From IMG/VR virus record IMGVR_UViG_3300037323_000213, positions 1 through 58,317 of that record: a stretch of DNA of 58,317 nt. The stretch is one strand, 5' to 3'. The notes under the pieces were generated by a model. The model had not been told where the DNA came from. It saw only the letters and a list, made by a program, of their open reading frames with translations, and did no database searches. Within the stretch, counting starts at the first letter, position 1, and every line of letters starts with the position of its first letter. Of the stretch, positions 1 to 58,317 are shown in pieces. The DNA is from a virus. Lineage: Duplodnaviria > Caudoviricetes. The position numbers were made by a program, and so were the translations under genes.

Positions 1-352
1 TGCCACCGCGTGGCTCGCGTACGTGTAGCGGTCGGTGACAGCGGTGTTAGCGCCAGCGTACCCACCCCCAAACAGCCCGAGTGTGCTGTTGCCGGTGGCC
101 GCCAAAGCGAACCGTGCTGTGCCCAGGACCGTACCCGCTGCCACCGCGTGGCTCGCGTACGTGTAGCGGTCGGTGACAGCGGTGAAAGCGCCAGCGTACC
201 CACCCCCAAACAGCCCGAGTGTGCTGTTGCCGGTGGCAGCCAAAGCGTACCGTGCTGTGCCCAGTGACGCCCCCGCTGCCACCGCGTTGCTCGCGTACGT
301 GTAGCGTTCTGTGGTAGCGGTGATAGCGCCAGCGTACCCACCACCAAACAGC
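1..352. repeat. 138-bp in-frame tandem repeat (about 2.5 copies)
   Basis: TGCCACCGCG recurs at 1, 139 and 277; the units are near-identical. Confidence 0.95.
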
Positions 353-414
353 GCAAATCCCGAGACATTACTCAGCGCCGCTGAGCGACCACTCATCAAC
401 AAAAATTCCAACAT
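1..414 (-). CDS. Kelch-like beta-propeller repeat protein (5' part; runs off the left edge); paralog of 57976..>58317
   Basis: Not in the ORF track because it is open-ended. Reverse complement from ATG 414 reads MLEFLLMSGRSAALSNVSGFALFGGGYAGAITATTERYTYASNAVAAGASLGTARYALAATGNSTLGLFGGGY..., preceded by a GGAG RBS. The 46-aa repeats contain Kelch-like FGG, RY and AR-x-x-LAA elements. Confidence 0.75.
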   Translation of the reverse strand, partial: MLEFLLMSGRSAALSNVSGFALFGGGYAGAITATTERYTYASNAVAAGASLGTARYALAATGNSTLGLFGGGYAGAFTAVTDRYTYASHAVAAGTVLGTARFALAATGNSTLGLFGGGYAGANTAVTDRYTYASHAVA

Positions 415-500
415 GGGTTTCTTCTCCAAAGTTTAAAATCAAACAAGTCCAATCACGCCTCGGTTCAATCGAACCAACGCTCAACCAGGCCTTCTTCTCC

Positions 501-1127
501 TCACAGGGTCGTTTTGATGTAACCCTCCAACACTGCCACCTTGGCCACCAAGGCGGTGTTTTGCATCCTCAGCTGGTCGATCTCGGTCAGTGGGGACAGG
601 TGAATGGACACGTTGGCCACGCGAGCCGCCTCAATGTCTCGGTGGCGCTCGTGGCTCACCACCGTGGGGCTTGACGTAATCGCCTCGTACACCGTGGAGC
701 GCACACCGAGTTGGTCAAAGACCACATCGGACAAGCGCTCTTTCAAAGCGCTCAGATCGAGCTCCACTGGAACGGCAGACAGCGAGATGCCCAGCATGAG
801 CCCGGTGTAGCGCACCCCATCGGCATCAGGCAAGCGAATGAGCGCGCTGTTGGGCACCGTCACCAGCTCGCCTGCGCCAGCTTGCAAGGTGATGATGCAG
901 TGGTCCAAAGCCTCATCGGCGGCGTACTCTTCTTCGCTCCCGCCTTGGGCCAAGTACACGTCTTCCAAGGGCTCTTGGCCCTGGGCCAGCGCCCCAGAGA
1001 TGCTCAGCACACCGGTGCACGTGTACTCAACGCTTGGGTTGCAAAGCGCCGTGTAGGGCGCTTTCAAACTGTACAGGCCTGACATCCCCACGGTGGGGAC
1101 GATTTCGGTTGGGTCTCGTTTAAGCAT
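501..1127 (-). CDS. Conserved jumbo-phage hypothetical / putative virion protein
   Basis: 208-aa ORF with an AAGGAG RBS, co-oriented with the upstream virion gene; C-terminal coiled coil. Confidence 0.6.
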   Translation of the reverse strand: MLKRDPTEIVPTVGMSGLYSLKAPYTALCNPSVEYTCTGVLSISGALAQGQEPLEDVYLAQGGSEEEYAADEALDHCIITLQAGAGELVTVPNSALIRLPDADGVRYTGLMLGISLSAVPVELDLSALKERLSDVVFDQLGVRSTVYEAITSSPTVVSHERHRDIEAARVANVSIHLSPLTEIDQLRMQNTALVAKVAVLEGYIKTTL

Positions 1128-1152
1128 GGCTTAACTCCTTTAAGTGAACTGC

Positions 1153-2484
1153 TCAGTACACGGGCGTGCTGGCTTTGCTTGAGACCAAGTACGTGATGTT
1201 GCCCAGGCGAAAGCTCACGTACAAAATCCCACTGCGCGCCCCCTTCCTAAACCCTGGGGGGACGCTGGAGAAAGTGCTGGCCGACTCGGCCAGCAGCACC
1301 GCGCGCTCCAGCGTCAAGACCCATTCTTGAGTAGACTCTGCCATCATCTCAAACAGCGTGTCACTCGTGGGCACGTTGATAAAGTCAGGATAGATCAAGC
1401 CCACGTTAAAGAGCGCGTCTCGGTTGTCTGGTGTGCCCACCGCCAGCAGCGCAAGGGACTTGTAGTTGCACGGTATGACCGAGGCGTGCGCATCGATAAA
1501 GGACGGTGCAAACACAGGCAAGCGCGCTTTGAGGTATTTCAACTCTTGGCCCAGTTTGACAACCGGTGAGTGCACACCACTTTGCAGCGCCCGATCAGGA
1601 ATGGCGTAATTGTGCCAGCGCGGGTAGACCAAGACTTCGGTGAATTTGTAGATGTCTGGAAAAATCACGCGCCACTCAGCTTCTGAGCGCGTGCTGTATG
1701 CGGCAATGTGACTGCGCACCGCATCTCGAATGGCGTCCACATCCTCGCCGGCCTTGCCGTAGATCAGCAGCGTCCACGCCGTGGGCACGCGCACCGTGGG
1801 GCGCAAGGGGTCGATATAGTCGTAGCTCTCAGCGGCCACAATCGACTCGGGGTGGCCCTCCTTGGCCACTTGGACGTCCACCATGACTTGGGGCAGCGTG
1901 CGCGCTGCCAAAGCGGCGTTGACTTTGACTGAGCCCGTAAAGAAGACCTCCAAGCTCTGCAGCGGTGGGACCACCACAATGCTGTACTCATCGTACTGAT
2001 TGGCAAAACTGTTGTCGCTCAGCCAGACAAACACGCTGTTGTTTGCTGCGGGGTGATCGCTTGGCAGGCCCACGAACTTGCAGCTGATCCACTCTGGGAA
2101 CCACGCCCCATCAACGGCTTGCACCATCGCGCCGCAGTCGATCATGGTCGTGTTGCCCGAGATCTGGCCGAACTGGCTGATCACGTCTTGCAAGAACGGG
2201 CCTTGCAAGATCGAAGCTGCTGCGCTCGTTTGGCGCTCGTAGATCCACTGGGCCAGCGCGAAGAACCTAGTTGAGATCTCTGGGGGTACGAGCACAGGCA
2301 CGCCGTTGGCAAACCGGCTGGAGAACGCGTACAGCATCAGGTCTGGGTGAGCTGCTGAGGGGTACAGGCCGACGTTTTTGCTGTAGGTGAGTGACTGCGT
2401 GGAGATCTCACCAATGGTGGAGTTGGCGTTGAGCTCGTTTAAGACGAAGCTCTCAATGCCCAAGAAGCCTTTGAGTGTGTACAT
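1153..2484 (-). CDS. Putative virion structural protein (phiKZ gp157-like by synteny)
   Basis: Long ORF with likely start MYTLKGF at 2484; lies next to the RNase H/UvsX block as in phiKZ-like phages. Confidence 0.55.
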   Translation of the reverse strand: MYTLKGFLGIESFVLNELNANSTIGEISTQSLTYSKNVGLYPSAAHPDLMLYAFSSRFANGVPVLVPPEISTRFFALAQWIYERQTSAAASILQGPFLQDVISQFGQISGNTTMIDCGAMVQAVDGAWFPEWISCKFVGLPSDHPAANNSVFVWLSDNSFANQYDEYSIVVVPPLQSLEVFFTGSVKVNAALAARTLPQVMVDVQVAKEGHPESIVAAESYDYIDPLRPTVRVPTAWTLLIYGKAGEDVDAIRDAVRSHIAAYSTRSEAEWRVIFPDIYKFTEVLVYPRWHNYAIPDRALQSGVHSPVVKLGQELKYLKARLPVFAPSFIDAHASVIPCNYKSLALLAVGTPDNRDALFNVGLIYPDFINVPTSDTLFEMMAESTQEWVLTLERAVLLAESASTFSSVPPGFRKGARSGILYVSFRLGNITYLVSSKASTPVY

Positions 2485-2680
2485 AGATTGCCCTGGTGTG
2501 AGAAATAATCGAAAATGATATGAACTGCTCAAAGCACCCTTGCTTTGGGCGTCACCGTGAAACAGTCAACGCGCAAACCGCGCTGACGCTGTTTGGTAAA
2601 GCGCTTTTCCGATCTAACAAAAAGAAGAAGGTTTTTTAAAGCGACCTGTCATAAAATAAACTCCCGAAGGACTTAAAGCA

Positions 2681-3160
2681 ATGTTCATCAGCATCATCAG
2701 GACCATCATTTTCATCTTCCCCTTTGTCAAAGAGTTGCTTTTGGGGCAAGCGTCGGTCAACAGAAATCAGACCGCCTCGTCAAACATACTGAAGAAAGTG
2801 GTCATTGCACTGGGGTGCACTGCCTTTGTGATGAACCTGTTTTTCGTTCACCGCTTGTTCGTACTGGCCAAAGAGAATCAAGCGCTAACCGAGCAGTTGA
2901 GCTTGCGCCCTACGGTCTTAAAACCTGACGTGCCCAGCGACCCGCGCAGCCACATTCACCCTCGTTTTGAGCCGCCCTATGGGCTCAAAGACACTTTGGC
3001 CCTTGATGTGACCATCTTGTGCGCAGCGCCCCAACAGAGCTCGTCGGGCAAGCGAGTTGCTCGCTCCGCGCCAACCCAGGCGCCGACCCAGGCGCCGACC
3101 CAGGCGCCTGGGTTCAGCGCGGAGTTGGAGCACCTAAGAAGAATTGACCAAATTGACTGA
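2681..3160 (+). CDS. Membrane protein, candidate inner-membrane spanin or holin-like protein
   Basis: Hydrophobic N-terminus and a TM segment (VVIALGCTAFVMNLFFV) followed by a short coiled coil; directly upstream of a lipoprotein gene. Confidence 0.45.
   Translation: MFISIIRTIIFIFPFVKELLLGQASVNRNQTASSNILKKVVIALGCTAFVMNLFFVHRLFVLAKENQALTEQLSLRPTVLKPDVPSDPRSHIHPRFEPPYGLKDTLALDVTILCAAPQQSSSGKRVARSAPTQAPTQAPTQAPGFSAELEHLRRIDQID
3071..3108 (+). repeat. 12-bp coding tandem repeat (PTQA x3)
   Basis: CCRACCCAGGCG repeated three times. Confidence 0.85.
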
Positions 3161-3176
3161 CCACAAATCCATCCTC

Positions 3177-3521
3177 ATGAAACACCTCTCTGGCCGTTTT
3201 GCCGCCCTAGCGCTGATTACCCTCACGGGCTGCGCGGGCGTTACCAACCAAACCTTCGGAGACACGTTCTCCAACATCACCTACGTGTTAAGCGCAAGCG
3301 AGAGCAGCGCGCCTGAGCTGCGCTGCCCTCCGTACGAGTTGCCGGTGCAGCCCGCTGTACCCAGTGTGCCCCTGCAGGCGTACAGCGCCTTGGAGTCCAA
3401 TGATACCAAGCTGTACAACACGCTCACGCTCACCTACATTGAGGGGCTGCGCCGCTACATTAGCGAGTCGCGAAGGCGAAACACCAACAGCGTGCTGGTT
3501 TACAACTTGCAATGCAATTAG
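3177..3521 (+). CDS. Lipoprotein, candidate outer-membrane spanin
   Basis: MKHLSGRFAALALITLTGC is a signal peptide with a lipobox; Pro-rich segment CPPYELPVQPAVPSVP; C-terminal Cys. Confidence 0.55.
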   Translation: MKHLSGRFAALALITLTGCAGVTNQTFGDTFSNITYVLSASESSAPELRCPPYELPVQPAVPSVPLQAYSALESNDTKLYNTLTLTYIEGLRRYISESRRRNTNSVLVYNLQCN

Positions 3522-3623
3522 GCGCAAAAAGAGTGCGGTGCGGCATGCTTTGAGCGCGTGAGTTTAAGTTTGTCTCACCCCAGCGCCCTCTTTCTACCAA
3601 CTTGCAAGGACTCCTTTCGTACC

Positions 3624-5174
3624 ATGGCCAACAACACACCCCCCAGTGACACACTCCAAGGCATTGTGCTGTGGAGCGACGGCTCCAGCGCCCCCAGCAA
3701 CCCCGGCTACGGGGGGTGGGGCTTGCACGGCTACACGTACTCTGTGGCACCGGCCAAAAAGGGAAACGGCCTGAGTGGCCAGGTGCTCACCGATCAAGGC
3801 TACTTGGACAAAACCAGTGCCAAGACTCAGAATTCCACCGAGGTCAAGCCCGTGAACTATGTGGACGGCTTTGGCAGTTTTGCCATGCCTGTCACCAACA
3901 ACCTCGCTGAGATCGCGGGCGTGGCCAACGGCCTGCTGTACGCGGCCAACCACGATGTGAAGAGAGTCACCCTCTTGACTGACAGCATGTACGTGGTCGA
4001 AGGCGTGGGGCGTGTGGCCAACTGGGCCAAGAACAACTGGATCAAGTACGACGGCAACCCCGTGGCCAACAAGGACATGTGGCTCACACTGAGCGCCAAC
4101 TTGCTCGCGCTTAAAGACAAAGGCGTGGATGTGCAAATCAAGTGGGTCAAGGGCCACAGCGTGCACCTGGGCAACAACTTGGCTGACAAGCACGCCAACA
4201 TTGGCAACCGCTACTCGCGCCGAGGCGAGTTGCGCACCGAGTTCAATACGACGGCAGCGGACGGGTACTGGACGGCCAAGATCGAGCGCCACCCCTTCAT
4301 CAGCCAGCGGCGCATCTACTTCGTCAGCCGCCAAGACGCGTGCATCCCCGGGGAGTACTTCTTGGGCGAGCACGGCAAGGACGATGAGCTACTGGGCAAG
4401 CGCACCGCAGACGGCGCGCACAGCTACGTGCGCCTAAGCACGCCCGAGCCAGTCGTGGAGATGCTGCGTCAAGCCCAGATCAAAGCGGCCAGGGGCGAAG
4501 ACGCTATTGTGATGGGTCGCTTGGACAAGCTCTTTGAGACCAGCACCCACAACGACCTGATGCGCTTCGGCGATGTGTGCCTGTACCGAGCGCACCGCAA
4601 CAAGATGGATTTGCACTTCATTGAGAAGAAGACAACGCCAGATGGCAAAGTGATTGATGAGCCAGTCACCAAAGAGCTGAACCCGCCTCGGCTGGCCATG
4701 CGGGCCATCGAGTCGGTCAACTTCCTTAAAAGCTTGTTGCTCACGTGGCTGGGTGAGGGACAAACAACAGTGACGCAAACCGATGTGACAGACACGTTTT
4801 ACGCAACCGACGCCAAGGGCAAGTGCACGCTTAGGTCCGAGTTCATTGTGGGTTTTTCAACGCTCAGCGCGCAGGTCAATTATGTGAGAGTCCCACAGAC
4901 AACGCCTCTTGTTGAGCAGCAACAAATCGACCTCTTCTTGGGTGTTGATTTGCCAGAGCGCAACGCGCTTAAACGCATGGAGGCGCTGTCTCCCTTGGTG
5001 CACGTGCTCACTTGGATGGAGTCCGAGCACGCTTTTCGACACGCCACTGTCATCCAAGCGGGCACAGACATTGGTGTTTGGGCGGGCATGTTCTCCAATT
5101 TGCGAGTCATCCCGTCTGGGCCCACGGCCAGTGCCACTGCTTTAACAACCCCTTTAACCCCCGTCACCCCATGA
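3624..5174 (+). CDS. Ribonuclease H (phiKZ gp155-like) with C-terminal extension
   Basis: RNase HI motifs WSDGS, NPGYGGWG, TNNLAEI, TDSMYV and KWVKGHS-x4-NNLAD. Confidence 0.9.
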   Translation: MANNTPPSDTLQGIVLWSDGSSAPSNPGYGGWGLHGYTYSVAPAKKGNGLSGQVLTDQGYLDKTSAKTQNSTEVKPVNYVDGFGSFAMPVTNNLAEIAGVANGLLYAANHDVKRVTLLTDSMYVVEGVGRVANWAKNNWIKYDGNPVANKDMWLTLSANLLALKDKGVDVQIKWVKGHSVHLGNNLADKHANIGNRYSRRGELRTEFNTTAADGYWTAKIERHPFISQRRIYFVSRQDACIPGEYFLGEHGKDDELLGKRTADGAHSYVRLSTPEPVVEMLRQAQIKAARGEDAIVMGRLDKLFETSTHNDLMRFGDVCLYRAHRNKMDLHFIEKKTTPDGKVIDEPVTKELNPPRLAMRAIESVNFLKSLLLTWLGEGQTTVTQTDVTDTFYATDAKGKCTLRSEFIVGFSTLSAQVNYVRVPQTTPLVEQQQIDLFLGVDLPERNALKRMEALSPLVHVLTWMESEHAFRHATVIQAGTDIGVWAGMFSNLRVIPSGPTASATALTTPLTPVTP

Positions 5175-5602
5175 CCACCACCTACGCTGTAACAAAGAAC
5201 TTCCTGGTGCGCGCGCTGATCACGATACTGCCCAGGCGCATGCGCCGAATCGTGTACTTAGCGTCTCTCACCGCCATTGCCGTTGACTCCAACGTGCCCG
5301 AGCGCGCGCTGATGCAAAAGCTCAACGTGCTGCTGGACCTCAGCAGCACGGGAGATGCAGCGCTGAAGTTGCCCATTCACGTAAGCAAGCTGATCTGGGC
5401 CAACAAGCAGGTGTTTGAAAAGGACATCGCCGTGTTAAGCTGCGCCCACGCCAACGACGATCACCACGCGCTGCAAAGCGCTGAGCGCATCGTGGCGGCC
5501 ACGCCGGCTTGGTTTGAGTACGGGCACCCCGGGGACTCGATCAAGGACTTGATGACTTTGTTCAGCACCGACAACCACGTTTTCACACCCGTTGAGGTGT
5601 GA
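5171..5602 (+). CDS. Hypothetical protein
   Basis: ATGA overlap with the RNase H stop; 143 aa. Confidence 0.65.
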   Translation: MTTTYAVTKNFLVRALITILPRRMRRIVYLASLTAIAVDSNVPERALMQKLNVLLDLSSTGDAALKLPIHVSKLIWANKQVFEKDIAVLSCAHANDDHHALQSAERIVAATPAWFEYGHPGDSIKDLMTLFSTDNHVFTPVEV

Positions 5603-5642
5603 AGTATCTCCCAAAAACCCCGCACTCCTATTTGTTGCACCC

Positions 5643-6476
5643 ATGGCCATCCAACTCCAAACAGACCCCCTGCAGGGCTTGAAACTTGCCTGCGACAGCT
5701 TGGCTCTAGAGGGCTTTAGCTTATCGGGCACCCTGTCCTCGCTGGCGGGCTTCATGCCCAACATCATCGCGGGGTTTGCCTCGAGCAAAGTGGCACTCGA
5801 GCTGCCAGAGACCCCGCTGAAGAAGGACCAGAGCAAGTTCCTAAAGCTGCTCGATCAGTTCTCCTACGCCGAGCTGATGGGCCTCAGAGCCTTTCGCCCC
5901 GAGGGCGTCAGAGTCACGTACTTGCAGTACCTCGCGGTGCTGATCCCCGTTGCCACTTACCTCCAAGAAATTCAAAAAAATGTTACGAGTCCTTATCTTC
6001 TCTTTTTGGCTCAGGTGGTGTCCGATAAAAAAGCAGCCCTGTCCACCCGAAGCCAAGACGCCGAGTACCGACAGCTAGATGCCAACCGCGCGCGCATGCT
6101 CTCTCAGCTAAGCGCCCTGTACGCGAGTGACTCCTACGAGGCCAAAACCACGGTTGGCAAGGTGGTGGACCGAAACGCCGACTGGAAGCCGGTGTTTGCG
6201 CAGTGCAACCAGGCAATGGACTGCCTAAAGACCATTGGCCTGGCCTCTCTCAAAGACCAGATGAACCAGTGCACCGACTACTTGGAGACGATCCACGGGC
6301 TGCTCAAGAGCGGGGCCCTGGAGGGCACGACGCCTGAGGTGGTCAAGCACCTAGCCAGTGGGGCGTATTGCATTGCCCAGGAGTTTGAGTTTTTTGCTAC
6401 AACGTACTACCGCGCGCTGGCTTTGAGGGGCAGCATCGACAACACCACCCAGCACGTGCTGGAGACAATGGGCTAA
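5643..6476 (+). CDS. Putative virion (head) protein, phiKZ gp153-like
   Basis: Has ALE motifs (SLALE, KVALE) resembling phiKZ head-protease cleavage sites; lies upstream of UvsX. Confidence 0.5.
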   Translation: MAIQLQTDPLQGLKLACDSLALEGFSLSGTLSSLAGFMPNIIAGFASSKVALELPETPLKKDQSKFLKLLDQFSYAELMGLRAFRPEGVRVTYLQYLAVLIPVATYLQEIQKNVTSPYLLFLAQVVSDKKAALSTRSQDAEYRQLDANRARMLSQLSALYASDSYEAKTTVGKVVDRNADWKPVFAQCNQAMDCLKTIGLASLKDQMNQCTDYLETIHGLLKSGALEGTTPEVVKHLASGAYCIAQEFEFFATTYYRALALRGSIDNTTQHVLETMG

Positions 6477-6493
6477 GACCGATTTGCAGCCAC

Positions 6494-6535
6494 ATGCCCA
6501 AAGCACTGAACCCACCCGTTCAGTGCTTTGGGCAT
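6494..6535. terminator. Long intergenic stem-loop
   Basis: ATGCCCAAAGCACTGAAC / GTTCAGTGCTTTGGGCAT is a perfect inverted repeat. Confidence 0.6.
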
Positions 6536-6644
6536 TATGCCCCTTAAGTGCAAAAATTACCCTCATTACTGATCTTTTGACGCCATGCTGATCTCAATCG
6601 GTGTGGACCTAACAGCACCATTACACCGAACGACCCACCCCCTT

Positions 6645-8099
6645 ATGACCTTTGATCTGCGCCCCGCGTTCACCCAAATCCCCAACGTGAAAGTCAGCTA
6701 CAACCTGGGGTGCTTGCTCGATGTCCCCACGGGCGAGTACCAAATCGGCCAACACGGGGAATCCATCCTAAACGGCGGGCTGGGCCCCGTCACAGGTGTG
6801 GTTGGCATTGGCAACAATTTTAAGTCCACGTTCATGCACTTCATGATGAACACCGCCATGGCGCGCTTTCCTGATAGCACCGCAGACTCCTACGACACCG
6901 AGATGAACATGAACGAGAAGCGACTGGCCAGCTTGGCGCGTGGCGTGCTCGACTTCAACGGAGAGGACGTGATTGACAACGGGCGCTGGCGCATCACCGA
7001 CAAATCGCACCACATGGGCAACGAGTGGTTTGAGATCTTTAAGAAGTACATCAAAAGCAAAATCGAAGCAGCTCCCAAGCTGATGCGCACCACGCCGTTT
7101 CTAAGCCGGGACAAAACGACGCTGCTCACGCAGATGTACCCGACCTTCGGCCAAATTGACAGCTTCAGTGAGTTTGAGACTCAAGACGTGGCTGACATGG
7201 GGGAGAAGAACGAACTCGGTGAATCCGGGGGCAACACCATTCACATGCGCCAAGGCCTGGCCAAGGTGCGTTTCTTGTCCGCTGCCCCCTCGCTGGTGGC
7301 AAGCGGCAACAACCCACTGCTCCTAAGCGCGCACATCGGCAAAGACATCCCAATGGATGCGCGCGCACCTCCGATCAAAAAGCTGCAGTTCCTAAAGAAC
7401 GGCGACAAGATGAAGGGCGTGACAGACAAGTTCTTCTTTCTCACCACCAACTGCTGGCAGTGCCAAAACGCGATGCCCTTGTTCAACGATTCGACCAAGT
7501 CGGTGGAGTACCCGCGCCACAAGGACGACACGATGGTGGGTGACACCGACCTGAACGTCTTGACCCTGGTGATGCTGCGCAGCAAGACCGGGCGCTCTGG
7601 GCTGATCATGCAAATCTTGGTGTCCCAGCAAGACGGTGTGCTCCCCGCGCTCTCCGAGTTTCACTACATCAAGACCAACGACCGCTACGGGCTGGGTGGC
7701 AACATGCAAAACTACTATTTGGAGCTCTTGCCCGAGGTGAAGCTGTCTAGGACGGCTGTGCGCAGCAAGATCGACAACAACCCCCACCTAAGGCGCGCGC
7801 TGAACATCACCGCTGAGATGAGCCAGATGACCATGCTCTGGCACGACTTGCCCGAAGGCCTCATGTGCACCCCCAAAGAGCTGTATGACGATTTGAAGGC
7901 CATGGGCTACGACTGGTCGGTGCTCCTGAACACGCGCGGCTGGTGGACCTACAACAACGATGTGCACCCCCTGCCGTTTTTGTCAACAATGGATCTGCTG
8001 CGCCTGCGCAAAGGCCTGTACCAAGTGTACTGGCTGGAAGATGACAAGAAGACCATCAAAAAACAATTCGTACCCAAAACAAAATCCACTCCCCTTTAA
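6645..8099 (+). CDS. uvsX: UvsX/RecA-like recombinase (phiKZ gp152-like)
   Basis: Walker A-like GIGNNFKST, YDTE, Walker B-like QIDSFSE; synteny with RNase H. Confidence 0.8.
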   Translation: MTFDLRPAFTQIPNVKVSYNLGCLLDVPTGEYQIGQHGESILNGGLGPVTGVVGIGNNFKSTFMHFMMNTAMARFPDSTADSYDTEMNMNEKRLASLARGVLDFNGEDVIDNGRWRITDKSHHMGNEWFEIFKKYIKSKIEAAPKLMRTTPFLSRDKTTLLTQMYPTFGQIDSFSEFETQDVADMGEKNELGESGGNTIHMRQGLAKVRFLSAAPSLVASGNNPLLLSAHIGKDIPMDARAPPIKKLQFLKNGDKMKGVTDKFFFLTTNCWQCQNAMPLFNDSTKSVEYPRHKDDTMVGDTDLNVLTLVMLRSKTGRSGLIMQILVSQQDGVLPALSEFHYIKTNDRYGLGGNMQNYYLELLPEVKLSRTAVRSKIDNNPHLRRALNITAEMSQMTMLWHDLPEGLMCTPKELYDDLKAMGYDWSVLLNTRGWWTYNNDVHPLPFLSTMDLLRLRKGLYQVYWLEDDKKTIKKQFVPKTKSTPL

Positions 8100-8111
8100 C
8101 ACGTATCTGCC

Positions 8112-8450
8112 ATGACCACCTTAACCAACAACGTTTTCGCCGAACCCCGCAAAGCCGGGGACATCGACTTGGTGCACCAAGTAAGCCAACTCCTGAGTGA
8201 TGCGGGCCACCCCGCGCCTGCCCTGTGGACACTGAACCCCACCATTGAGGAGGCCAAGGCCTCTGCGCCCAAGCTGCAGCAGTTCTTGATCAACCGCTAC
8301 TGGCGCGTGCAGTTCGGGCGCTGCGCGGAGTCCACGACCTCGCTGCGCTACTGTCTCGATGATGACGCCCCGCCCGAGACGTACATCAACATCTTCATGA
8401 AGGTGCTGGTGCCTGCCATTTTGCGCAACAACCTGCCCAAGCCCGATTGA
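8112..8450 (+). CDS. Hypothetical protein
   Basis: 112-aa ORF directly after uvsX with typical codon usage. Confidence 0.65.
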   Translation: MTTLTNNVFAEPRKAGDIDLVHQVSQLLSDAGHPAPALWTLNPTIEEAKASAPKLQQFLINRYWRVQFGRCAESTTSLRYCLDDDAPPETYINIFMKVLVPAILRNNLPKPD

Positions 8451-8506
8451 GGCAACGGACATAAACCGCCATCACCGTCAACGCGGTGGTGGGGTATATG
8501 CTGCAC

Positions 8507-8560
8507 TGCAGAATCTTTCAGTCACATATGCTTGTATTGTGTTAGTCTAGGAATTTCTCT
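8507..8560 (+). promoter_or_regulatory. Copy of a repeated intergenic motif, putative early promoter
   Basis: TGCAGAATCTTTCAGTCACATATG...TGTTAGTCTAGGAATT is nearly identical to 38887-38946 and 46177-46225. Confidence 0.6.
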
Positions 8561-8603
8561 CAGACAACTTGTTGAACGCTCTTGTCGAGCAGAAGGATTT
8601 TTC

Positions 8604-8792
8604 ATGTCCAATTTCAAAGTGACCAAAGTGGGCGCGTACAGCGCCCTGACCGCACTGTGTGTGGTGTTCGCACTGGGCTGGGTATCAACCCAGCCCCAGG
8701 CTTATGTGGGCGTGGTAGCGGGCCTGCTTTCCTTTGTGTTTGGCGCGATGGCAGGGATCGCACACGAGGACAGCCTAAAGTCCGATTTCTAA
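8604..8792 (+). CDS. Small two-TM membrane protein
   Basis: AAGGA RBS; two hydrophobic helices; follows the promoter-like motif. Confidence 0.55.
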   Translation: MSNFKVTKVGAYSALTALCVVFALGWVSTQPQAYVGVVAGLLSFVFGAMAGIAHEDSLKSDF

Positions 8793-8860
8793 ATACGACA
8801 CCCTTCTGAAATCTCAGAAGGGTTTTGTGCCGCAATTTTAAAAACCCAAAGGAAAGCAGT

Positions 8861-9007
8861 ATGACAAAGTATAAAACCGTGTCAGCGTTTGACCACTACG
8901 AGGGCATCGCCCTCAAGTGGGCAAAGGACCGTGAGCGCAGGGGAAAACTGGAACGTTTCAGTTTTTCCTATTATGCTAAAAGGTTTTTCAACCTTTTATT
9001 AGATTAA
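8861..9007 (+). CDS. Small hypothetical protein
   Basis: AAGGA RBS; 48 aa; followed by a terminator. Confidence 0.45.
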   Translation: MTKYKTVSAFDHYEGIALKWAKDRERRGKLERFSFSYYAKRFFNLLLD

Positions 9008-9027
9008 CCGGCGATGCCGGTCAGTCT

Positions 9028-9079
9028 CCTCACCTCGCCAGAGCACACGCTCTGGCGAGGTGAGGGTACTTTATTTTTT
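9028..9079 (+). terminator. Rho-independent terminator
   Basis: CCTCACCTCGCCAGAGC/GCTCTGGCGAGGTGAGG stem followed by a T-rich tract. Confidence 0.75.
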
Positions 9080-9151
9080 GGTTTAAATTCAAACACAAAA
9101 CACATGGCATGACCAAAACTTTAACCCCCTCTTTCTCACTGGAGCACTCTC

Positions 9152-9820
9152 ATGGCGGGCAAACGAAAGCAGACCGAAGCGTTCATCATCGCACACATCA
9201 ACGAGCTCACCGGGGGCACCTCCAACGAGGCACTATACACCAAGCTGTTTGCCTCCATGGACGATCAGGCGTTTGACAAATTCATGGCCGACCTAGACAG
9301 CGGCGAGCAGCAGCTGTGTGTTGTAGCACCCAACTTCGGCAAAGAAAAATTGAGCGTGCCACGCAACTTGGCCATGGCCGAGCGACTGGGGCACCAGTTC
9401 TTTCAGCGCGTGTGGATTCCTGCCAAGGGCGACATACCGTCCTACCTCACGCCGATTCCCTACTTGGTCGTTGATTTGCCGCTTCGCCGTCAAGCGCAGA
9501 TCTTGCAAAAGAAAATATCCATCCCCGAGGACAACAACTCGGTGGATGATTTCACGGGTCAGCCCACGGGCAAATCCAAAGGCGCTCGGGTGTCGTACCC
9601 CGAGACCCAGGTGCTTGCCGCCCTGGGGCTGAACAAATGCCTCACCGAGTTTCTGAAGTACCGAGGGGGCGATGAGAAGGGCTTTAACGCGATGAACACA
9701 ATGATCAACCGCACTGGAGGTGTCTCCATGCAGGCCATCGAGCCCTTCTCTGGCAAGGTGAAAAGCACGGCGACTCTAAAGAGCATGCTCGCGGGCATGC
9801 ACCTGAAAAGCACGCTTTAA
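9152..9820 (+). CDS. Virion RNA polymerase beta C-terminal subunit (phiKZ gp149-like)
   Basis: DDFTGQPTGKSKGARVSYPE resembles the RpoB C-terminal TQQP.GG.AQ.GGQRFGEME region. Confidence 0.8.
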   Translation: MAGKRKQTEAFIIAHINELTGGTSNEALYTKLFASMDDQAFDKFMADLDSGEQQLCVVAPNFGKEKLSVPRNLAMAERLGHQFFQRVWIPAKGDIPSYLTPIPYLVVDLPLRRQAQILQKKISIPEDNNSVDDFTGQPTGKSKGARVSYPETQVLAALGLNKCLTEFLKYRGGDEKGFNAMNTMINRTGGVSMQAIEPFSGKVKSTATLKSMLAGMHLKSTL

Positions 9821-9866
9821 AATTACCATGGGGCGTATTTATCTGAGTACCGTCTGTTCACTCCCC

Positions 9867-10301
9867 ATGAAAGTCCCTCAAATGTACGAGACCCCCACCC
9901 CACAGAGCCTGCGCTCTGAGAGCCCACACGACTACACCGTTCGCTGCATCGTGGCGGGCACCCGCCACTACAACAACATGCGCGAGTTCCACGAGGGTGT
10001 TTGCAGCTTCTTGCACGAGCTGCACGCACCCGTGCTGTTCATCTCGGGTGCGGCGCGCTCGGGCGCAGACGACCTGATCATTCGCTGGTGCCAGCGTTTT
10101 GGCTACCCGTGCTTGCAGATGCCTGCGGACTGGAGCGAGGGGCGAGGTGCGGGCTTTGCCCGCAACACGAGCATGGCCGCTGTTGCCACGCACTTGCTGG
10201 CGTTTCACGACGGGCACTCACCGGGCACACAGCACATGATCGAGCAAGCTGTTAGCAAGCGCCTGCGTGTGAAGACCCTGCGGGTGAGGGTTCCCACATG
10301 A
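9867..10301 (+). CDS. SLOG superfamily (DUF2493/YspA-like) protein
   Basis: IVAGTR, ISGAARSGAD, PADW, AGFARN..MA and AFHDGHSPGTQHMI motifs. Confidence 0.75.
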   Translation: MKVPQMYETPTPQSLRSESPHDYTVRCIVAGTRHYNNMREFHEGVCSFLHELHAPVLFISGAARSGADDLIIRWCQRFGYPCLQMPADWSEGRGAGFARNTSMAAVATHLLAFHDGHSPGTQHMIEQAVSKRLRVKTLRVRVPT

Positions 10302-11050
10302 CCGCAGCCCTCAAGTACCTAAAGAAGGTTTATGTCTCACTGGACAGCTTGCTTGATACCCGACTCGGTGCGCTTAACTGCATCGATGCGGGCTTTGCGT
10401 TTGACACCGCCACCAGCAGCGTTTACTTTGAGCGCGATCACGACAGCTTCACCACCCCCAAAGGGGGGACACTCAGTGCCGAGAAGTTTCGGGCCTACTA
10501 CAGCGCGAACCGACAAAAGGTGGTGCGCGCCTCGATGAAAACCAAGATGGACAGTTTCTTGGGCGAGTTGTGCATGCAGTTTGTCAAACAAACGCTGGGC
10601 ACGCCGCACTACGCCGCAGTAGAGATCGAGGTCAACGTGCACCCCTACGTGCTCAGTCCAACCGAGGTGTCAGACATCGTGGCGGTGCTGGCGTACTACC
10701 TGGGCTTACAGTACACGATCACCGCAGTCAACCTGAGCGCTGAGCAGCTCACGCTGGAGCGCGTGCGCGAGCACTACTGCGCCATGATTTTGTACGATTA
10801 CCACGAGTGGCTAAACTTGCACGACCTGGCCATTCGCAAAAAGCCACTCAAAGAGGTGTGCCTGTACGTCCCCAAGCTGTACTTTGGCCCCAAGCCAAGT
10901 GCCAAAGAGCTGCAGAACTTTGTGGACCACAGCACGACACCCTTTGAGCTGTCCCAGCACGTGCTGGCCCCCTTGGTGCTCGTGCAGTACTTGCCCATTG
11001 CCCTGTACTGCGCAGACATCCCAGCGCCCGTCAGCGCCCAGGCGGCATAA
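10298..11050 (+). CDS. Conserved phiKZ-like hypothetical protein
   Basis: VYVSLDSLLDTRLG N-terminal motif; ATGA overlap with the upstream gene. Confidence 0.6.
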   Translation: MTAALKYLKKVYVSLDSLLDTRLGALNCIDAGFAFDTATSSVYFERDHDSFTTPKGGTLSAEKFRAYYSANRQKVVRASMKTKMDSFLGELCMQFVKQTLGTPHYAAVEIEVNVHPYVLSPTEVSDIVAVLAYYLGLQYTITAVNLSAEQLTLERVREHYCAMILYDYHEWLNLHDLAIRKKPLKEVCLYVPKLYFGPKPSAKELQNFVDHSTTPFELSQHVLAPLVLVQYLPIALYCADIPAPVSAQAA

Positions 11051-11103
11051 GCGCCCCCAAGGCGCTGAGCATCCAGCGCCTTGGGGGCGGGTTTCAAAGG
11101 CGC

Positions 11104-11535
11104 TTACACGCCGTCGCCGCGCAGCTCTTGCTGAGCGGCCATGAACGTCTCGTAGCTCATGGCCCCCGTGTAGTCATCCAACTCGCCTTGGACCAGCGCG
11201 GGCATCTCCACGTGCTCACCCAGCACCGGGATGGTACCCACCTCACCGGCGCGCGCGTGGCCCAGTTGCTTTAGACGCGGGTCCATGAACAGCTGAGCGA
11301 GCGTGGCAGCCGCTGTCACACGAGCACCATTCACGCCCTCATCGGACTTGATCTTCTTCTTGCCCAGCGCGGTGCGGTCCATGTCGGCCAAGGCACTCAG
11401 GAGCACCATTTGCTCCTTTGTGTCAGCGGGCATACCGCCCTTGACCATGGAGGCGACCAGTTGCTGGCGTATGCCACAGGTGTACGCCAAGACATCATCA
11501 TCAGAGTCAATTGGGGCGTTGGGTTGATTGCTCAT
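11104..11535 (-). CDS. Hypothetical protein
   Basis: 143-aa ORF convergent with 10298..11050 across a shared hairpin. Confidence 0.65.
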   Translation of the reverse strand: MSNQPNAPIDSDDDVLAYTCGIRQQLVASMVKGGMPADTKEQMVLLSALADMDRTALGKKKIKSDEGVNGARVTAAATLAQLFMDPRLKQLGHARAGEVGTIPVLGEHVEMPALVQGELDDYTGAMSYETFMAAQQELRGDGV

Positions 11536-11597
11536 GTCAAACGGCTTTCTCTAAAGTGGGATGAAACAATTTTCAATCACATATCATCTAAGTGTGT

Positions 11598-12119
11598 ATG
11601 CTCTCCAACCTTTTGTTTCCCAACTGGGCGCGCAAGCTGCGCACCAAATTGCGTTGCTTGCTTGCTTACAAACACCTGCCCGATGCCAGTGGCTATCATG
11701 AGAGAGTGGGCGCACTCCAAGCATTGGACCCCCAGCTCTTTGCAAAGCACGACCCCTTTCGGGCGTGCCAGTTCTCGCTCACTGTGATCTACCCCAGCCT
11801 GAGCGCCTACACCCAAGCCACGCGCTTGGCCAACCACCACCTGCGCGAAGGCCTGGGCATTCGCAACCACTGGTGCGACTACGCCAGCGAGCGCATCAGT
11901 TTGGAGGACTTCTTTATCGACCGCACCGCACAGCGCCACCTAGAGCCCACCGATGAGGTGGGCGCATTCAAGCAAACCGCGCTGGAGTTCTTCGCCCTGT
12001 ACCGCGCCAACGGCGCGGTGAGAACGGGTGAGCATTCTCACAACGCACGCGTCCTGAGCAAATTTGAGCGCCATCTAAGCTCGCTTACCGAGCGACTGCT
12101 GGTGTACTCGGTTGGCTGA
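11598..12119 (+). CDS. Hypothetical protein
   Basis: First ORF of a co-oriented run with typical codon usage. Confidence 0.6.
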   Translation: MLSNLLFPNWARKLRTKLRCLLAYKHLPDASGYHERVGALQALDPQLFAKHDPFRACQFSLTVIYPSLSAYTQATRLANHHLREGLGIRNHWCDYASERISLEDFFIDRTAQRHLEPTDEVGAFKQTALEFFALYRANGAVRTGEHSHNARVLSKFERHLSSLTERLLVYSVG

Positions 12120-12158
12120 TCAGGCCCGTCCTCGCACACGTCAAAGGAAACATGATCC

Positions 12159-12929
12159 ATGGCCGATAGGAACAAGAACAAGTACCAAGTCGAAAAACTA
12201 CTGGCACTGCCCGACAAGGGCATCTCCCAGACCCGAGGAATTGGCGGGATCTTGGCTCGCCTGTGGCGCGTGATCTGGCAAGACCTGAGCATGTCGCCCA
12301 GTCGCTTTGAGAACTTGCTCACCGACTTCATCACCTCGGCCAACAAAAAGCCGATCGATGACCGCATCACTTTGCACCTGACCCGGGGCAACATGAGGCG
12401 CGAGTTGGAAAAAGACGCAATGACGTTCAAGGTCTTTGTCAAAGCAATGAAGTTTCTAAAAGTCACCAGCGTGAAGATCATCGTCGTGCTTGAGCACACA
12501 ACGGGGCGCACGACCTCTCACCACCTGGACATCAATTTGTTGATGCCCGTGCTGCGAGGCAGCGCGCTCTTGACGCGCTTGTGGCTGCAGGTGCAACACG
12601 ACTTGAACGTGACCGGTGACACCAACCGCTTTGAGCAGCTGCTGCTGGACTTCATCATCCACGCCAAACAAGGCGTGCCCGAGAGCAAGTTGCCTCGCCA
12701 CCTAACGCGCGGGCACCTCAGGCGCGAGTTGGAGAAGGACACGATGACGTTCAAGGTGTTCATCAAGGCCATGAAGTTGCTGAAGGTGCGCAATTTTAAA
12801 ATGATCGCTGAGTTGAATCATCTGAACGGTGACATCACCGCTCACCACACGTCTGTCGATTTGGGCAACGCGCACCTAGCGGGTGAGGCGTACAGCGCAG
12901 ACATCCCAGACACAAAATCACAACCCTAA
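12159..12929 (+). CDS. Hypothetical protein with an internally duplicated ~90-aa domain
   Basis: Two copies of L.RLW...DL....RFE.LL.DFI....HLTRG..RRELEKD.MTFKVF.KAMK.LKV. Confidence 0.75.
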   Translation: MADRNKNKYQVEKLLALPDKGISQTRGIGGILARLWRVIWQDLSMSPSRFENLLTDFITSANKKPIDDRITLHLTRGNMRRELEKDAMTFKVFVKAMKFLKVTSVKIIVVLEHTTGRTTSHHLDINLLMPVLRGSALLTRLWLQVQHDLNVTGDTNRFEQLLLDFIIHAKQGVPESKLPRHLTRGHLRRELEKDTMTFKVFIKAMKLLKVRNFKMIAELNHLNGDITAHHTSVDLGNAHLAGEAYSADIPDTKSQP

Positions 12930-12938
12930 GGAGAGCAA

Positions 12939-13436
12939 ATGAGTCAGACCTGTTTATCCAGTGCAGAGATGTTCTCTGCGATGGAGGTGTTCACCAGCTG
13001 CAGCGCCAACGCGCTGCATCACGCAAGCGAAGCTGAGCACGAGCACCTGTCAAAGTGGCTGAAAAACGAAGTCTACCCGATCGTGCCGTGCTTCTCGCTG
13101 CGCCCCGACAGTGTAAGCACGCTGCTGGATGCGGTGTTCAAAGACACCGTTGTGCGCGACTTCTGTCTCACGCTCACGACGCGCTTCTTTGCGTTGTGCT
13201 GCGAGGGCGAGCAGTTCACCATCCGCTTGGCAGCCAGCCTGAGCAACGGCCTGGCCGTAGACGGACCAGACACAAAGCTGAGCATCGTGCCAAACGTCAT
13301 CAAAGACTCGATGCCCCAGAGCATCTTCTCTTTGCATTTCAAGAACACCACGCCCGTGAAGTTCTTGGAGAGCAACAAGGTGTTCATGGTGCTGCTCATG
13401 CTGCACCTGACGCACGCGCCCCCCAGCGCCAATTGA
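12939..13436 (+). CDS. Hypothetical / putative virion protein
   Basis: AAGGAG RBS; 165 aa. Confidence 0.65.
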   Translation: MSQTCLSSAEMFSAMEVFTSCSANALHHASEAEHEHLSKWLKNEVYPIVPCFSLRPDSVSTLLDAVFKDTVVRDFCLTLTTRFFALCCEGEQFTIRLAASLSNGLAVDGPDTKLSIVPNVIKDSMPQSIFSLHFKNTTPVKFLESNKVFMVLLMLHLTHAPPSAN

Positions 13437-13473
13437 ATCCAGCATCTCGATCCCCAGCAATCAAAGGAAAATC

Positions 13474-14487
13474 ATGAACTCGCACAGTAGCATCGATCAG
13501 TTTGCCGAGTCGGTCACCACCGACTCAGTTGAGCCAGCTGCCAACAATGAGCAGGAGGGCGCCGCGTCCTCCTCAGTCAAAGTCATCACCGACTTGCTGC
13601 AGCGAGCGGGTGCGTCTGTTGTTGTCAGCACCGGCCTGGGCGAGCAAGCTCGCCCAGACGCAGTTGTCTTGGTCGAACTGGACGACCAAGACGCTCAGGC
13701 ACTCACCCAGGCCATTCGGGACGCCTACGAAGAGCAAGACCTGGCAGCTCAAAGCGAGGTGCCAGACAACAGCGTTGACATTCAGCGCTTGGCCGAGCAC
13801 TTCAAGGTGCGCCCGGAGCCCGCGCGCGCAGGTCGAAAGATCAACAACGGTCAAGCCGTGAGGCCCAAAGGCCCCAGTGCACTCAAACCCGCAGCGCCCA
13901 AAGTGGCCGTGGCACGCTCGGAGCGTGCCAAGGACTACATGCGCCAAGCCATGCAGTCGGCACATCGAGATGAGGACGGCCTAGACCACCTGAACACGTC
14001 ATCCAGTGCGAAGACCCGCTTGGGCCAAGCGCTGGACATCAACGCACACACCCCGTTTAACCACCCCGACTTGGGGGTATTTAACTCCGTGGGTGGCCTG
14101 TGGTATTACATCGGTGGTGAGACACAAAACGACATCTTTCGCACCTTGCACGGCCAGCAGTGCCGCACCCAAGGCAAGAAGATCCGCTTGCGCGAGGTCA
14201 CTGGCTTTAAGACCATTATCGCAGAGGCGACGTGGTTCAAGGTGATGGCCGACTCGGCGCTGCGCCAAGCCGTGGCAGAGTCAACACTCCCATTTCGCTC
14301 CTACCACCTCCAAGGCGATTTGAGCCTCCCCGTGGCCACTGTGACCGAGGAGTGGTACGCCTATGTGCTCGAGACCATTCGAGACACCTTGGTGCAAAAC
14401 ACCGGTGAGGCGCTCAACACCTCACCGGACTTTGACCAGCTAGATCAGCCCCAGCGCCAGCGCAGAGACACGCGCGCTCGGCGCTGA
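13474..14487 (+). CDS. Protein with a disordered N-terminus and a C-terminal domain resembling T4 gp30.3/NADAR-like proteins
   Basis: DGLDHLN...KTRLGQAL...HTPF.....G.FNSVGGLWYY resembles the gp30.3-type pattern (recalled, not searched). Confidence 0.45.
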   Translation: MNSHSSIDQFAESVTTDSVEPAANNEQEGAASSSVKVITDLLQRAGASVVVSTGLGEQARPDAVVLVELDDQDAQALTQAIRDAYEEQDLAAQSEVPDNSVDIQRLAEHFKVRPEPARAGRKINNGQAVRPKGPSALKPAAPKVAVARSERAKDYMRQAMQSAHRDEDGLDHLNTSSSAKTRLGQALDINAHTPFNHPDLGVFNSVGGLWYYIGGETQNDIFRTLHGQQCRTQGKKIRLREVTGFKTIIAEATWFKVMADSALRQAVAESTLPFRSYHLQGDLSLPVATVTEEWYAYVLETIRDTLVQNTGEALNTSPDFDQLDQPQRQRRDTRARR

Positions 14488-14703
14488 ACCACCCACTGGC
14501 GCTCACGCGCCAGTTGTCAGAGTCAACTCCCGCGGGGCTTCAGTGCCCCGAGGGAGTTGCAGTCAATCGCAGCACATCCGCAATTGCAAATGAACACGAA
14601 ACAAAAGATAATTTAGTATCTGCGAGATAACCCACGCAGCACGAGCTCGCAGATCAGCATCAGCCTGCGCAAAGCCAAGAGCACGATCGACTCTGCCATC
14701 AAA

Positions 14704-14952
14704 GTGATCAGTAACGAAAAACTGTGCAGATCGGTGGTGGGCGACAAGTACATCTTCTATCACGAGCTGACCGAGGAGGATAACAAAGACAAATTGCCAC
14801 TGAACGTAAACGATCAGTCAATCACGATCTCAAGCAGCAAAGGCGCACCCAGCAGAGCGCCTTTGCTGAACGTGCTGTATATCCCCAGTACGTGGGAGTC
14901 CGTGCGCCCCGGCGCAGACGATCACAAGCAGCACCGCTCGCTTTGCAGATAA
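14704..14952 (+). CDS. Small hypothetical protein (uncertain start)
   Basis: 82-aa ORF ending just before a terminator-like hairpin. Confidence 0.3.
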   Translation: MISNEKLCRSVVGDKYIFYHELTEEDNKDKLPLNVNDQSITISSSKGAPSRAPLLNVLYIPSTWESVRPGADDHKQHRSLCR

Positions 14953-15063
14953 CCTCTGACATAAGCACCTGCTTAAGGCTACGGGCCGCACACCTCCACA
15001 TGAGGTGTGCGGCCCGTATGCTGGCTGCCTTATTTTTTTGTTAAAAAGAGAGGTCCCAGTACC

Positions 15064-16524
15064 ATGGCATTCAAATTAGCCGCCACCACGTTCTCAACAG
15101 AGCCCGATGAGGCGCTCGCTGCTGTTGATGCTTATGACTTGCAAAATTCTAAACCCATCAACGCCGTGCCCGACATACTGAGCGCAGCTGATCTGGGGAG
15201 CTTGGTGGGCTTAAAGGGCATTGCCTCAGCGCCGAGCTTGAAGATGCTGTCTGGTGCCGCGCAGGGCTTGAAGGTAGACAAAGACGCTTTGATAAAAGGC
15301 GTCCTCGGGAGCAACGCTGGCCTCTTGAGTGCGCTAAAGGGCTTGCCCAGTACGCTGCAAGAGGGCATGACAAAGGCCGGGGGAATGAGCAAGATTCTGG
15401 CCACGGTCAACGGTGTTACCTCCATCGTGAGCCGCGCCAACTTGAGCACCCTAAACGGCGTTGGCAGCTTGATCAATGGGCTGGCCACGGTGAAGCTGCC
15501 GATCTCGTTTACCGACGTCTCTGGGCTGGTGAACCTGAGCTCTAACCTGATCCGACAGGCCACCTCGCTGAACATCCCCGGCGTGTTTAAGGCCGTGACC
15601 GATGGCATTGAGAACAAATCAATTGTCAACGGGATCGTGCGCAGCAGCATAGGCACGGTGCTGGGCACGGGCAACGTGCGACTGCTGGGGGACATGGCCA
15701 ACAGCCTCTCGGGCAAGTACATCATCAAGGCGATGCCCCGTTTTGCCCAGGACTTCACCAAGAAGTTCGTGCTCCCCGCTGGCACCCGAGCCAACTCGCT
15801 CTTTGCCATCTCAAACAGCGTCACCTCCAGCCTGTCCAAGATCGACAAGACGTGGGACAACGCGCAGCGCTTGGGTCAAAACACGCTGAACATGGTGTCC
15901 TTGGGCAGTGCCAGCGCAGACATGCGAAAACTGATTGATGTGCAAACCTCTTTTCGCCGCCAAGACACCAGCGCCCAAAGTGCCAGCACGCTGAACACCT
16001 CTGCAATTGACAACCCCTTGGTGCGCGCCTCGGCCTTTCGCCAGTTTGCTGATCAAGAGAGCACGCTCAGTTTCTTCAATCAACCGCTGCCTGGTGCGCC
16101 TGGGCTTAGGCGGGCCAGTCAGCCCGCTGTCTTCGCTTCGGTCTCAGACAGCTTGCAGGCGAGTTTTCCAACCGTCCCCAACGACGCGTCTCGCCGCAAG
16201 GACAACACCTTGTCTGGTCAAACCACCTCCAGGGGCGCTGCTGATCAAGAAACAATTTCTGCCAAACTGGTTGAGCTCAACGCGCTGCTGAGGGCCTGGG
16301 AAGAACAGATGGATATCGCCCAGGGCTTGGCAAGCGAGATTGCCCCCAACGAGCGCGCGGGTAATTTTGAGCGCGCACGCGCGCTGCGCGCTCAAAGCGA
16401 CTCGGTTCGCGTCATGGCCATTCGCAAATACAACCAGGTGTTTATCCGGCTCACGCGAGAGATCTCAAACGCGGGATACACCGGTGTGTTGCCCGTGATA
16501 CCTGACCGCACCAGTGACATCTGA
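15064..16524 (+). CDS. Putative virion/baseplate-associated protein
   Basis: AGAGG RBS; Ser/Gly/Ala-rich protein of about 486 aa next to the tail genes. Confidence 0.55.
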   Translation: MAFKLAATTFSTEPDEALAAVDAYDLQNSKPINAVPDILSAADLGSLVGLKGIASAPSLKMLSGAAQGLKVDKDALIKGVLGSNAGLLSALKGLPSTLQEGMTKAGGMSKILATVNGVTSIVSRANLSTLNGVGSLINGLATVKLPISFTDVSGLVNLSSNLIRQATSLNIPGVFKAVTDGIENKSIVNGIVRSSIGTVLGTGNVRLLGDMANSLSGKYIIKAMPRFAQDFTKKFVLPAGTRANSLFAISNSVTSSLSKIDKTWDNAQRLGQNTLNMVSLGSASADMRKLIDVQTSFRRQDTSAQSASTLNTSAIDNPLVRASAFRQFADQESTLSFFNQPLPGAPGLRRASQPAVFASVSDSLQASFPTVPNDASRRKDNTLSGQTTSRGAADQETISAKLVELNALLRAWEEQMDIAQGLASEIAPNERAGNFERARALRAQSDSVRVMAIRKYNQVFIRLTREISNAGYTGVLPVIPDRTSDI

Positions 16525-16537
16525 CGATTGATTTGCA

Positions 16538-16596
16538 GCATATTGTCCCACCCCTCAAGCCTAAATGGCTGGGGTGGGACAATATGCCGGCTTTTC
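16538..16596. terminator. Stem-loop between convergent genes
   Basis: GCATATTGTCCCACCCC / GGGGTGGGACAATATGC inverted repeat. Confidence 0.65.
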
Positions 16597-18687
16597 TTAA
16601 TCTCGGTTTGTGGCGCCTCGCATGAAGCTACCCAGCATCGACACCCCGGGCAAATTCGCGGTGTACTGCGCCCAGTGCGAGCTGCTGAAGAACGTGTCGA
16701 GCTGCGCGAGCTTGTTGTTTGCTTGGTACCTGAGCATGGGGAAGCGGTTCACCGTGTCGTGCAGCTTCATGCCTGACAAAGCCATCAAGTAGTCACTGAA
16801 CGAGTTCTCCGCATCAAAGAGCCCCTCAAAGGGCATGAAGCTAAAGCCCGGCTGAATGGGCATGGCAACGATGGAGGACATGTCCATTATGGTGAATGTG
16901 ACATCAATGGCCATCGCTTGGCCCTCGTTGTTAAAGCCCAGGTTGGACGTGCCGCGCGAGATGCTCATGTCCTTGATGATCCCCAAGCGCGTGATCACGC
17001 GGCCCCGGTCGTGCAGCTCGACCAAGAACGGGCTCGTGTAGGACTGCTTGCCCGTGGCCAGTGGGAGCGCACCTGCCAGCAGCATGGCCAGGGGCACGTA
17101 GATGTTGAACATCTTGGACACGGGGTTGCCGTAGGGGCTGATCAGCGTCATGGAGTACGTGGCCGTGGGCAGCGAGGCGCTGGACGCCTCCCAGTGCTGG
17201 GGGATGTCCACAAAGCAAGAGCCCGCAAACGCCGCGAGCCCCTCCAGGTGCAGCACCGAGCCGATGGTTGACAGCACGGTGCCCACCCCAGCGACCACAT
17301 CGCCCACAACGCCCCCAGACAGGGTGTTGCGAATGTCTCTCGCCGCCCCAGACACGCTGTTGATCTTTTGCGCCATGGCCGAAGGTGCCGTTGAGTTGCT
17401 AAACGACTCTTGCACCGCCCCGGTGTAGTCCACGCGAAAAGACGCCCAGTCCGCACCATCGGCCAAGTTGGCCACGAAGTAGGAGAAAAACGAATCGACT
17501 GGTGCGTCGTTCTCGTAGACCGAGGCCTTGGCCGCCAGTACGTCTGCGCTGCTGCCTGCGCCGTCCTTGGGGTGCTTGGGGTCTTTCTCAATGGAGCCCT
17601 CAGCGTTTGCTTTGGAGTAGAACTCAAAATCGATGAACCGCTGCAAAAACGTCTCCAGCGAGGTGCTGGGCACTTGGGTGTTTAGTTGCTGCAAGTTCTC
17701 GTTGGTCCCGGCAATGCCGCGCACCACACCAAAGAAATCCTCGCCGTTTGCCGTCTCAAACGCCTTTAGCTTCAAGCTCTCGGATTTTTCAAACAAGCGC
17801 TTGGCCCGGTTGGCCACTGCGTACACGTCGATTGTGCCGTTCTTGGAAAACTCGGGCATGATTTGGGAGAAAATGCTTTTGTCCGCTGTCGTGAAGTTGG
17901 CCTCTTGGCCCAAGAGCTGGTCCTTTTGCGTGGGCTCGATGTAGCTGATCAAGCCTTGGTTGACACCAATTTGGTTCACCAGAGACGTGACTGCGTTCCA
18001 GTACAGGGGCATGGACGGCTTTAGGGTGTAGAACTTGCTTGTGGGCCACTTCATGAAGTAACGCACCGCGCTGCCAAACATCAAAATGGCCACCGGGATG
18101 ATGGCCAGTGGTGCAATGGCCAGTGCAATCACCGTCCCCCCAAAACGCAAGAAGGTGTTGACGAAATTGGCATCAAAGCGCCCGGTGCGCGCAGCCGCAC
18201 CCGCGGAGCTGCTGTAAAAGCCCGTGAAAAACTGAATCAGCGAGTTGTACTGTGCCACCCCAAAGCGCATGTGGATGATTTGGTTGTTGTCATCAATGGC
18301 CTCGCTGTAGTAGCGCCCCATGCCAATGTCGCCTGCTTGGTAGCCAATACCCACGTCCATGGCGCCTTGGCGTATGCCCTTGTCGGGCACATCGGCGTAG
18401 CGCGTGAACGCAGGCGGGGGGTTGATGCAGATGTTTCCGCCCAAGCTCGAATCGGTGTACTTGATGCTGGCTGAGGAGAATTTGCCGTTTCGCATGTCTC
18501 CTGCGTCCATGAAAGGAACTCTGGTCTCCTTGTCCGTTGGGATCACAAAGGCTTGGCGCACCCACTGGTTGTTTCTCAAAATATCATCGGGGCGCTCACC
18601 GGCAGGCGCGCCTTGCAGCAACAAGTCTGAGACCAAGCCGTCGATGTAGTTGGGGCTGTCAGCAAGGGGAGATGGGTCTGGGGTCAT
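16597..18687 (-). CDS. Virion tail/baseplate structural protein (phiKZ gp182-like)
   Basis: About 700 aa, immediately downstream of the gp181-like gene as in phiKZ; an alternative start exists at 18711. Confidence 0.65.
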   Translation of the reverse strand: MTPDPSPLADSPNYIDGLVSDLLLQGAPAGERPDDILRNNQWVRQAFVIPTDKETRVPFMDAGDMRNGKFSSASIKYTDSSLGGNICINPPPAFTRYADVPDKGIRQGAMDVGIGYQAGDIGMGRYYSEAIDDNNQIIHMRFGVAQYNSLIQFFTGFYSSSAGAAARTGRFDANFVNTFLRFGGTVIALAIAPLAIIPVAILMFGSAVRYFMKWPTSKFYTLKPSMPLYWNAVTSLVNQIGVNQGLISYIEPTQKDQLLGQEANFTTADKSIFSQIMPEFSKNGTIDVYAVANRAKRLFEKSESLKLKAFETANGEDFFGVVRGIAGTNENLQQLNTQVPSTSLETFLQRFIDFEFYSKANAEGSIEKDPKHPKDGAGSSADVLAAKASVYENDAPVDSFFSYFVANLADGADWASFRVDYTGAVQESFSNSTAPSAMAQKINSVSGAARDIRNTLSGGVVGDVVAGVGTVLSTIGSVLHLEGLAAFAGSCFVDIPQHWEASSASLPTATYSMTLISPYGNPVSKMFNIYVPLAMLLAGALPLATGKQSYTSPFLVELHDRGRVITRLGIIKDMSISRGTSNLGFNNEGQAMAIDVTFTIMDMSSIVAMPIQPGFSFMPFEGLFDAENSFSDYLMALSGMKLHDTVNRFPMLRYQANNKLAQLDTFFSSSHWAQYTANLPGVSMLGSFMRGATNRD

Positions 18688-18759
18688 AAATGAGAGTTCC
18701 TTTGGCTGCATTGGGCAGTGTGCCCACTCATGTCATGGGACTGAAGCGGTGCAGCACAA

Positions 18760-18796
18760 GCCCCAGTGGGTCTGACGAATCAGACCCACTGGGGTG
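18760..18796. terminator. Intergenic stem-loop
   Basis: CCCCAGTGGGTCTGA / TCAGACCCACTGGGG inverted repeat. Confidence 0.55.
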
Positions 18797-18810
18797 CATG
18801 GCTTGGCTGC

Positions 18811-21800
18811 TTACGTCGTGGCTCTTCTCATAGAGACCGGTGCTTTGGGAACAGCGTAGGGCGCAGGCGAGCCGCTTGAGCCCAAGGGGGTGGGCGCTGC
18901 CACAGTCCCCGCGTTTTGTGACACGATGCCAAAGATGGAGCTGAGCACGCTCAGCATCTTTTGCTGCACCTCGACCGATTGGCCCAAGAGCTGCTCGCTG
19001 GTGGCAAACATCTCTTTTCCAAGGCCCGAGGGTTGCGCTGAAGAGCGTTCAGCGGCTGCTGCTTGGGTGGGCTTGAACCCATAGGCGTCTGCCAACGGGG
19101 AGCCCGCCATTTGCGTGGGCGCGCTGGTGGCGGTGTACTTTGCCACAACGGCCTTGGCGGGAGTAAGCGCGCTTGGCGCGCCTTGGCCCGGTAGCTTCAG
19201 GCCAGCAGAAGCCGCCACCGGTGCAGCACCCACTGCGCTGGCACTGGCCAAGACTGCGCCCACGGGTGGCGCTGCGGTGCTCACCGAGGAGCTCCCGCCC
19301 ATCGATTTGAGCTTGTTGTTGACCTTGTCATTCAACACGCTGTACACCTCAGCCAGTGTCCTGGGGCGCCCGTTGTCGTAGAAGATGGCGGTGTTGGACT
19401 TTGCAGCGCTTGGCATCACCGCAGCAGCCGATGCGTCTGGGGTTTTGTCCAAAGCGTTTAAGAACCTCGCGCCCCCCGAGCCGCCCATGAAGTGGCCAAT
19501 GTAGGCCTCGGTCGCCCCAATGGTGCGCCGAGTCTTGTTGCCCAAGTCGCGCATCGTCTCCTTTAGGTAGTGCGCGCCCATGATGGCGTTGGCCTTCACG
19601 TCAAAGGGCGAGGTGCTTGCATCATAGCCGTACTGGCGACCGTACTTGCTGATAACAGCAGACCAGGTGTTGTCCACAAACTGAAACAAGCCAGAGGCAC
19701 TGCTGGTCTTTGCTTTGGCATCGGGGTTAAAGCCCGACTCGACGGCAGCGGTCTTCATTGCAACGTCTGGGTCCAAGCCCACCAGCTTGGCCGCAGCGGT
19801 GATGGTGTCTTTCAGACCCGCGTAGCCTTTGCCACTGGGAGCAGGCACTTTCACGCTGGGGTCAGCGGGCATCGATTTGGCGGAACCCATCTGCGCGGTA
19901 AGTCCCGTGGCTTTTGCACCCACGTTGCCTTGTGACTTGGGCTCGACCTCGCCGTCTGCTCCAGCCGCACCCAAGTTGGGGTTCTTGGCTGCAGACAGGC
20001 CCATTGCCCCGCCCACCGCACTGGCAGCAGCCCCAATCGCACCACCGACCTTGCTGAGGAAACCGGGCGCCTGAGGGGGCGCGGGTGCTGCGGGCGTGCC
20101 CGGTGCAAACGCCACGTTTGCGGTATCCATGCCCGGGGTGCCGTCTTTTTCCTTGTTGTCCACATTGGGCGTGGTGCTCGCGTTGTAAGACGCCATGGCC
20201 AGTGCTTTGTTTCGCCGGTACAGGGATGCGCCCAAAACGGTGCCGTAGCCCCCACCGCCTCGACCCACCCCGCCTTCGATGGCTGCCACAGCCGCGTCGA
20301 TGTTTCGCTTGAAACTGTTGGGGTCTGACTGGATGCCCGCGGGCTCCATGTGCCACGGCTCACCGCCCACGGGGCGGGTAAAGCCGTACTTGCGCATGAG
20401 CCCCATCTTGTCGAGCTGATTCAGTGTGACCGAGTCAATGTCCAGCGCCAAGCCAAACTCGTGCAAAGAGTTGCCCGGTTTGGCCGCCTTCTTGGGGTCT
20501 GCTTTGTGCGCGCGCTCTTGATCGGCGTAGCTGCGAAAGCCACTGTTGACCCCGACCTTGTTGCCTGTCAGTTTGCCGTACTCCTCGACCATGCCGTAGA
20601 AGTGCTTGAGCAGCGCTGGGTTCACCCCTTGCAAAGACGCCTTGCCTTTGAGCTTGATGTAGGACATGGCGTTTCGCCCGTCGCCACGTTCACCCCCGGC
20701 GTGTGCAATGGTGCCTGCGTTCGCACCGCCTGAGCCCAAGGCGGGGGAGGCCTCGCCCTCTTCGCGCGGCTCGATTTCAGCATCGGGTGGCGGGAGCAAA
20801 GGTGCCATCAAAGCGCGGGCGTTGATGGCCTCGCTGTTCTTCTTGCCGCTGATCTTCTCTCGCAGGCGCTCCAAAAAGCCCGATGGCTTTTTGTCTTGGC
20901 CCTTTTCTTTTTCCTCGATTGCGCTGCTGAGCGCAGCGGCCTCAGCGGCGACTTTGGAGGCGTTGTTGGCTTTGGCGCCTCGCCCAGGCGATTGCTTGTC
21001 AAGCTCATCGATCAAGGCCTGGGCTTGTTGGTCGACCTCTTTGACGGTGGTGGGCTTAAAGCCCATGCTCAGCAGCGGGAGCTTGTCGTACTCGTAGCGC
21101 CCCTCGGGGAAGCGCACCGCTTGGGCAAGCTTCTTCTTGTCGTCCTCTTTGAGCGCGTCTGCCCCAGACAAGCTTGGTTTGCCAGCGAGGCGGTCCATGG
21201 CCGTGATGTGGGTCAGAAACACCGCTTTGAAGCGGTTTTGGTACCAGCCAAAGAACAAGGAGAGGTGCTTGTCGTTTTTGTGGTCCAGCCCAAAGGGCGC
21301 GAGCAGCTCTTTGAGCGAGAGGTCCTTCTCCTTGATGGAGAGGGTGCCTTGCTTGGATTGGATGAAGCCCTCCAAGTAGCGCTCGAGCTTGGACACGGCA
21401 GAGGCGTGCTCGGTCACGTCTTTGGGAAACCCGTACTGCACGTGGCGCAGCTTATCAAACGCGTTCAAAGACGAGCGCGCCATCAGGCCCGAGAGCTTGT
21501 TGTTGGCGTAGGAGGCGAGTGCGCCCACGCCGCTTGCCAGCGCCACAGGGGTGCCCAGCTTCTCGGTGAGCCCTGTCTTGTCACCCACCTTATCGGCGAG
21601 GTAGGCGGTTTCGCTTTTGATGCGAGCGGCCTTGGCGCTGTTGACGATGTTGTCCATGAACAGCAAGGAGCCTACCTTCTCAAAGCCCCTTGCGATGCCC
21701 GACTGAAAGCGCTCGGACTTGTCCGCAGCCATCCAGTTTTTATCGTCCTGCTCTTGATCGATTGCGTTGCCACCGGCGCCCACTGCGCCTGCTGCGGCAT

Positions 21801-24800
21801 CGGTGGCATAGCCCAGTGCTGCGCCCACCGCACCGCCCACGGCCACCGTGGCCGCCAGCTTGGCTGCAGCGACGGCCTTGAGCGCCAGCACACCAGCCGC
21901 GCCGCCTGCAACGGCACCGGGCAAGAAGCGCTCCATCAGCCCAGTGCCCAGGGCGCCTAAGACACCACTGCCTGCACCGCCCGCTGCTCCTGCTGCGCCA
22001 GCAGCACCTGCGCCAGCCGCACCGCCTGCACCGCGGGCTGCTGCAGCGGCTGCAGCAGCCCGCTTTTTGTTTTGCTTGTCTTGCAAGGAGTTCTCGCGCA
22101 CGCCGTCGCCGTCGATGTCGCCCGCAACTTTCTTGGGACTGAACTTGTCTTTGAAAATGGCCTTGATGTCTTCCAAGAGCACGACGGTGCGCTCGCTGGC
22201 CACGGCTTGTGCGGTTTGCCTGCGCTCGCTCATGTTTTGGCGCAGGTCGTCTTGGCGGGCTTCTCGGTCCTGGGCCAAGGTCCTGCCCCGGCGCGTGGGC
22301 TGTTTGACCCGCATGCTAAACAACTTGCCAATCGCCCCAAGGGTTTTGCCAACCAGCGAGCCAAGGGTGGTTTTGATCGGCTGGCCCCGCGCGTCGAGCA
22401 AACCCTTCTCAACGTCCTCAAAGCTCAGCACGACTTGGCCGTCCTCGTCCTTGATCTCCCCGTCAATGTCGCTTGGGGTGGCAATGGGTCTTTGCGTGGC
22501 CGAGGAGAAGTAGCCCCCGTTTTTCATCACCGAGCCGTAGAGGGAGACTTGGTTGCTCCCACTCACGTACACATCGCTTGGCTTGGCTGACAAGCCCACC
22601 AAGCGCTTGAACACCGAGCCCACCGCTTTGCCCGCCAGTCGCCCAATGCCAAGCACGAGCCCAAGCGTCTTTTTCTGCACAAACATCGCTGAGCGAAACA
22701 AGGCCTTGCCCACGATGGCGACCAGCTTGAAGGGGTTGAATATTTTGAGCAGCGAGTCGTACACCTGCAAGTTGTCCAAGTCCTCCTCGTTTAGCACGAC
22801 TTGGCCCTCGGTGTCTTCGAGCTCACCACTGATGTCGTCTTGGTGGTAGATTGTCATGCCGCTTTTCCTCAAGCGGTAGTGGCCCTCTTTCAGTTTGCTG
22901 GCGTACAAGCGCGGCTCGCTCTCACCGCGCACGTACACGTCTTTCACTTTGCTGCGCCCAAAGCCCAGCACGCTTTTGATGGCGCGCGCGCTCAGCTTGA
23001 GCGCTTTGCCAATCAGGCGAAAGTTGTAGGCAACCATCTTGGGGGCCACACGGGTTTGGAAGTACCAAAGCGCCCCCACCAGTTTGCCCAGACCGCGCCC
23101 AACCGAGCGGATCACGGAGAACTCGCGCGTCTTGGGGTCGTACACGCGCAGCTGATCAATCTCCTCGGCTTGCACGACGGTGGAGCCCGACTCGTCTCGC
23201 ACCTCACCCGTGATCTCGCTGTGGTGAAAGATCTTCTCTCCCGTCTCAGCCAAGTAGTAGTGACCCTCTTTCAGTTTGGCTGCGTACAGGCGCGGTGTTT
23301 CTTGGCCCTGCAAGTAGACGTCTTTGGGCTCGCCTTGGTTGTCCTCAAAGGCGTCTCGGGTGCTGCTCAGGCCCCGAGCGATGGCGTTTTGCAAGCCCTG
23401 GCGAGACAGGTCAATCTGACCCAACCTCATCTGGCCCAAAGCACCAGTGGCCTTGTTCTTGGCGCCCTCTAAGGCGCTTAGGCTTTGGGTCCTCAGATCA
23501 AAGAACGCCGCGCGCGCCAGCTCAGTGGCGCTTAAGACCACCGTGGGTCCCTCCATCACGTCTCCCGTGATCTCGCTTTGATGCTCAATCACTTTGCCAC
23601 TCAACTTGTCTCGGTACTTGCCCAAGCTCAGTTTGAGCTCGAGCAGGCGAGGAGAGGACTCCCCCTTCACGTACACGTCTTGCACAGCGGTTTTGAATTT
23701 GCCAACACCCTTTAGAACGCCCGCTTTCAACGAGTTGCCCGCACTCAGAATTGCTTTACCAAGGATGCCCGGCTCGCTGTCTTCGTCCGATGAAATCAGC
23801 AAGCGCCCGCTCTGGGACGACCTTCTGGAGCGCTGGCGGCGCGTGCGCTGGGTGGCGTTTGCTGCTGAGGCAACTGCGCCAGTCTCGCCCTCGACGGCCT
23901 CGCTGGCATCGATGCTGCCAGGTGCGCTCAGTCCCTGCGCGCTGGTTGCAGCTGAGGCGCCCAGGAGACTCTCGATTTTGCTCAGCGCCTTGCCAATGCT
24001 CTCGTTGCCCCGGATGGCTGAGCCAAGCGTGGGCGAGGGCTTTCGAAAGCCCTCGGGCGCATTGGGCCCGTTAGGGTCGAACGTGGGCACGCCCTCATTG
24101 CTCAGCTCGTCTCTGCGTCCCCGCTCGCCCCCTCCAAGCCCGCTGTCGCCCGCGCCACTTGGCCCGTTTGGTCCATCCAGGCCAATGATGCCGCTTGCAC
24201 CACCCAAGCCGCCCAGGCCAGCGGGCCCAGCCGCGCCCGCGCCGCTTGCGCCGCCTGTGCCTCTTGTGCCTCTTGTGCCACCACCACCACTGGGTCCACT
24301 TGGTCCCGCTGGTCCACCGATGCCAGACGAGCCACCCAGACCACCTGGGCCCACCCCATCACCAGGGCCAATTGCGCCACCCGGGCCTCCCGCAGGAGGC
24401 AGTCCGTTACTCGTCTTTAGGTAGTGCTCTAAAAGAGCATCGACATCAATGGTTTGTCCGTTTTTGCCCAACACCCGCATGCGCTTTAGCGCTTGACTTC
24501 CCCCCAGATCCATGCGCTGCTGCATGGCGCCTCGCGCGTCCATCACCCCGTCAGCAGCGCTGTTGTGCAGCCTGGAGAAATCCAGTTGCTTTTGGGGAGA
24601 TAAGCTCTCCAAGTAGCTTTTCACCAGTGGGACCAACTCGTCTTGCACCGCTTCGCTCTCGTCTCGGTAAGCACGAAATTTGGCCAAGTTCTCAACGTTG
24701 GCGCTCTTGCCAGCAGCAGCGTTTTTCAGCAGCTTGCGCTTGAGCGCGTCGCGTGCAGCCGGGCTCAGCGTGCTGTTGGCGTCGATGTTGTCTGCCAGCG

Positions 24801-26400
24801 CGTCGAGCTTGCTCTGCGTCCTGCTCACCGCTGCTTGGGGCACGATGTCTTGGAAGATCTTTTTCTTCAAAGACGCGCTGGAGACAAACGCACCGTCGTC
24901 GTGGCTGTACTCGGTAAGCTTGGTGTTCTCGTTGCCCGTGCGGGTCACTTGAATCTCGCGCAAGATGCGAGCGAGGTAGCCTGGGATGATCTCGTTGATG
25001 GTCTTGTCCGTTCGCCGGGTGTCCAGACTGAACGCGTCGCCCATGTCCTTGGCCTTGTAGGCCATGGCCTGGGTGTCTGGGGCCATGTTGGGCACAAACT
25101 GCTGAAACGTGCGCTTGAACCACGCACCGATGCTGGGGTCGTAGTCGTTGTCGCGCGTTGTGCGGTAGTCTTCCAAGGTCCGAGGCGCGTTCTCCAGCGC
25201 GTTCTCCAGCTTGGTGCCGCGCTCGCTGATCTTAAAGCGCTCGTCGGCCCGCCTGGCTTTGCCAATGAGGTCGAATTTTCGGTTGAGGTAGCTGTTCTCA
25301 TCCTTGGCGCGCTTGATCAAGCTCTCAATGCTGGCCTGCGCTGCCATGCCCCCGACCATGTTGCCCGCCATGTTGACCCCATCGGCCCCAGGCATGTCGC
25401 CTGCGCCTGCGGCCTGCTCGCCCATGTCTGTGGCCCCACTGAGGCCCGCGCGAACCCCGCGCGCGACACCCTTGATGCTGTCGAGCACCGAGTTCTTCAC
25501 CCGCTCAAGCGTCTTCTGCACGAGCTTGTTGCGCCCACCAAAGAGGCCGTCACTTGCGCTCTCATAGAACTTGTTGAGCGCGACTTGCTTTAAGCCCTCG
25601 TTCAAGTTGATCTTCACGAACTCTGGGAGCGCGGTGTTCTTGGTGATGTTCGTTAAGAACTGATCTCGCTTGGCATCGCTCTTTTGGCTGTTGGCCAGCA
25701 TGTCTTGCGTGGCAAAGAGCTGGCGGTACTGCAGCTCCAAAGACTTCTTTTGGTAGCGCAGGGTGATGTTGCTTTGGTACTGCTCCAAGCGACTGAGGGA
25801 CAAGGCGCTGGCGTTGGCCATTGCAAACATGTCCTTGTGGCGCGTCATCTCAATGCCTTGGCGCAACTGGTCCTTGCCCGCATCGGTGGCCTTATCAGCC
25901 ACGTTTTGCTTGACCTGGGACTCAAAGATGTCGATCATCGTGGATGATAGCATCGACTCGCGCTGCGCGTCTTGACTGAGCACCGCACTGGCCGCCTCAT
26001 CTCGCTCACTGCTCCAGCGCTTGAGCATCTCGCTCACCGCTTTGGGCACCAGCTTGTTATCGGGCGGGATCAGCTTGACCGCGGCCTTTTTGAAATCGTT
26101 GATGGCGGGTCGGATCTCTTTGAGCCCCCCGTCGTAGATGTCGCGCGCGGTGCGCTTGACCGCTCCAGCGGCATCCATCGTTTGACCGTATCCCTTGGGG
26201 AGCACATCGCGCAGCACGGTCTTTAAGAACGCGGTGTCGCGCAGGCCGTCGGCTGCACCCGTGATCAAGCCCGAGGTGAATTTGACCACTGGCTTTCTAT
26301 CATCGGTGGCAAAGGGGTCTGGGAAATCGAGGTCATCAAAATCGAGCTCAGAGTCCAGATCAAACTCGTTGTTGATTGACTCGGGTTTGTTGGTGGCCAT
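18811..26400 (-). CDS. Giant tail-associated peptidoglycan hydrolase / tape-measure-like protein (phiKZ gp181-like) with an M15 peptidase and a lytic transglycosylase domain
   Basis: About 2530 aa. SLT motif AAVESGFNP...SASGLFQF...AYIGHFMG; M15 motifs NSGFRS, SLHEFGLALD and EPWHME; divergent from the vRNAP genes as in phiKZ. Confidence 0.85.
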   Translation of the reverse strand: MATNKPESINNEFDLDSELDFDDLDFPDPFATDDRKPVVKFTSGLITGAADGLRDTAFLKTVLRDVLPKGYGQTMDAAGAVKRTARDIYDGGLKEIRPAINDFKKAAVKLIPPDNKLVPKAVSEMLKRWSSERDEAASAVLSQDAQRESMLSSTMIDIFESQVKQNVADKATDAGKDQLRQGIEMTRHKDMFAMANASALSLSRLEQYQSNITLRYQKKSLELQYRQLFATQDMLANSQKSDAKRDQFLTNITKNTALPEFVKINLNEGLKQVALNKFYESASDGLFGGRNKLVQKTLERVKNSVLDSIKGVARGVRAGLSGATDMGEQAAGAGDMPGADGVNMAGNMVGGMAAQASIESLIKRAKDENSYLNRKFDLIGKARRADERFKISERGTKLENALENAPRTLEDYRTTRDNDYDPSIGAWFKRTFQQFVPNMAPDTQAMAYKAKDMGDAFSLDTRRTDKTINEIIPGYLARILREIQVTRTGNENTKLTEYSHDDGAFVSSASLKKKIFQDIVPQAAVSRTQSKLDALADNIDANSTLSPAARDALKRKLLKNAAAGKSANVENLAKFRAYRDESEAVQDELVPLVKSYLESLSPQKQLDFSRLHNSAADGVMDARGAMQQRMDLGGSQALKRMRVLGKNGQTIDVDALLEHYLKTSNGLPPAGGPGGAIGPGDGVGPGGLGGSSGIGGPAGPSGPSGGGGTRGTRGTGGASGAGAAGPAGLGGLGGASGIIGLDGPNGPSGAGDSGLGGGERGRRDELSNEGVPTFDPNGPNAPEGFRKPSPTLGSAIRGNESIGKALSKIESLLGASAATSAQGLSAPGSIDASEAVEGETGAVASAANATQRTRRQRSRRSSQSGRLLISSDEDSEPGILGKAILSAGNSLKAGVLKGVGKFKTAVQDVYVKGESSPRLLELKLSLGKYRDKLSGKVIEHQSEITGDVMEGPTVVLSATELARAAFFDLRTQSLSALEGAKNKATGALGQMRLGQIDLSRQGLQNAIARGLSSTRDAFEDNQGEPKDVYLQGQETPRLYAAKLKEGHYYLAETGEKIFHHSEITGEVRDESGSTVVQAEEIDQLRVYDPKTREFSVIRSVGRGLGKLVGALWYFQTRVAPKMVAYNFRLIGKALKLSARAIKSVLGFGRSKVKDVYVRGESEPRLYASKLKEGHYRLRKSGMTIYHQDDISGELEDTEGQVVLNEEDLDNLQVYDSLLKIFNPFKLVAIVGKALFRSAMFVQKKTLGLVLGIGRLAGKAVGSVFKRLVGLSAKPSDVYVSGSNQVSLYGSVMKNGGYFSSATQRPIATPSDIDGEIKDEDGQVVLSFEDVEKGLLDARGQPIKTTLGSLVGKTLGAIGKLFSMRVKQPTRRGRTLAQDREARQDDLRQNMSERRQTAQAVASERTVVLLEDIKAIFKDKFSPKKVAGDIDGDGVRENSLQDKQNKKRAAAAAAAARGAGGAAGAGAAGAAGAAGGAGSGVLGALGTGLMERFLPGAVAGGAAGVLALKAVAAAKLAATVAVGGAVGAALGYATDAAAGAVGAGGNAIDQEQDDKNWMAADKSERFQSGIARGFEKVGSLLFMDNIVNSAKAARIKSETAYLADKVGDKTGLTEKLGTPVALASGVGALASYANNKLSGLMARSSLNAFDKLRHVQYGFPKDVTEHASAVSKLERYLEGFIQSKQGTLSIKEKDLSLKELLAPFGLDHKNDKHLSLFFGWYQNRFKAVFLTHITAMDRLAGKPSLSGADALKEDDKKKLAQAVRFPEGRYEYDKLPLLSMGFKPTTVKEVDQQAQALIDELDKQSPGRGAKANNASKVAAEAAALSSAIEEKEKGQDKKPSGFLERLREKISGKKNSEAINARALMAPLLPPPDAEIEPREEGEASPALGSGGANAGTIAHAGGERGDGRNAMSYIKLKGKASLQGVNPALLKHFYGMVEEYGKLTGNKVGVNSGFRSYADQERAHKADPKKAAKPGNSLHEFGLALDIDSVTLNQLDKMGLMRKYGFTRPVGGEPWHMEPAGIQSDPNSFKRNIDAAVAAIEGGVGRGGGGYGTVLGASLYRRNKALAMASYNASTTPNVDNKEKDGTPGMDTANVAFAPGTPAAPAPPQAPGFLSKVGGAIGAAASAVGGAMGLSAAKNPNLGAAGADGEVEPKSQGNVGAKATGLTAQMGSAKSMPADPSVKVPAPSGKGYAGLKDTITAAAKLVGLDPDVAMKTAAVESGFNPDAKAKTSSASGLFQFVDNTWSAVISKYGRQYGYDASTSPFDVKANAIMGAHYLKETMRDLGNKTRRTIGATEAYIGHFMGGSGGARFLNALDKTPDASAAAVMPSAAKSNTAIFYDNGRPRTLAEVYSVLNDKVNNKLKSMGGSSSVSTAAPPVGAVLASASAVGAAPVAASAGLKLPGQGAPSALTPAKAVVAKYTATSAPTQMAGSPLADAYGFKPTQAAAAERSSAQPSGLGKEMFATSEQLLGQSVEVQQKMLSVLSSIFGIVSQNAGTVAAPTPLGSSGSPAPYAVPKAPVSMRRATT

Positions 26401-26526
26401 TGATAAATCCATTTCTTTGCGTGTTTCTAAGGACCCCAGCAAACCCGCCTTTTGAGGCGGTGTTGGCTGAGGTCTACATAACTTTAAGCTTCCAGCCCTT
26501 GTTTTTTTAAGGAGAAAATTCTACCC

Positions 26527-27975
26527 ATGGCCGTCAATGACATCCCCTTTAACATCGATTTGCTGCAAATCAACGACGAGGACATCAAGCGCATTCGAGC
26601 TGTAACCTCCCTTGATACCTTTGAGGGCGTCACAAAGAACTTTCACCCCGATGGGCTTTTCTCCACGACCACGTTTGGCGTGGCCGGCTCAGATGCGCGC
26701 TATTTGCGCTACGGCTACATTGACTTGAAGTTGCCGGTGATCCATCCCACCATCTACAAGTCCCTGATGGGCTTGCGCAGCTTGTACAGCGACATCTTGG
26801 CGAGCCGAGAGTTTGTGCGCTGGGATGCCAACTTGGCTGACTTCGTCAAGTCCGACGTGGTCGATGGCTACACGGGGTACGCGTACTTCATTGAGCACTG
26901 GCACAAAATCGAGTTCGAGCAGCGCCCAAGCGTCAAGCGCGAGCAAGCAGTCGCGTTCATCGACAAGTACCGAGACAAATCGATGGTTCAGCGCGTGCTC
27001 GTGATCCCCGCGTCCTTAAGAGACCTGGAGATCGATGACAACGGGCGCGAGAGCTCAGACGAGATCAACGCGCTTTACTACAAGCTGATTGCCATCTCCA
27101 ACACCATCAACTTGGCCACCATCAAGGTGAGCCCAGAGGCGTACAACAGCCAGCGCGTGTCCCTGCAAAATACCTTCAACGAGGTCTACGAGTACTTGGC
27201 CGCCATCGTAGAAGGTAAGAAAAACCTGATGATGGGCAAGTGGGCGTCTCGCAAAATCTTCAACGGCACGCGAAACGTGATCACCGCCATGGGCACGGTC
27301 ACGCCCCACCTAGACGCCCCAGGCCACTTGGGCTTTAACGACACCGCAGTAGGTTTGTACCAAACGCTCAAAGCCATCTTGCCCGTGTCTCAGTACCAGC
27401 TGCGCTCTGGGTTCTTAAGCGAGGTGTTCACCTCACCCGGTGCCCCAGCGCTCTTGGTCAACAAGAAGACGCTGCAGTCCGAGCGCGTGCAGCTCAGAGC
27501 CGATGAGTACGACGCGTGGATGACCAACGAGGGGTTGGAAAAATTCATCACCTACTTCCAAGAAGACACGATACGCCACTCCTTTGTGAGCGTGGCAGAT
27601 CACTACGTGGGCTTGCTGTACCGAGGGCCAGACGCCACGTTCAAGTTGTTGCACGGCATCGATGAGCTCCCACCGGGGAGGAACAAGGAGGACTGCAGAC
27701 CCCTTACAAGGGCGGAGCTGCTCTACACGGCCATCTACAAAGTGGCCAACAAGTACCCGTGCTTCTTGACCCGCTACCCCGTTGGGGGCATAGGCAGCAT
27801 CTACCCGAGCAACACGTTTCTAAAGACGACGGTCAAAACCGTCGTCTTGCAAGAACTCGGAGAGGACTGGAAGCCGCTTGGGGAGGGACACATCGCCTAC
27901 GAGTTCCCCACGGACACCAACTTCTTTAACTCCATCTCACCCCACTCGTCTCGACTGGCCATGCTCGGAGCGGAT
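26527..27975 (+). CDS. Virion RNAP beta'-like subunit (phiKZ gp180-like), exon 1
   Basis: HPDGLFS...FG, GYIDL, GKWASRK.FNGTRNVIT and LTRYP motifs; the ORF ends at LAMLGAD, the start of the catalytic ADFDGD motif. Confidence 0.9.
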
Positions 27976-28610
27976 CGTATTTGACGATTAGATAGCTTTT
28001 TAACTGTTTGATACTTGTGTTATGTGGGGAAAGTCAACTTAACAGAAAGTACAGGCATGCTAGAGAAAAACAAACAAATGGACGGGTTCATTCGGATACC
28101 ACTGACCTCAAATCGATATTGCATGTCCTTAGCGGGCAAGGTCAGGGGGGAGAAGATGGCAAAGACGTGTTCAAACCCTGCACGAAGATGGAGAGCTACA
28201 CGCTGCGCTCCACTTGTTTGTTTTTCTTAAATTGTCAAGTTTTGTCCTCACAGGCCGAAATGCCTGTGAGATTCTTCCTTAATTGCTGGAACCCCTCGTT
28301 AGACCACTGAACCTAAGCGGAGCATGAAAATGCACACGTGTCGCAAGACAGGTTTGAAAATCAGTGGGTAGAGGCAACCGTGGACCCAAGGTCCCTTTAG
28401 CAGCTGATGCCCTAAACGCTTGACCGCGCATGGGCCGAGTTCAACGACTAACCCCCACGCAGGGTGTAGGGGCCTAGTGGCCTCGAAACAGGAAGCCTCC
28501 CACGCTGGCCCAGGCCAGCAGGAGGAAGATATAGTCTGGTCTGCATGGAGACATGCAGCTGCCCGCTTGGCGGGCAGCGGTGAGCGTCACGCCCTCACTG
28601 GAACACCACG
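27976..28610 (+). mobile_element. Group I intron 1 (beta' gene)
   Basis: P AATTGCTGGAA (~28280), R GTTCAACGACTA (~28439), S GAAGATATAGTC (~28525); terminal G at 28610; candidate IGS GTCC (28244-47) pairs with exon GGAU through a U.G wobble. Confidence 0.85.
28057..28230 (+). pseudogene. Truncated NUMOD4-type homing endonuclease remnant in the P1 loop of intron 1
   Basis: FIRIPLTSNRYCMSLAGKVR resembles the NUMOD4 motif and the N-terminus of the intact intron-4 HEG; no HNH motif follows. Confidence 0.5.
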
Positions 28611-28622
28611 TTCGACGGAGAT
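28611..28622 (+). CDS. 12-nt micro-exon 2 of the beta'-like subunit encoding F-D-G-D
   Basis: TTCGACGGAGAT lies between the terminal G of intron 1 and the start of intron 2 and completes GAD|FDGD|TAS. Confidence 0.85.
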
Positions 28623-28982
28623 GGACTGCCGCGTCTCCCTAGCCCGAAATGGTTAGTAAAATAATTTCTCTAATTGTCTGGAACCTCTCGCCAAACCACT
28701 GAACCCAAGCGGAGCATGAAAATGCACACGTGCTGCAAAGCAGGTTTGAAAATACAGTGGGTAGAGACAATCAGCAGCCAAGCCCCTGCCTATCGTCGGG
28801 AGACGAGAGATGGGGAAGGTTCAACGACTACTCGAAAGAGGTACACTCAAGTGAGTGGAAATGGGAAACACCCCACCCGCCCACAGGCGCGGGGTGAAGA
28901 TATAGTCTGGTCTGCGCGCAGACGCGCAGCAGCCTTCTTTGCAAGGCGAGACGGGTCTAACGAGCCTGTCTGAACACCAACG
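28623..28982 (+). mobile_element. Group I intron 2 (beta' gene)
   Basis: IGS GTCTCC pairs with micro-exon GGAGAU (U.G at the splice site); P AATTGTCTGGAA, Q AATCAGCAG, R GTTCAACGACTA, S GAAGATATAGTC; terminal G at 28982. Confidence 0.9.
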
Positions 28983-29141
28983 ACCGCATCGCTCTCAATC
29001 GTCTACACCGATGAGGCGATAGAGGAGTGCAAAACCTTCTTTACCAAAAAGGCCTGCTACGTGAACACCGATGGCAGTTTCATCAACAACCTAAACGTCG
29101 ACACAATTGACTTTGTGCTGCGCAACATGACTGGCCCCTAA
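28983..29141 (+). CDS. Virion RNAP beta'-like subunit, exon 3
   Basis: Reads TASLSIVYTDEAIEECKTFFTKKACYVNTDGSFINNLNVDTIDFVLRNMTGP*; the spliced product is 539 aa and ends 6 nt before the next gene. Confidence 0.85.
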   Translation, partial: TASLSIVYTDEAIEECKTFFTKKACYVNTDGSFINNLNVDTIDFVLRNMTGP

Positions 29142-29147
29142 ACGACC

Positions 29148-30929
29148 ATGGCCCTCCTCACCTACCCCGCCTTTTACCGCCGCTTTGGGGTACGCACCAT
29201 CGCTCAGGTCGCAGCACCTCCCACGACCGACCTGAGCTTGCTGAACCTGCCTATGAGTGCGGTGTACCACTACGTCACCTACGACGGCGTAGAACTCGGG
29301 CCACCCTCGGATGACTACTTGTTTCGCCACATCACCAAGCCCATCTTGGTGGGGCATGTCTTGGAGCTCGCCGAGGACAAGGGCAACCCCCGCAAGCTCG
29401 GTGTGAACGTGCAAGCCTTGGTGCGCGACTATCACGCGCGCCACCGCAGGACCCGCCCACTGCGCAGCTTAGAAGTCGCTGACCGAGATAAGACCACCCT
29501 GCTCGTGTACAACTACTGCTTGCTGGCCAAGAACCAGCGCTACGTGCGCAGCTTCTTCACCGAGTACTACAAGTGGTACAACCAGTTCTCCACCGTCATG
29601 CAAACGCTGGCCAGCGTGGCAGCACTCTCTGAGCGCCAGCAGTTCTTGATGCTAAGAGTTCCCGCTGTCATCCCAAGCATGCAGCAGCTGGGCATGGCAA
29701 GCGGCACGATCAACCAAGCCACTTTGAAGACACTGAGGGGCGAGGACGCCTACGTGTTCTTGGAGCTGTGGAAGTGGCTAAGCGCAGAGCGCGCCAGCAG
29801 CTTGTTCTCCAAGATCCCGGCGAACAAACTGCAGCAAATCAACTTGGTCTACCAAGAGAGCGCAAAGTGGTGCACGATCAACCTGGGCGTGCTCAACAGC
29901 TTTCGAGACAACAAGGACGACCCGCTCCTGGCTGAGTACCTAACGCCCGCCAAGCAAGTGATCGATGCCACGCAGCTGCAAAAGCGCGTGGTGCGCATGC
30001 TGATGACGCTGATGGAGGTAAGGACACTGACTGCCAACGCGGGCGAGGACGCTGAGCTGGGTGTGGGTGCACCCACACCATCCAAGCTGGCCCAAAAGCT
30101 AAGCACTGACACGGATGAGGACGAGCTCGGTGAGCGCGCCAGTGAGTTCACCGACGTGCCAGGTCAAAACACGGGCTTTGAGGACGAGGAGGACCAAGCG
30201 CTTAACCTGCCCCAGGAGCAAGCAGCGCTGGCCACCGTGGACGCAGACATCCAACTCGATGAGGACGATGAGGGCGCACAGGCGCGCATCTTGGCTGAGG
30301 ACGCCCAGCTCGATGAGGACTTGGCTCAGTTAAACGAGATCGCGCGGCGCCAAGAGAGTCAGACCAGTGAGGACGAGGCACCCTTGGCCGAGGTGATTTT
30401 GGAGGCCAAAGACACCAGCTTGGAAGACGGCATCCTCTTTGTGTGCGACCGCTTGGCCGATGACGGCTTGCTCTCAGCAGCGGAGTACCGCCGGTTCACA
30501 AAACTGGCCAATGCCTACAAGAGCCTAAGCGCCCCAGACGGCAAAAGCACGCTGGAGGAATTCATCAAGATCCCCCCAGAGGTGCTGAAGATCACCGGCT
30601 CATCCAGCGTGCCTGACTCCACGAGCGTCTTGGACAAAACCATGCTCAAGAGCAGTTTGCTCGACTTTGATCAGCGCTACATCGAGCAGGTGATGGCCAA
30701 GGACACCGCTGCCTTTGTGCTCAACGTGCAAAAGGCAGGCGTTGCTGTTACGGGCTACAAAGTCGAGCGGGTCGATGATGTCTTGGGTGGCTACGAGATG
30801 CACAGCCTGCGCCTAGCACCCGTGGTCGGTGTGCCCTCCACGCTGCGCTTTAAGTTACCAATCGTGCAGGCCGATGGCACTTACTCGTCTAATGGGGTTC
30901 GCTACCGCCTCAGGAAACAACGCGGCGAT
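29148..30929 (+). CDS. Virion RNAP beta-like subunit (phiKZ gp178-like), exon 1
   Basis: 594 codons ending NGVRYRLRKQRGD, followed immediately by a TAA inside the intron. Confidence 0.85.
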
Positions 30930-31411
30930 TAAAACCCCCCTGTGATGTGCTAAAAGGCATGCCTCAGGAAACAGGTCGCCGTACCGCAGAAATGCGGTAC
31001 TAGAAAACCTACCTAACTGCGGGAAAACGTCTACAATCTTGCTGGCTACCACTTGCGCGCAGAAACGCAGCGCAACACCTGTGGAGATAACGCTCCTCAT
31101 CAGGCACGGTGAAAACGCCAGTCCAAGAGACATGATCCGCAACGAAGGCGCTAAGGACCCATAGGTCTAAGCGCTGTGTTCAGAGGCCATCGAAAGCTAA
31201 TTGCGCAGAAACTGCGCATAATCACACCGGTCTAAAATCTGGTGGTGGCTTGGCAACAAGCCATTAAAGCGAGTAGAGTAGGGCGCGCTCTTATCCAGCG
31301 CGTGATCGAGAGATCGCAAGGCTTTTATTGGCCTTGAGCCGAAACGGTAGGCACCCTACCTCCCCCTTTGCGGGGGAGCGGGTGGTGATATGGTCCACTT
31401 TGGATGGGGTG
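30930..31411 (+). mobile_element. Group I intron 3 (beta gene), no ORF
   Basis: IGS GTCGCCG (30975-81) pairs with exon CGGCGAU; P AACTGCGGGAA, Q GATCCGCAAC, R GTTCAGAGGCCA and S GATATGGTCC (compensated P7); terminal G at 31411; the junction restores KQRGD|LPIRK. Confidence 0.9.
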
Positions 31412-32842
31412 CTCCCCATTCGCAAAACAGCCCCAGCAAAGGTGTCGCTCACGTCGTACTACGGCAAAGCGTTCATCAACCGAGGCAAGCGCAAAACGGA
31501 CGACTACGGCTACTGGCTGCAGTGCCAGGTGATCGCAAAGGGCCTGGACCCGCTGGAGAGATCAATCACCGAGCTGGTTGCAGACAATGTGTTCGATCCC
31601 ACCGCAGCAGTCCCTCGGTGCTTTAGCGCCATCGCGGTGGTGGCCAAAAGCTTGGTGGCCCGAGGCTACCAGCTCAACTTTTCTTTGGCCGAGAAGCAGC
31701 AGCTCTACCCGCCCGAGGCCATCGCGGCGCTTGAGAAAAACGGCTCGGTGCTGCTGGGCAAGAACGCGCTGGGTGGCTTCTTGGTGCTCGACACAGCAGG
31801 CACCGTGTACACCGTGCAGGACAAGGAGCTCGTACCCTTTGGCAGCTTGGAGTCTTTTTTGAACATCGACTTGCAACTCGCCCCCGTGGAGTCAGCCGGT
31901 GTCGTGGTGTTTGGTAAAGAGATTCCCATTGGTGTCGTGCTGGGCTACAACTTGGGCTTTGACAAGTTGCTGCGCCTGTTGAAAGTGCAGCCACGGCGCG
32001 TGGCCGCTGGGGCAAGACTGAACTTGCAGTCTCACGAGTACGTGCTCACCTTCAGCGACGAGTCCCTCGTGTTCTCCCGAGACGACCGGTTTGCCTCGAT
32101 GGTGCTGGGTGGGTTTACCACCTACCACCGAACGATCAAGCTCTTTAGCGTGCACAGCTTTGATAAGCGAGGCGTGTACCTAAACGTGCTAGAAGCCAAC
32201 AACCTGGGCACGCGCTACATCCGAGAGCTCGATTTGATGTACCGCATGTTTGTGGACCCCATCACGCGCGACTTGCTCGTGGAGATGAAGGAGCCCACGA
32301 CGTTCCAAGGCCTGTTGCTCAGAGCGTGTGAGATGCTGCTCGATGACAACACGCCCATGGAGCTGGACCCCGCGTTCATGCGCATCAAGGGCTACGAGCG
32401 CATGAGTGGGGCGGTCTACACCGAGCTCATCCAGTCGCTGCGCGCGCACAACGGGCGCTTGGGCAAGTCAAACGCACCAATTGAGATGAACCCCTACGCG
32501 GTGTGGAAACGCATCTCTGAGGACCCCTCCAAGGCCCAGGTAAGCGAGATCAACCCGATCAAGGAGCTCAAAGAGTTGGAGGCGGTCACGTTTGGGGGCA
32601 CTGGGGGGCGCAGCTCGCGCTCCATGGTAAAGCTCACGCGCGCGTACCACCCCAACGACATGGGCACCATCTCAGAGTCCACCGTGGACAGCTCAGACGT
32701 GGGTATCAACATCTTCATGTCACCTGACCCGCAGTTCACTTCGCTTCGCGGCATCTCCAAGCGCTACGACTTTGACAAAGGTGGTGCAACATCTCTCTTG
32801 TCAACCTCCGCCCTCTTGAGCGTAGGATCTGACAGAGATGAT
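31412..32842 (+). CDS. Virion RNAP beta-like subunit, exon 2
   Basis: LPIRK...RIKGYER...GTGGRS...YHPNDMG.ISEST.DS.DVG...SDRDD, matching RpoB-like motifs. Confidence 0.88.
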
Positions 32843-34265
32843 TAACAAACTGTACTGCTATGAACTAAACACACCTATTCTATGAACAAAAGGAGTACGT
32901 GATGAATAGTGTTAAAACTGAAGATGATTTTGAGTTGGTAAAGATCCCAGGATACAGCAGCTACTGTGTCAACCGAATGGGCCAAGTGTTTAACGTCTTG
33001 AGCCAATCCTTTCTTTCTGGCAGCGTGAATCCAGCGGGTTACAGAAATTTCCGATTAAAGAGCGACGTAGGCTATACGCTTACATGGGGACGGCATCGAT
33101 TGCTCGGCTACGTTTTCATTCCGTGCCAAGGCACCATTGAGGGATTGATCATCAATCACAAAAATGGTATCAAAGGGGACGATCGTTTAGATAATTTGGA
33201 ATGGGTGACTTATCAAGAAAATGCTGAACATGCTGGTGCAATGGGGTTAACCTCGAAGTGCCTGCCTGTGTCGGTGCGCAACGTTGATACTGGGGAAGTA
33301 GACAATTATCCCAGTATAGTCGAGTGCGCACGAGACTTGGGCGTGTCAAAGGACACGATCAATTGGCGTGTAAAGATAGGTGAGTCAAGGGTTTTTCCAG
33401 AAAGAAAGCAATACCGGTTGTTTCAACCCGATGCACCCTGGTGCATCGTTGAAGGCACTGACAAGGCGTTGGTTAAAAACGGTTTGCGCAAAGCCGCTAA
33501 CTTGAGAAACGTCCTAGACGGAACAACAAAATCGTTTGCTATGGTGAGTGATTTAGCGCGGTGGATTGACGTACCGGACTCAACCATTACGCTCTGGATC
33601 AACCAACCTGATCAACCGGTGCTGCCTGGGTTCATTCAAATCAAGTGGGCGTGTGACAAAACCCCGTGGCGTGAGGTAATCGATCCATACTTAGAAGCTG
33701 CTCGTTATTCGAAAAAGCAGCCTGTGCGTATTGTTAACCGAGCCACTGGACAAGCAACAATCTTTGCTTCTTCCACGGATTGTTGCAGAGTCATGAACAT
33801 CAAGCCAACACTTTTAAATTACCGCTTAAAGTCAGCCGGGTCAACCGTATTTTCAGATAACCACACCTACGATAAATACCGAGGTGTTTCAGAGCAGTAA
33901 ACAGTTTATGGTCCCACAGGCTGGCAACGGTCTGATGGAATTTTCCTTAATTGACGGGGACATCCTCCAGAGCTTGCACCTACCAAACCACGTTCGGAAA
34001 CTGCGTGGTGGCCAGACTAACTCTCTGGGTACGGTAACAAAGGTGAAGATTGGATAATCCGCAGCGAAGCTCCTACCTATGGCTGTGAAGCCAGACACGG
34101 AGAACGTTCAACGACTATGGCCTTATCAGCCAGTACCTGTCAAAGCGACGGGGAAACAGGAAACTCCCCTAGGTGGGAGAAGATATAGTCTCGACATCCG
34201 AGGGAAATCCCGGAGCAGTGCTTTGGTGCACGGGGACTGGTAGGCGGCCAGTTTCGAAGACATCG
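32843..34265 (+). mobile_element. Group I intron 4 (beta gene) carrying a homing endonuclease gene in the P1 loop
   Basis: 5' AAACTGTACTGCT pairs with AGCAGTAAACAGTTT (~33893-33907), enclosing the ORF; P AATTGACGGGGA, Q AATCCGCAG, R GTTCAACGACTA, S GAAGATATAGTC; terminal G at 34265; junction DRDD|PKRVNF. Confidence 0.9.
32899..33900 (+). CDS. Intron-encoded NUMOD4-HNH homing endonuclease with NUMOD1-like DNA-binding repeats
   Basis: KIPGYSSYCVNRMGQV (NUMOD4), RHRLL, INHKNGIKGDDRLDNLEWVT..EN..HA (HNH), YPSIVECARDLGVS (NUMOD1); AAGGAG RBS; more AT-rich than the flanking exons. Confidence 0.92.
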   Translation: MMNSVKTEDDFELVKIPGYSSYCVNRMGQVFNVLSQSFLSGSVNPAGYRNFRLKSDVGYTLTWGRHRLLGYVFIPCQGTIEGLIINHKNGIKGDDRLDNLEWVTYQENAEHAGAMGLTSKCLPVSVRNVDTGEVDNYPSIVECARDLGVSKDTINWRVKIGESRVFPERKQYRLFQPDAPWCIVEGTDKALVKNGLRKAANLRNVLDGTTKSFAMVSDLARWIDVPDSTITLWINQPDQPVLPGFIQIKWACDKTPWREVIDPYLEAARYSKKQPVRIVNRATGQATIFASSTDCCRVMNIKPTLLNYRLKSAGSTVFSDNHTYDKYRGVSEQ

Positions 34266-35384
34266 CCCAAGAGAGTTAACTTCATCGCAATTCAGCAAGA
34301 GCACTCCATCTCTTGCGTAAGCTACAAGCAGTTCACGGTGCGCACGGGCTACGACAGCGTGATTGCTCACCGTACCTCCAGCATGTTTGCGTTCACCGCC
34401 AGAAAGCCCGGCACCGTGAGGTCCGTTGAGGCCAAGGGCATCATTGTGGACTACGACGATGAGACAGTACAAGGCTATGAGCTTGGGCGGCGCTACGGCA
34501 ACGCCGCAGGCCTCACGGTGGCGCACAACATCGTAAGCTCACTGCGGGTGGGCGATAAGGTGGCGGTGGGCGATGTGGTGTGCTACAACGACGGCTTCTT
34601 TGAGCCCGACTTCTTTAACCCCAAAGAGGTCGTATGGAAGAACGCCACCAACGTGAAGACCGTTTTGTGGGAGTCAGCGCAAACGCTCGAAGACGCCTCA
34701 CTCATCTCCAAGCGCGTGGGAGATAAGCTCAGCACGAAGATCACGAAGGTGAAGAACATCGTGCTTACGTTTGACCAAAGCATCTCGCGCTTGGTGAAGG
34801 TGGGCTCAGCGGTCGAGGCAGACACCATTTTATGCATCATCGAAGACGCCATCACCGCAGACAACAAGCTCTTTGATGAGCAGTCCTTGGACACGCTGCG
34901 CGCATTAAGCGCGCAGACGCCGCGCGCGCACGTCAAAGGCGTTGTTGAGAAGATCGAGGTGTTCTACCACGGTGACAAAGACGACATGTCTGAGCCACTC
35001 AAGGCGCTGGCGAGTAGCAGCGACAAAGAGCTCAAGCAGTTCGCCCAAGCCACGGCGAGGACGGTGTACACGGGCAGCGTGGATGGGGGCTTTCGCATCG
35101 AGGGCAACCCCCTCGTGCTGGACTCACTGGCGGTGCGCATCTACATCACCTCCACGGTGGGGGCGGGCTTGGGTGACAAGGGTGCTTTTTGCAACCAGCT
35201 CAAAACGGTGTTCTCCGAGGTGATGGATGACGACTTGATCAGTGAGAACGGCGACATCATCGATGCCGCCTTTGGGGGCACGTCCATTGCTGCGAGGATC
35301 GTCAACAGCCCAGACATTATCGGAACCACCAACACGCTCCTGAAGGTGATCACAAAGAAAGCGCTTGCGCTGTACCGAAGCTAG
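34266..35384 (+). CDS. Virion RNAP beta-like subunit, exon 3
   Basis: PKRVNF.AIQQ.H...VRTGY...TLEDA.LIS...GDK...NQLKTV; the spliced product is about 1443 aa. Confidence 0.88.
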   Translation, partial: PKRVNFIAIQQEHSISCVSYKQFTVRTGYDSVIAHRTSSMFAFTARKPGTVRSVEAKGIIVDYDDETVQGYELGRRYGNAAGLTVAHNIVSSLRVGDKVAVGDVVCYNDGFFEPDFFNPKEVVWKNATNVKTVLWESAQTLEDASLISKRVGDKLSTKITKVKNIVLTFDQSISRLVKVGSAVEADTILCIIEDAITADNKLFDEQSLDTLRALSAQTPRAHVKGVVEKIEVFYHGDKDDMSEPLKALASSSDKELKQFAQATARTVYTGSVDGGFRIEGNPLVLDSLAVRIYITSTVGAGLGDKGAFCNQLKTVFSEVMDDDLISENGDIIDAAFGGTSIAARIVNSPDIIGTTNTLLKVITKKALALYRS

Positions 35385-35494
35385 ACGACACGCCCCACCC
35401 CCAGGCCCTTTGGGTGCCTGGGGGTGGGCACTCGTTTCAACCAATTTTATCCAACCCCCTTCGCCTAACCCTTTACCGAAAGAACCCCCGCACC

Positions 35495-35695
35495 ATGCTT
35501 TTGCAATCAAAAACCACCGTGAGCGTCTTGGCCAATGGCGCGGCACTGGCCACAGGCATCGTCAAAGAGATCAGTGGCTCTGAGGTGGCCAACACCCTGA
35601 ACGGCTCTGGCCTGAGCAGGGCCGCTTTGAGCAGCCTCATCTGCAGCCGCATCCACCTGAACTTTGCCAAGTACACCCAAGGGAGCCCCAAGTGA
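35495..35695 (+). CDS. Small hypothetical protein
   Basis: 66 aa; GTGA overlap with the next gene. Confidence 0.5.
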   Translation: MLLQSKTTVSVLANGAALATGIVKEISGSEVANTLNGSGLSRAALSSLICSRIHLNFAKYTQGSPK

Positions 35696-37134
35696 TTCAC
35701 ATCGACACCGTTCGAGAGGCCATTGCCACGGCCCAAGAATTTGACCGCCGAGGCTTGGTGCTGTGCGCAACCCCTGGCACCCCGCTTGCCAGCCTGTGCC
35801 AAAGTGCAGCGCTGTGCGATGCGACCAGCAACAACGAGACCAGCTACGAGCCCGATGCCGCCTACATCGCTCAGCAAAGCGAGGGCTGGAACCCCGAGCA
35901 GTGCAGCAAGCACACCGATGAGTTGGGTGCCATGGTGAGCGTCATTGCCAAAGCAGTCCAAGGCCATTTGAACTTTGCCAGGAGCGTGGTGAGCCCCGTC
36001 GTCCAAGCCCTGGTCAAAGAGGTCGAAGAGGACATCAAGGCGCTGCCCGTTAACTTGCAGTACGTGCTGCAAATCAAGGTGATCGATCCAGCCGAGCCAC
36101 TCTTGGAGCCCGTCTTTGAGGAGATGATCCACGCGTTCAAAGACATCTCCTACATGCCCATTGAGGGCTACTTGTCCTTGGCTGAGAAGAGTGGCTCTGA
36201 GGTGCTAGAGCTCTTGGGCACGGGAGACAAGTGCTGCGATGACGCCATTGCGCTGTGGGGGAGCAAGACAGGAGATGCGTTCTTCCAACACGTGTGGGAC
36301 TGTGTCTTTACAGCGTCCCCCACCAAGGGGCGCTTTAACAGCCTGATTGCCGACAACGCCACGGGCACCGACGCTGCGCTCACCGTGTTCTTGCTGTGCA
36401 AGAAGCTCTACGACACCCCGCCCGAGGGCACCAACCTCGCACTCCCCGCCTACAACGAGATGGTTGGTCGCCTGCGCGACCAAGCTGCCCTGCGCCTGCA
36501 CCACGCCTACGAGGAGTACGCGCGCAACTCCTCCACAGGCTTGCTGATCAGGAGCTACAGTCTGACCGAAGTCCAAGTGAACGGCAACGTGTACCGCAAG
36601 TGGTTGGAGGGTGGTGGCAACACCGCTGTCCTCTTCGGTAGCGTGCTCTCCAGCAGACCAAGCCGCTTTGTGAGCGACCTCGATGAGGGCGCGGGCCAAT
36701 TCCTGTCAACCTGGGAGCAGCACAACTTCCTGCTGTCCACCAGCGAGCGCAACAAGCGCTTTGCGCGCTACAAGGAGATCTTGCACGGCAGGCTCTTGGG
36801 CGTGGTGGGTGCTGATTTGCAAAACTGCTTTGCCCACCTGCGCCCAGGCATGCCAGCAGACACAAACATGCCTGAGTACCTGGTGTTTTTGAAGAACGCT
36901 GACGCCTTTGTGGACTCGGTCAACGAGAGTGACTTCAAGAACCTGTGGAGCTTGTCGCTCAAAGCCGTTTGCCAAAGTGCGTTTTACTACACGGGCGCTG
37001 AGAGCATCTTGGGTGGCATTGAGCGCGCGTGCCAGTGCAACGCGGGTATAGAGGTGCGTGAAGCCGCGCTCTTGTCCTTGGTGGACTACGTCGTGGACTA
37101 CGTGTGCGACCAGATGTGCCTAAGCGGCCTGTGA
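35692..37134 (+). CDS. Conserved phiKZ-like hypothetical protein (gp177-like position)
   Basis: 480-aa ORF located between the vRNAP beta gene and the head protease block. Confidence 0.65.
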   Translation: MIHIDTVREAIATAQEFDRRGLVLCATPGTPLASLCQSAALCDATSNNETSYEPDAAYIAQQSEGWNPEQCSKHTDELGAMVSVIAKAVQGHLNFARSVVSPVVQALVKEVEEDIKALPVNLQYVLQIKVIDPAEPLLEPVFEEMIHAFKDISYMPIEGYLSLAEKSGSEVLELLGTGDKCCDDAIALWGSKTGDAFFQHVWDCVFTASPTKGRFNSLIADNATGTDAALTVFLLCKKLYDTPPEGTNLALPAYNEMVGRLRDQAALRLHHAYEEYARNSSTGLLIRSYSLTEVQVNGNVYRKWLEGGGNTAVLFGSVLSSRPSRFVSDLDEGAGQFLSTWEQHNFLLSTSERNKRFARYKEILHGRLLGVVGADLQNCFAHLRPGMPADTNMPEYLVFLKNADAFVDSVNESDFKNLWSLSLKAVCQSAFYYTGAESILGGIERACQCNAGIEVREAALLSLVDYVVDYVCDQMCLSGL

Positions 37135-37150
37135 GCACAGGGGCCCACTG

Positions 37151-37876
37151 ATGGACACCAAACGACTCATCCGAGACGCCGCTCAAATCAAGGCGTGCTT
37201 AAAAGAGCTCCCAGACAACCGGGTCGTGGCCTTGCAAGAGGTGAAGATCTACGTGCCAGCTCGCTTTGCCGAGCGAAACCTGGCCTACGTGGGGGTGGAC
37301 AAGCACATCTTGGGCATCTACGCGATCACCTGCCAAGACATGTACTACGGGGTGAGCTTGATCAACGCGATGATCTCCATTGATCCCGCGGTGATGAACC
37401 GCATCAAAATCGAGGGCGATGAGTACTTGGAGTTTGTGTTCCCCCCGGGCTCCACCGTCTTTAAGTCCACGAACCTGGTGCGCACCGACACCCTCACCTA
37501 CCGCATCTACGATGAGTTCTTCTCCAGCGGGAAGATCCCGTGGTACGTGGGCTACGAGGAGCTCGGGCACATCTTTGATACCGCCCAGCACCACGCAGGC
37601 GCCAACGTGGGTGCCAACCAAGAGGTAACCCAGCTCATTGCCTCCATGGTGGCCAGAGACCCCACGGACCGCACCAAGTACTACCGCACCAAGATACAGT
37701 CACTGGGCGAGTTGCGAACCGACCCCCCAGCATTTGTCTCACTGAAAAGCGTTGAGTACTCAGCAACCAACACGACCACCAAGCTTGGTGGCTCGTACAT
37801 GTCCGTGGGCATTGTGTCTGCGCTCATCTCGCCTTCGACCCGCACGGAGAACATCGAGTCACTCCTTCGGGCCTGA
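37151..37876 (+). CDS. Conserved phiKZ-like hypothetical protein (gp176-like position)
   Basis: 241-aa ORF directly upstream of the head protease. Confidence 0.65.
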   Translation: MDTKRLIRDAAQIKACLKELPDNRVVALQEVKIYVPARFAERNLAYVGVDKHILGIYAITCQDMYYGVSLINAMISIDPAVMNRIKIEGDEYLEFVFPPGSTVFKSTNLVRTDTLTYRIYDEFFSSGKIPWYVGYEELGHIFDTAQHHAGANVGANQEVTQLIASMVARDPTDRTKYYRTKIQSLGELRTDPPAFVSLKSVEYSATNTTTKLGGSYMSVGIVSALISPSTRTENIESLLRA

Positions 37877-37979
37877 TGCCGTTTGCCATACACCCCCACT
37901 GGTTTTAAGCCAGTGGGGGTGTATGCTGCGCCATTCTGTGATGCCCTCTCCTTAACTTTTTTCTTGGAAAAACAAACTT

Positions 37980-38732
37980 ATGAACAACGTCGTCTTCACC
38001 AACACCGCTTTGAAGAACACGGGCAAGCAAGGCGTTCTGCCCAAAGACAGCGATGGGTATTACACAATGCCTGTGGGGGGACTCAATACTTGGAACTCAA
38101 GTGGTTCATGGTATTCCCACGAGGGCGCCAAAGACCTGTTTAAGAGTTCGAGCTCGTTCATGCGCCGCGTAAGCTCGGGGTGCTTAAAGGGCGAGTACGG
38201 CCACCCCAAGATGATGCCAGGCCAGTCGATGGATGACTTTGCCAACCGCGTCATGCAAATCGATGAGAAAAACGTGTGCGCGCACTTTGAGAGCATCTGG
38301 CTGGACTTTGACAAAGTCAAAGACGACCTGGGCCGCCCCGTCGTGGCCATCATGGCCAAGGTGGCGCCGTGTGGCCCCATGGGCCCCGCGCTGGCCAAGT
38401 CCTTTGAGAACCCCAAGGAAGACGTGTGCTTCTCGATCCGCGCGTTCACCGAGGACGTTCGGATCAATGGGGTACAACACCGCAACTTGAAAGAGATTGT
38501 CGTGTGGGACTTTGTGAACGAGCCGGGCATCAATGTGGCGCGCAAGTACAAAGCACCAGCGCTGGAGAGCTACGGTGAGATGTCGTTTACGAAAGCCGAC
38601 ATCGTGGCCTCGATTCCCAAAAGCGTCTCCGGCATGGCGATGGAGTCTGCGCAGGCCCCGGGCCTGCGCTTGCTGCGCGCGCTGGGGTGGGAGTTCGATG
38701 ACAAGGCCGCTCCCAGTTACTTGAAGTGGTAG
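37980..38732 (+). CDS. Head maturation serine protease (phiKZ gp175-like)
   Basis: GEYGHP (catalytic His), FSIRA (catalytic Ser) and WDFVNEPGI motifs; C-terminal ALE/AME putative self-cleavage sites. Confidence 0.85.
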   Translation: MNNVVFTNTALKNTGKQGVLPKDSDGYYTMPVGGLNTWNSSGSWYSHEGAKDLFKSSSSFMRRVSSGCLKGEYGHPKMMPGQSMDDFANRVMQIDEKNVCAHFESIWLDFDKVKDDLGRPVVAIMAKVAPCGPMGPALAKSFENPKEDVCFSIRAFTEDVRINGVQHRNLKEIVVWDFVNEPGINVARKYKAPALESYGEMSFTKADIVASIPKSVSGMAMESAQAPGLRLLRALGWEFDDKAAPSYLKW

Positions 38733-38733
38733 A

Positions 38734-38786
38734 CGGCATAAGACACGGTGCACGCTCTTTTGAGTCGTGCACCGTGTCTTATGCCG
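38734..38786. terminator. Long stem-loop ending the core operon
   Basis: CGGCATAAGACACGGTGCACG / CGTGCACCGTGTCTTATGCCG is a perfect inverted repeat. Confidence 0.7.
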
Positions 38787-38886
38787 CTTAGCTGAGGAAC
38801 CCTACTGGACACCACTGTGGGTAAAAATATTGGCACAGCTCATGGCGTGACTGTCAAGAGAGATGACAAGTGTGGTTCTGTCTAGA

Positions 38887-38946
38887 ATACGATTGCAGAT
38901 TTCTTCAGTCACATATGGCTTCATTATGTTAGTCTAGGAATTCTCT
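38887..38946 (+). promoter_or_regulatory. Repeated motif, putative early promoter
   Basis: ATACGATTGCAGATTTCTTCAGTCACATATGGCTT also occurs at ~46178. Confidence 0.65.
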
Positions 38947-38990
38947 TAGGCAACACATTTTACGCTCTCATCGAGCAGAATGGATTTATT

Positions 38991-39563
38991 ATGAAAGTCT
39001 CTTTTAAGTTGACGCCAGCTCAATTGATTATTGCACAAGCAATTCTGGCCAAAGTGCCAGAGTGGAGCGATGACGGGAATGATTCCTGGGCGGGTAACAT
39101 GATGGGGTACTGTTTCGACCATCCTTGTTACAATGCGAATCAGGCACTTAACCTGATTGGTCAGTATCTCACCTACGAAGGTGAGAGGTGCCCCATGCTC
39201 CAAGATGGTCACATGGCCATCTTGAGGAAGGTGTTTCAAGATGACTTGAGCACCGCCCGAGTGATTCTGTATGATACCTCTGATAAAAGGCTGATCTGGT
39301 CAGAGAGCCTGAGCGACTACATCGAAAAACGCGCAACTCTCCAGGAGGTGGTAGAGTATGTGAAGAAAGAGGCGGTTAGACTTAACCATAAATTTAGTTA
39401 TTTGCTAACTATGGGCCACCTGGCCCGCCATGAAGGTCTGGTGGAGACGATCGGCCTCCTGCTCTCGGAAAAGGATTCGCGTGCAAACGCGTCCTTCGAC
39501 AAGAAAACAATCAACGCTGCAAGAGCGTTGATCCCGCTAGTTACCGAACCAGTGACGGCATAA
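38991..39563 (+). CDS. Hypothetical (putative early) protein
   Basis: 190-aa ORF downstream of the promoter motif, followed by a hairpin and T tract. Confidence 0.65.
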   Translation: MKVSFKLTPAQLIIAQAILAKVPEWSDDGNDSWAGNMMGYCFDHPCYNANQALNLIGQYLTYEGERCPMLQDGHMAILRKVFQDDLSTARVILYDTSDKRLIWSESLSDYIEKRATLQEVVEYVKKEAVRLNHKFSYLLTMGHLARHEGLVETIGLLLSEKDSRANASFDKKTINAARALIPLVTEPVTA

Positions 39564-39637
39564 AGCGCACCTCCACCCCAACGTCTTAGGATGCTGGGGT
39601 GGAGGTGTTTCTTTCTTTATTTTTTTTTTCATAAAAA

Positions 39638-39690
39638 CGATTCCAAACATTGTTGGGCACACATTACTCAATTGAACAGAGTAGCAAACC
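39638..39690 (+). promoter_or_regulatory. Putative early promoter (variant)
   Basis: CGATT...CACATTAC...GAGTAGCAA, similar to 41176-41230. Confidence 0.5.
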
Positions 39691-39734
39691 CGCTGTTTAT
39701 CAGAGCGCCTTGTGCGCAGAAAGACGAATTGTTC

Positions 39735-40376
39735 ATGAGCAATTACCTCGACATGTTGCTGGACGAGTCCGGTGACTTACAGTCAACTCTGAATCAGCTT
39801 ACAGAAGATTTCAATCAAAGGACATCGGTAGCCTTAGAGGAGAGTCATCAGCTGAGAGGACATCACTACTTCGGTGGAGAATTTATCACCTACAGTCGCT
39901 TGGATCTTAAGGACGATCCGACAACAACACATCGCACCTCGGTGTGTTATCGTCACCTCGCCAAACTTCATTTTAACAAGTTTGTTAAAGAGCTGAGCGA
40001 TTTGTACGGCGGGGATGTTAAAAACATCCCCGCGTCGGTTGTCATCAGTGAAGACCTGGTGATCGATGCGTTTGAAGAAGCCTGTGTCAGGCTGGTCACT
40101 GGTGACTTGGCCAGGTGTGTCATGACGCATGAGGCGTTCTTGGAGCTGTACAAGGCAGGTGGTGAGCGAGAGGTGATGTTCATCGATCAGACCTACGTCA
40201 ATCTGGAGGCCTTCTTGTTTAATAGCAGAGAAGATATGTACGATGGGGCTTTGCCTCACCTGATTATGTTTGTGGATGTGGGCAAATGGGTGACTGCAGA
40301 GTCTGGGGATCTCGTGCGTGAGTCCATTGAGAACCGATGCTTTCATAATGACATGGAAGTCGAATCGCCCATTTGA
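39735..40376 (+). CDS. Hypothetical protein, paralog of 40431..41081
   Basis: Shares NY..ML....GDLQS, FITY.RLD..DDP, YRHLAKL.F, MT.E.FL.LY..GGE and VGKWV with the next gene. Confidence 0.75.
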   Translation: MSNYLDMLLDESGDLQSTLNQLTEDFNQRTSVALEESHQLRGHHYFGGEFITYSRLDLKDDPTTTHRTSVCYRHLAKLHFNKFVKELSDLYGGDVKNIPASVVISEDLVIDAFEEACVRLVTGDLARCVMTHEAFLELYKAGGEREVMFIDQTYVNLEAFLFNSREDMYDGALPHLIMFVDVGKWVTAESGDLVRESIENRCFHNDMEVESPI

Positions 40377-40430
40377 TTACAGTTAACCACCCCGGCCTAA
40401 ATGCCGGGGTGGTTAACAGGTGAAACAAAC

Positions 40431-41081
40431 ATGAACAATTATATCAACATGCTGTTAAACAGAGCCGGTGATTTGCAGTCGGATCTGAGCCAATTCACAA
40501 CCGATTTTCATCAAAGACGTCATGGAATAATGCAGGGAGATGAGAATCCAATTGGAAACCGTCTTTCGGCCGGGACCTTCATCACGTACAACCGTCTGGA
40601 TGCACGTGATGACCCAGCCAAAGCGCAGCGTCTCCTAGCGCTGTATCGGCATTTGGCCAAACTGAAGTTCGATGCCTGCGTTAAGCTCCTGCCCAAGGTG
40701 TACGAGGATGATATCAGCGATATGCTGCCGTCATTTGTCAGTGTGGAGAGTTTAGTAGTCGACACGTTCAGTAACCACTGTTTGAACTTGGCCATCGGGG
40801 AGCTGGCCAAACATGCCATGACCCAAGAAGTGTTCCTAAAGCTGTACGGTGAGGGTGGTGAAGATCAGGTCAATTTCATTGATCAACCTCACGTGGCGAT
40901 GGACTTCTTCGTGTCTGGTAGAAACAGATATTTGTGCAAAGGCGCTCCACCGTACGTAACCGTATTCGTCAGAGTGGGCAAGTGGGTCAACACCCATTCA
41001 ACGTCAGCGGAGTTGTTCTATGACGCGATTGACAGCAGGTGTTTTTACAGCGGCATAGAACTTAACTTACCTCCTGGCTAA
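40431..41081 (+). CDS. Hypothetical protein, paralog of 39735..40376
   Basis: Collinear similarity to the upstream gene over its full length. Confidence 0.75.
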   Translation: MNNYINMLLNRAGDLQSDLSQFTTDFHQRRHGIMQGDENPIGNRLSAGTFITYNRLDARDDPAKAQRLLALYRHLAKLKFDACVKLLPKVYEDDISDMLPSFVSVESLVVDTFSNHCLNLAIGELAKHAMTQEVFLKLYGEGGEDQVNFIDQPHVAMDFFVSGRNRYLCKGAPPYVTVFVRVGKWVNTHSTSAELFYDAIDSRCFYSGIELNLPPG

Positions 41082-41175
41082 TGCACTGGCTTTGACAGAC
41101 AGCAGCGTCAACACATAAATCACAATCTGGTCATCAAAGGGCCAGATTGTGATTGTGCTTATTTTTATTTAAAAT

Positions 41176-41230
41176 ACGATTCTAATTGTTTTTGCTCATA
41201 TATTACCAACCTGACTGAGTAGCAATACCG
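41176..41230 (+). promoter_or_regulatory. Putative phiKZ-type early promoter
   Basis: TATATTAC at 41199-41206 matches the described phiKZ early-promoter core; upstream CGATT element. Confidence 0.6.
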
Positions 41231-41267
41231 TTGCTTAATTTAAGCGCTTCGTGCGCAGAAGGAAAAA

Positions 41268-42044
41268 ATGATCAAAATGACGGTTCTGATTGAAGGCACC
41301 ATCGAGCAAGTGCGCGAGCAGTTGGCTGAAGCACAGATGACCCTGGGCGTGCGCGCACACACCTTCACAGCAGCACAGCAAGGCCTGAGTTACCCAAGTC
41401 AACCTATGCGACTTGGGTACAGCGGACACCCGTCCAACCCAGTATTCACCTCACAGGCTGGCTTTCTCCAAGGCACGGCATATCCAAGCAGGGGCTCAGC
41501 GCACCCGACTCAACCCTGGCAAGAGGCGCCACGTCCAGCCGCGTGGGGCGGGGGCTCAATGCAGACCGTACCACCGAGCTACAGCAACCGCTATGTGCCA
41601 GGGGAAAATACGGCGTGGCAAGATACTTTGCTACCCGAGAGTTCGTACAAAAGGCGCATGGCTGCGCATCGGATCGAACTCAGAGACCGAGCTTTGCAGG
41701 CCTATCAGATGGGCCTTTCAAAGGGCATGCATTGGACTTGGTTTGACAGTGCCTCTGATGAAGAAATCCTACAGCTTAACAGCATGTGGCAAGCTGCGCT
41801 TGACCAAGACAAGAACCCCAAAGGGTTTTCTAAGATCATGCTCAAGTTCATTGAGTCTCACCCGTTCCACGGGTACCCAGAAGAAGGAAGGGAATATCCT
41901 TCTCAGTCTCCCACAAACTCATCGCATTTCTCAATGCGTAACATCCTAACGGGTAACAGTTGGCAAAAAGTTCAACGAAGCCGGTTTGTTAGTTACGGTT
42001 TAGATGCTGATGAGTTGGGTTTGGTGGTGGACACGAATGCATGA
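41268..42044 (+). CDS. Hypothetical protein
   Basis: AAGGA RBS; low-complexity Pro/Gln/Ser-rich middle region. Confidence 0.6.
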   Translation: MIKMTVLIEGTIEQVREQLAEAQMTLGVRAHTFTAAQQGLSYPSQPMRLGYSGHPSNPVFTSQAGFLQGTAYPSRGSAHPTQPWQEAPRPAAWGGGSMQTVPPSYSNRYVPGENTAWQDTLLPESSYKRRMAAHRIELRDRALQAYQMGLSKGMHWTWFDSASDEEILQLNSMWQAALDQDKNPKGFSKIMLKFIESHPFHGYPEEGREYPSQSPTNSSHFSMRNILTGNSWQKVQRSRFVSYGLDADELGLVVDTNA

Positions 42045-42222
42045 AGGGAATGCTTCATGCATTCGTGTCCACCTCACGCACATGCTAACACCCCCCGACT
42101 CCAACAAGCTGATTTGCTTCAGCGTCTCAGACACCCACCTGTTCACCGATGAGTACTTTGAGTCCTTAGAGGACTGCTTGGAAGCAGTCAGGTGCACTCA
42201 ATTTGAGCGAGTCGGTACATAA
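42037..42222 (+). CDS. Small hypothetical protein
   Basis: Overlaps the upstream stop; 61 aa. Confidence 0.35.
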   Translation: MHEGNASCIRVHLTHMLTPPDSNKLICFSVSDTHLFTDEYFESLEDCLEAVRCTQFERVGT

Positions 42223-42312
42223 GGTAAGCGTGGTAAAAAGACACGCGCCCCACAGGCCTATGCACCACCTTGGGCTTTGGGTATTTGCACTTTACACAAA
42301 GGAGTTTTTTTC

Positions 42313-42633
42313 ATGAAGCAACCCGCCACCATCGATCTTGACAAGATGACGCTTGAGGAGATTCGAGACCACGTCTTGGAGCTAAACGCCATCATTGGCG
42401 AGTCCAAGTACGGCATCAGCTTGCACCCAAAAGACAACGAGTTCTTAGAAGCGGTCTTTGAGGACAACACCATGCGCGCTGTGGCCAGCTCGGTGAACAA
42501 CGCGCGCCAAGAGATCTTTGAGTTTGCCAACATGCGCTACTGCGCAGGCCTGACAGGCGCCATGCGCTGGCCGTTCTCACAAGAGGCGGCCATTGCCTTT
42601 AACTCAAGCACCGGTCACCACGAGTTCCTTTGA
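42313..42633 (+). CDS. Hypothetical protein
   Basis: AAGGAG RBS; 106 aa. Confidence 0.65.
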   Translation: MKQPATIDLDKMTLEEIRDHVLELNAIIGESKYGISLHPKDNEFLEAVFEDNTMRAVASSVNNARQEIFEFANMRYCAGLTGAMRWPFSQEAAIAFNSSTGHHEFL

Positions 42634-42669
42634 ACCCCACCACACCAATACACACAAGGAAAAACACGC

Positions 42670-43269
42670 ATGAAAAACATCGCCCTCTGCGCCCTCTTCA
42701 CACTGGTCTTTGCGGTGCTCGCGCTGCAAGCGCGCCCACTGCTCCTGAGCACCAACACGACAGTGGTCACCGCCCTTGCCGATTACCCCGTCATCGAGTC
42801 CAAGATCCTGGCCAAAATGAGCCCCATCTTGAGTGAGAGGCAACAAATCGACAAAACCGCCCGCGTCGTCTCTTGGCTGTACAAGACGATGGGGCTGCCC
42901 CAGGCCAAGCAGGTGATCGCCCTGGCCTTTGCCCATGCAAAGAAAAACAACATCGACCCGTACTTGGTTGTTGGACTGATTGCAGCAGAAAGCAGCTTTA
43001 GGCAAAACATCGTAAGCCACATGGGCGCTGAGGGCTACATGCAAGTGATGGCGCTTTACCACGCAGACAAACTAGACGGGCGCGATGTGCTCGACGCTGC
43101 TGTCAACATCCAAACGGGCGTGCAGGTGCTGGCAGACTGCTTGAAGAAGCACACCTTGAACAAACCCGCCTTGGGGTGCTACAACGGCGCTCGGCGCGCC
43201 AAGGACGTGCAGACGTACTACGACAAGGTCACCAAGAAGCAAGCGCGCATCAAGCGCTTGGTTGGATGA
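42670..43269 (+). CDS. Signal-peptide-bearing lytic transglycosylase (SLT domain)
   Basis: N-terminal signal or anchor sequence; IDPYLVVGLIAAESSF, GAEGYMQVM, NIQTG and ALGCYNG motifs. Confidence 0.85.
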   Translation: MKNIALCALFTLVFAVLALQARPLLLSTNTTVVTALADYPVIESKILAKMSPILSERQQIDKTARVVSWLYKTMGLPQAKQVIALAFAHAKKNNIDPYLVVGLIAAESSFRQNIVSHMGAEGYMQVMALYHADKLDGRDVLDAAVNIQTGVQVLADCLKKHTLNKPALGCYNGARRAKDVQTYYDKVTKKQARIKRLVG

Positions 43270-43313
43270 GCAGCACCGCTCAAAGGCATTCACACACGAA
43301 GGAGAATTCTACC

Positions 43314-43577
43314 GTGGCCACCCCTATTTCTGCATTGAATTATGCGCACCTTTTCATCAGCCACAGCGCTGCTGTGTTTGCGCATCAGCTCCAAGCCACT
43401 TGGTTTCTCATCACTTGCTGGATCAAACGGAACTGGTTTGTCCTTACTCGAAAGGGCAGCGGTGGCGTGAGGAACTACCTTGACTTTATGGTTGAGTTAA
43501 AGGCAACTTCTACCAGCGAGGATCGATCTCGCCTTGGGCCACCACTCGCACGCGTTTCTCAGCGTACAAGATTTTGA
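43314..43577 (+). CDS. Small hypothetical protein
   Basis: AAGGAG RBS before a GTG start. Confidence 0.45.
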   Translation: MATPISALNYAHLFISHSAAVFAHQLQATWFLITCWIKRNWFVLTRKGSGGVRNYLDFMVELKATSTSEDRSRLGPPLARVSQRTRF

Positions 43578-43628
43578 GGAAGCCAATCACTTCTTGGGCA
43601 ACTTTCTAGACACCGGAGCAAACTAAGC

Positions 43629-44120
43629 ATGTCAAACGAAATCAACATTCAAAGCCTTGTAGATGCAACACTACACGCTGCAAGCACCTCCTCAAGGGTC
43701 GAGGTCATGAAGCAAGAGGAGAAAACTCCTTTGGAAATTTCTGAGAGTCTTATTGGCCATTGGGATCATGGCGAAGGAAGGCAAATCTTGATCGTGGCCG
43801 CCTTGAAAGGAATGCACGACCGGTTAACCAAGGACGTTGGCTGCCTCTCAACCACTTTTTTGGGTTATCATTTTCTGGTCAAACACTATGACAAACGACC
43901 CGAGGCGGTTGACTGGACCCACCTGATGAGAGACGCTCAGACCCTGAGGGATCTGTGGGACTATTTTCTCAGAGTCAACGGCATGGAAATATCTGGTGTT
44001 CAAATACTCCAAGCGTACGATCACTCTTTCTTTCAAGACCTGTTAGGCACGCCCATCAGCGAATTCAAAGCGTTTGGTCTTAACGCTATCGAGTGCGATT
44101 TTGCAGTACCCATCAATTGA
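43629..44120 (+). CDS. Hypothetical protein, paralog of 44592..45083
   Basis: GGAG RBS; MSNEINI...RDLWDYFLRVNGM...YDHSFFQ.LL.TPIS.FK.FGLNA.EC. Confidence 0.75.
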   Translation: MSNEINIQSLVDATLHAASTSSRVEVMKQEEKTPLEISESLIGHWDHGEGRQILIVAALKGMHDRLTKDVGCLSTTFLGYHFLVKHYDKRPEAVDWTHLMRDAQTLRDLWDYFLRVNGMEISGVQILQAYDHSFFQDLLGTPISEFKAFGLNAIECDFAVPIN

Positions 44121-44132
44121 AATCACGGCGTC

Positions 44133-44579
44133 ATGAGCACCAACAACTCCGACAAGCAAGAAATAAAAGACCTGCGCGCTCAAATGGAGCGCGTTGTTCA
44201 GCACCGGGGGTATTACATTCAAGGGGTAGACGACCTGAAGGGCATGTACGCCTACACGTTTGGGCGCAACGACCGAGGACTCGCTGACCTGATTATACTG
44301 CGTTTTAACAATGTACATGCTCGCCTCTTTGGTGAGGCGTTTGCACTGATTGATTTTGGCGAAGAGGGCACCAGCGCTCCCTGCGTTCCAGGCAAGGTCT
44401 ATGAGAGCAGGTACCTGATTTGCAGCGCGGGCTTGAGCCAAGCAATCAAGTTTAAGATCGTGCCCGCCTACACGGGCTATCACGAGGACAAGATTCTGGG
44501 CATCCTCAGCCGGGGCAAGACTTTGAGTGAAGTGAAGCTGCTCGAGATCATTGTTGCTGATGAAAACAACGCGTTTTGA
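44133..44579 (+). CDS. DUF4262-like protein
   Basis: GYYIQGV....YAYTFG....GLADLII resembles the DUF4262 AYT.GL...G.PELI motif. Confidence 0.45.
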   Translation: MSTNNSDKQEIKDLRAQMERVVQHRGYYIQGVDDLKGMYAYTFGRNDRGLADLIILRFNNVHARLFGEAFALIDFGEEGTSAPCVPGKVYESRYLICSAGLSQAIKFKIVPAYTGYHEDKILGILSRGKTLSEVKLLEIIVADENNAF

Positions 44580-44591
44580 AAGAGACGACCG

Positions 44592-45083
44592 GTGTCCAAC
44601 GAAATCAACATTGAGGGCTTTGTGAACGCCACGCTGAACAAAGCTAGAACTTCAGCCCAGATCGACACGATGCGCGCATCTGGCAAGACCGATACCGAGA
44701 TCGCTCAGGTGGTGCTCAGTGACATTACCTCCGCGGACAAGATGGACATGTTCATCCTCATGCGCTTGATCAACATACACAACCGCATGATCGGCGAGGA
44801 CGTGGGGCTGGACATCACCTTTGCGGGCCACTACCGCTTGATGAGCCACCAGTATCAGCACCCAGATGCCGTTCGATAGATTTGGCTGTTGGACAACACC
44901 CTCACCGTGCGAGACGTGTGGGATCACTTCCTCAGGGTCAACCGCATGGACATGGCGCAGGTGCAAAGGCTGCCCGCGTACGACCACACGTTCTTCCAAG
45001 CCTTGCTGAACACACCCATCAGCAAATTCAAATCCTTTGGCCTAAACGCTGCCGAGTGCTCCTCAACAACACCCACCCTTTGA
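44592..45083 (+). pseudogene. Paralog of 43629..44120 interrupted by an in-frame TAG at 44877-44879
   Basis: Same 492-nt length as its paralog when read through; the TAG aligns with the paralog's TGG (Trp). Confidence 0.7.
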
Positions 45084-45084
45084 C

Positions 45085-45411
45085 ATGAACCTTTCTCACA
45101 CATCAAAAGAAATGTACCTGGCTGCAACCATCACGCCCAGTGACGACCCGATCTCAAAAACGAGCCACTTGTTTTGCAACTTGCTCGAGCAGATACGGCA
45201 AAACCTGACCGAGGACGTGGGTGGTTTTCCAGAGCTGACCTACACCTTATCGATGCACCACTTTACATTAAGGATGCCCAGTCGGTTTTTGAACGACACC
45301 GTGGACACGGGGCAGTTCAGCGTGTCCCACGACACCGCCAGCGCCTACGTCACCATCAGCCACGGGGACGCGGGGGATCACAGCGCCCCCTCAAACACCA
45401 TCATCTTGTAA
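45085..45411 (+). CDS. Hypothetical protein
   Basis: 108-aa ORF directly downstream of the previous gene. Confidence 0.5.
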   Translation: MNLSHTSKEMYLAATITPSDDPISKTSHLFCNLLEQIRQNLTEDVGGFPELTYTLSMHHFTLRMPSRFLNDTVDTGQFSVSHDTASAYVTISHGDAGDHSAPSNTIIL

Positions 45412-45461
45412 CGCATCGGACTCGATCGGTCCTTTGTTGTGCTGGATGTGTTCTTGTTTGA

Positions 45462-45629
45462 GAAGAACACCCCCACCGCGAGGACGGACCCGCTGTGACC
45501 TTGAAAAACGGTACGAATCAATGGTGGTTGCAGGGCAAACAAGTGAACGAAGAAGATGTGATGAGGCAGCAGCCCGTGCTCAAGACCATCACAATTGATG
45601 GGGTCGCGTACACCTTGACGCCTGTGTAA
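45462..45629 (+). pseudogene. Start-less fragment of an HREDGPA-repeat protein
   Basis: Reads HREDGPAVTLKNGTNQWWLQGK...KTITIDGVAY; an in-frame TGA lies just upstream and there is no start codon before the motif. Confidence 0.45.
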
Positions 45630-45702
45630 AAAACGAGTTGGCTCAGCGGTGACTCACTGCGACCACATTTACGCTTAATAAAAGCAGAAAGGTAGGTGAG
45701 AC

Positions 45703-46107
45703 ATGAACTGGTTCACCAAGAGAAATGTCGAGTCTTTAACAGAGTCTGCCAAGAAGACTCTCGCGGACTCGCTCGATGTGTGCGAGCACGTCGATGTCGA
45801 TCACAAGGCACTGTTCGAAGTGTCCTACGAGAACGACAGCTTTGGGCGAGAGGGCTACGGGATGTGCCACGTGTGCTCGGAGCACCAGCACACCCAAGTG
45901 GGGCTGGAGGTGCACATGTGCACCGACTGCCAAAAACCGTTTCTAAAGAAAGACGGTGTTTTGTGGCGCTGGTACGACTTCTACTCCGCACAAGGCGATC
46001 AACCTATACCCGTGTGTGGGGTGTGCAGGGCTCTGGCCAAACACAGCCAGAGAATGAAGAAAGACAACGACGACTACAACAGAGAGCAAGGAGACGACGG
46101 TTATTAA
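45703..46107 (+). CDS. Cys-rich putative zinc-finger protein
   Basis: CEH, CHVC, CTDC and CGVC motifs; AGGT RBS. Confidence 0.65.
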   Translation: MNWFTKRNVESLTESAKKTLADSLDVCEHVDVDHKALFEVSYENDSFGREGYGMCHVCSEHQHTQVGLEVHMCTDCQKPFLKKDGVLWRWYDFYSAQGDQPIPVCGVCRALAKHSQRMKKDNDDYNREQGDDGY

Positions 46108-46176
46108 AGCCAACTGCCCAGGGCGCTGTGTCAACACAGCGCCCTGGGCGGCTATGCTTTAATTTTTGATTGGTTA

Positions 46177-46225
46177 AATACGATTGCAGATTTCTTCAGT
46201 CACATATGGCTTTATTGAGTTAGTA
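46177..46225 (+). promoter_or_regulatory. Repeated motif, putative early promoter
   Basis: About 35 nt identical to the copy at ~38887. Confidence 0.65.
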
Positions 46226-46309
46226 CACACAGTACCAAACTTAAGACATTTGAACCCACCTTTTTTAAAAGGGTTCAACCATGCTCCATCAAGAGCTGAA
46301 AGCAAGACC

Positions 46310-46570
46310 ATGACCACCGCCAACGCTACCAACACCGCCAACAACGCAAACGCTACCAACACCGCCAACGCCACCGATGCCCAGCCAACGATGGCTGACG
46401 TGCAAGCTGCGGCCGAAGCCGCAGCTTGCACCACCACCACCTGGTACGCCGCCCCAACAGTAAAGGTGGTGGGTGGTGTTGTACTCGGAGCTGCCGTTGC
46501 AGCGATCGGGTATTACGCATACCAGCATTTCTATAACGGCAAGACCGCCGTTGCCACTGATCTGGCTTGA
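46310..46570 (+). CDS. Small tail-anchored membrane protein, PTMAD family A1
   Basis: NAT/NTA repeats, QPTMADVQ motif, C-terminal TM ending YQH...GK. Confidence 0.65.
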   Translation: MTTANATNTANNANATNTANATDAQPTMADVQAAAEAAACTTTTWYAAPTVKVVGGVVLGAAVAAIGYYAYQHFYNGKTAVATDLA

Positions 46571-46637
46571 AGATCTCCTCCTGAGCAAGAGGTTAAAAAG
46601 CTTTTCTGGTTTTCTCTTTAACAGGTTAGGAGACAAT

Positions 46638-46841
46638 ATGTCTGCAACAAACACTGGTCAGCCGACAATGGCCGACCTGCAGGAGGCTGCCGACAAGGCA
46701 GCCTCAGCCACGCCCAACATGTTTAGCGCCGCCATCGGCGGCGCTAAACTGGGAATCGTTATCGGTACCGTAATTGGTACCGGAGTGATTGTCAGCGGGG
46801 CAGCTCACGCGCTGTCCCGTTTTGTGTTCGGCAACCGCTGA
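46638..46841 (+). CDS. Small membrane protein, PTMAD family B1
   Basis: AGGAG RBS; QPTMADLQ motif; TM segment; followed by a terminator. Confidence 0.7.
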   Translation: MSATNTGQPTMADLQEAADKAASATPNMFSAAIGGAKLGIVIGTVIGTGVIVSGAAHALSRFVFGNR

Positions 46842-46848
46842 ACACGAA

Positions 46849-46880
46849 GAGCCCGCAGAAATGCGGGTTTCTTTTTTTCC
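46849..46880 (+). terminator. Rho-independent terminator
   Basis: GAGCCCGCA-GAAA-TGCGGGTTT stem-loop followed by a T run. Confidence 0.7.
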
Positions 46881-46900
46881 TCTTCTAAGGAGTATCTCTG

Positions 46901-47704
46901 ATGCTTGTTGTTAAAGCAGATTTTATCTCAATCACCGAAGGACTCAAGTCTTTGGGTGTGATAGTTGGCGACGATGACAATCTAGTGGTTGATCACGTCG
47001 TTGACTACCTGACGGGCAACGACGAGGTCACCTTAATCGTGACAGATGGGGAGTTCAGCGTAAATTTTGAGCTGCCCGCTGATGCCGTTCAGAACCTCGA
47101 ATACCTCCTCTTTGTGAAGAAAGAGGAGGGTGTTGGGTGTATCGTAAGCGTCTCGGGTATCACCGGTAAGCCGGACACCAAATTTGTGAAAATTAAAAAG
47201 GAGTCAGAAATGAGCACGCTCAAAACAATTGAAATAAACGCTAAGGAGTACCAAGACATGATGTCCTTGGCTGCGCAGGCCACGGAAAACACAAACGCGG
47301 CAGCCGTTGCGTTCACCGCTATGATGGCTGCCATGAAAATGGCAGCCACCTCAGCGGCCGAAGCAGCCTCTGCTGCCAACAAGGCAGCTGAGGAGTCCGC
47401 CGCCCTGCTGGCAAGCATTGAAGCAACAGCCCAAGCAGCAATCGCTGCAGCCGCAGCAGCTTCGGCCGCTGAGGTAACGAAGATCGCCGAGCAAGTCAAG
47501 CTGATGGCGGAAGCCATCAGCCAGCAGCGCCAAGCTGCTGCGGCTGCAGGTAAGCCAACCATGGCCGACCTGCAAGACGCAGCTGCTGCGCCGAGCAGTC
47601 AGTGGTACACCCCCACTGCCGCTAAGGCGGTGGGGGCAGCGGTGTTCGTCGCCGCTGCGGCGGCGGGTTATTACACTTACCAGCACTGGGTTGCTGGTAA
47701 GTAA
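46901..47704 (+). CDS. Ala-rich coiled-coil membrane protein, PTMAD family A2
   Basis: AAGGAG RBS; KPTMADLQ motif; C-terminal TM ending YQHWVAGK; possible internal start at ~47210 with its own AAGGAG. Confidence 0.65.
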   Translation: MLVVKADFISITEGLKSLGVIVGDDDNLVVDHVVDYLTGNDEVTLIVTDGEFSVNFELPADAVQNLEYLLFVKKEEGVGCIVSVSGITGKPDTKFVKIKKESEMSTLKTIEINAKEYQDMMSLAAQATENTNAAAVAFTAMMAAMKMAATSAAEAASAANKAAEESAALLASIEATAQAAIAAAAAASAAEVTKIAEQVKLMAEAISQQRQAAAAAGKPTMADLQDAAAAPSSQWYTPTAAKAVGAAVFVAAAAAGYYTYQHWVAGK

Positions 47705-47770
47705 ACCCATCCTCCTGAGCACGAGGTTAAACGGCTTTTGATATTACTTTGACCAATTTTAGGAGACAGT

Positions 47771-47971
47771 ATGTCTACAGAAAACACCGGTTGGCCGACG
47801 ATGGCCGACTTGCAGAAACAAGCAGAGGAATTTGCAGTCACCCCCAAGTGGGCGGCGGCGAAAACGGTCACCCGCGTGGCGGTGACGGTGGTGGCCGCCA
47901 TCGCGGTGACCACGGTCATCGTGCGCAGCGCAGGTGCGCTGTCCGACTGCGTCTTTGGCGCGCACGACTGA
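47771..47971 (+). CDS. Small membrane protein, PTMAD family B2
   Basis: AGGAG RBS; WPTMADLQ motif; TM segment; ALS..VFG ending like B1. Confidence 0.7.
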   Translation: MSTENTGWPTMADLQKQAEEFAVTPKWAAAKTVTRVAVTVVAAIAVTTVIVRSAGALSDCVFGAHD

Positions 47972-48046
47972 GAGAGAAGCACCCCCGACCCCTCTGCTCA
48001 GGCAGGGCGTTGGAGGTGCTTCTTTTTTTTTGTTTAAACCGAATCG

Positions 48047-48076
48047 GATTGCAGAGTATCACAGTCACTTATTACC
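48047..48076 (+). promoter_or_regulatory. Putative early promoter (variant)
   Basis: GATTGCAGAG...CAGTCACTTATTAC. Confidence 0.5.
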
Positions 48077-48158
48077 TTCTTGGTCTACGGCACTGAGCCA
48101 CTAAAAATACAGTGTATCATCATCGCATAGACCCGCCCTCTCACAACTCAAGGTTAAA

Positions 48159-48527
48159 ATGAAACCTGTTCACTTCAGAGGGGTCAACTACGACCCCTTG
48201 CTTCTTGTTCAACTGGTGACACGAGGCACGCGCCAGATCGTGCACACCAACAACATCGTGACGCTCATTGCCTCTCGCTCCTGCGCGGTGTGCATCGCGG
48301 TGGTCGTGGACACCAAGTACCACCTCTTGACGGGTTGCTTGGCACCCAACCAGGACTTTCACAACCTAGTCACCATTGGGGAGCACCAGCTCAGGCAAGC
48401 AGAGGCACCCCAGATGCAGTACGGCGAGCGCCGACAAGCCGCTCGCCAGGTGGTTGCCACAGAGCGGGACTTCACCCCGCACCTGAGCAGCCAGCCCAAC
48501 ATGCGCAACGCACCGCGCATTCGCTAG
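48159..48527 (+). CDS. Hypothetical protein
   Basis: AAGG RBS; 122 aa. Confidence 0.5.
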   Translation: MKPVHFRGVNYDPLLLVQLVTRGTRQIVHTNNIVTLIASRSCAVCIAVVVDTKYHLLTGCLAPNQDFHNLVTIGEHQLRQAEAPQMQYGERRQAARQVVATERDFTPHLSSQPNMRNAPRIR

Positions 48528-48643
48528 AACCCTTATTTCACCCGCTGGCTTGGTCGGGACTGCTTGCATGCAAGCAAAATCCAAGCCACCTCAAAAGTTT
48601 AAGCGCTTAAACTTTATCTTGTCATCATCAAAGGAAATTCATC

Positions 48644-49105
48644 ATGGCTACCAAACTCTCAGACACCATCAAGGACCTCTCGACCAAGCTGGCCGAAAAG
48701 TTCACCATCGTCGATGGCAAACTCGTCATTGACCCTGATGCGTACACCCAGACCCTGCCCGAGAACATCTCGGTAGAAACGCTCAAGCAAGTCCACGATC
48801 ACAACAGCAACTTCTACCCCGCCGTAAGCCTGGCAGCAGGCAACGCTGCTCGACAAGCCATGGCGCTGGACAAGACCATTGAGGAGATGCACGTGGAGGT
48901 CCCCATGCTGGGTGGGGATCGGTTCAATTTGACGGCGCACCGCTCGCGCACGTTTCCAATCCCCAAGAGCGACAAAGTCACGCTGCAGTACGGGACCTTG
49001 TCGGCCACGCTGGTGACCCAGTCCGCCCGCGCCAGCCGGGGTGCCATGAACCACGTGCGCGACTACCTGGCCGCAGAAGCCCTGAAGGTCTTGGGCGGCA
49101 AGTAA
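48644..49105 (+). CDS. Conserved jumbo-phage hypothetical protein
   Basis: AAGGA RBS; strongly biased codon usage. Confidence 0.7.
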   Translation: MATKLSDTIKDLSTKLAEKFTIVDGKLVIDPDAYTQTLPENISVETLKQVHDHNSNFYPAVSLAAGNAARQAMALDKTIEEMHVEVPMLGGDRFNLTAHRSRTFPIPKSDKVTLQYGTLSATLVTQSARASRGAMNHVRDYLAAEALKVLGGK

Positions 49106-49120
49106 ACCCTCTAACAAACA

Positions 49121-49188
49121 GCATAAGCCCCCACCCCCTGCTGTCAATGGCAAGGGGTGGGGGCTTATGGCGCAGCTTTCTTTTTTGC
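49121..49188. terminator. Stem-loop between convergent genes
   Basis: CATAAGCCCCCACCCCTTGC / GCAAGGGGTGGGGGCTTATG inverted repeat with a downstream T tract. Confidence 0.7.
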
Positions 49189-50052
49189 TTAAGAGCGCAG
49201 CACCGCAGTGCTGGTCAGCCCGTCGATGTTTTCTTTGTAGCCCGCAATGTCCGCTGCCTTCACGTTGACATCGATGTCGTTCATGTACGCTGGGCGCAGG
49301 TACGGGTTGGCGTTGGTCAAGTTCACCTTGTCCAGCAGCGTTTGGGCAAAGGCGCGCACGCCGTTGCCCGTTTGCGACACGCCGGAGAACTTGATCGACA
49401 GCTCAGAGACCTCGCCCGCAGAGGTGAGGTCGCGCTTACCGATGATGTCTCCCGTGGACATGGGGTACATGTTCGTCGTGAGCCACGCCTTGGACACGAG
49501 GGTGTGGGTGGGGTCCGGCTCAAAGAACAGCATGGTCGCACCATACATGTCCGCCAACAAATCCCCGGGGCGCACCGCGGGCAGCGTGGAGATGCCTGGT
49601 ACTTTGGAGTCCGGGTCCATGATCAGCATCGTGATCCAGTCGTGCAAGAAGCTCTGGATGGGGCGCCCGTACTTGTCGGTAAACGCAAAGGTGGGCTCCG
49701 TCCTCGTGCGCGTCACGTTCGTGGGGTCTTGCTGCATCTCACCGGCACCCGACACCGCGGTCTCTTGTGCGTCTACGGTCAGGCCTGCGTTAAAGCCCTC
49801 GATGTTCTTCGCGTGCACCTCCACCATGGCCTTCAAAGCACCCCGGTAGGCCTGTGGGTCGTCCATGAAATCAAAGCCCCGGGGGGCCTCAATCAGCAAG
49901 CACACCAAGTTGCGGCGCACGTAGTTTTGGTTGCTCACCCACTCGGCCAAATTGGGCGAGTAGGAGTTTTGCCCACCGTAGCGCAGGTCCAGCATGGGCG
50001 AGTGCCCCGTGGCGTAGCCGGTGTTTAAGACGGCTTGATCAAGTCGTGCCAT
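49189..50052 (-). CDS. Tail tube protein (phiKZ gp30-like)
   Basis: About 287 aa, directly downstream of the sheath gene; DKYGRPI, PDP...KAWL..NM.P and KRDLT motifs typical of the phiKZ-type tube. Confidence 0.78.
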   Translation of the reverse strand: MARLDQAVLNTGYATGHSPMLDLRYGGQNSYSPNLAEWVSNQNYVRRNLVCLLIEAPRGFDFMDDPQAYRGALKAMVEVHAKNIEGFNAGLTVDAQETAVSGAGEMQQDPTNVTRTRTEPTFAFTDKYGRPIQSFLHDWITMLIMDPDSKVPGISTLPAVRPGDLLADMYGATMLFFEPDPTHTLVSKAWLTTNMYPMSTGDIIGKRDLTSAGEVSELSIKFSGVSQTGNGVRAFAQTLLDKVNLTNANPYLRPAYMNDIDVNVKAADIAGYKENIDGLTSTAVLRS

Positions 50053-50145
50053 AATGACAAATCTTTCGTTAAATGGAAAATTCAAGCACCCTGGGATGCT
50101 TGTCGCAATTGGAAATCAAAAAAACACTGTGTGCTGCAAGGTGAT

Positions 50146-50197
50146 TGCAGCCCAGTGACCTCAAAGGTCACTGGGCTGCATGCTGCCTTATTTTTTG
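50146..50197. terminator. Intergenic stem-loop between sheath and tube genes
   Basis: TGCAGCCCAGTGACCT / AGGTCACTGGGCTGCA inverted repeat. Confidence 0.55.
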
Positions 50198-50198
50198 C

Positions 50199-52304
50199 TT
50201 AAACGCCTTCAACAAAGTCCGACATGCGGTTCGCCTCAACCCGCAGGGTCATGACGGTACGCATGTTGTTAGCAAATAGGCTCAGAGGAAGTGTCCAAGA
50301 GTAGCCGCGTTGCTCATCGCCATCGGAGATGAACGCGTTGGGCACGACTTTGACCAAGTTGGCAAAGCGCCCAGTCGTCTGGCGCACAACGTCCTTGTTC
50401 ACCCGGTCAATCAGCTGCGCGTTGGTCAGGCCAATCGAGCCGCTAAAATTGCGGTGCGTGCGCTCGCCCACCTTTTGCAGCTCCAAGCACGCCGCCATGG
50501 TAAAGAAGCTGTTCAAGACCGAGGTGTCGTTGTCGTACACCGTTTTGATTGCAGGCAGGTACAGGGTCTTTCTGGTGTAGGCCATTGGGTAGTTCAGTCC
50601 CACCGCCCAGTCCTTGTTGCGCTGCTTGGCTGGTGTGAAGCGGATGTTCACGTTCTTGAACATTGTGATGATGGAGCCGGGAGACTTGTCAAAGAGGGCC
50701 TCGGGCTTCCAAATGCCGTTGCCCCCGCCCATCATTTTGGCTGACATCACGGCCAACTCCAGCGTGAGCGGAAGCGGTCGGGTGTACAAGCTGTCAATGA
50801 GCGTGCCGTGGCGACCCATCACCACGCCACGCATCGTGGCCGTGCCAAAGTAGTCTGACTCGGGGTACATCTGCAAGCGCGTGCGCAGCGCCACCGCAAT
50901 CGAGTGGTCTTGGGCGGCGTCCATGATCTCGCCCCCGACCACAAAGGTCGAGAGCACGACGGCGGTGTCTTTGCGCTCGGCGATGAACTTGCACAGCTCA
51001 AACTTGGTCTCCAGGGGAAACCCCGTGTCGTAGAAGAACGACTCGGGCATGCTCGCTGTGTCCATCAAGTAGCTGTCGGGGTTGGCGTACTCACCGATTG
51101 CGTCTCCCACCAGTTGGGAGAACAAGGCGTCGCTCATCACACCGTCTGCGCCGCCCTTGGCAAAGAGGTTGGTGCTCTCGCTCAGGCGCACCGCATCAAC
51201 GGCCCCGTCATCGAGCAGGTACGTCACGTATTGCGTGCCGTTCGATGAAGTACCACCCAAGAGGTTAAACAAGTACGCCTCATCGTCTGCCCCCGTCCAG
51301 TCACTCCCCTCGTTCATGTGCGGGTACTCGCTTTGGTAGAACATCTCGGTGAGCATGTCCACGTTGGCCTGGTAGATGGTCAGGCCGTTCAGATCCCCAA
51401 ACTTGTCGGTGAACACCGGGCTGTCGGTGGTTTGAAACTTGTTCAAGTAAATGTCACCCAAGGAGAACTGGGCAGTCGTGTTGGGGTCGATTTGACCGGC
51501 CTTGAGCGAGAAGTCAAAGTAGGGCGAGCCGTCCTCGGTGGCCACGACCCGCGCACTCGCCATGGGCGAGGTGCGGCGCACCGCAGACATGCGGTACGGG
51601 TAGACCTTGTTGGTCGCCATGATGGTGCTGTTCACGCCCCCGGTGCTGGTCGTGATCGGTGCCCAGATGCGGTGGCCCGAGTTGTTGAAGTACTCCCCCG
51701 AGGAGTTGGCCCAAAACTGCAGCAGCGGGTAGCGTGTTGACTGGGTGGTGCCGTCCGTTTGATTGCCCGGCGAGGAGGTGGCCACGCCAAAGAGCTGCGC
51801 GCTGGTTTTGCCGTCTCGATTGGTGATGTTACTCGTGACCAGCTTGACCATAAAGCCCGGCACGCTCTCATTGGGCACGGCCAGCAGCGGCAAGCCCGTG
51901 TTGGGGTTGAGCATGACCCGACCCTCTTCGTCTCGCATGTACTGGGGCACCAAGGTGGGCAGCACATCCAAAGACAGCAAGTAGTTTGCGCTGGGCCCTG
52001 CGTCCACGGGGATGACGCGCTCAATCATCTGAGCGTTGCCCTGGGCGTTCAAGAGATTTGACAGCACCGTTTGGTGGTTTGAGAAGCCCTTTCTGAGATC
52101 AAAGGAGTCGTCTCCAAACATTTGGTTTCGGGCGTTTCCCACGACCAGCTGAGGGGTGCTGGGGCCTTTTTGGCAGTACAGATAAACCTTGGGCAGGTGC
52201 GTGGGCAAGACGTCTGCAGGCGCAACAGCGGCACGAATTGACTTGTCTTGCGTGCCCTGCAAGATGGTCATTGGTGCGCCATTGACAATGGTGGTGCTTG
52301 GCAT
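50199..52304 (-). CDS. Contractile tail sheath protein (phiKZ gp29-like)
   Basis: About 701 aa; PTHLP, GGADG, YDTGF and YPES.YFGT motifs; sheath-tube gene order. Confidence 0.82.
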   Translation of the reverse strand: MPSTTIVNGAPMTILQGTQDKSIRAAVAPADVLPTHLPKVYLYCQKGPSTPQLVVGNARNQMFGDDSFDLRKGFSNHQTVLSNLLNAQGNAQMIERVIPVDAGPSANYLLSLDVLPTLVPQYMRDEEGRVMLNPNTGLPLLAVPNESVPGFMVKLVTSNITNRDGKTSAQLFGVATSSPGNQTDGTTQSTRYPLLQFWANSSGEYFNNSGHRIWAPITTSTGGVNSTIMATNKVYPYRMSAVRRTSPMASARVVATEDGSPYFDFSLKAGQIDPNTTAQFSLGDIYLNKFQTTDSPVFTDKFGDLNGLTIYQANVDMLTEMFYQSEYPHMNEGSDWTGADDEAYLFNLLGGTSSNGTQYVTYLLDDGAVDAVRLSESTNLFAKGGADGVMSDALFSQLVGDAIGEYANPDSYLMDTASMPESFFYDTGFPLETKFELCKFIAERKDTAVVLSTFVVGGEIMDAAQDHSIAVALRTRLQMYPESDYFGTATMRGVVMGRHGTLIDSLYTRPLPLTLELAVMSAKMMGGGNGIWKPEALFDKSPGSIITMFKNVNIRFTPAKQRNKDWAVGLNYPMAYTRKTLYLPAIKTVYDNDTSVLNSFFTMAACLELQKVGERTHRNFSGSIGLTNAQLIDRVNKDVVRQTTGRFANLVKVVPNAFISDGDEQRGYSWTLPLSLFANNMRTVMTLRVEANRMSDFVEGV

Positions 52305-52526
52305 GGGTGGGTGGTTCCTATAGAGGGATTGGAAAGACAGGTAAGAGACGAGCGCTGCTGGGTGATGACTTTTGCGCACAGCTCGGGCTGTGCGCAGTGC
52401 ACATAGACGTACTCCTTAGGGGTAAGAGGGGTGCAGCTTTGGTCAGTCCATACAATTGATGAACAATGGATTTGACCATCTGGGTGTATTTGTATTTTTT
52501 AACACGTTTTTTAATTGGACACAATC

Positions 52527-53504
52527 ATGGCAATCTTTCAAACGGCCTACGACACCTCAGCGTGCTCGGGGTTTCCCATTCGCAAAGTGAAAGACAAACT
52601 GGAGGCGGCGCGCTTCATGGGCGCGTTCTCCCCGGACACTCCATTTAGCTTGGACGTGCAGGGCAGCGCCTTAAAGCTGCACCTCTTAAAGGGCGGCAAC
52701 GCCGCTGCCGATGTCGTGCCCTTCTTTAGCCACCCGTGCTTGTTGAAAGCCGAGAGTGGGGCGGCTGAGCAACTGCCTCAGTTTGCCTTGGATGTGCGCA
52801 ACTTTGGCAAGTGGTACGCCCCCAACGAGATGTTTGTCGTGCGCAACCGCCCTGAGTACCTGTGGGGCGTGCGCCGCGCGGTCTTAAACGCGCTGTGGCT
52901 GCACGAGCGCCCGGAGATCTTTCGAGATCTGTCCACCATCCCTGCTGCGGTTTACGCCGCGCTCATCTCTGAGAGCATTGCGAGGCGCTTTGCGCTGGAC
53001 GCCGCTGAGCAAATCACGCTCTCAGTTGTGGCGTGCTATTTTTACCACTGCTTGTTCACAGATGACAAGGAGTTCGATGAGTTTGCGCTCAACAAAGTGG
53101 CGGGCAACATTGCTCGCATCACCCGCGTGCCCGCGGACAAGGTCTTTGAAATCATCGAGGGCATGAAAGTGCTTGGGAGCTTGGACGACCTGTGCACCGC
53201 GTGCAAGGTAAAGACCGCCAGTGTGCGCTTGGAAGAATTCAACGTGGGCATGCTGGTCGCTATTTGCTCGAGTACGTGGTTTGGCACCAACGCGCGCGAG
53301 ACCCTCGTGGTGGGCTTGGAGCACGTGCCGACTTGGCTGTGCATCGTCTCGGCGTCCTTGAACGACGCCACCTTCAAGCGCAGCACGCTGACCAAAATCT
53401 CCATGCGCTACGACAAGGGCGAGGCAGCAGCGAACTTTGAGAAATCCTTGTCGCTCCTGTGGGGTGGCAACAACGCGCTGCACGACGCCCTTGGCCTCAC
53501 GTGA
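52527..53504 (+). CDS. Virion structural protein (phiKZ gp28-like position)
   Basis: Divergent from the sheath gene as in phiKZ-like genomes; 325 aa. Confidence 0.62.
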   Translation: MAIFQTAYDTSACSGFPIRKVKDKLEAARFMGAFSPDTPFSLDVQGSALKLHLLKGGNAAADVVPFFSHPCLLKAESGAAEQLPQFALDVRNFGKWYAPNEMFVVRNRPEYLWGVRRAVLNALWLHERPEIFRDLSTIPAAVYAALISESIARRFALDAAEQITLSVVACYFYHCLFTDDKEFDEFALNKVAGNIARITRVPADKVFEIIEGMKVLGSLDDLCTACKVKTASVRLEEFNVGMLVAICSSTWFGTNARETLVVGLEHVPTWLCIVSASLNDATFKRSTLTKISMRYDKGEAAANFEKSLSLLWGGNNALHDALGLT

Positions 53505-53555
53505 GTTGACTTGACTCTCGCCCCCTATTCATATCAAAAACAGAAAGCGTCTGCC

Positions 53556-56117
53556 ATGGAAGACTACCTGGTTCACCACGCACGCACCCACGTTTGGTGC
53601 ACCCCCGATCAAGACAACCAAGTGATCATCAAGCCCGCTCGCATCACCCCCGTAAACGGGGTGTGGGGCCAACTCACGGTGTTGTGGACCACCGTGCCCC
53701 TACCGGAGCCGCTCACGCGCTTTCACGTGTTCCAAGTGGGCCAGCTAAACCCGGTGCTGCTCAACTTGTTTGACCAAGAGGGCCAATGGGTCACGTTTGC
53801 CGATGCCATGGTTCGGGGCAAGAACATCTGCGACATCTACACGACCCTGGGCGTGCAGATCCCGCGCACGCAGACGTGGTACATGCTGACTGCGGGCATG
53901 AACGTGCTGATTGCGGTGAAGAAGAACACCCGGCTGCCCTACGATTTCAACGACCTCGATTTGTACCTGCGCACCTACAGCAACGAGTACTTTGCCTCCG
54001 AGCGCGCGCAGCTGCTCACCGACTACGTGGACGTGCAAGGCGGCTTGATGCGAAGCGCCTTGGACATCTCGACCCTGCAAAACAAGTACACCCAAGCAAC
54101 TAGGCTGCCTGGGGGCGTGTACGCGTTTGTGAACGGCTACAAGGTGCCTGCCATCAGCATCATCACGGTGAAGGTGGGCGATGTGGCGGAGTACGTCTAC
54201 GACAGCGCCATTGACAAGGTGGTGGATTTCAAGCTCGATCAACTCGACACGTTTGACTCCAGCCTAGACGCCAAGGGCAAGTACTTGCTGCACTACGCGG
54301 GCAGCCAAGACACGGGCATTGACTTCATGGACGACATTGACCTGTTCTTGGTCAACGCGCTGAGTGGGCGCGGCGTGTACGTGCACAAAAACGCCGCCGA
54401 TGCGCTTCGCATGCTAAGCCACCGGGACTACTCGGTCCCGGTGGCTTATTTGGCCGCTTATTTGGTGCATTTTAAAAACAAGGCAGGCGCGGTGGATTTC
54501 TCCAACCTGTACTTGCGCCTGCACGTTCGCAAATCGGGCTACCGGCGCTTGTTGGTGCCAGAGGCCAACCGCATCAACGAGCTGTACAAGCTCTCAGACG
54601 TGGCGCTCACCCAAGCGATGCTGGGCATTGAGTCCAACGTGCCCGTGTGGCGGGCAAACGCGCTGGAGAGCTCGGGCTACGCCCAGCTGATGAACAGCGC
54701 GTTTTTGCAAGTGACCCCAGCGCTGGTCAAGCGCACCTATGGCTACTCAGCCGTGGCCAAGCTCGTGGCAGACACCCCCAGCTCGGGCCAGGTGCTGGGG
54801 GGCAAGCGCGTTGTGAGCGTGCCGTACTTGCTCAGCAGCAACGCCACGGCCTTTGAGTACGACGCCCAAGGCGTGCTGCTGCAGTGGCACCGCCACACGA
54901 GCGGCTTGACCTACGTGTGCAAAAACACGCTTACCGCCTGCGTTGAGATGATTGCAGGCGAGGGCACGCGCGCCCCAGACGCCCAACGCACCCAAGTGGT
55001 GACCCTGGACAGTCAAGCGGACTACAGGTTTTACTCGGCCAACATCCGCTCGGGCTTAGACGCCCCTGTGTGGCAAGACGTGACTGGGAGTGGCGCGTAC
55101 ACAACCACGCCCACGGGGGCGCGCTGGCTGCTCGCAGACGACGCGGAGCACCACTTGGTGCTCTCTGACAAGCGCTTCTTGCTCTACGAGGAGAGCGTGC
55201 CCACCACCGATGGCCTGATGGTGATCAGCCTGACTGCGCTTAGAAGCGTGAACGGCGCGGGTGTGCTGCGCGCGCTTGATGTGCCCTTGGGCGAGCTCGA
55301 TGTGTTCCTAAACGGGCGCAGCTTGATTGAGGGCTTGGACTACACGGTAAAGTTCCCCCACCTGAGCATCGTTAACAAGAAGTACCTGCTCGAGCCCCAA
55401 AGCACGCCCCAAACAGTGGTGATTCGGTTCACGGGGTTTTGCAACGCGCAGCTGATGAGCACCCAGGCCAATGAGTTTGGCTTCATCCAAAACGGCAAAG
55501 CCTCGGTGAACCAGCGCTTTGATGTGCGAGATGCCAAGGTGCTTCGCATCGTGTGCGGTGGGCGCCTAAAGCTGCGCGAGCAGATGGTGTTCTCCGAGGA
55601 CACGCAGGCGTACGACTTCTTAGATGCCAAGAACGGCCAGCCGTATTTGGTGCGAGACATCGTGGTCCCCATGTGGGGGCTCGCTGACACGGACACCTAC
55701 GCCTACCGCGCGCAGTCCTTGCTGGTTGACCAAAGCATCTCAGACTACATGAGCTTGAAGGTACCCGAGCCTGCGGTGGCAACGGTCAACCCAGCGCTGG
55801 AGCGCCACACGCTGTACAGCCCCTTTGTGTGCAAGATACTGCACGACTTGGTCTCTGGGGCGTTGTCGACTGCGCTGGTGCAAGACCACTACAACGACGA
55901 CCTCGTGCGCGCCTTGTGCGCGCCCTACCTGTACTTGCTTGACTACGACCCGATACACGCCGAGCGGGTTCATGATGCAGACCACGTGGAGATCCACCCC
56001 CACCAAAGGCCTGCGGTGATGACGCTCACCCTGCCCGGTTACCGGTTTCTTGGCAAAGTGGTGCGCCTGTACGCCAACGGGCGCCTCGCGCTGTCGCCGT
56101 TTGTCAAACTGGTGTAA
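53556..56117 (+). CDS. Virion structural protein (phiKZ gp27-like, putative baseplate)
   Basis: About 853 aa; VWCTPDQD.Q N-terminus and LNGRSLIEGLDY motif; synteny. Confidence 0.65.
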   Translation: MEDYLVHHARTHVWCTPDQDNQVIIKPARITPVNGVWGQLTVLWTTVPLPEPLTRFHVFQVGQLNPVLLNLFDQEGQWVTFADAMVRGKNICDIYTTLGVQIPRTQTWYMLTAGMNVLIAVKKNTRLPYDFNDLDLYLRTYSNEYFASERAQLLTDYVDVQGGLMRSALDISTLQNKYTQATRLPGGVYAFVNGYKVPAISIITVKVGDVAEYVYDSAIDKVVDFKLDQLDTFDSSLDAKGKYLLHYAGSQDTGIDFMDDIDLFLVNALSGRGVYVHKNAADALRMLSHRDYSVPVAYLAAYLVHFKNKAGAVDFSNLYLRLHVRKSGYRRLLVPEANRINELYKLSDVALTQAMLGIESNVPVWRANALESSGYAQLMNSAFLQVTPALVKRTYGYSAVAKLVADTPSSGQVLGGKRVVSVPYLLSSNATAFEYDAQGVLLQWHRHTSGLTYVCKNTLTACVEMIAGEGTRAPDAQRTQVVTLDSQADYRFYSANIRSGLDAPVWQDVTGSGAYTTTPTGARWLLADDAEHHLVLSDKRFLLYEESVPTTDGLMVISLTALRSVNGAGVLRALDVPLGELDVFLNGRSLIEGLDYTVKFPHLSIVNKKYLLEPQSTPQTVVIRFTGFCNAQLMSTQANEFGFIQNGKASVNQRFDVRDAKVLRIVCGGRLKLREQMVFSEDTQAYDFLDAKNGQPYLVRDIVVPMWGLADTDTYAYRAQSLLVDQSISDYMSLKVPEPAVATVNPALERHTLYSPFVCKILHDLVSGALSTALVQDHYNDDLVRALCAPYLYLLDYDPIHAERVHDADHVEIHPHQRPAVMTLTLPGYRFLGKVVRLYANGRLALSPFVKLV

Positions 56118-56154
56118 CTTTCATCTTTCCCATCTCCAAGGACTTTGTTTTTAT

Positions 56155-57885
56155 ATGCTCAACTCCAACCCCCTCATTGCCTACGTAGTGGGCGTGGACA
56201 ACGTCTCACCCGTCTACAACCCCAGCAGCCGCTGGCAGGTGTGGAACATGAACGAGCTGTACCTGGGCCAAACCGGTGAGGGCAAGTACGTGCCCAAGGT
56301 GGGCGATGAGGTGCACGAGCTCACCGGCTCGACCATCACGCGCTTCATCGTGATGGACATTCACCCCGAGACCCTGATACCGCGCTTTCACCAAGAAAAA
56401 GCCAACCTCGTCACCTCCTCCTTTACTGAGGACGATATTTTGTTCGGTGTGGGCCCAGGCACGCAAAGCGACACGTACCGCGTGTACCTGGACCGCTCTG
56501 TTGCCCCTTACCGCTTGGCCGTGGACGCGCGGCTGAAAGTGGGGGGCTCCATGGTGAGCACCTGCAAGCTGTTCAAGGGCGCTAACGTCTCCGATGACGG
56601 CGTGGTCGTCTCAGGCGTGTACAACCCCAACGGCCAGTTGGTGAGTGAGAACGTGCCACTGGAGCTGGTGGCGTTTGAGACGCTCACCAACCACGCCATC
56701 AAGGTCGTGATGCCGTGCCACACAACAGCAGACCTCTTGAACGGGGAACTCGTCACTGCCGTGTTCTACGACAGCTTGGGCTTCGTCGTGTCCAAGCGCC
56801 AACTCCTCTTGGAGAACACCGCGTTCATCCGCTCAACCGATGCGAGCCGGCGCTACGTCGTGGGCATCACGCTGGAGACACCGTTTTTGAGTGCGGTGGG
56901 TTCGCGCTCTATCCAGTACCCGCTGAACATTCCGCTGAACGCGCTCAACTTGATCGGGGTGGTGAACTACAACGACGGCTCCTCAAACCGCTTGGCAGTG
57001 GATGGGACTCGCTTTTCTGTGGCGGGGCTGGATGCGTACGCCGCCACCATCATTGGGCAAAAGAGCAAACTGGTGCTGAAGTACTCGCTCGGGGTAAATG
57101 AGGTGGCCTACGGCGCTTACGTGGGCTCAGACAAACACATCAGTGAGGTCTATGACATCACAACCACCAACATGAACGGCTCCTACGCCGTGCAGCTCTA
57201 CGGCTACCCGGTGTGGGTGGACATGGTCAGTGGCTACAGGCTGGAGTGGTTCTTGTACAGCTTGGACCGCAACATCGCGTTTAACGTCACCCCGCACGTG
57301 CGCATCAACGCGGCGCGCGGCGTGTACGATGCGAAGGCCTATGGGGTCAAGCAGACCTTGTCGGTCTCGGTGAACTTGAAGGACGTGAACGGCACGTACA
57401 AAAGCTTCATCCACGTGCAGTACGTCGACGTGCTGCTGAACAAGCCCGGCTTGGAGCGCCCTGACTTGGACGGTATCCCCAACTGGAACATGTCGGTGGT
57501 CTCTGGGCAAAGCGTGCCGTACGGCCAAGGGGTCTACGCCACGTACCACCGGCAAACGGCCAACCTGTTTCATGTGAAGCTGGATGCCAACACGAGCGAC
57601 CGGGCCATGTGGCTGGAGAAGGTGTACCTGCCCACAGCGCCTTTGTTTGACAGCTACCGAGAGACCCGGGCTCCCATGCCCACGCACTTCACCTTGGTTG
57701 CAGGTGGGGTGAGCACGACCTACTCGATCAACGACTGGAACGTTGAGCTCACCTTGAACCAGTCGCTGGCCAACAACAGCTCGGTGTACCTGAAGTTCTT
57801 CCAAAGGACGAGTGACACCGACTTGCACTTGAGCATTGCGGGCATGCAGATCTTCCAGATCGATGTGAACGGCAACTTTGTTTGA
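56155..57885 (+). CDS. Virion structural protein (phiKZ gp26-like)
   Basis: About 576 aa; W...E.Y.G..G.GKYVPKVGD motif; synteny. Confidence 0.65.
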   Translation: MLNSNPLIAYVVGVDNVSPVYNPSSRWQVWNMNELYLGQTGEGKYVPKVGDEVHELTGSTITRFIVMDIHPETLIPRFHQEKANLVTSSFTEDDILFGVGPGTQSDTYRVYLDRSVAPYRLAVDARLKVGGSMVSTCKLFKGANVSDDGVVVSGVYNPNGQLVSENVPLELVAFETLTNHAIKVVMPCHTTADLLNGELVTAVFYDSLGFVVSKRQLLLENTAFIRSTDASRRYVVGITLETPFLSAVGSRSIQYPLNIPLNALNLIGVVNYNDGSSNRLAVDGTRFSVAGLDAYAATIIGQKSKLVLKYSLGVNEVAYGAYVGSDKHISEVYDITTTNMNGSYAVQLYGYPVWVDMVSGYRLEWFLYSLDRNIAFNVTPHVRINAARGVYDAKAYGVKQTLSVSVNLKDVNGTYKSFIHVQYVDVLLNKPGLERPDLDGIPNWNMSVVSGQSVPYGQGVYATYHRQTANLFHVKLDANTSDRAMWLEKVYLPTAPLFDSYRETRAPMPTHFTLVAGGVSTTYSINDWNVELTLNQSLANNSSVYLKFFQRTSDTDLHLSIAGMQIFQIDVNGNFV

Positions 57886-57975
57886 GGTGGGGTAGTCCTG
57901 TGCAGTCAGGCGTGGGTTTGAACCCACGCCTGGTGGTGTGGACTTGTTTGATCTTAAACTTTGGAGAAGAAACGT

Positions 57976-58317
57976 ATGTTGGAATTTTTGTTGATGAAAG
58001 GTCGCTCAGCGGCGCTGAGTAATGTCTCGGGATTTGCGCTGTTTGGTGGTGGGCTCACTGGCAGCGCTAACACCGCTGTCACCGACCGCTACACGTACGC
58101 GAGCAACGCGGTGGCAGCGGGCACGGCACTGGGCACGGGACGGTACTATTTGGCTGCCACGGGCAACAGCACGCTCGGGCTGTTTGGTGGCGGGCACACG
58201 GGCAGCGCTAACACCGCTGTCACCGACCGCTACACGTACGCGAGCAACGCGAGAGCAGCGGGCACAGCACTGGGCACGGCACGGAACGCTTTGGCTGCTG
58301 CGGGCAACAGCACACTC
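57976..58317 (+). CDS. Kelch-like beta-propeller repeat protein (5' part; runs off the right edge); paralog of <1..414
   Basis: MLEFLLMKGRSAALSNVSGFALFGGGLTGSANTAVTDRYTYASNAVAAGTALGTGRYYLAATGNSTL...; 141-bp (47-aa) repeats; GGAG RBS. Confidence 0.75.
   Translation, partial: MLEFLLMKGRSAALSNVSGFALFGGGLTGSANTAVTDRYTYASNAVAAGTALGTGRYYLAATGNSTLGLFGGGHTGSANTAVTDRYTYASNARAAGTALGTARNALAAAGNSTL

Follow-up and report, generated by a model that had tools for sequence, protein, structure and literature searches.

Outward-facing copies of a Kelch-like propeller gene at the two ends of a chimallivirus contig

The two ends of a viral contig of 58,317 nt, which was analysed over its whole length and is called the window below, begin the same gene twice, in inverted orientation and with both copies running outward. 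What does such an arrangement stand for: the termini of a genome, a segment that inverts and thereby varies a binding protein, or the places at which an assembly gave out? The original prediction, made from the letters of the window, had proposed a shufflon-like inversion between members of a dispersed gene family and had also allowed that the repeats simply broke the assembly. Here we describe the two ends and the gene family to which they belong, weigh the readings of the inverted arrangement against each other, and consider what the encoded proteins may do.

A jumbo-phage fragment with homologous ends

The window is one entire IMG/VR record, classed as linear and with a CheckV completeness of 22%. 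Profile searches identified the phiKZ markers gp28 (vertex protein family), gp29 (sheath), DUF7193 and DUF7194, and the window also encodes several RNA polymerase beta-type (split) subunits, a UvsX-like recombinase, RNase H and a tail protein of 2,543 aa with lytic domains. No tRNA genes were found in the window. The nearest cultured phages are Burkholderia phage FLC9, Ralstonia phages RP12/RP31 and Xanthomonas phage RTH11, with an amino-acid identity of ~40%. Given the completeness, the phiKZ-type genes and these closest relatives, the window is a fragment, roughly a fifth, of the genome of an uncultured phiKZ-like (chimallivirus) jumbo phage. It is present in two salt-lake metagenome runs, which contain 0.98 and 0.28 of its sampled words. 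The features on which the following sections draw are these:

1..414, minus strand: left Kelch-like gene, 5' part, 138 codons (translation; phrog_19111, E 2.7e-15; tandem period 138)
417..451, minus strand: leader of the left copy, 35 nt, with GGAG 9 nt before the ATG
462..475, minus strand: short hairpin GGTTCGATTGAACC between the DUF7194 gene and the left leader, read from the sequence
501..1127, minus strand: DUF7194 gene, homologue of phiKZ gp161 (PHIKZ161), directly upstream of the left Kelch copy (PF23824, E 8.4e-40)
1153..2532, minus strand: gp157-like virion protein (phrog_3293, E 1e-108; tblastn to phiKZ gp157, E 2e-55)
6585-8099: UvsX-like gene (phrog_97, E 8e-40)
49189-50085: homologue of phiKZ gp30 (tblastn)
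50199-52379: homologue of phiKZ gp29 (tblastn)
52515-53504: homologue of phiKZ gp28 (tblastn)
53511..56117, plus strand: gp27-like baseplate scaffold protein, DUF7193 (PF23823, E 2e-250; tblastn to phiKZ gp27, E 6e-125)
56050..57885, plus strand: gp26-like baseplate cross-linker, immediately preceding the right Kelch copy (phrog_3430, E 1e-167; tblastn to phiKZ gp26, E 1.5e-83)
57909..57930, plus strand: hairpin GGCGTGGGTT-TG-AACCCACGCC between the gp26-like gene and the right leader, read from the sequence
57939..57973, plus strand: leader of the right copy, 35 nt (alignment with the left leader)
57976..58317, plus strand: right Kelch-like gene, 5' part, 114 codons (translation; phrog_19111, E 2.3e-10)

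The inverted match between the ends that had been read from the letters held up on alignment. The reverse complement of 1-451 corresponds to 57939-58317, and over a slightly wider stretch, the reverse complement of 1-470 against 57920-58317, the mean column identity is 85%. The best ungapped inverted block pairs 328-451 with 57939-58062 (124 nt, 94% complementary) and has 57,487 nt between its arms, while additional inverted arms between the ends are 85-98% complementary. Equally sound was the claim of a leader of about 35 nt followed by a common N-terminus. The leader TGGACTTGTTTGATYTTAAACTTTGGAGAAGAAAC is found at 417-451 on the minus strand and at 57939-57973 on the plus strand (34 of 35 bases the same), and a 23-nt stretch taken from it, searched with up to 3 mismatches, occurs at 2 places in the window, which are the two leaders themselves (0.00 expected from 100 shuffles). 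The left translation starts MLEFLLMSGRSAALSNVSGFALFGGG and the right one MLEFLLMKGRSAALSNVSGFALFGGG, giving MLEFLLM(S/K)GRSAALSNVSGFALFGGG as the start common to both frames.

Behind this start both copies run into tandem arrays, on the left at 1-352 with a period of 138 (2.6 copies, 93% matches) and on the right at 58038-58317 with a period of 141 (2.0 copies, 89% matches). The left fragment is made up of a 22-aa N-terminus and 2.5 units of 46 aa, and its 3' part lies beyond the end of the record. The genes upstream of the two copies differ, with the DUF7194 gene on the left, whose match covers positions 3-199 of the 204 in the PF23824 profile, and the gp26-like gene on the right. A terminator scan made no call at the left hairpin (462..475) and called a terminator-like site at 57924-57941, which overlaps the right hairpin. 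No sigma-70-like promoter was detected at the copies in a scan whose models do not extend to phiKZ-type promoters.

A dispersed family of Kelch-type propellers

A pattern search of viral contigs yielded 30 loci that encode relatives of the left fragment. Two of these stand out with 77-80% identity, followed by the next best at 64%, and both are located in one record, G001 (70,226 nt, 26% complete). They are complete copies at 21837-22739 on the minus strand and 26539-27444 on the plus strand, facing away from each other at a distance of 3.8 kb; a third Kelch copy in G001 is cut by the end of the record. In this phage genome the Kelch-like family thus occupies at least four loci, counted as distinct sites over the window and its neighbour G001, and the dispersed multicopy family of the original prediction is real. 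The leader is common to the four loci, its 3' half (from TTTAAAC to the ATG) being common to all four copies, and the upstream flanks are different at each. A scan of viral contigs with 20 nt of the leader gave 4 stretches, two of them in G001; the other two (L042 and L043) were dismissed as chance matches in the AT-rich coding DNA of one unrelated phage. The leader together with the start was found in none of the metagenome contigs (0 stretches).

After a 22-aa N-terminus the complete proteins, 301-302 aa long, have six units of 46-47 aa, and they finish with SSSPGGF. The two incomplete window copies are 80-84% identical to the full-length G001 paralogue P0003, with 80% for the left fragment. 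As a Kelch-type beta-propeller we regarded a fold with five to seven blades in which a repeat of 44-56 aa forms one antiparallel sheet of four strands per blade. The AlphaFold2 model of P0003, calculated from an alignment of 40 sequences (pLDDT 95.3, pTM 0.91), has 24 strands arranged as six blades of four. Foldseek comparison of this model with the PDB placed the Kelch domains of KLHL17, Keap1 and KLHL2 at the top (TM 0.86-0.92, rmsd ~2 A), and every one of the best PDB matches is either a Kelch domain or a Kelch-like propeller made by design (TM 0.84-0.94). At the level of the fold, the full-length family protein is therefore predicted to be a six-bladed Kelch-type propeller.

The Kelch repeat motif consists of a glycine doublet after the second strand and conserved aromatic and arginine positions in each unit. 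F(G/R)GG is present in 19/19 units listed, and the complete units also carry YTY and (A/G)R. At the curated cut-off the two window fragments (P0001 and P0002) and P0003 had no match to the Pfam Kelch models (Kelch_1-6, PF24681); P0004 came close on Kelch_3 (21.2 bits, the cut-off being 22), and the more distant homologues P0090 and P0032 pass. The earlier designation "Kelch-like" is therefore right as far as fold (by the model) and motif are concerned and fails at the Pfam threshold, which the window fragments do not reach. Both fragments belong to phrog_19111, with the E-values given above.

In a large protein collection 8,000 candidates were scored, of which 233 match the family at E <= 0.001. 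Among the 120 homologues listed, three carry DUF7194, three Kelch families, eight PF14886, two a LamG-type domain and one fn3. Searching GenBank phages by tblastn returned no matches for the 138-aa left fragment and 6 records, representing 3 phages, for the full-length paralogue. The family profile matched none of the four cultured genomes phiKZ, FLC9, RP12 and Noxifer (0/4), and hhalign detected no similarity between this profile and the C-terminal half of FLC9 gp64. In jumbo-size records of other phages all family matches lie on one strand (10/10 records examined), arranged either as adjacent genes of ~300 aa (G006) or as frames of 620-1,555 aa that hold several propellers.

Across genes the units group mainly by position, unit 2 with 2, 3 with 3 and 6 with 6, and whole-gene duplication is therefore favoured. 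Local similarity is seen among the units of the left copy (90-93% alike) and, in one G001 copy, between unit 1 and unit 4 (93%). Over the initial 66 coding nt the identity is 94-97% in 6/6 pairs, and in the same six pairs the synonymous divergence is 0-0.067 in the first 22 codons versus 0.15-0.28 in the scaffold; to judge from these comparisons, either gene conversion homogenises the 5' end together with the leader, or selection acts on their nucleotide sequence as such. The differences between copies concentrate in five or six residues after FGGG, four after YTYAS and two after AR. Read against the model, the residues after FGGG and after AR appear to lie in two long loops on one face of the propeller. 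At the variable positions dN/dS is 1.06-3.3 in 6/6 pairs, compared with 0.14-0.29 in the scaffold, the dN of the loop class being inflated because this class was defined from the observed variation. We infer that the family members serve as binding modules and that the copies diverge in the long loops of a single propeller face.

Gene order across the copies and the cause of the contig ends

The last 208 nt of the window correspond to the terminal 208 nt of G001 on its reverse strand, with 98.6% identity and three clustered mismatches. Beyond this join G001 carries the rest of the Kelch gene and then, on the same strand, a 705-aa homologue of the phiKZ gp25 large terminase, which is followed on the other strand by homologues of FLC9 gp24, gp23 and gp22. 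The same order and strands across the join are found in RP12 (ORF025, ORF024 terminase, ORF023), RTH11 and phiKZ (gp26, gp25); FLC9 alone has a reversed terminase gene. Since RP12, RTH11 and phiKZ share this order, the right end of the window appears to continue in the ancestral order, with a Kelch gene inserted where RP12 and phiKZ have the gp26-like gene and the terminase gene side by side. With 3 mismatches in the overlap, G001 may come from a related strain rather than from the same genome. When the two records are joined, the right Kelch gene has only four units, at positions 1, 2, 3 and 6; the copy may truly be short, the assembly of G001 may have collapsed here, or the two records may represent related strains rather than one molecule. 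A propeller of four units is odd for Kelch, and it is also possible that the join skips units, that the copy is aberrant or that the records are not truly adjacent.

Over the stretch of G001 that takes in both complete copies and the intervening 3.8 kb, 8/8 matched genes are collinear with FLC9 and match it in relative strand, and RP12 and phiKZ agree in the relative order of the 3.8-kb segment. One of the two copies is located between homologues of the adjacent FLC9 genes gp357 and gp358, the other after a homologue of gp361. Beyond the left end, RP12 and FLC9 would lead one to expect a small gene on the reverse strand and then a gene for an SbcC-like ATPase. On this side of the window a neighbouring contig was sought through the SbcC-like proteins of FLC9 and RP12, which led to 16 loci, none of them from the window's lineage; in these relatives' loci, obtained with an alignment of the two proteins, a Kelch gene near DUF7194 was found in 0/16. 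Like morons, the family copies are inserted between genes that are neighbours in relatives. As regards the promoter and terminator of a moron, the conserved leader is present and the window copies cover 5' parts only.

We consider it very probable that paralogues broke the assembly and that no switch is involved. On this reading, the window ends are the 5' parts of two different paralogues of a six-bladed Kelch-type propeller gene. The family is scattered as separate inserts, each between genes adjacent or nearly so in cultured relatives and each equipped with its own conserved leader, ribosome-binding site and start codon, and the assembler would have stopped inside the near-identical 138/141-nt units shared within and between copies. 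The outcome looks like inverted terminal repeats because the left and right copies point outward. Genuine inverted terminal repeats they are not, since the record is 22% complete and its right end continues into G001.

Independent data came from Logan contigs of two runs, X1 and X2, with which one end of the window was compared. In X1 the unique left-flank contig (5,582 nt, depth 13) stops at window position 409, and for positions 1-450 the only cover comes from pieces of 54-69 nt and from the tips of two longer contigs that belong to other copies. Of the latter, one (1,029 nt, depth 10.4) extends into the right flank of the window, and the second (3,856 nt, depth 14.2) shows the extra base typical of the G001 plus-strand copy. 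In X2 loose ends match the flank of the G001 minus-strand copy and the right flank of the window. One further loose-end flank in X2 matches none of the four known loci. The summed word depth is 268 over positions 101-200 versus 13 on the unique flank, a figure that is no measure of copy number. Exact strings of 33-66 nt are shared between loci and of 34-57 nt within arrays. The contigs list one joint, from 53 to 337 (side 26, 10 letters between), which looks like a piece of another copy; they list no strand-changing joint, the partner arm lies outside the compared stretch, and this is no test of orientation. The low completeness, the position of both ends in tandem units, the overlap with G001 and the X1 contigs that break at the leader all bear out the simpler option of the original prediction, that the repeats broke the assembly.

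It is improbable that the copies mark the borders of flip-flop isomers, in which a UvsX-type recombinase would cross over between the inverted copies, so that both orientations of the 57.5-kb segment exist with swapped C-terminal blades. The inverted homology is real, with the 124-nt block at 94% and an exact run of 54 nt between the two window copies, the window encodes the UvsX-like gene listed above, and a mixture of isomers would likewise end contigs at the repeats. The overall identity of the copies is only ~85%, however, and their exact runs are short. The low synonymous divergence at the 5' end and the shared leader fit gene conversion between dispersed copies, including inverted ones, but the low divergence could equally stem from selection on a promoter or on the translation start. 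Moreover, wherever a junction can be set against cultured relatives, which is the case for the right junction of the window and for either side of the G001 pair, its orientation is ancestral.

We find it hardly credible that the segment inverts by programme, like a shufflon or a Gin/Cin system, so as to switch receptor-binding specificity. What speaks for it are inverted copies of a putative binding protein beside baseplate genes, and nothing else. The window resembles Mu G/Gin, P1 C/Cin and the R64 shufflon (Rci) in having inverted repeats within putative host-binding genes, and in those systems inversion recombines C-terminal parts. Each of those systems has a site-specific recombinase of its own and short crossover sites, and in each a single constant 5' part is expressed while the alternative 3' parts are silent. 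In contrast, serine (PF00239) and tyrosine (PF00589) recombinases were found in neither of the two records (0/2; window plus G001, 128 kb, about half of the genome), in searches that were positive in 12/14 and 14/14 control genomes. In each window copy the leader, GGAG and ATG lie within the segment, on the repeat's inner side, and the two copies do not share one constant 5' part with silent 3' parts. Expression of both would thus be expected in either orientation and inversion would switch nothing on or off; a crossover would produce two genes that are chimeric yet expressed. The segment itself comprises 57.5 kb of core genes and is no small cassette, and the relatives carry same-strand arrays in all ten records. 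With no recombinase in 128 kb, separate starts and ancestral junctions, the shufflon-like system originally proposed finds no confirmation, and the window ends are most likely neither a genome terminus nor a programmed invertible segment.

That the ends derive from a single mis-assembled locus, the circumstance named at the outset as one that would refute the prediction, or from a circle or concatemer closed through one gene, is suggested by the same gene start at both ends and is very hard to believe, as the copies differ at 6-15% of positions and follow different upstream genes, X1 holds separate contigs for the left flank, the right flank and a third copy, and copies that are inverted rather than direct are unable to close a circle.

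Possible function and known systems

In a 2026 atlas of phiKZ structures (PMC13250141), gp161 is described as the "horn" protein, six dimers of which make up the baseplate ring HR2, gp157 as a brace ring of 18 dimers at the baseplate periphery, gp27 as the scaffold and gp26 as the cross-linker of the fibre-attachment platform, and the fibre protein gp131 as bearing a propeller of seven blades that presumably binds the host. Of the two window copies, the left one follows the gp157-like and horn genes, and the right one follows the gp27-like and gp26-like genes. DUF7194 stands N-terminal to the propeller in 3 of the 120 listed homologues; in these three metagenomic proteins the DUF7194 part stops short of the profile's end. 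Elsewhere among viral contigs, horn homologues are extended at the C-terminus by a SPRY domain (653 aa, L057) or by an unnamed 220 aa (425 aa, FLC9-like phages).

As two of the four copies follow baseplate genes and fusions of propeller and horn protein occur elsewhere, we tentatively propose a role at the baseplate periphery, that of a virion-associated binding module; we hold this to be possible and short of an even chance. The designation as receptor-binding protein in the original prediction is likewise conjecture. Four copies in G006 follow a tail-fibre-like gene, an array in G003 follows a collagen-like tail fibre gene, and the Kelch protein CBB_552 of phage CBB is reported from virions (PMC5259590). 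Against a virion role, both complete copies in G001 have genes for RNA polymerase and helicase around them. A search of viral contigs with P0013 for a fusion context returned Kelch-only relatives, and no fusion proteins were found with P0013 in genome contigs or with P0018 in metagenome contigs. Complex prediction for two copies of the window DUF7194 protein together with P0003 gave a score of 0.00 and a mark of 0.32, which speaks neither for nor against binding. The genes downstream of DUF7194 in Noxifer were considered as propellers and rejected; in Noxifer and phiKZ these genes encode internal head proteins.

The propellers could instead be non-virion, moron-type proteins that act early or inside the cell as binders of host or phage proteins, which we regard as rather unlikely. 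Kelch domains are typically protein-protein binding modules, and the top fold matches here are the Keap1 and KLHL adaptors. Each of the four loci is an insert between genes that in relatives are neighbours or close to one another, two of these loci being among the RNA polymerase and helicase genes just mentioned, and the homologue in BcepSaruman is the only plus-strand gene in a metabolic gene block. On the other side stand the fusions to the baseplate horn protein, LamG and fn3, the arrays beside tail-fibre genes in other phages and the presence of CBB_552 in virions.

A bolder version of the baseplate role appears doubtful to us. According to it, the C-terminus of the horn protein (gp161/DUF7194) would serve chimalliviruses generally as a plug-in point for host-binding Kelch, SPRY or unnamed modules, supplied as a fusion or by the next gene. 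The Kelch paralogues of this phage would then be interchangeable, with 5' ends kept identical by recombination, including recombination between inverted copies, which would shuffle blades and at times flip the 57.5-kb segment.

Kelch proteins in giant phages are already known. The BcepSaruman gene is annotated as such, paralogous propeller fibres have been described for phiKZ, and the CBB paper (PMC5259590) mentions Kelch-type proteins reported for Pseudomonas and Yersinia giant phages. In a paper on the phiKZ capsid, "Kelch" turned out to be no more than the name of an author. The closest counterpart to the window family among viral models is BcepSaruman_110 (BcepSaruman/BcepSauron, Kelch-motif containing, phrog_19111), which is likewise a stand-alone propeller of ~300 aa and an isolated insert on the strand opposite to its neighbours. 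It is 33-34% identical in sequence, and the predicted structures overlay with a TM of 0.89 and an rmsd of 1.7 A. Unlike the window family, it is present as a single copy (1 place per record) and is located in a nucleotide-metabolism block, not by baseplate genes. The cyanophage Synechococcus phage S-SKS1, which by its taxonomy line is not phiKZ-like, was the only other cultured phage with many copies that we found (15 places in a 208-kb genome, ~35% identity).

A paralogous set of propeller-bearing proteins in a chimallivirus is also known from phiKZ, where gp131 and gp133-135 are thought to bind the host and are docked on the gp26/gp27/gp157 platform, as described in PMC13250141. Homologues of these platform genes flank the Kelch copies of the window. 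The phiKZ gp131 propeller has seven blades on a long N-terminal fibre part, whereas the window family has six blades and an N-terminus of 22 aa, and phiKZ, as noted, has no sequence match to the family profile. The genes for gp131 and gp133-135 are, we take it, clustered and not dispersed. Several Kelch propeller genes per large viral genome likewise occur in vB_PcaM_CBB (CBB_550, 552 and 554) and in the Kelch-like families of poxviruses. Proteins of both are among the fold matches, with a sequence identity of only 10-16%, and the poxvirus proteins carry a BTB domain that is absent in the window family.

For the reading of viral contigs, our analysis means that inverted "terminal repeats" may mark outward-facing paralogues at which the assembler gave up, and that such ends should not be taken for genome termini or switches without evidence at the level of reads. 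For the biology of these phages it provides three leads. In an uncultured chimallivirus a gene for a stand-alone Kelch propeller is present at no fewer than four dispersed places, and in the encoded proteins the long loops on one face appear to diverge fast on a conserved scaffold. The fusion of the horn protein to a Kelch propeller or to SPRY elsewhere suggests, finally, that this protein may be a docking place for accessory host-binding modules.

An interrupted RNA polymerase gene and a nearby group I intron

According to a profile search, a single RNA polymerase beta-type gene (phrog_3148) spans window positions 29148-35384 and is broken into three reading frames, with an HNH endonuclease gene lying inside the second gap.

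29148-30932, RNA polymerase beta-type frame 1, matching phrog_3148 profile positions 2-574
31328-32845, frame 2, matching profile positions 575-1050
32899-33900, HNH endonuclease gene
34173-35384, frame 3, matching profile positions 1048-1421

The interruptions are probably intron or endonuclease insertions. In the repeat search, a 65-nt repeat connects positions 28766-28830 with 34053-34117. A comparison with Rfam gave one intron:

28613-28929, plus strand, group I intron (RF00028, 79.3 bits, exceeding the Rfam gathering score)

The repeat search also gave two pairs of direct repeats in the window, 28286-28361/28678-28753 (88% identical) and 28518-28571/28889-28942 (78% identical). Their first arms sit 392 and 371 nt upstream of the second, and these repeats suggest a diverged second intron copy immediately upstream of the first. 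Both the group I intron and the putative second copy are flanked by two RNA polymerase subunit genes.

A 48-nt repeat family and terminase orientation

A family of 48-nt direct repeats around CAGTCACATATG is represented four times in the window, two of the copies being 94% identical in the repeat search.

8499-8546, 38886-38933, 46177-46224 and 48042-48089, copies of the 48-nt repeat

As read from the ORF list, all four directly precede the start of a plus-strand ORF, and the repeat may be a phage promoter or leader motif.

Regarding gene order, the cultured Burkholderia phage FLC9 differs from RP12, RTH11, phiKZ and the window phage in that its large terminase gene (gp25, L045 13340-15610) is inverted, while the neighboring genes retain their order.

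Propeller genes within and beyond the window

Joining the stretch at the end of the neighbor record G001 (L004 2-493) to window positions 57976-58317 would produce a gene with no more than four propeller units, equivalent to units 1, 2, 3 and 6 in the paralogues that have six. In salt-lake metagenome run X2, a contig carrying the family leader has a loose end at window position 447 and continues into a flank unlike all four known loci; it may represent a fifth propeller locus or a strain variant.

The baseplate horn protein (DUF7194) has homologues that differ in their C-terminal addition, which is either a Kelch propeller, a SPRY domain or an unnamed stretch of 220 aa.

L057 4901-6862; L052, L053 and L054 around 5540-6838 (viral contigs); metagenomic proteins P0013, P0018 and P0066: DUF7194 homologues with C-terminal additions

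In the cultured 208-kb cyanophage Synechococcus phage S-SKS1 (HQ633071.1), 15 places match the propeller at about 35% identity (for example L090 1663-3060). The propeller is a multicopy family in S-SKS1 too, where it has gone unremarked.

Follow-up and report, generated by a model that had tools for sequence, protein, structure and literature searches.

Among described phage genes with very short exons, orf142 of Staphylococcus phage Twort contains three group I introns with an exon of 23 nt between introns 2 and 3 (PMC10136302, citing Landthaler and Shub 1999), and both its splicing and the skipping of exon sequence were demonstrated by RT-PCR (PMC10136302). Group I introns are also found in RNA polymerase genes of jumbo phages. 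Pseudomonas phage PhiPA3 carries one, with the HNH endonuclease gp210, in the gene for the beta subunit of its virion RNA polymerase (PMC11620839), and intron-disrupted RNA polymerase genes were reported for AR9 and MarsHill-like jumbo phages (bioRxiv 10.1101/2020.12.14.422802); the cited passages agree with the statement of an initial annotation of the DNA studied here that introns in RNAP genes of phiKZ-like phages are known. Mini-exons of organelles include exons of 3 bp in fungal mitochondria, an 18-nt candidate in cob of Ophiostoma and one of 1 nt in placozoan cox1 (PMC12308204; PMC5436844).

Here, we analyzed a stretch of phage DNA of 58,317 nt (the window), which is a whole contig and an estimated 22% of a genome. 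It harbors a gene for a beta'-like subunit of a multisubunit RNA polymerase that is divided into three coding pieces at the codons of the DFDGD motif (Table 1). The subunit is presumably the counterpart of phiKZ gp180. From the features described below, we infer that two group I introns lie in tandem within the gene and that the 12 nt separating them form a genuine exon, which is joined to its neighbors by splicing, a reading that we consider very probable. The label "virion" polymerase is used provisionally and rests on the annotation of relatives and on gene order. As a separate observation, the window's own beta gene also holds an HNH endonuclease gene.

Table 1. Coordinates of the coding pieces, predicted introns and pairing elements of the split beta'-like gene (window numbering)
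Feature	Position	Strand	Remarks
Exon 1, RNA polymerase beta'-like (N-terminal) subunit gene	26527..27975	+	483 codons, ends ...LGAD with GAT
Intron 1, group I, 635 nt	27976..28610	+	Preceded by U, terminal G
Distal P1 helix of intron 1, 5' strand	27979..27989	+	Pairs 11/11 with 28230-28240, closes insertion loop
HNH homing-endonuclease gene remnant, P1 loop of intron 1	28057..28230	+	Only N-terminal ~33 codons recognisable
P1 extension 3' strand (28230-28240), UUU spacer, guide GUCC (28244-28247)	28230..28247	+	GUCC pairs with exon-end GGAU; U.G at splice site
Micro-exon TTCGACGGAGAT	28611..28622	+	Codes for FDGD; second and third catalytic aspartates
Intron 2, group I, 360 nt	28623..28982	+	No ORF of its own, terminal G
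Guide GUCUCC of intron 2	28633..28638	+	6-bp P1 with last six micro-exon bases GGAGAU
Exon 3	28983..29142	+	52 codons plus stop, TASLSIVYTDEA...NMTGP

The proposed division of the gene, with a first open reading frame that breaks off after ...LGAD, an isolated FDGD and a frame that resumes downstream, was borne out by the translations and by intron-free homologues. The open reading frame from 26527 to 27984 reads ...HSSRLAMLGAD followed by RI and a stop codon, and the GAT ending at position 27975 is the codon of the first aspartate of DFDGD. Exon 3 is translated as TASLSIVYTDEAIEECKTFFTKKACYVNTDGSFINNLNVDTIDFVLRNMTGP up to its stop codon, the frame resuming with TASLSIVY.... Colinear intron-free homologues, namely Burkholderia phage FLC9 gp41 (KLGADFDGDTASANVTYSDES) and its counterpart in Ralstonia phage RP31 (RLGADFDGDTASGNIAYSDEA), read ...LGADFDGDTAS... 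at this position, and therefore exactly four residues are absent between the two open reading frames of the window. In a profile search, exon 1 matched positions 3-484 of the 539 positions of PHROG 2986 "RNA polymerase beta subunit" (E = 3e-170) and exon 3 positions 489-538 (E = 3.4e-10), leaving only 485-488 uncovered. Exon 3 shows 52% identity to residues 488-539 of FLC9 gp41, and a tblastn search with exon 1 returned 313 phage records with a top identity of 46%, annotated as RNA polymerase beta prime or virion-associated RNAP subunit. The Pfam match of the polymerase gene to RNA_pol_Rpb1_1 was weak (E = 0.001, below the cut-off), and a phmmer search of PDB sequences with FLC9 gp41 gave no hits.

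The degenerate pattern TTYGAYGGNGAY has a single match on both strands of the window, at 28611, compared with a mean of 0.20 matches on both strands of shuffled sequences and ~0.002 expected in the 1-kb spacer on the right strand. Solely by conceptual splicing (...LGAD + FDGD + TASL) are the three aspartates of (N)ADFDGD restored in one polypeptide. The flanking bases differ at each junction, and no alternative register yields the same product.

Judged by covariation, the two spacers belong to the group I introns and to a single family. They are 66 to 69% identical (66% over the core), neither has a closer relative than the other, and a block of ~110 nt is nearly identical in the two. The exons end in ...GGAU and ...GAGAU and the introns in ...CCACG and ...CAACG, and both guides are placed just 5' of P2. 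The splice-site bases and the covarying family structure agree with the earlier description of two group I spacers with a terminal G. Both window introns have the core helices P3-P8 of group I introns, with the P7 pseudoknot and its G-binding G-C pair. In an alignment of 12 family introns, scored on a structure that includes P7, 92.1% of cells pair versus 36.6 to 44.3% when the partners were slid, compensatory changes occur in 44 of 60 pairs, and 0 of 500 shuffles reached the observed values; the structure was derived from the same sequences on which it was scored, which somewhat favors the fit. P7 (GACUA/UAGUC) does not vary between the two window introns, and it covaries in intron 1 of L011 (L011_i1) and in L008. 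Between the 5' strand of P7 and P3' lie helices 9 and 10 (columns 267-281 and 285-302), with compensatory changes in all eight of their pairs. Subgroup IA, the type of T4 td and Twort, is defined by two additional helices, P7.1 and P7.2, placed between P7 and P3'. Both window introns appear to be members of this subgroup, a label that does not come from a subgroup-specific model.

Against the Rfam covariance model RF00028, the expected match was obtained for intron 2 (28613-28929, 79.3 bits, E = 1.5e-18, full model 1-253) and fell short for intron 1 (28226-28558, 32.9 bits; E = 2.4e-6 in a local and 1.2e-4 in a whole-window search), which is below the gathering score of 50, a curation cut-off and not a structural criterion. 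The low score of intron 1 is due to a hairpin inserted between P5 and P4' and to its distant P1. The same extra hairpin is present in L065, its letters different yet pairing. Intron 1 forms 58 of the 60 pairs of the consensus structure of the 12-member family, with P7 intact, and intron 2 forms 54. Open reading frames of 99 and 55 amino acids overlap intron 2.

On its 5' side, intron 1 has ~250 extra nt, a loop insertion within P1, and the distal helix, which closes a loop of ~240 nt, forms part of the centroid fold computed for 27962-28285 (z = -3.29). The exon-guide pairing of this intron is short, with 4 bp in the window, 3 bp conserved family-wide and, by eye, no covariation at position -4. 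A GU(C/U)C guide occupies the equivalent position, immediately 5' of P2, in 12/12 family introns that could be scored by script and also, by eye, in L011_i1. No convincing candidate for an exon-guide helix longer than GAU/GUC was found at the conserved position. An 8/8 match at position 241 of intron 1 (GUUUGUUU) was rejected as P1; its pairs are largely G.U and it is unconserved in relatives. The initial annotation had considered all 12 nt of the micro-exon to be used, the last six in P1 of intron 2 and the first six, UUCGAC, in a P10 of intron 1 with GUCAAG (28234-28239). The former use is supported; the latter is not above chance and is not adopted here. The longest contiguous P10 run of intron 1 in the window is 3 bp, which 73% of shuffles equalled, and GUCAAG sits inside the 11/11-bp P1 extension. 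A clear 7-bp P10 was seen in L135 only.

The P1 loop of intron 1 overlaps an open reading frame (28015-28230) whose residues 15-47 are 36% identical to residues 1-33 of a 597-amino-acid HNH_3 open reading frame in the intron of L012 (pairwise E = 1e-5). The two short open reading frames of intron 1 had no Pfam hit, no ATG-started frame of at least 60 amino acids was found in this intron, and its HNH remnant gave no alignment with the endonuclease of L061. In a glacier-metagenome variant, 38 nt stand in place of 28056-28210. Introns that have become fixed usually lose their endonuclease gene, which leaves splicing unaffected. Both beta' introns of the window look immobile on their own, no intact endonuclease frame having been found in intron 1.

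Furthermore, we examined 160 related loci, comprising 80 viral loci (80 kept of the 132 IMG/VR relatives found) and 80 metagenome loci. Twin introns around a 12-nt exon are present in six further uncultured phage contigs (L011, L102, L103, L135, L178 and L180) and around a 9-nt exon in L105. Exon 1 of these seven other twin loci shows 41 to 57% identity to that of the window, and each locus has two matches to RF00028, all at or above the gathering score except the second match of L180 (43.5 bits). The 12-nt micro-exons of the six contigs vary by synonymous third-position changes only, plus an F-to-Y change in L135, and both F and Y are found at this position in intact homologues.

The wobble base of the glycine codon is tracked by the guide of intron 2 (A-U, C-G and U-A) in 8/8 twin loci and also in L132, which is interrupted at site 2 only. 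The pairs are GGAGAU/GUCUCC in the window, L103 and L178; GGCGAU/GUUGCC in L011, L102, L135 and L132; GGUGAU/GUCACC in L180; and GACGGU/GCUGUC in L105. These compensatory changes bear out the P1 previously assigned to intron 2, and the covariation of wobble base and guide argues for functional splicing. In L103 and L135, the terminal base of intron 1 is A and not the expected G, and some copies of the twin arrangement may accordingly be defective.

The insertion site of intron 1 is occupied in 15 of the 80 viral loci, and L081 is interrupted after or just beyond DFDGD. Among the metagenome loci, the script flagged 29/80, and 24 flagged ones were inspected by hand. The 27 loci that it scored as "BROKEN" include some that are uninterrupted at the motif, such as L131, which breaks far upstream, and L157, which is full length with the motif missed. 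Within the DFDGD codons, insertions occur at no fewer than four or five different positions, and HNH endonuclease genes are present in relatives' introns at this site. In cultured phages, megablast found only an identical core segment of 38 nt (28526-28563), in V5-like E. coli and Campylobacter phages, and blastn found core segments only, e.g., near PHIKZ072.1. A tblastn search with the last 103 residues of FLC9 gp41 showed none in two pieces among 60 of the 226 matched records. In an intron-core tree, made by FastTree without support values and to be read as a hint only, the twin introns group by genome in the window, L135 and L105 and by site in L011 and L102; L103_i1, L103_i2, L178_i2 and L180_i2 were left out, as their P3 was not found by the motif filter. 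The twin layout seems to have had more than one origin.

Based on these data, we propose the following for the phage's multisubunit RNA polymerase, which would be of the phiKZ type. The gene of its N-terminal, beta'-like subunit would be interrupted by intron 1 after the first aspartate codon of DFDGD and by intron 2 after the last. Each intron would find its own 5' splice site via its P1 helix. For intron 1, exon GGAU would pair with guide GUCC, lengthened by the 11-bp helix whose loop carries the decayed HNH endonuclease gene, and for intron 2, micro-exon GGAGAU would pair with guide GUCUCC. Self-splicing, initiated by guanosine and proceeding as two independent reactions, would then link exon 1 via the micro-exon to exon 3, giving a spliced mRNA of 539 codons that encodes ...LGADFDGDTASL.... 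Since one aspartate lies on exon 1 and two lie on the micro-exon, splicing would be obligatory for catalysis, with both events needed for an active enzyme; comparative evidence supports the original proposal that two splicing events restore DFDGD. The sequence anatomy, the covarying family structure, the recurrence in other phages and the covariation of P1 with the micro-exon are observed; that these reactions take place, and in what order and how efficiently, we infer.

Exon skipping as a major outcome, through cooperation of the two very similar introns or through joining of the 5' site of intron 1 to the 3' site of intron 2, would remove 27976-28982 as one unit and give an in-frame beta' without FDGD. 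There is precedent in Twort orf142, where the 23-nt exon between two very similar introns is skipped, and for a pair of identical Tetrahymena introns flanking an exon of 24 nt, from which both products arise according to the cited passages (PMC10136302). The close mutual relationship of the window introns, with their shared block, and the length of the micro-exon, whose four codons can be deleted in frame, would fit this outcome. It is nevertheless clearly unlikely, as the coding constraint on the micro-exon and the guide covariation in all eight twin loci are sensible only if inclusion is selected. A skipped product would be catalytically dead and could be waste or a regulatory or dominant-negative isoform.

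Both outer exons (1 and 3) are open, with end-to-end matches to PHROG 2986, intron 1 keeps nearly all consensus pairs and its P7, and both window introns terminate in G. These observations, together with the occurrence of the same sequence in a second salt-lake sample and of nearly the same sequence in a glacier sample, make it very unlikely that the locus is decaying, in the sense that splicing of one intron or both has been lost and the subunit comes from another copy, or that the phage variant is defective. Decay would be compatible with the sub-threshold Rfam score of intron 1, its remnant endonuclease gene, the terminal A of intron 1 in L103 and L135 and the fragmentary nature of the contig, to which the search for a further copy in the same genome was confined; the loss of an endonuclease gene, however, is usual for fixed introns and harmless to splicing.

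Six listed runs, all DNA metagenomes, hold the sequence, and the samples carry many other copies of related introns (loose ends, joints). These copies and the ~110-nt repeat common to both introns could have favored a false tandem, assembled by duplication of a single intron or joining of two strains, but such an artefact can practically be dismissed: the introns are just 66 to 69% identical overall, an independent Logan contig of 15,576 nt from the probable source run spans 26527-29142 with 0 differences, contigs of two other samples bridge the micro-exon (28526-28703 and 28589-28820), and the twin layout recurs in seven other contigs from other samples.

A real 12-nt exon between two spliced group I introns would have several implications. 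The exon is apparently defined by little beyond a 6-bp P1 and would be a minimal natural test case, of use in studies of exon definition, exon skipping and ribozyme engineering. Gene callers yield a truncated beta' without the catalytic motif, so that the gene would look broken; given the counts of interrupted loci among relatives, surveys of jumbo-phage polymerases would therefore miscount "inactive" subunits. Mobile elements have a hot spot in the DFDGD codons, which is relevant to how introns and endonucleases of co-infecting phages compete. More speculatively, the twin layout might be a selected state of this arms race and not a passive accident. Occupation of both GAU sites would break the DNA target of homing endonucleases of co-infecting phages, for example those of the HNH genes in relatives' introns at this site, and protect the catalytic codons, and the twin ribozymes might allow tunable exon skipping to an in-frame subunit without FDGD. 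We regard this scenario as rather unlikely.

To our knowledge, and within the literature searched, a pair of group I introns flanking an exon of only 12 or 9 nt has not been reported from any protein-coding gene of a phage or bacterium. The novelty claimed at the outset stands insofar as this literature describes no micro-exon in a phage polymerase gene (supplementary tables covering 2513 introns [PMC12880540] may list short exons), and it is limited by the 23-nt exon of Twort. Going by the cited passages, this is the shortest phage precedent, and the twin arrangement itself is precedented. The string "DFDGD" was absent from the papers matched in part of the literature search.

Like Twort orf142, as described in the cited passages, the window combines a phage protein-coding gene with two tandem, highly similar introns of the subgroup IA type, and a very short exon is at once 3' exon for the upstream intron and 5' exon for the downstream one. 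Unlike in Twort, with its 23 nt, this exon has 12 nt, or 9 nt in L105, it codes for two of the three aspartates that a multisubunit RNA polymerase needs for catalysis, and the layout recurs across phages that are 41 to 57% identical in the host gene; splicing and exon skipping were observed by RT-PCR in Twort, whereas in the window splicing is predicted from sequence. As in PhiPA3, AR9 and MarsHill-like phages, group I introns have invaded multisubunit RNA polymerase genes of jumbo phages beside conserved catalytic residues, and the HNH endonuclease genes in introns of the window's relatives and in the window's beta gene resemble the situation in PhiPA3. In contrast to the window, the passages on these phages describe single insertions or multiple introns with ordinary exons, and they mention neither a micro-exon nor an intron at DFDGD of beta' (PMC11620839; 10.1101/2020.12.14.422802). 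With the organelle mini-exons, the window's exon shares a very short length, flanking self-splicing introns and the fate of being missed by annotation pipelines. Those mini-exons, as far as the cited passages describe them, belong to organellar or rRNA genes, while the exon described here lies in a protein-coding gene of a bacterial virus and is backed by cross-genome covariation between P1 and exon.

The window, 58,317 bases long, comprises an entire IMG/VR contig with an estimated share of 22% of a phage genome, and carries an RNA polymerase beta'-like gene interrupted at its catalytic DFDGD motif. The initial annotation had placed an isolated FDGD-coding piece between an open reading frame (ORF) ending in LGAD and the point where the frame resumes, and its coordinates proved correct to the base (see the table). 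The 46% identical homolog gp41 of the cultured jumbo Burkholderia phage FLC9 is uninterrupted and reads ...KLGADFDGDTASANVTYSDESIKE..., and the homologs of Ralstonia phage RP31 and Xanthomonas phage Xoo-sp14 likewise run uninterrupted through the motif. On PHROG 2986 ("RNA polymerase beta subunit," 539 positions), exon 1 covers positions 3 to 484 and exon 3 positions 489 to 538, leaving exactly four profile positions between them uncovered. Since, in addition, a degenerate FDGD pattern occurs only once in the whole window, the 12-mer is no chance match and the observation is base exact.

Coding pieces and P1 elements at the interrupted DFDGD motif
Feature	Position	Strand	Description
Exon 1 end	ORF from 26527	+	reads ...SPHSSRLAMLGAD, then RI-stop
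Intron 1 (predicted)	27976-28610	+	
Intron 1 P1 extension	27979-27989 with 28230-28240	+	11/11 pairs
Intron 1 guide	28244-28247	+	GUCC, in the place equivalent to the intron 2 guide; pairs with exon end GGAU
Micro-exon	28611-28622	+	12 bases, TTCGACGGAGAT, translation FDGD
Intron 2 (predicted)	28623-28982	+	
Intron 2 guide	28633-28638	+	GUCUCC, directly 5' of P2
Exon 3	from 28983	+	frame reads TASLSIVYTDEAIEEC...NMTGP-stop

The polymerase gene products probably correspond to phiKZ gp180 and gp181. The probable assignment of the beta'-like subunit to the virion enzyme rests on the annotations of relatives and on a neighboring 2,543-aa protein with a transglycosylase domain. The gene for the latter (18811-26442, minus strand) lies divergent to the polymerase gene and codes for tail-fiber (phrog_3201), transglycosylase (phrog_4067) and endolysin-like (phrog_13118) parts; its position resembles the place where phiKZ-like phages encode their giant virion lytic protein.

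A profile search found 132 related viral loci, of which 80 were kept. The motif D[FYH]DGD was intact in 64 of these and interrupted right after the first D in 15, including L055 and L075 one base later; in the last, L081, a stop follows two codons after DFDGD. Among 80 metagenome loci (of 167 relatives found), 50 were intact, 27 were flagged by script as lacking an in-frame motif, two as ending soon after DFDGD and one as cut by the contig end. Hand inspection of 24 metagenome loci and L081, followed by sequence checks, revealed intervening sequences on both sides of a 12-nt exon in L011 (same contig as L038), L102, L103, L135, L178 and L180. In L105, the micro-exon has 9 nt (6417-6425, TTCGACGGT, FDG) and the last D lies on exon 3; its second intron sits one codon earlier (between DFDG and D), with a matching guide, GCUGUC. 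Each twin locus gave two matches to the group I intron model RF00028 (Rfam). L132 has an intron at the second site alone, and L101 has the same exon end on a contig that stops before exon 3. L168 likewise stops just after DYDGD, but its contig runs out and yielded no guide sequence. Intron 1 of L103 (~6178) and L135 (~4830) ends in A, not the expected G, with tail lengths as in the relatives; the A could stem from a sequencing error, mark defective copies or reflect an unusual 3' splice site.

Other insertions were also seen near the motif. Those of L055 and L075 (after GATT, one base beyond the first site) are different introns with DUF723 or zinc-ribbon ORFs, and L118, L127, L119/L120, L121 and L081 show further apparent positions within or near the DFDGD coding stretch: following GADF or DFD, ahead of the first D, and at or a little past the end of DFDGD.

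That the twin layout is an assembly artifact is very unlikely, given seven independent twin contigs and matching assemblies: 26527-29142 is contained with 0 differences in a Logan contig from the run that is probably the source, a second salt-lake sample contains identical pieces (28526-28703 and 28690-29008), and a glacier sample contains 28589-28820 with three differences. When the same metagenomes were compared with 28277-28830, several other contigs matched the intron cores only and then diverged (at 28525/28559 and 28768), indicating that the intron family is distributed over other genes or phages in these samples. A 38-nt stretch of the intron 1 P7-P9 core (28526-28563) is also 100% identical in 53 phage records, mostly V5-like E. 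coli and Campylobacter phages, under or beside terminase and endonuclease VII genes.

A group I model search of both spacers, as proposed in the initial annotation, matched RF00028 at 28613-28929 for intron 2 (79.3 bits) and at 28226-28558 for intron 1, at just 32.9 bits. The low score of intron 1 is explained by its P1 strands, which lie ~250 nt apart, and by a hairpin (GGACC-CAA-GGUCC) inserted between P5 and P4', which has a counterpart in L065 with other letters that still pair. When aligned, the two introns are 66 to 69% identical and have all core motifs in common. We aligned these two with ten further introns of the same family, nine from L011 and from the corresponding site of related contigs, and the tenth from the window's beta gene. 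RNAalifold on the 12 cores recovered P2, P3, P4-P6, P7.1, P7.2, P8 and P9. With the P7 pseudoknot added, 92.1% of cells paired (36.6 to 44.3% with partners slid by 1 to 3 columns), and intron 1 forms 58/60 and intron 2 54/60 consensus pairs, an agreement somewhat inflated because the structure derives from the same 12 sequences. Compensatory changes occur at 44/60 pairs, and none of 500 shuffles matched the observed values. Both the slid controls and the variety of pair types speak for a real structural signal in the family.

In the window, U is the last base of each 5' exon and G that of each intron, and the bases flanking each junction differ, so that no alternative register yields the same product. 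The guide of intron 2 forms the six pairs proposed earlier with the last six micro-exon bases, with U.G at the splice site. The centroid fold computed for 27962-28285 (z = -3.29) contains the long P1 of intron 1; the exon side of this P1 is short, and by eye the fourth pair shows no covariation with the Ala or Gly wobble base in the family. The suggested P10 of intron 1, UUCGAC with GUCAAG, is not supported: it has an internal mismatch, 73% of shuffles are as good, and this GUCAAG is part of the P1 extension. A convincing P10 (7 bp, adjoining the guide) was found only in L135.

Micro-exon variants differ at synonymous third positions only, except for a TTC-to-TAC change (F to Y; intact homologs show either residue), and the intron 2 guide tracks the Gly wobble base: GGAGAU/GUCUCC in the window, L103 and L178; GGCGAU/GUUGCC in L011, L102, L135 and L132; GGUGAU/GUCACC in L180; and GACGGU/GCUGUC in L105. 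One position thus carries three different Watson-Crick pairs, and L178 and L180, which are closely related, differ in theirs. This covariation is the strongest available evidence that P1 would form on the micro-exon and that splicing is probably under selection.

A quick tree of the intron cores (no support values, four introns left out) groups the twins by genome for the window, L135 and L105, but the introns of L011, L102 and L132 by site. Either repeated local duplication of an intron into the second GAU site, at a distance of 12 nt, or gene conversion among neighbors would fit this pattern. The ~240 nt closed by the 11-bp helix of intron 1 contain an ORF whose residues 15 to 47 resemble residues 1 to 33 of a 597-aa HNH endonuclease that the L012 intron carries in the same position (36% identity, pairwise E 1e-5), identifying the insertion as a remnant of a homing-endonuclease gene. 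A glacier-metagenome variant has 38 nt in place of 155 nt of it.

In the polymerase genes of the window, each of the four intervening sequences comes after a GAU codon (GCGGAU, GGAGAU, GGCGAU and GAUGAU), matching the GUC start of the guides. Two belong to the next gene, that of the beta subunit (29148-35384; aligned with FLC9 gp40). A 1,416-nt intron of the same family (32844-34259; RF00028 49.8 bits at 33876-34213) follows ...GSDRDD (GATGAT), ends in ...CGAAG and contains an apparently intact HNH endonuclease ORF (32899-33900; HNH_3 E 2.3e-8, NUMOD1 E 1.5e-5). For the ~476-nt sequence at 30930-31405, between ...RKQRGD (GGCGAT) and GVLPIRK, Rfam gave nothing up to E 0.05. On visual inspection, a guide that can pair with the exon end, GUCGCC, precedes a P2-like hairpin, and the last base is G; probably this, too, is a group I intron, though a divergent one. 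In the Pseudomonas phages OMKO1, U1B and "Koomba boorn-mokiny kep-wari Wadjak 1," our C-terminal query matched unannotated DNA from residue 42 only, just before LGADFDGD, while other phiKZ-like records matched residues 1 to 100; these three may have an insertion just upstream of the motif.

Comparative and structural evidence thus bears out the main reading of the initial annotation, twin group I introns around an FDGD micro-exon, and judged from sequence it is very probable that two splicing-competent group I introns flank a genuine 12-nt exon. This has practical consequences for annotation and makes the locus an attractive substrate for splicing experiments. The literature covered, main texts other than the older Twort and AR9 papers, describes a micro-exon neither in a phage polymerase gene nor at DFDGD. 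Jumbo-phage polymerase introns, tandem introns around a short exon and tiny organelle exons are already known. PhiPA3 gp210 lies in a beta-gene intron adjoining conserved aspartates (PMC11620839), and organelle exons of 1 to 18 nt occur (PMC12308204). As in the window, a short exon lies between tandem group I introns in Twort orf142, where exon skipping occurs, and in the 23S rRNA of Coxiella, both as quoted in PMC10136302; it measures 23 nt and 34 nt, respectively, versus 12 nt here. The locus therefore represents no new principle but an extreme, recurrent case with clean natural covariation.
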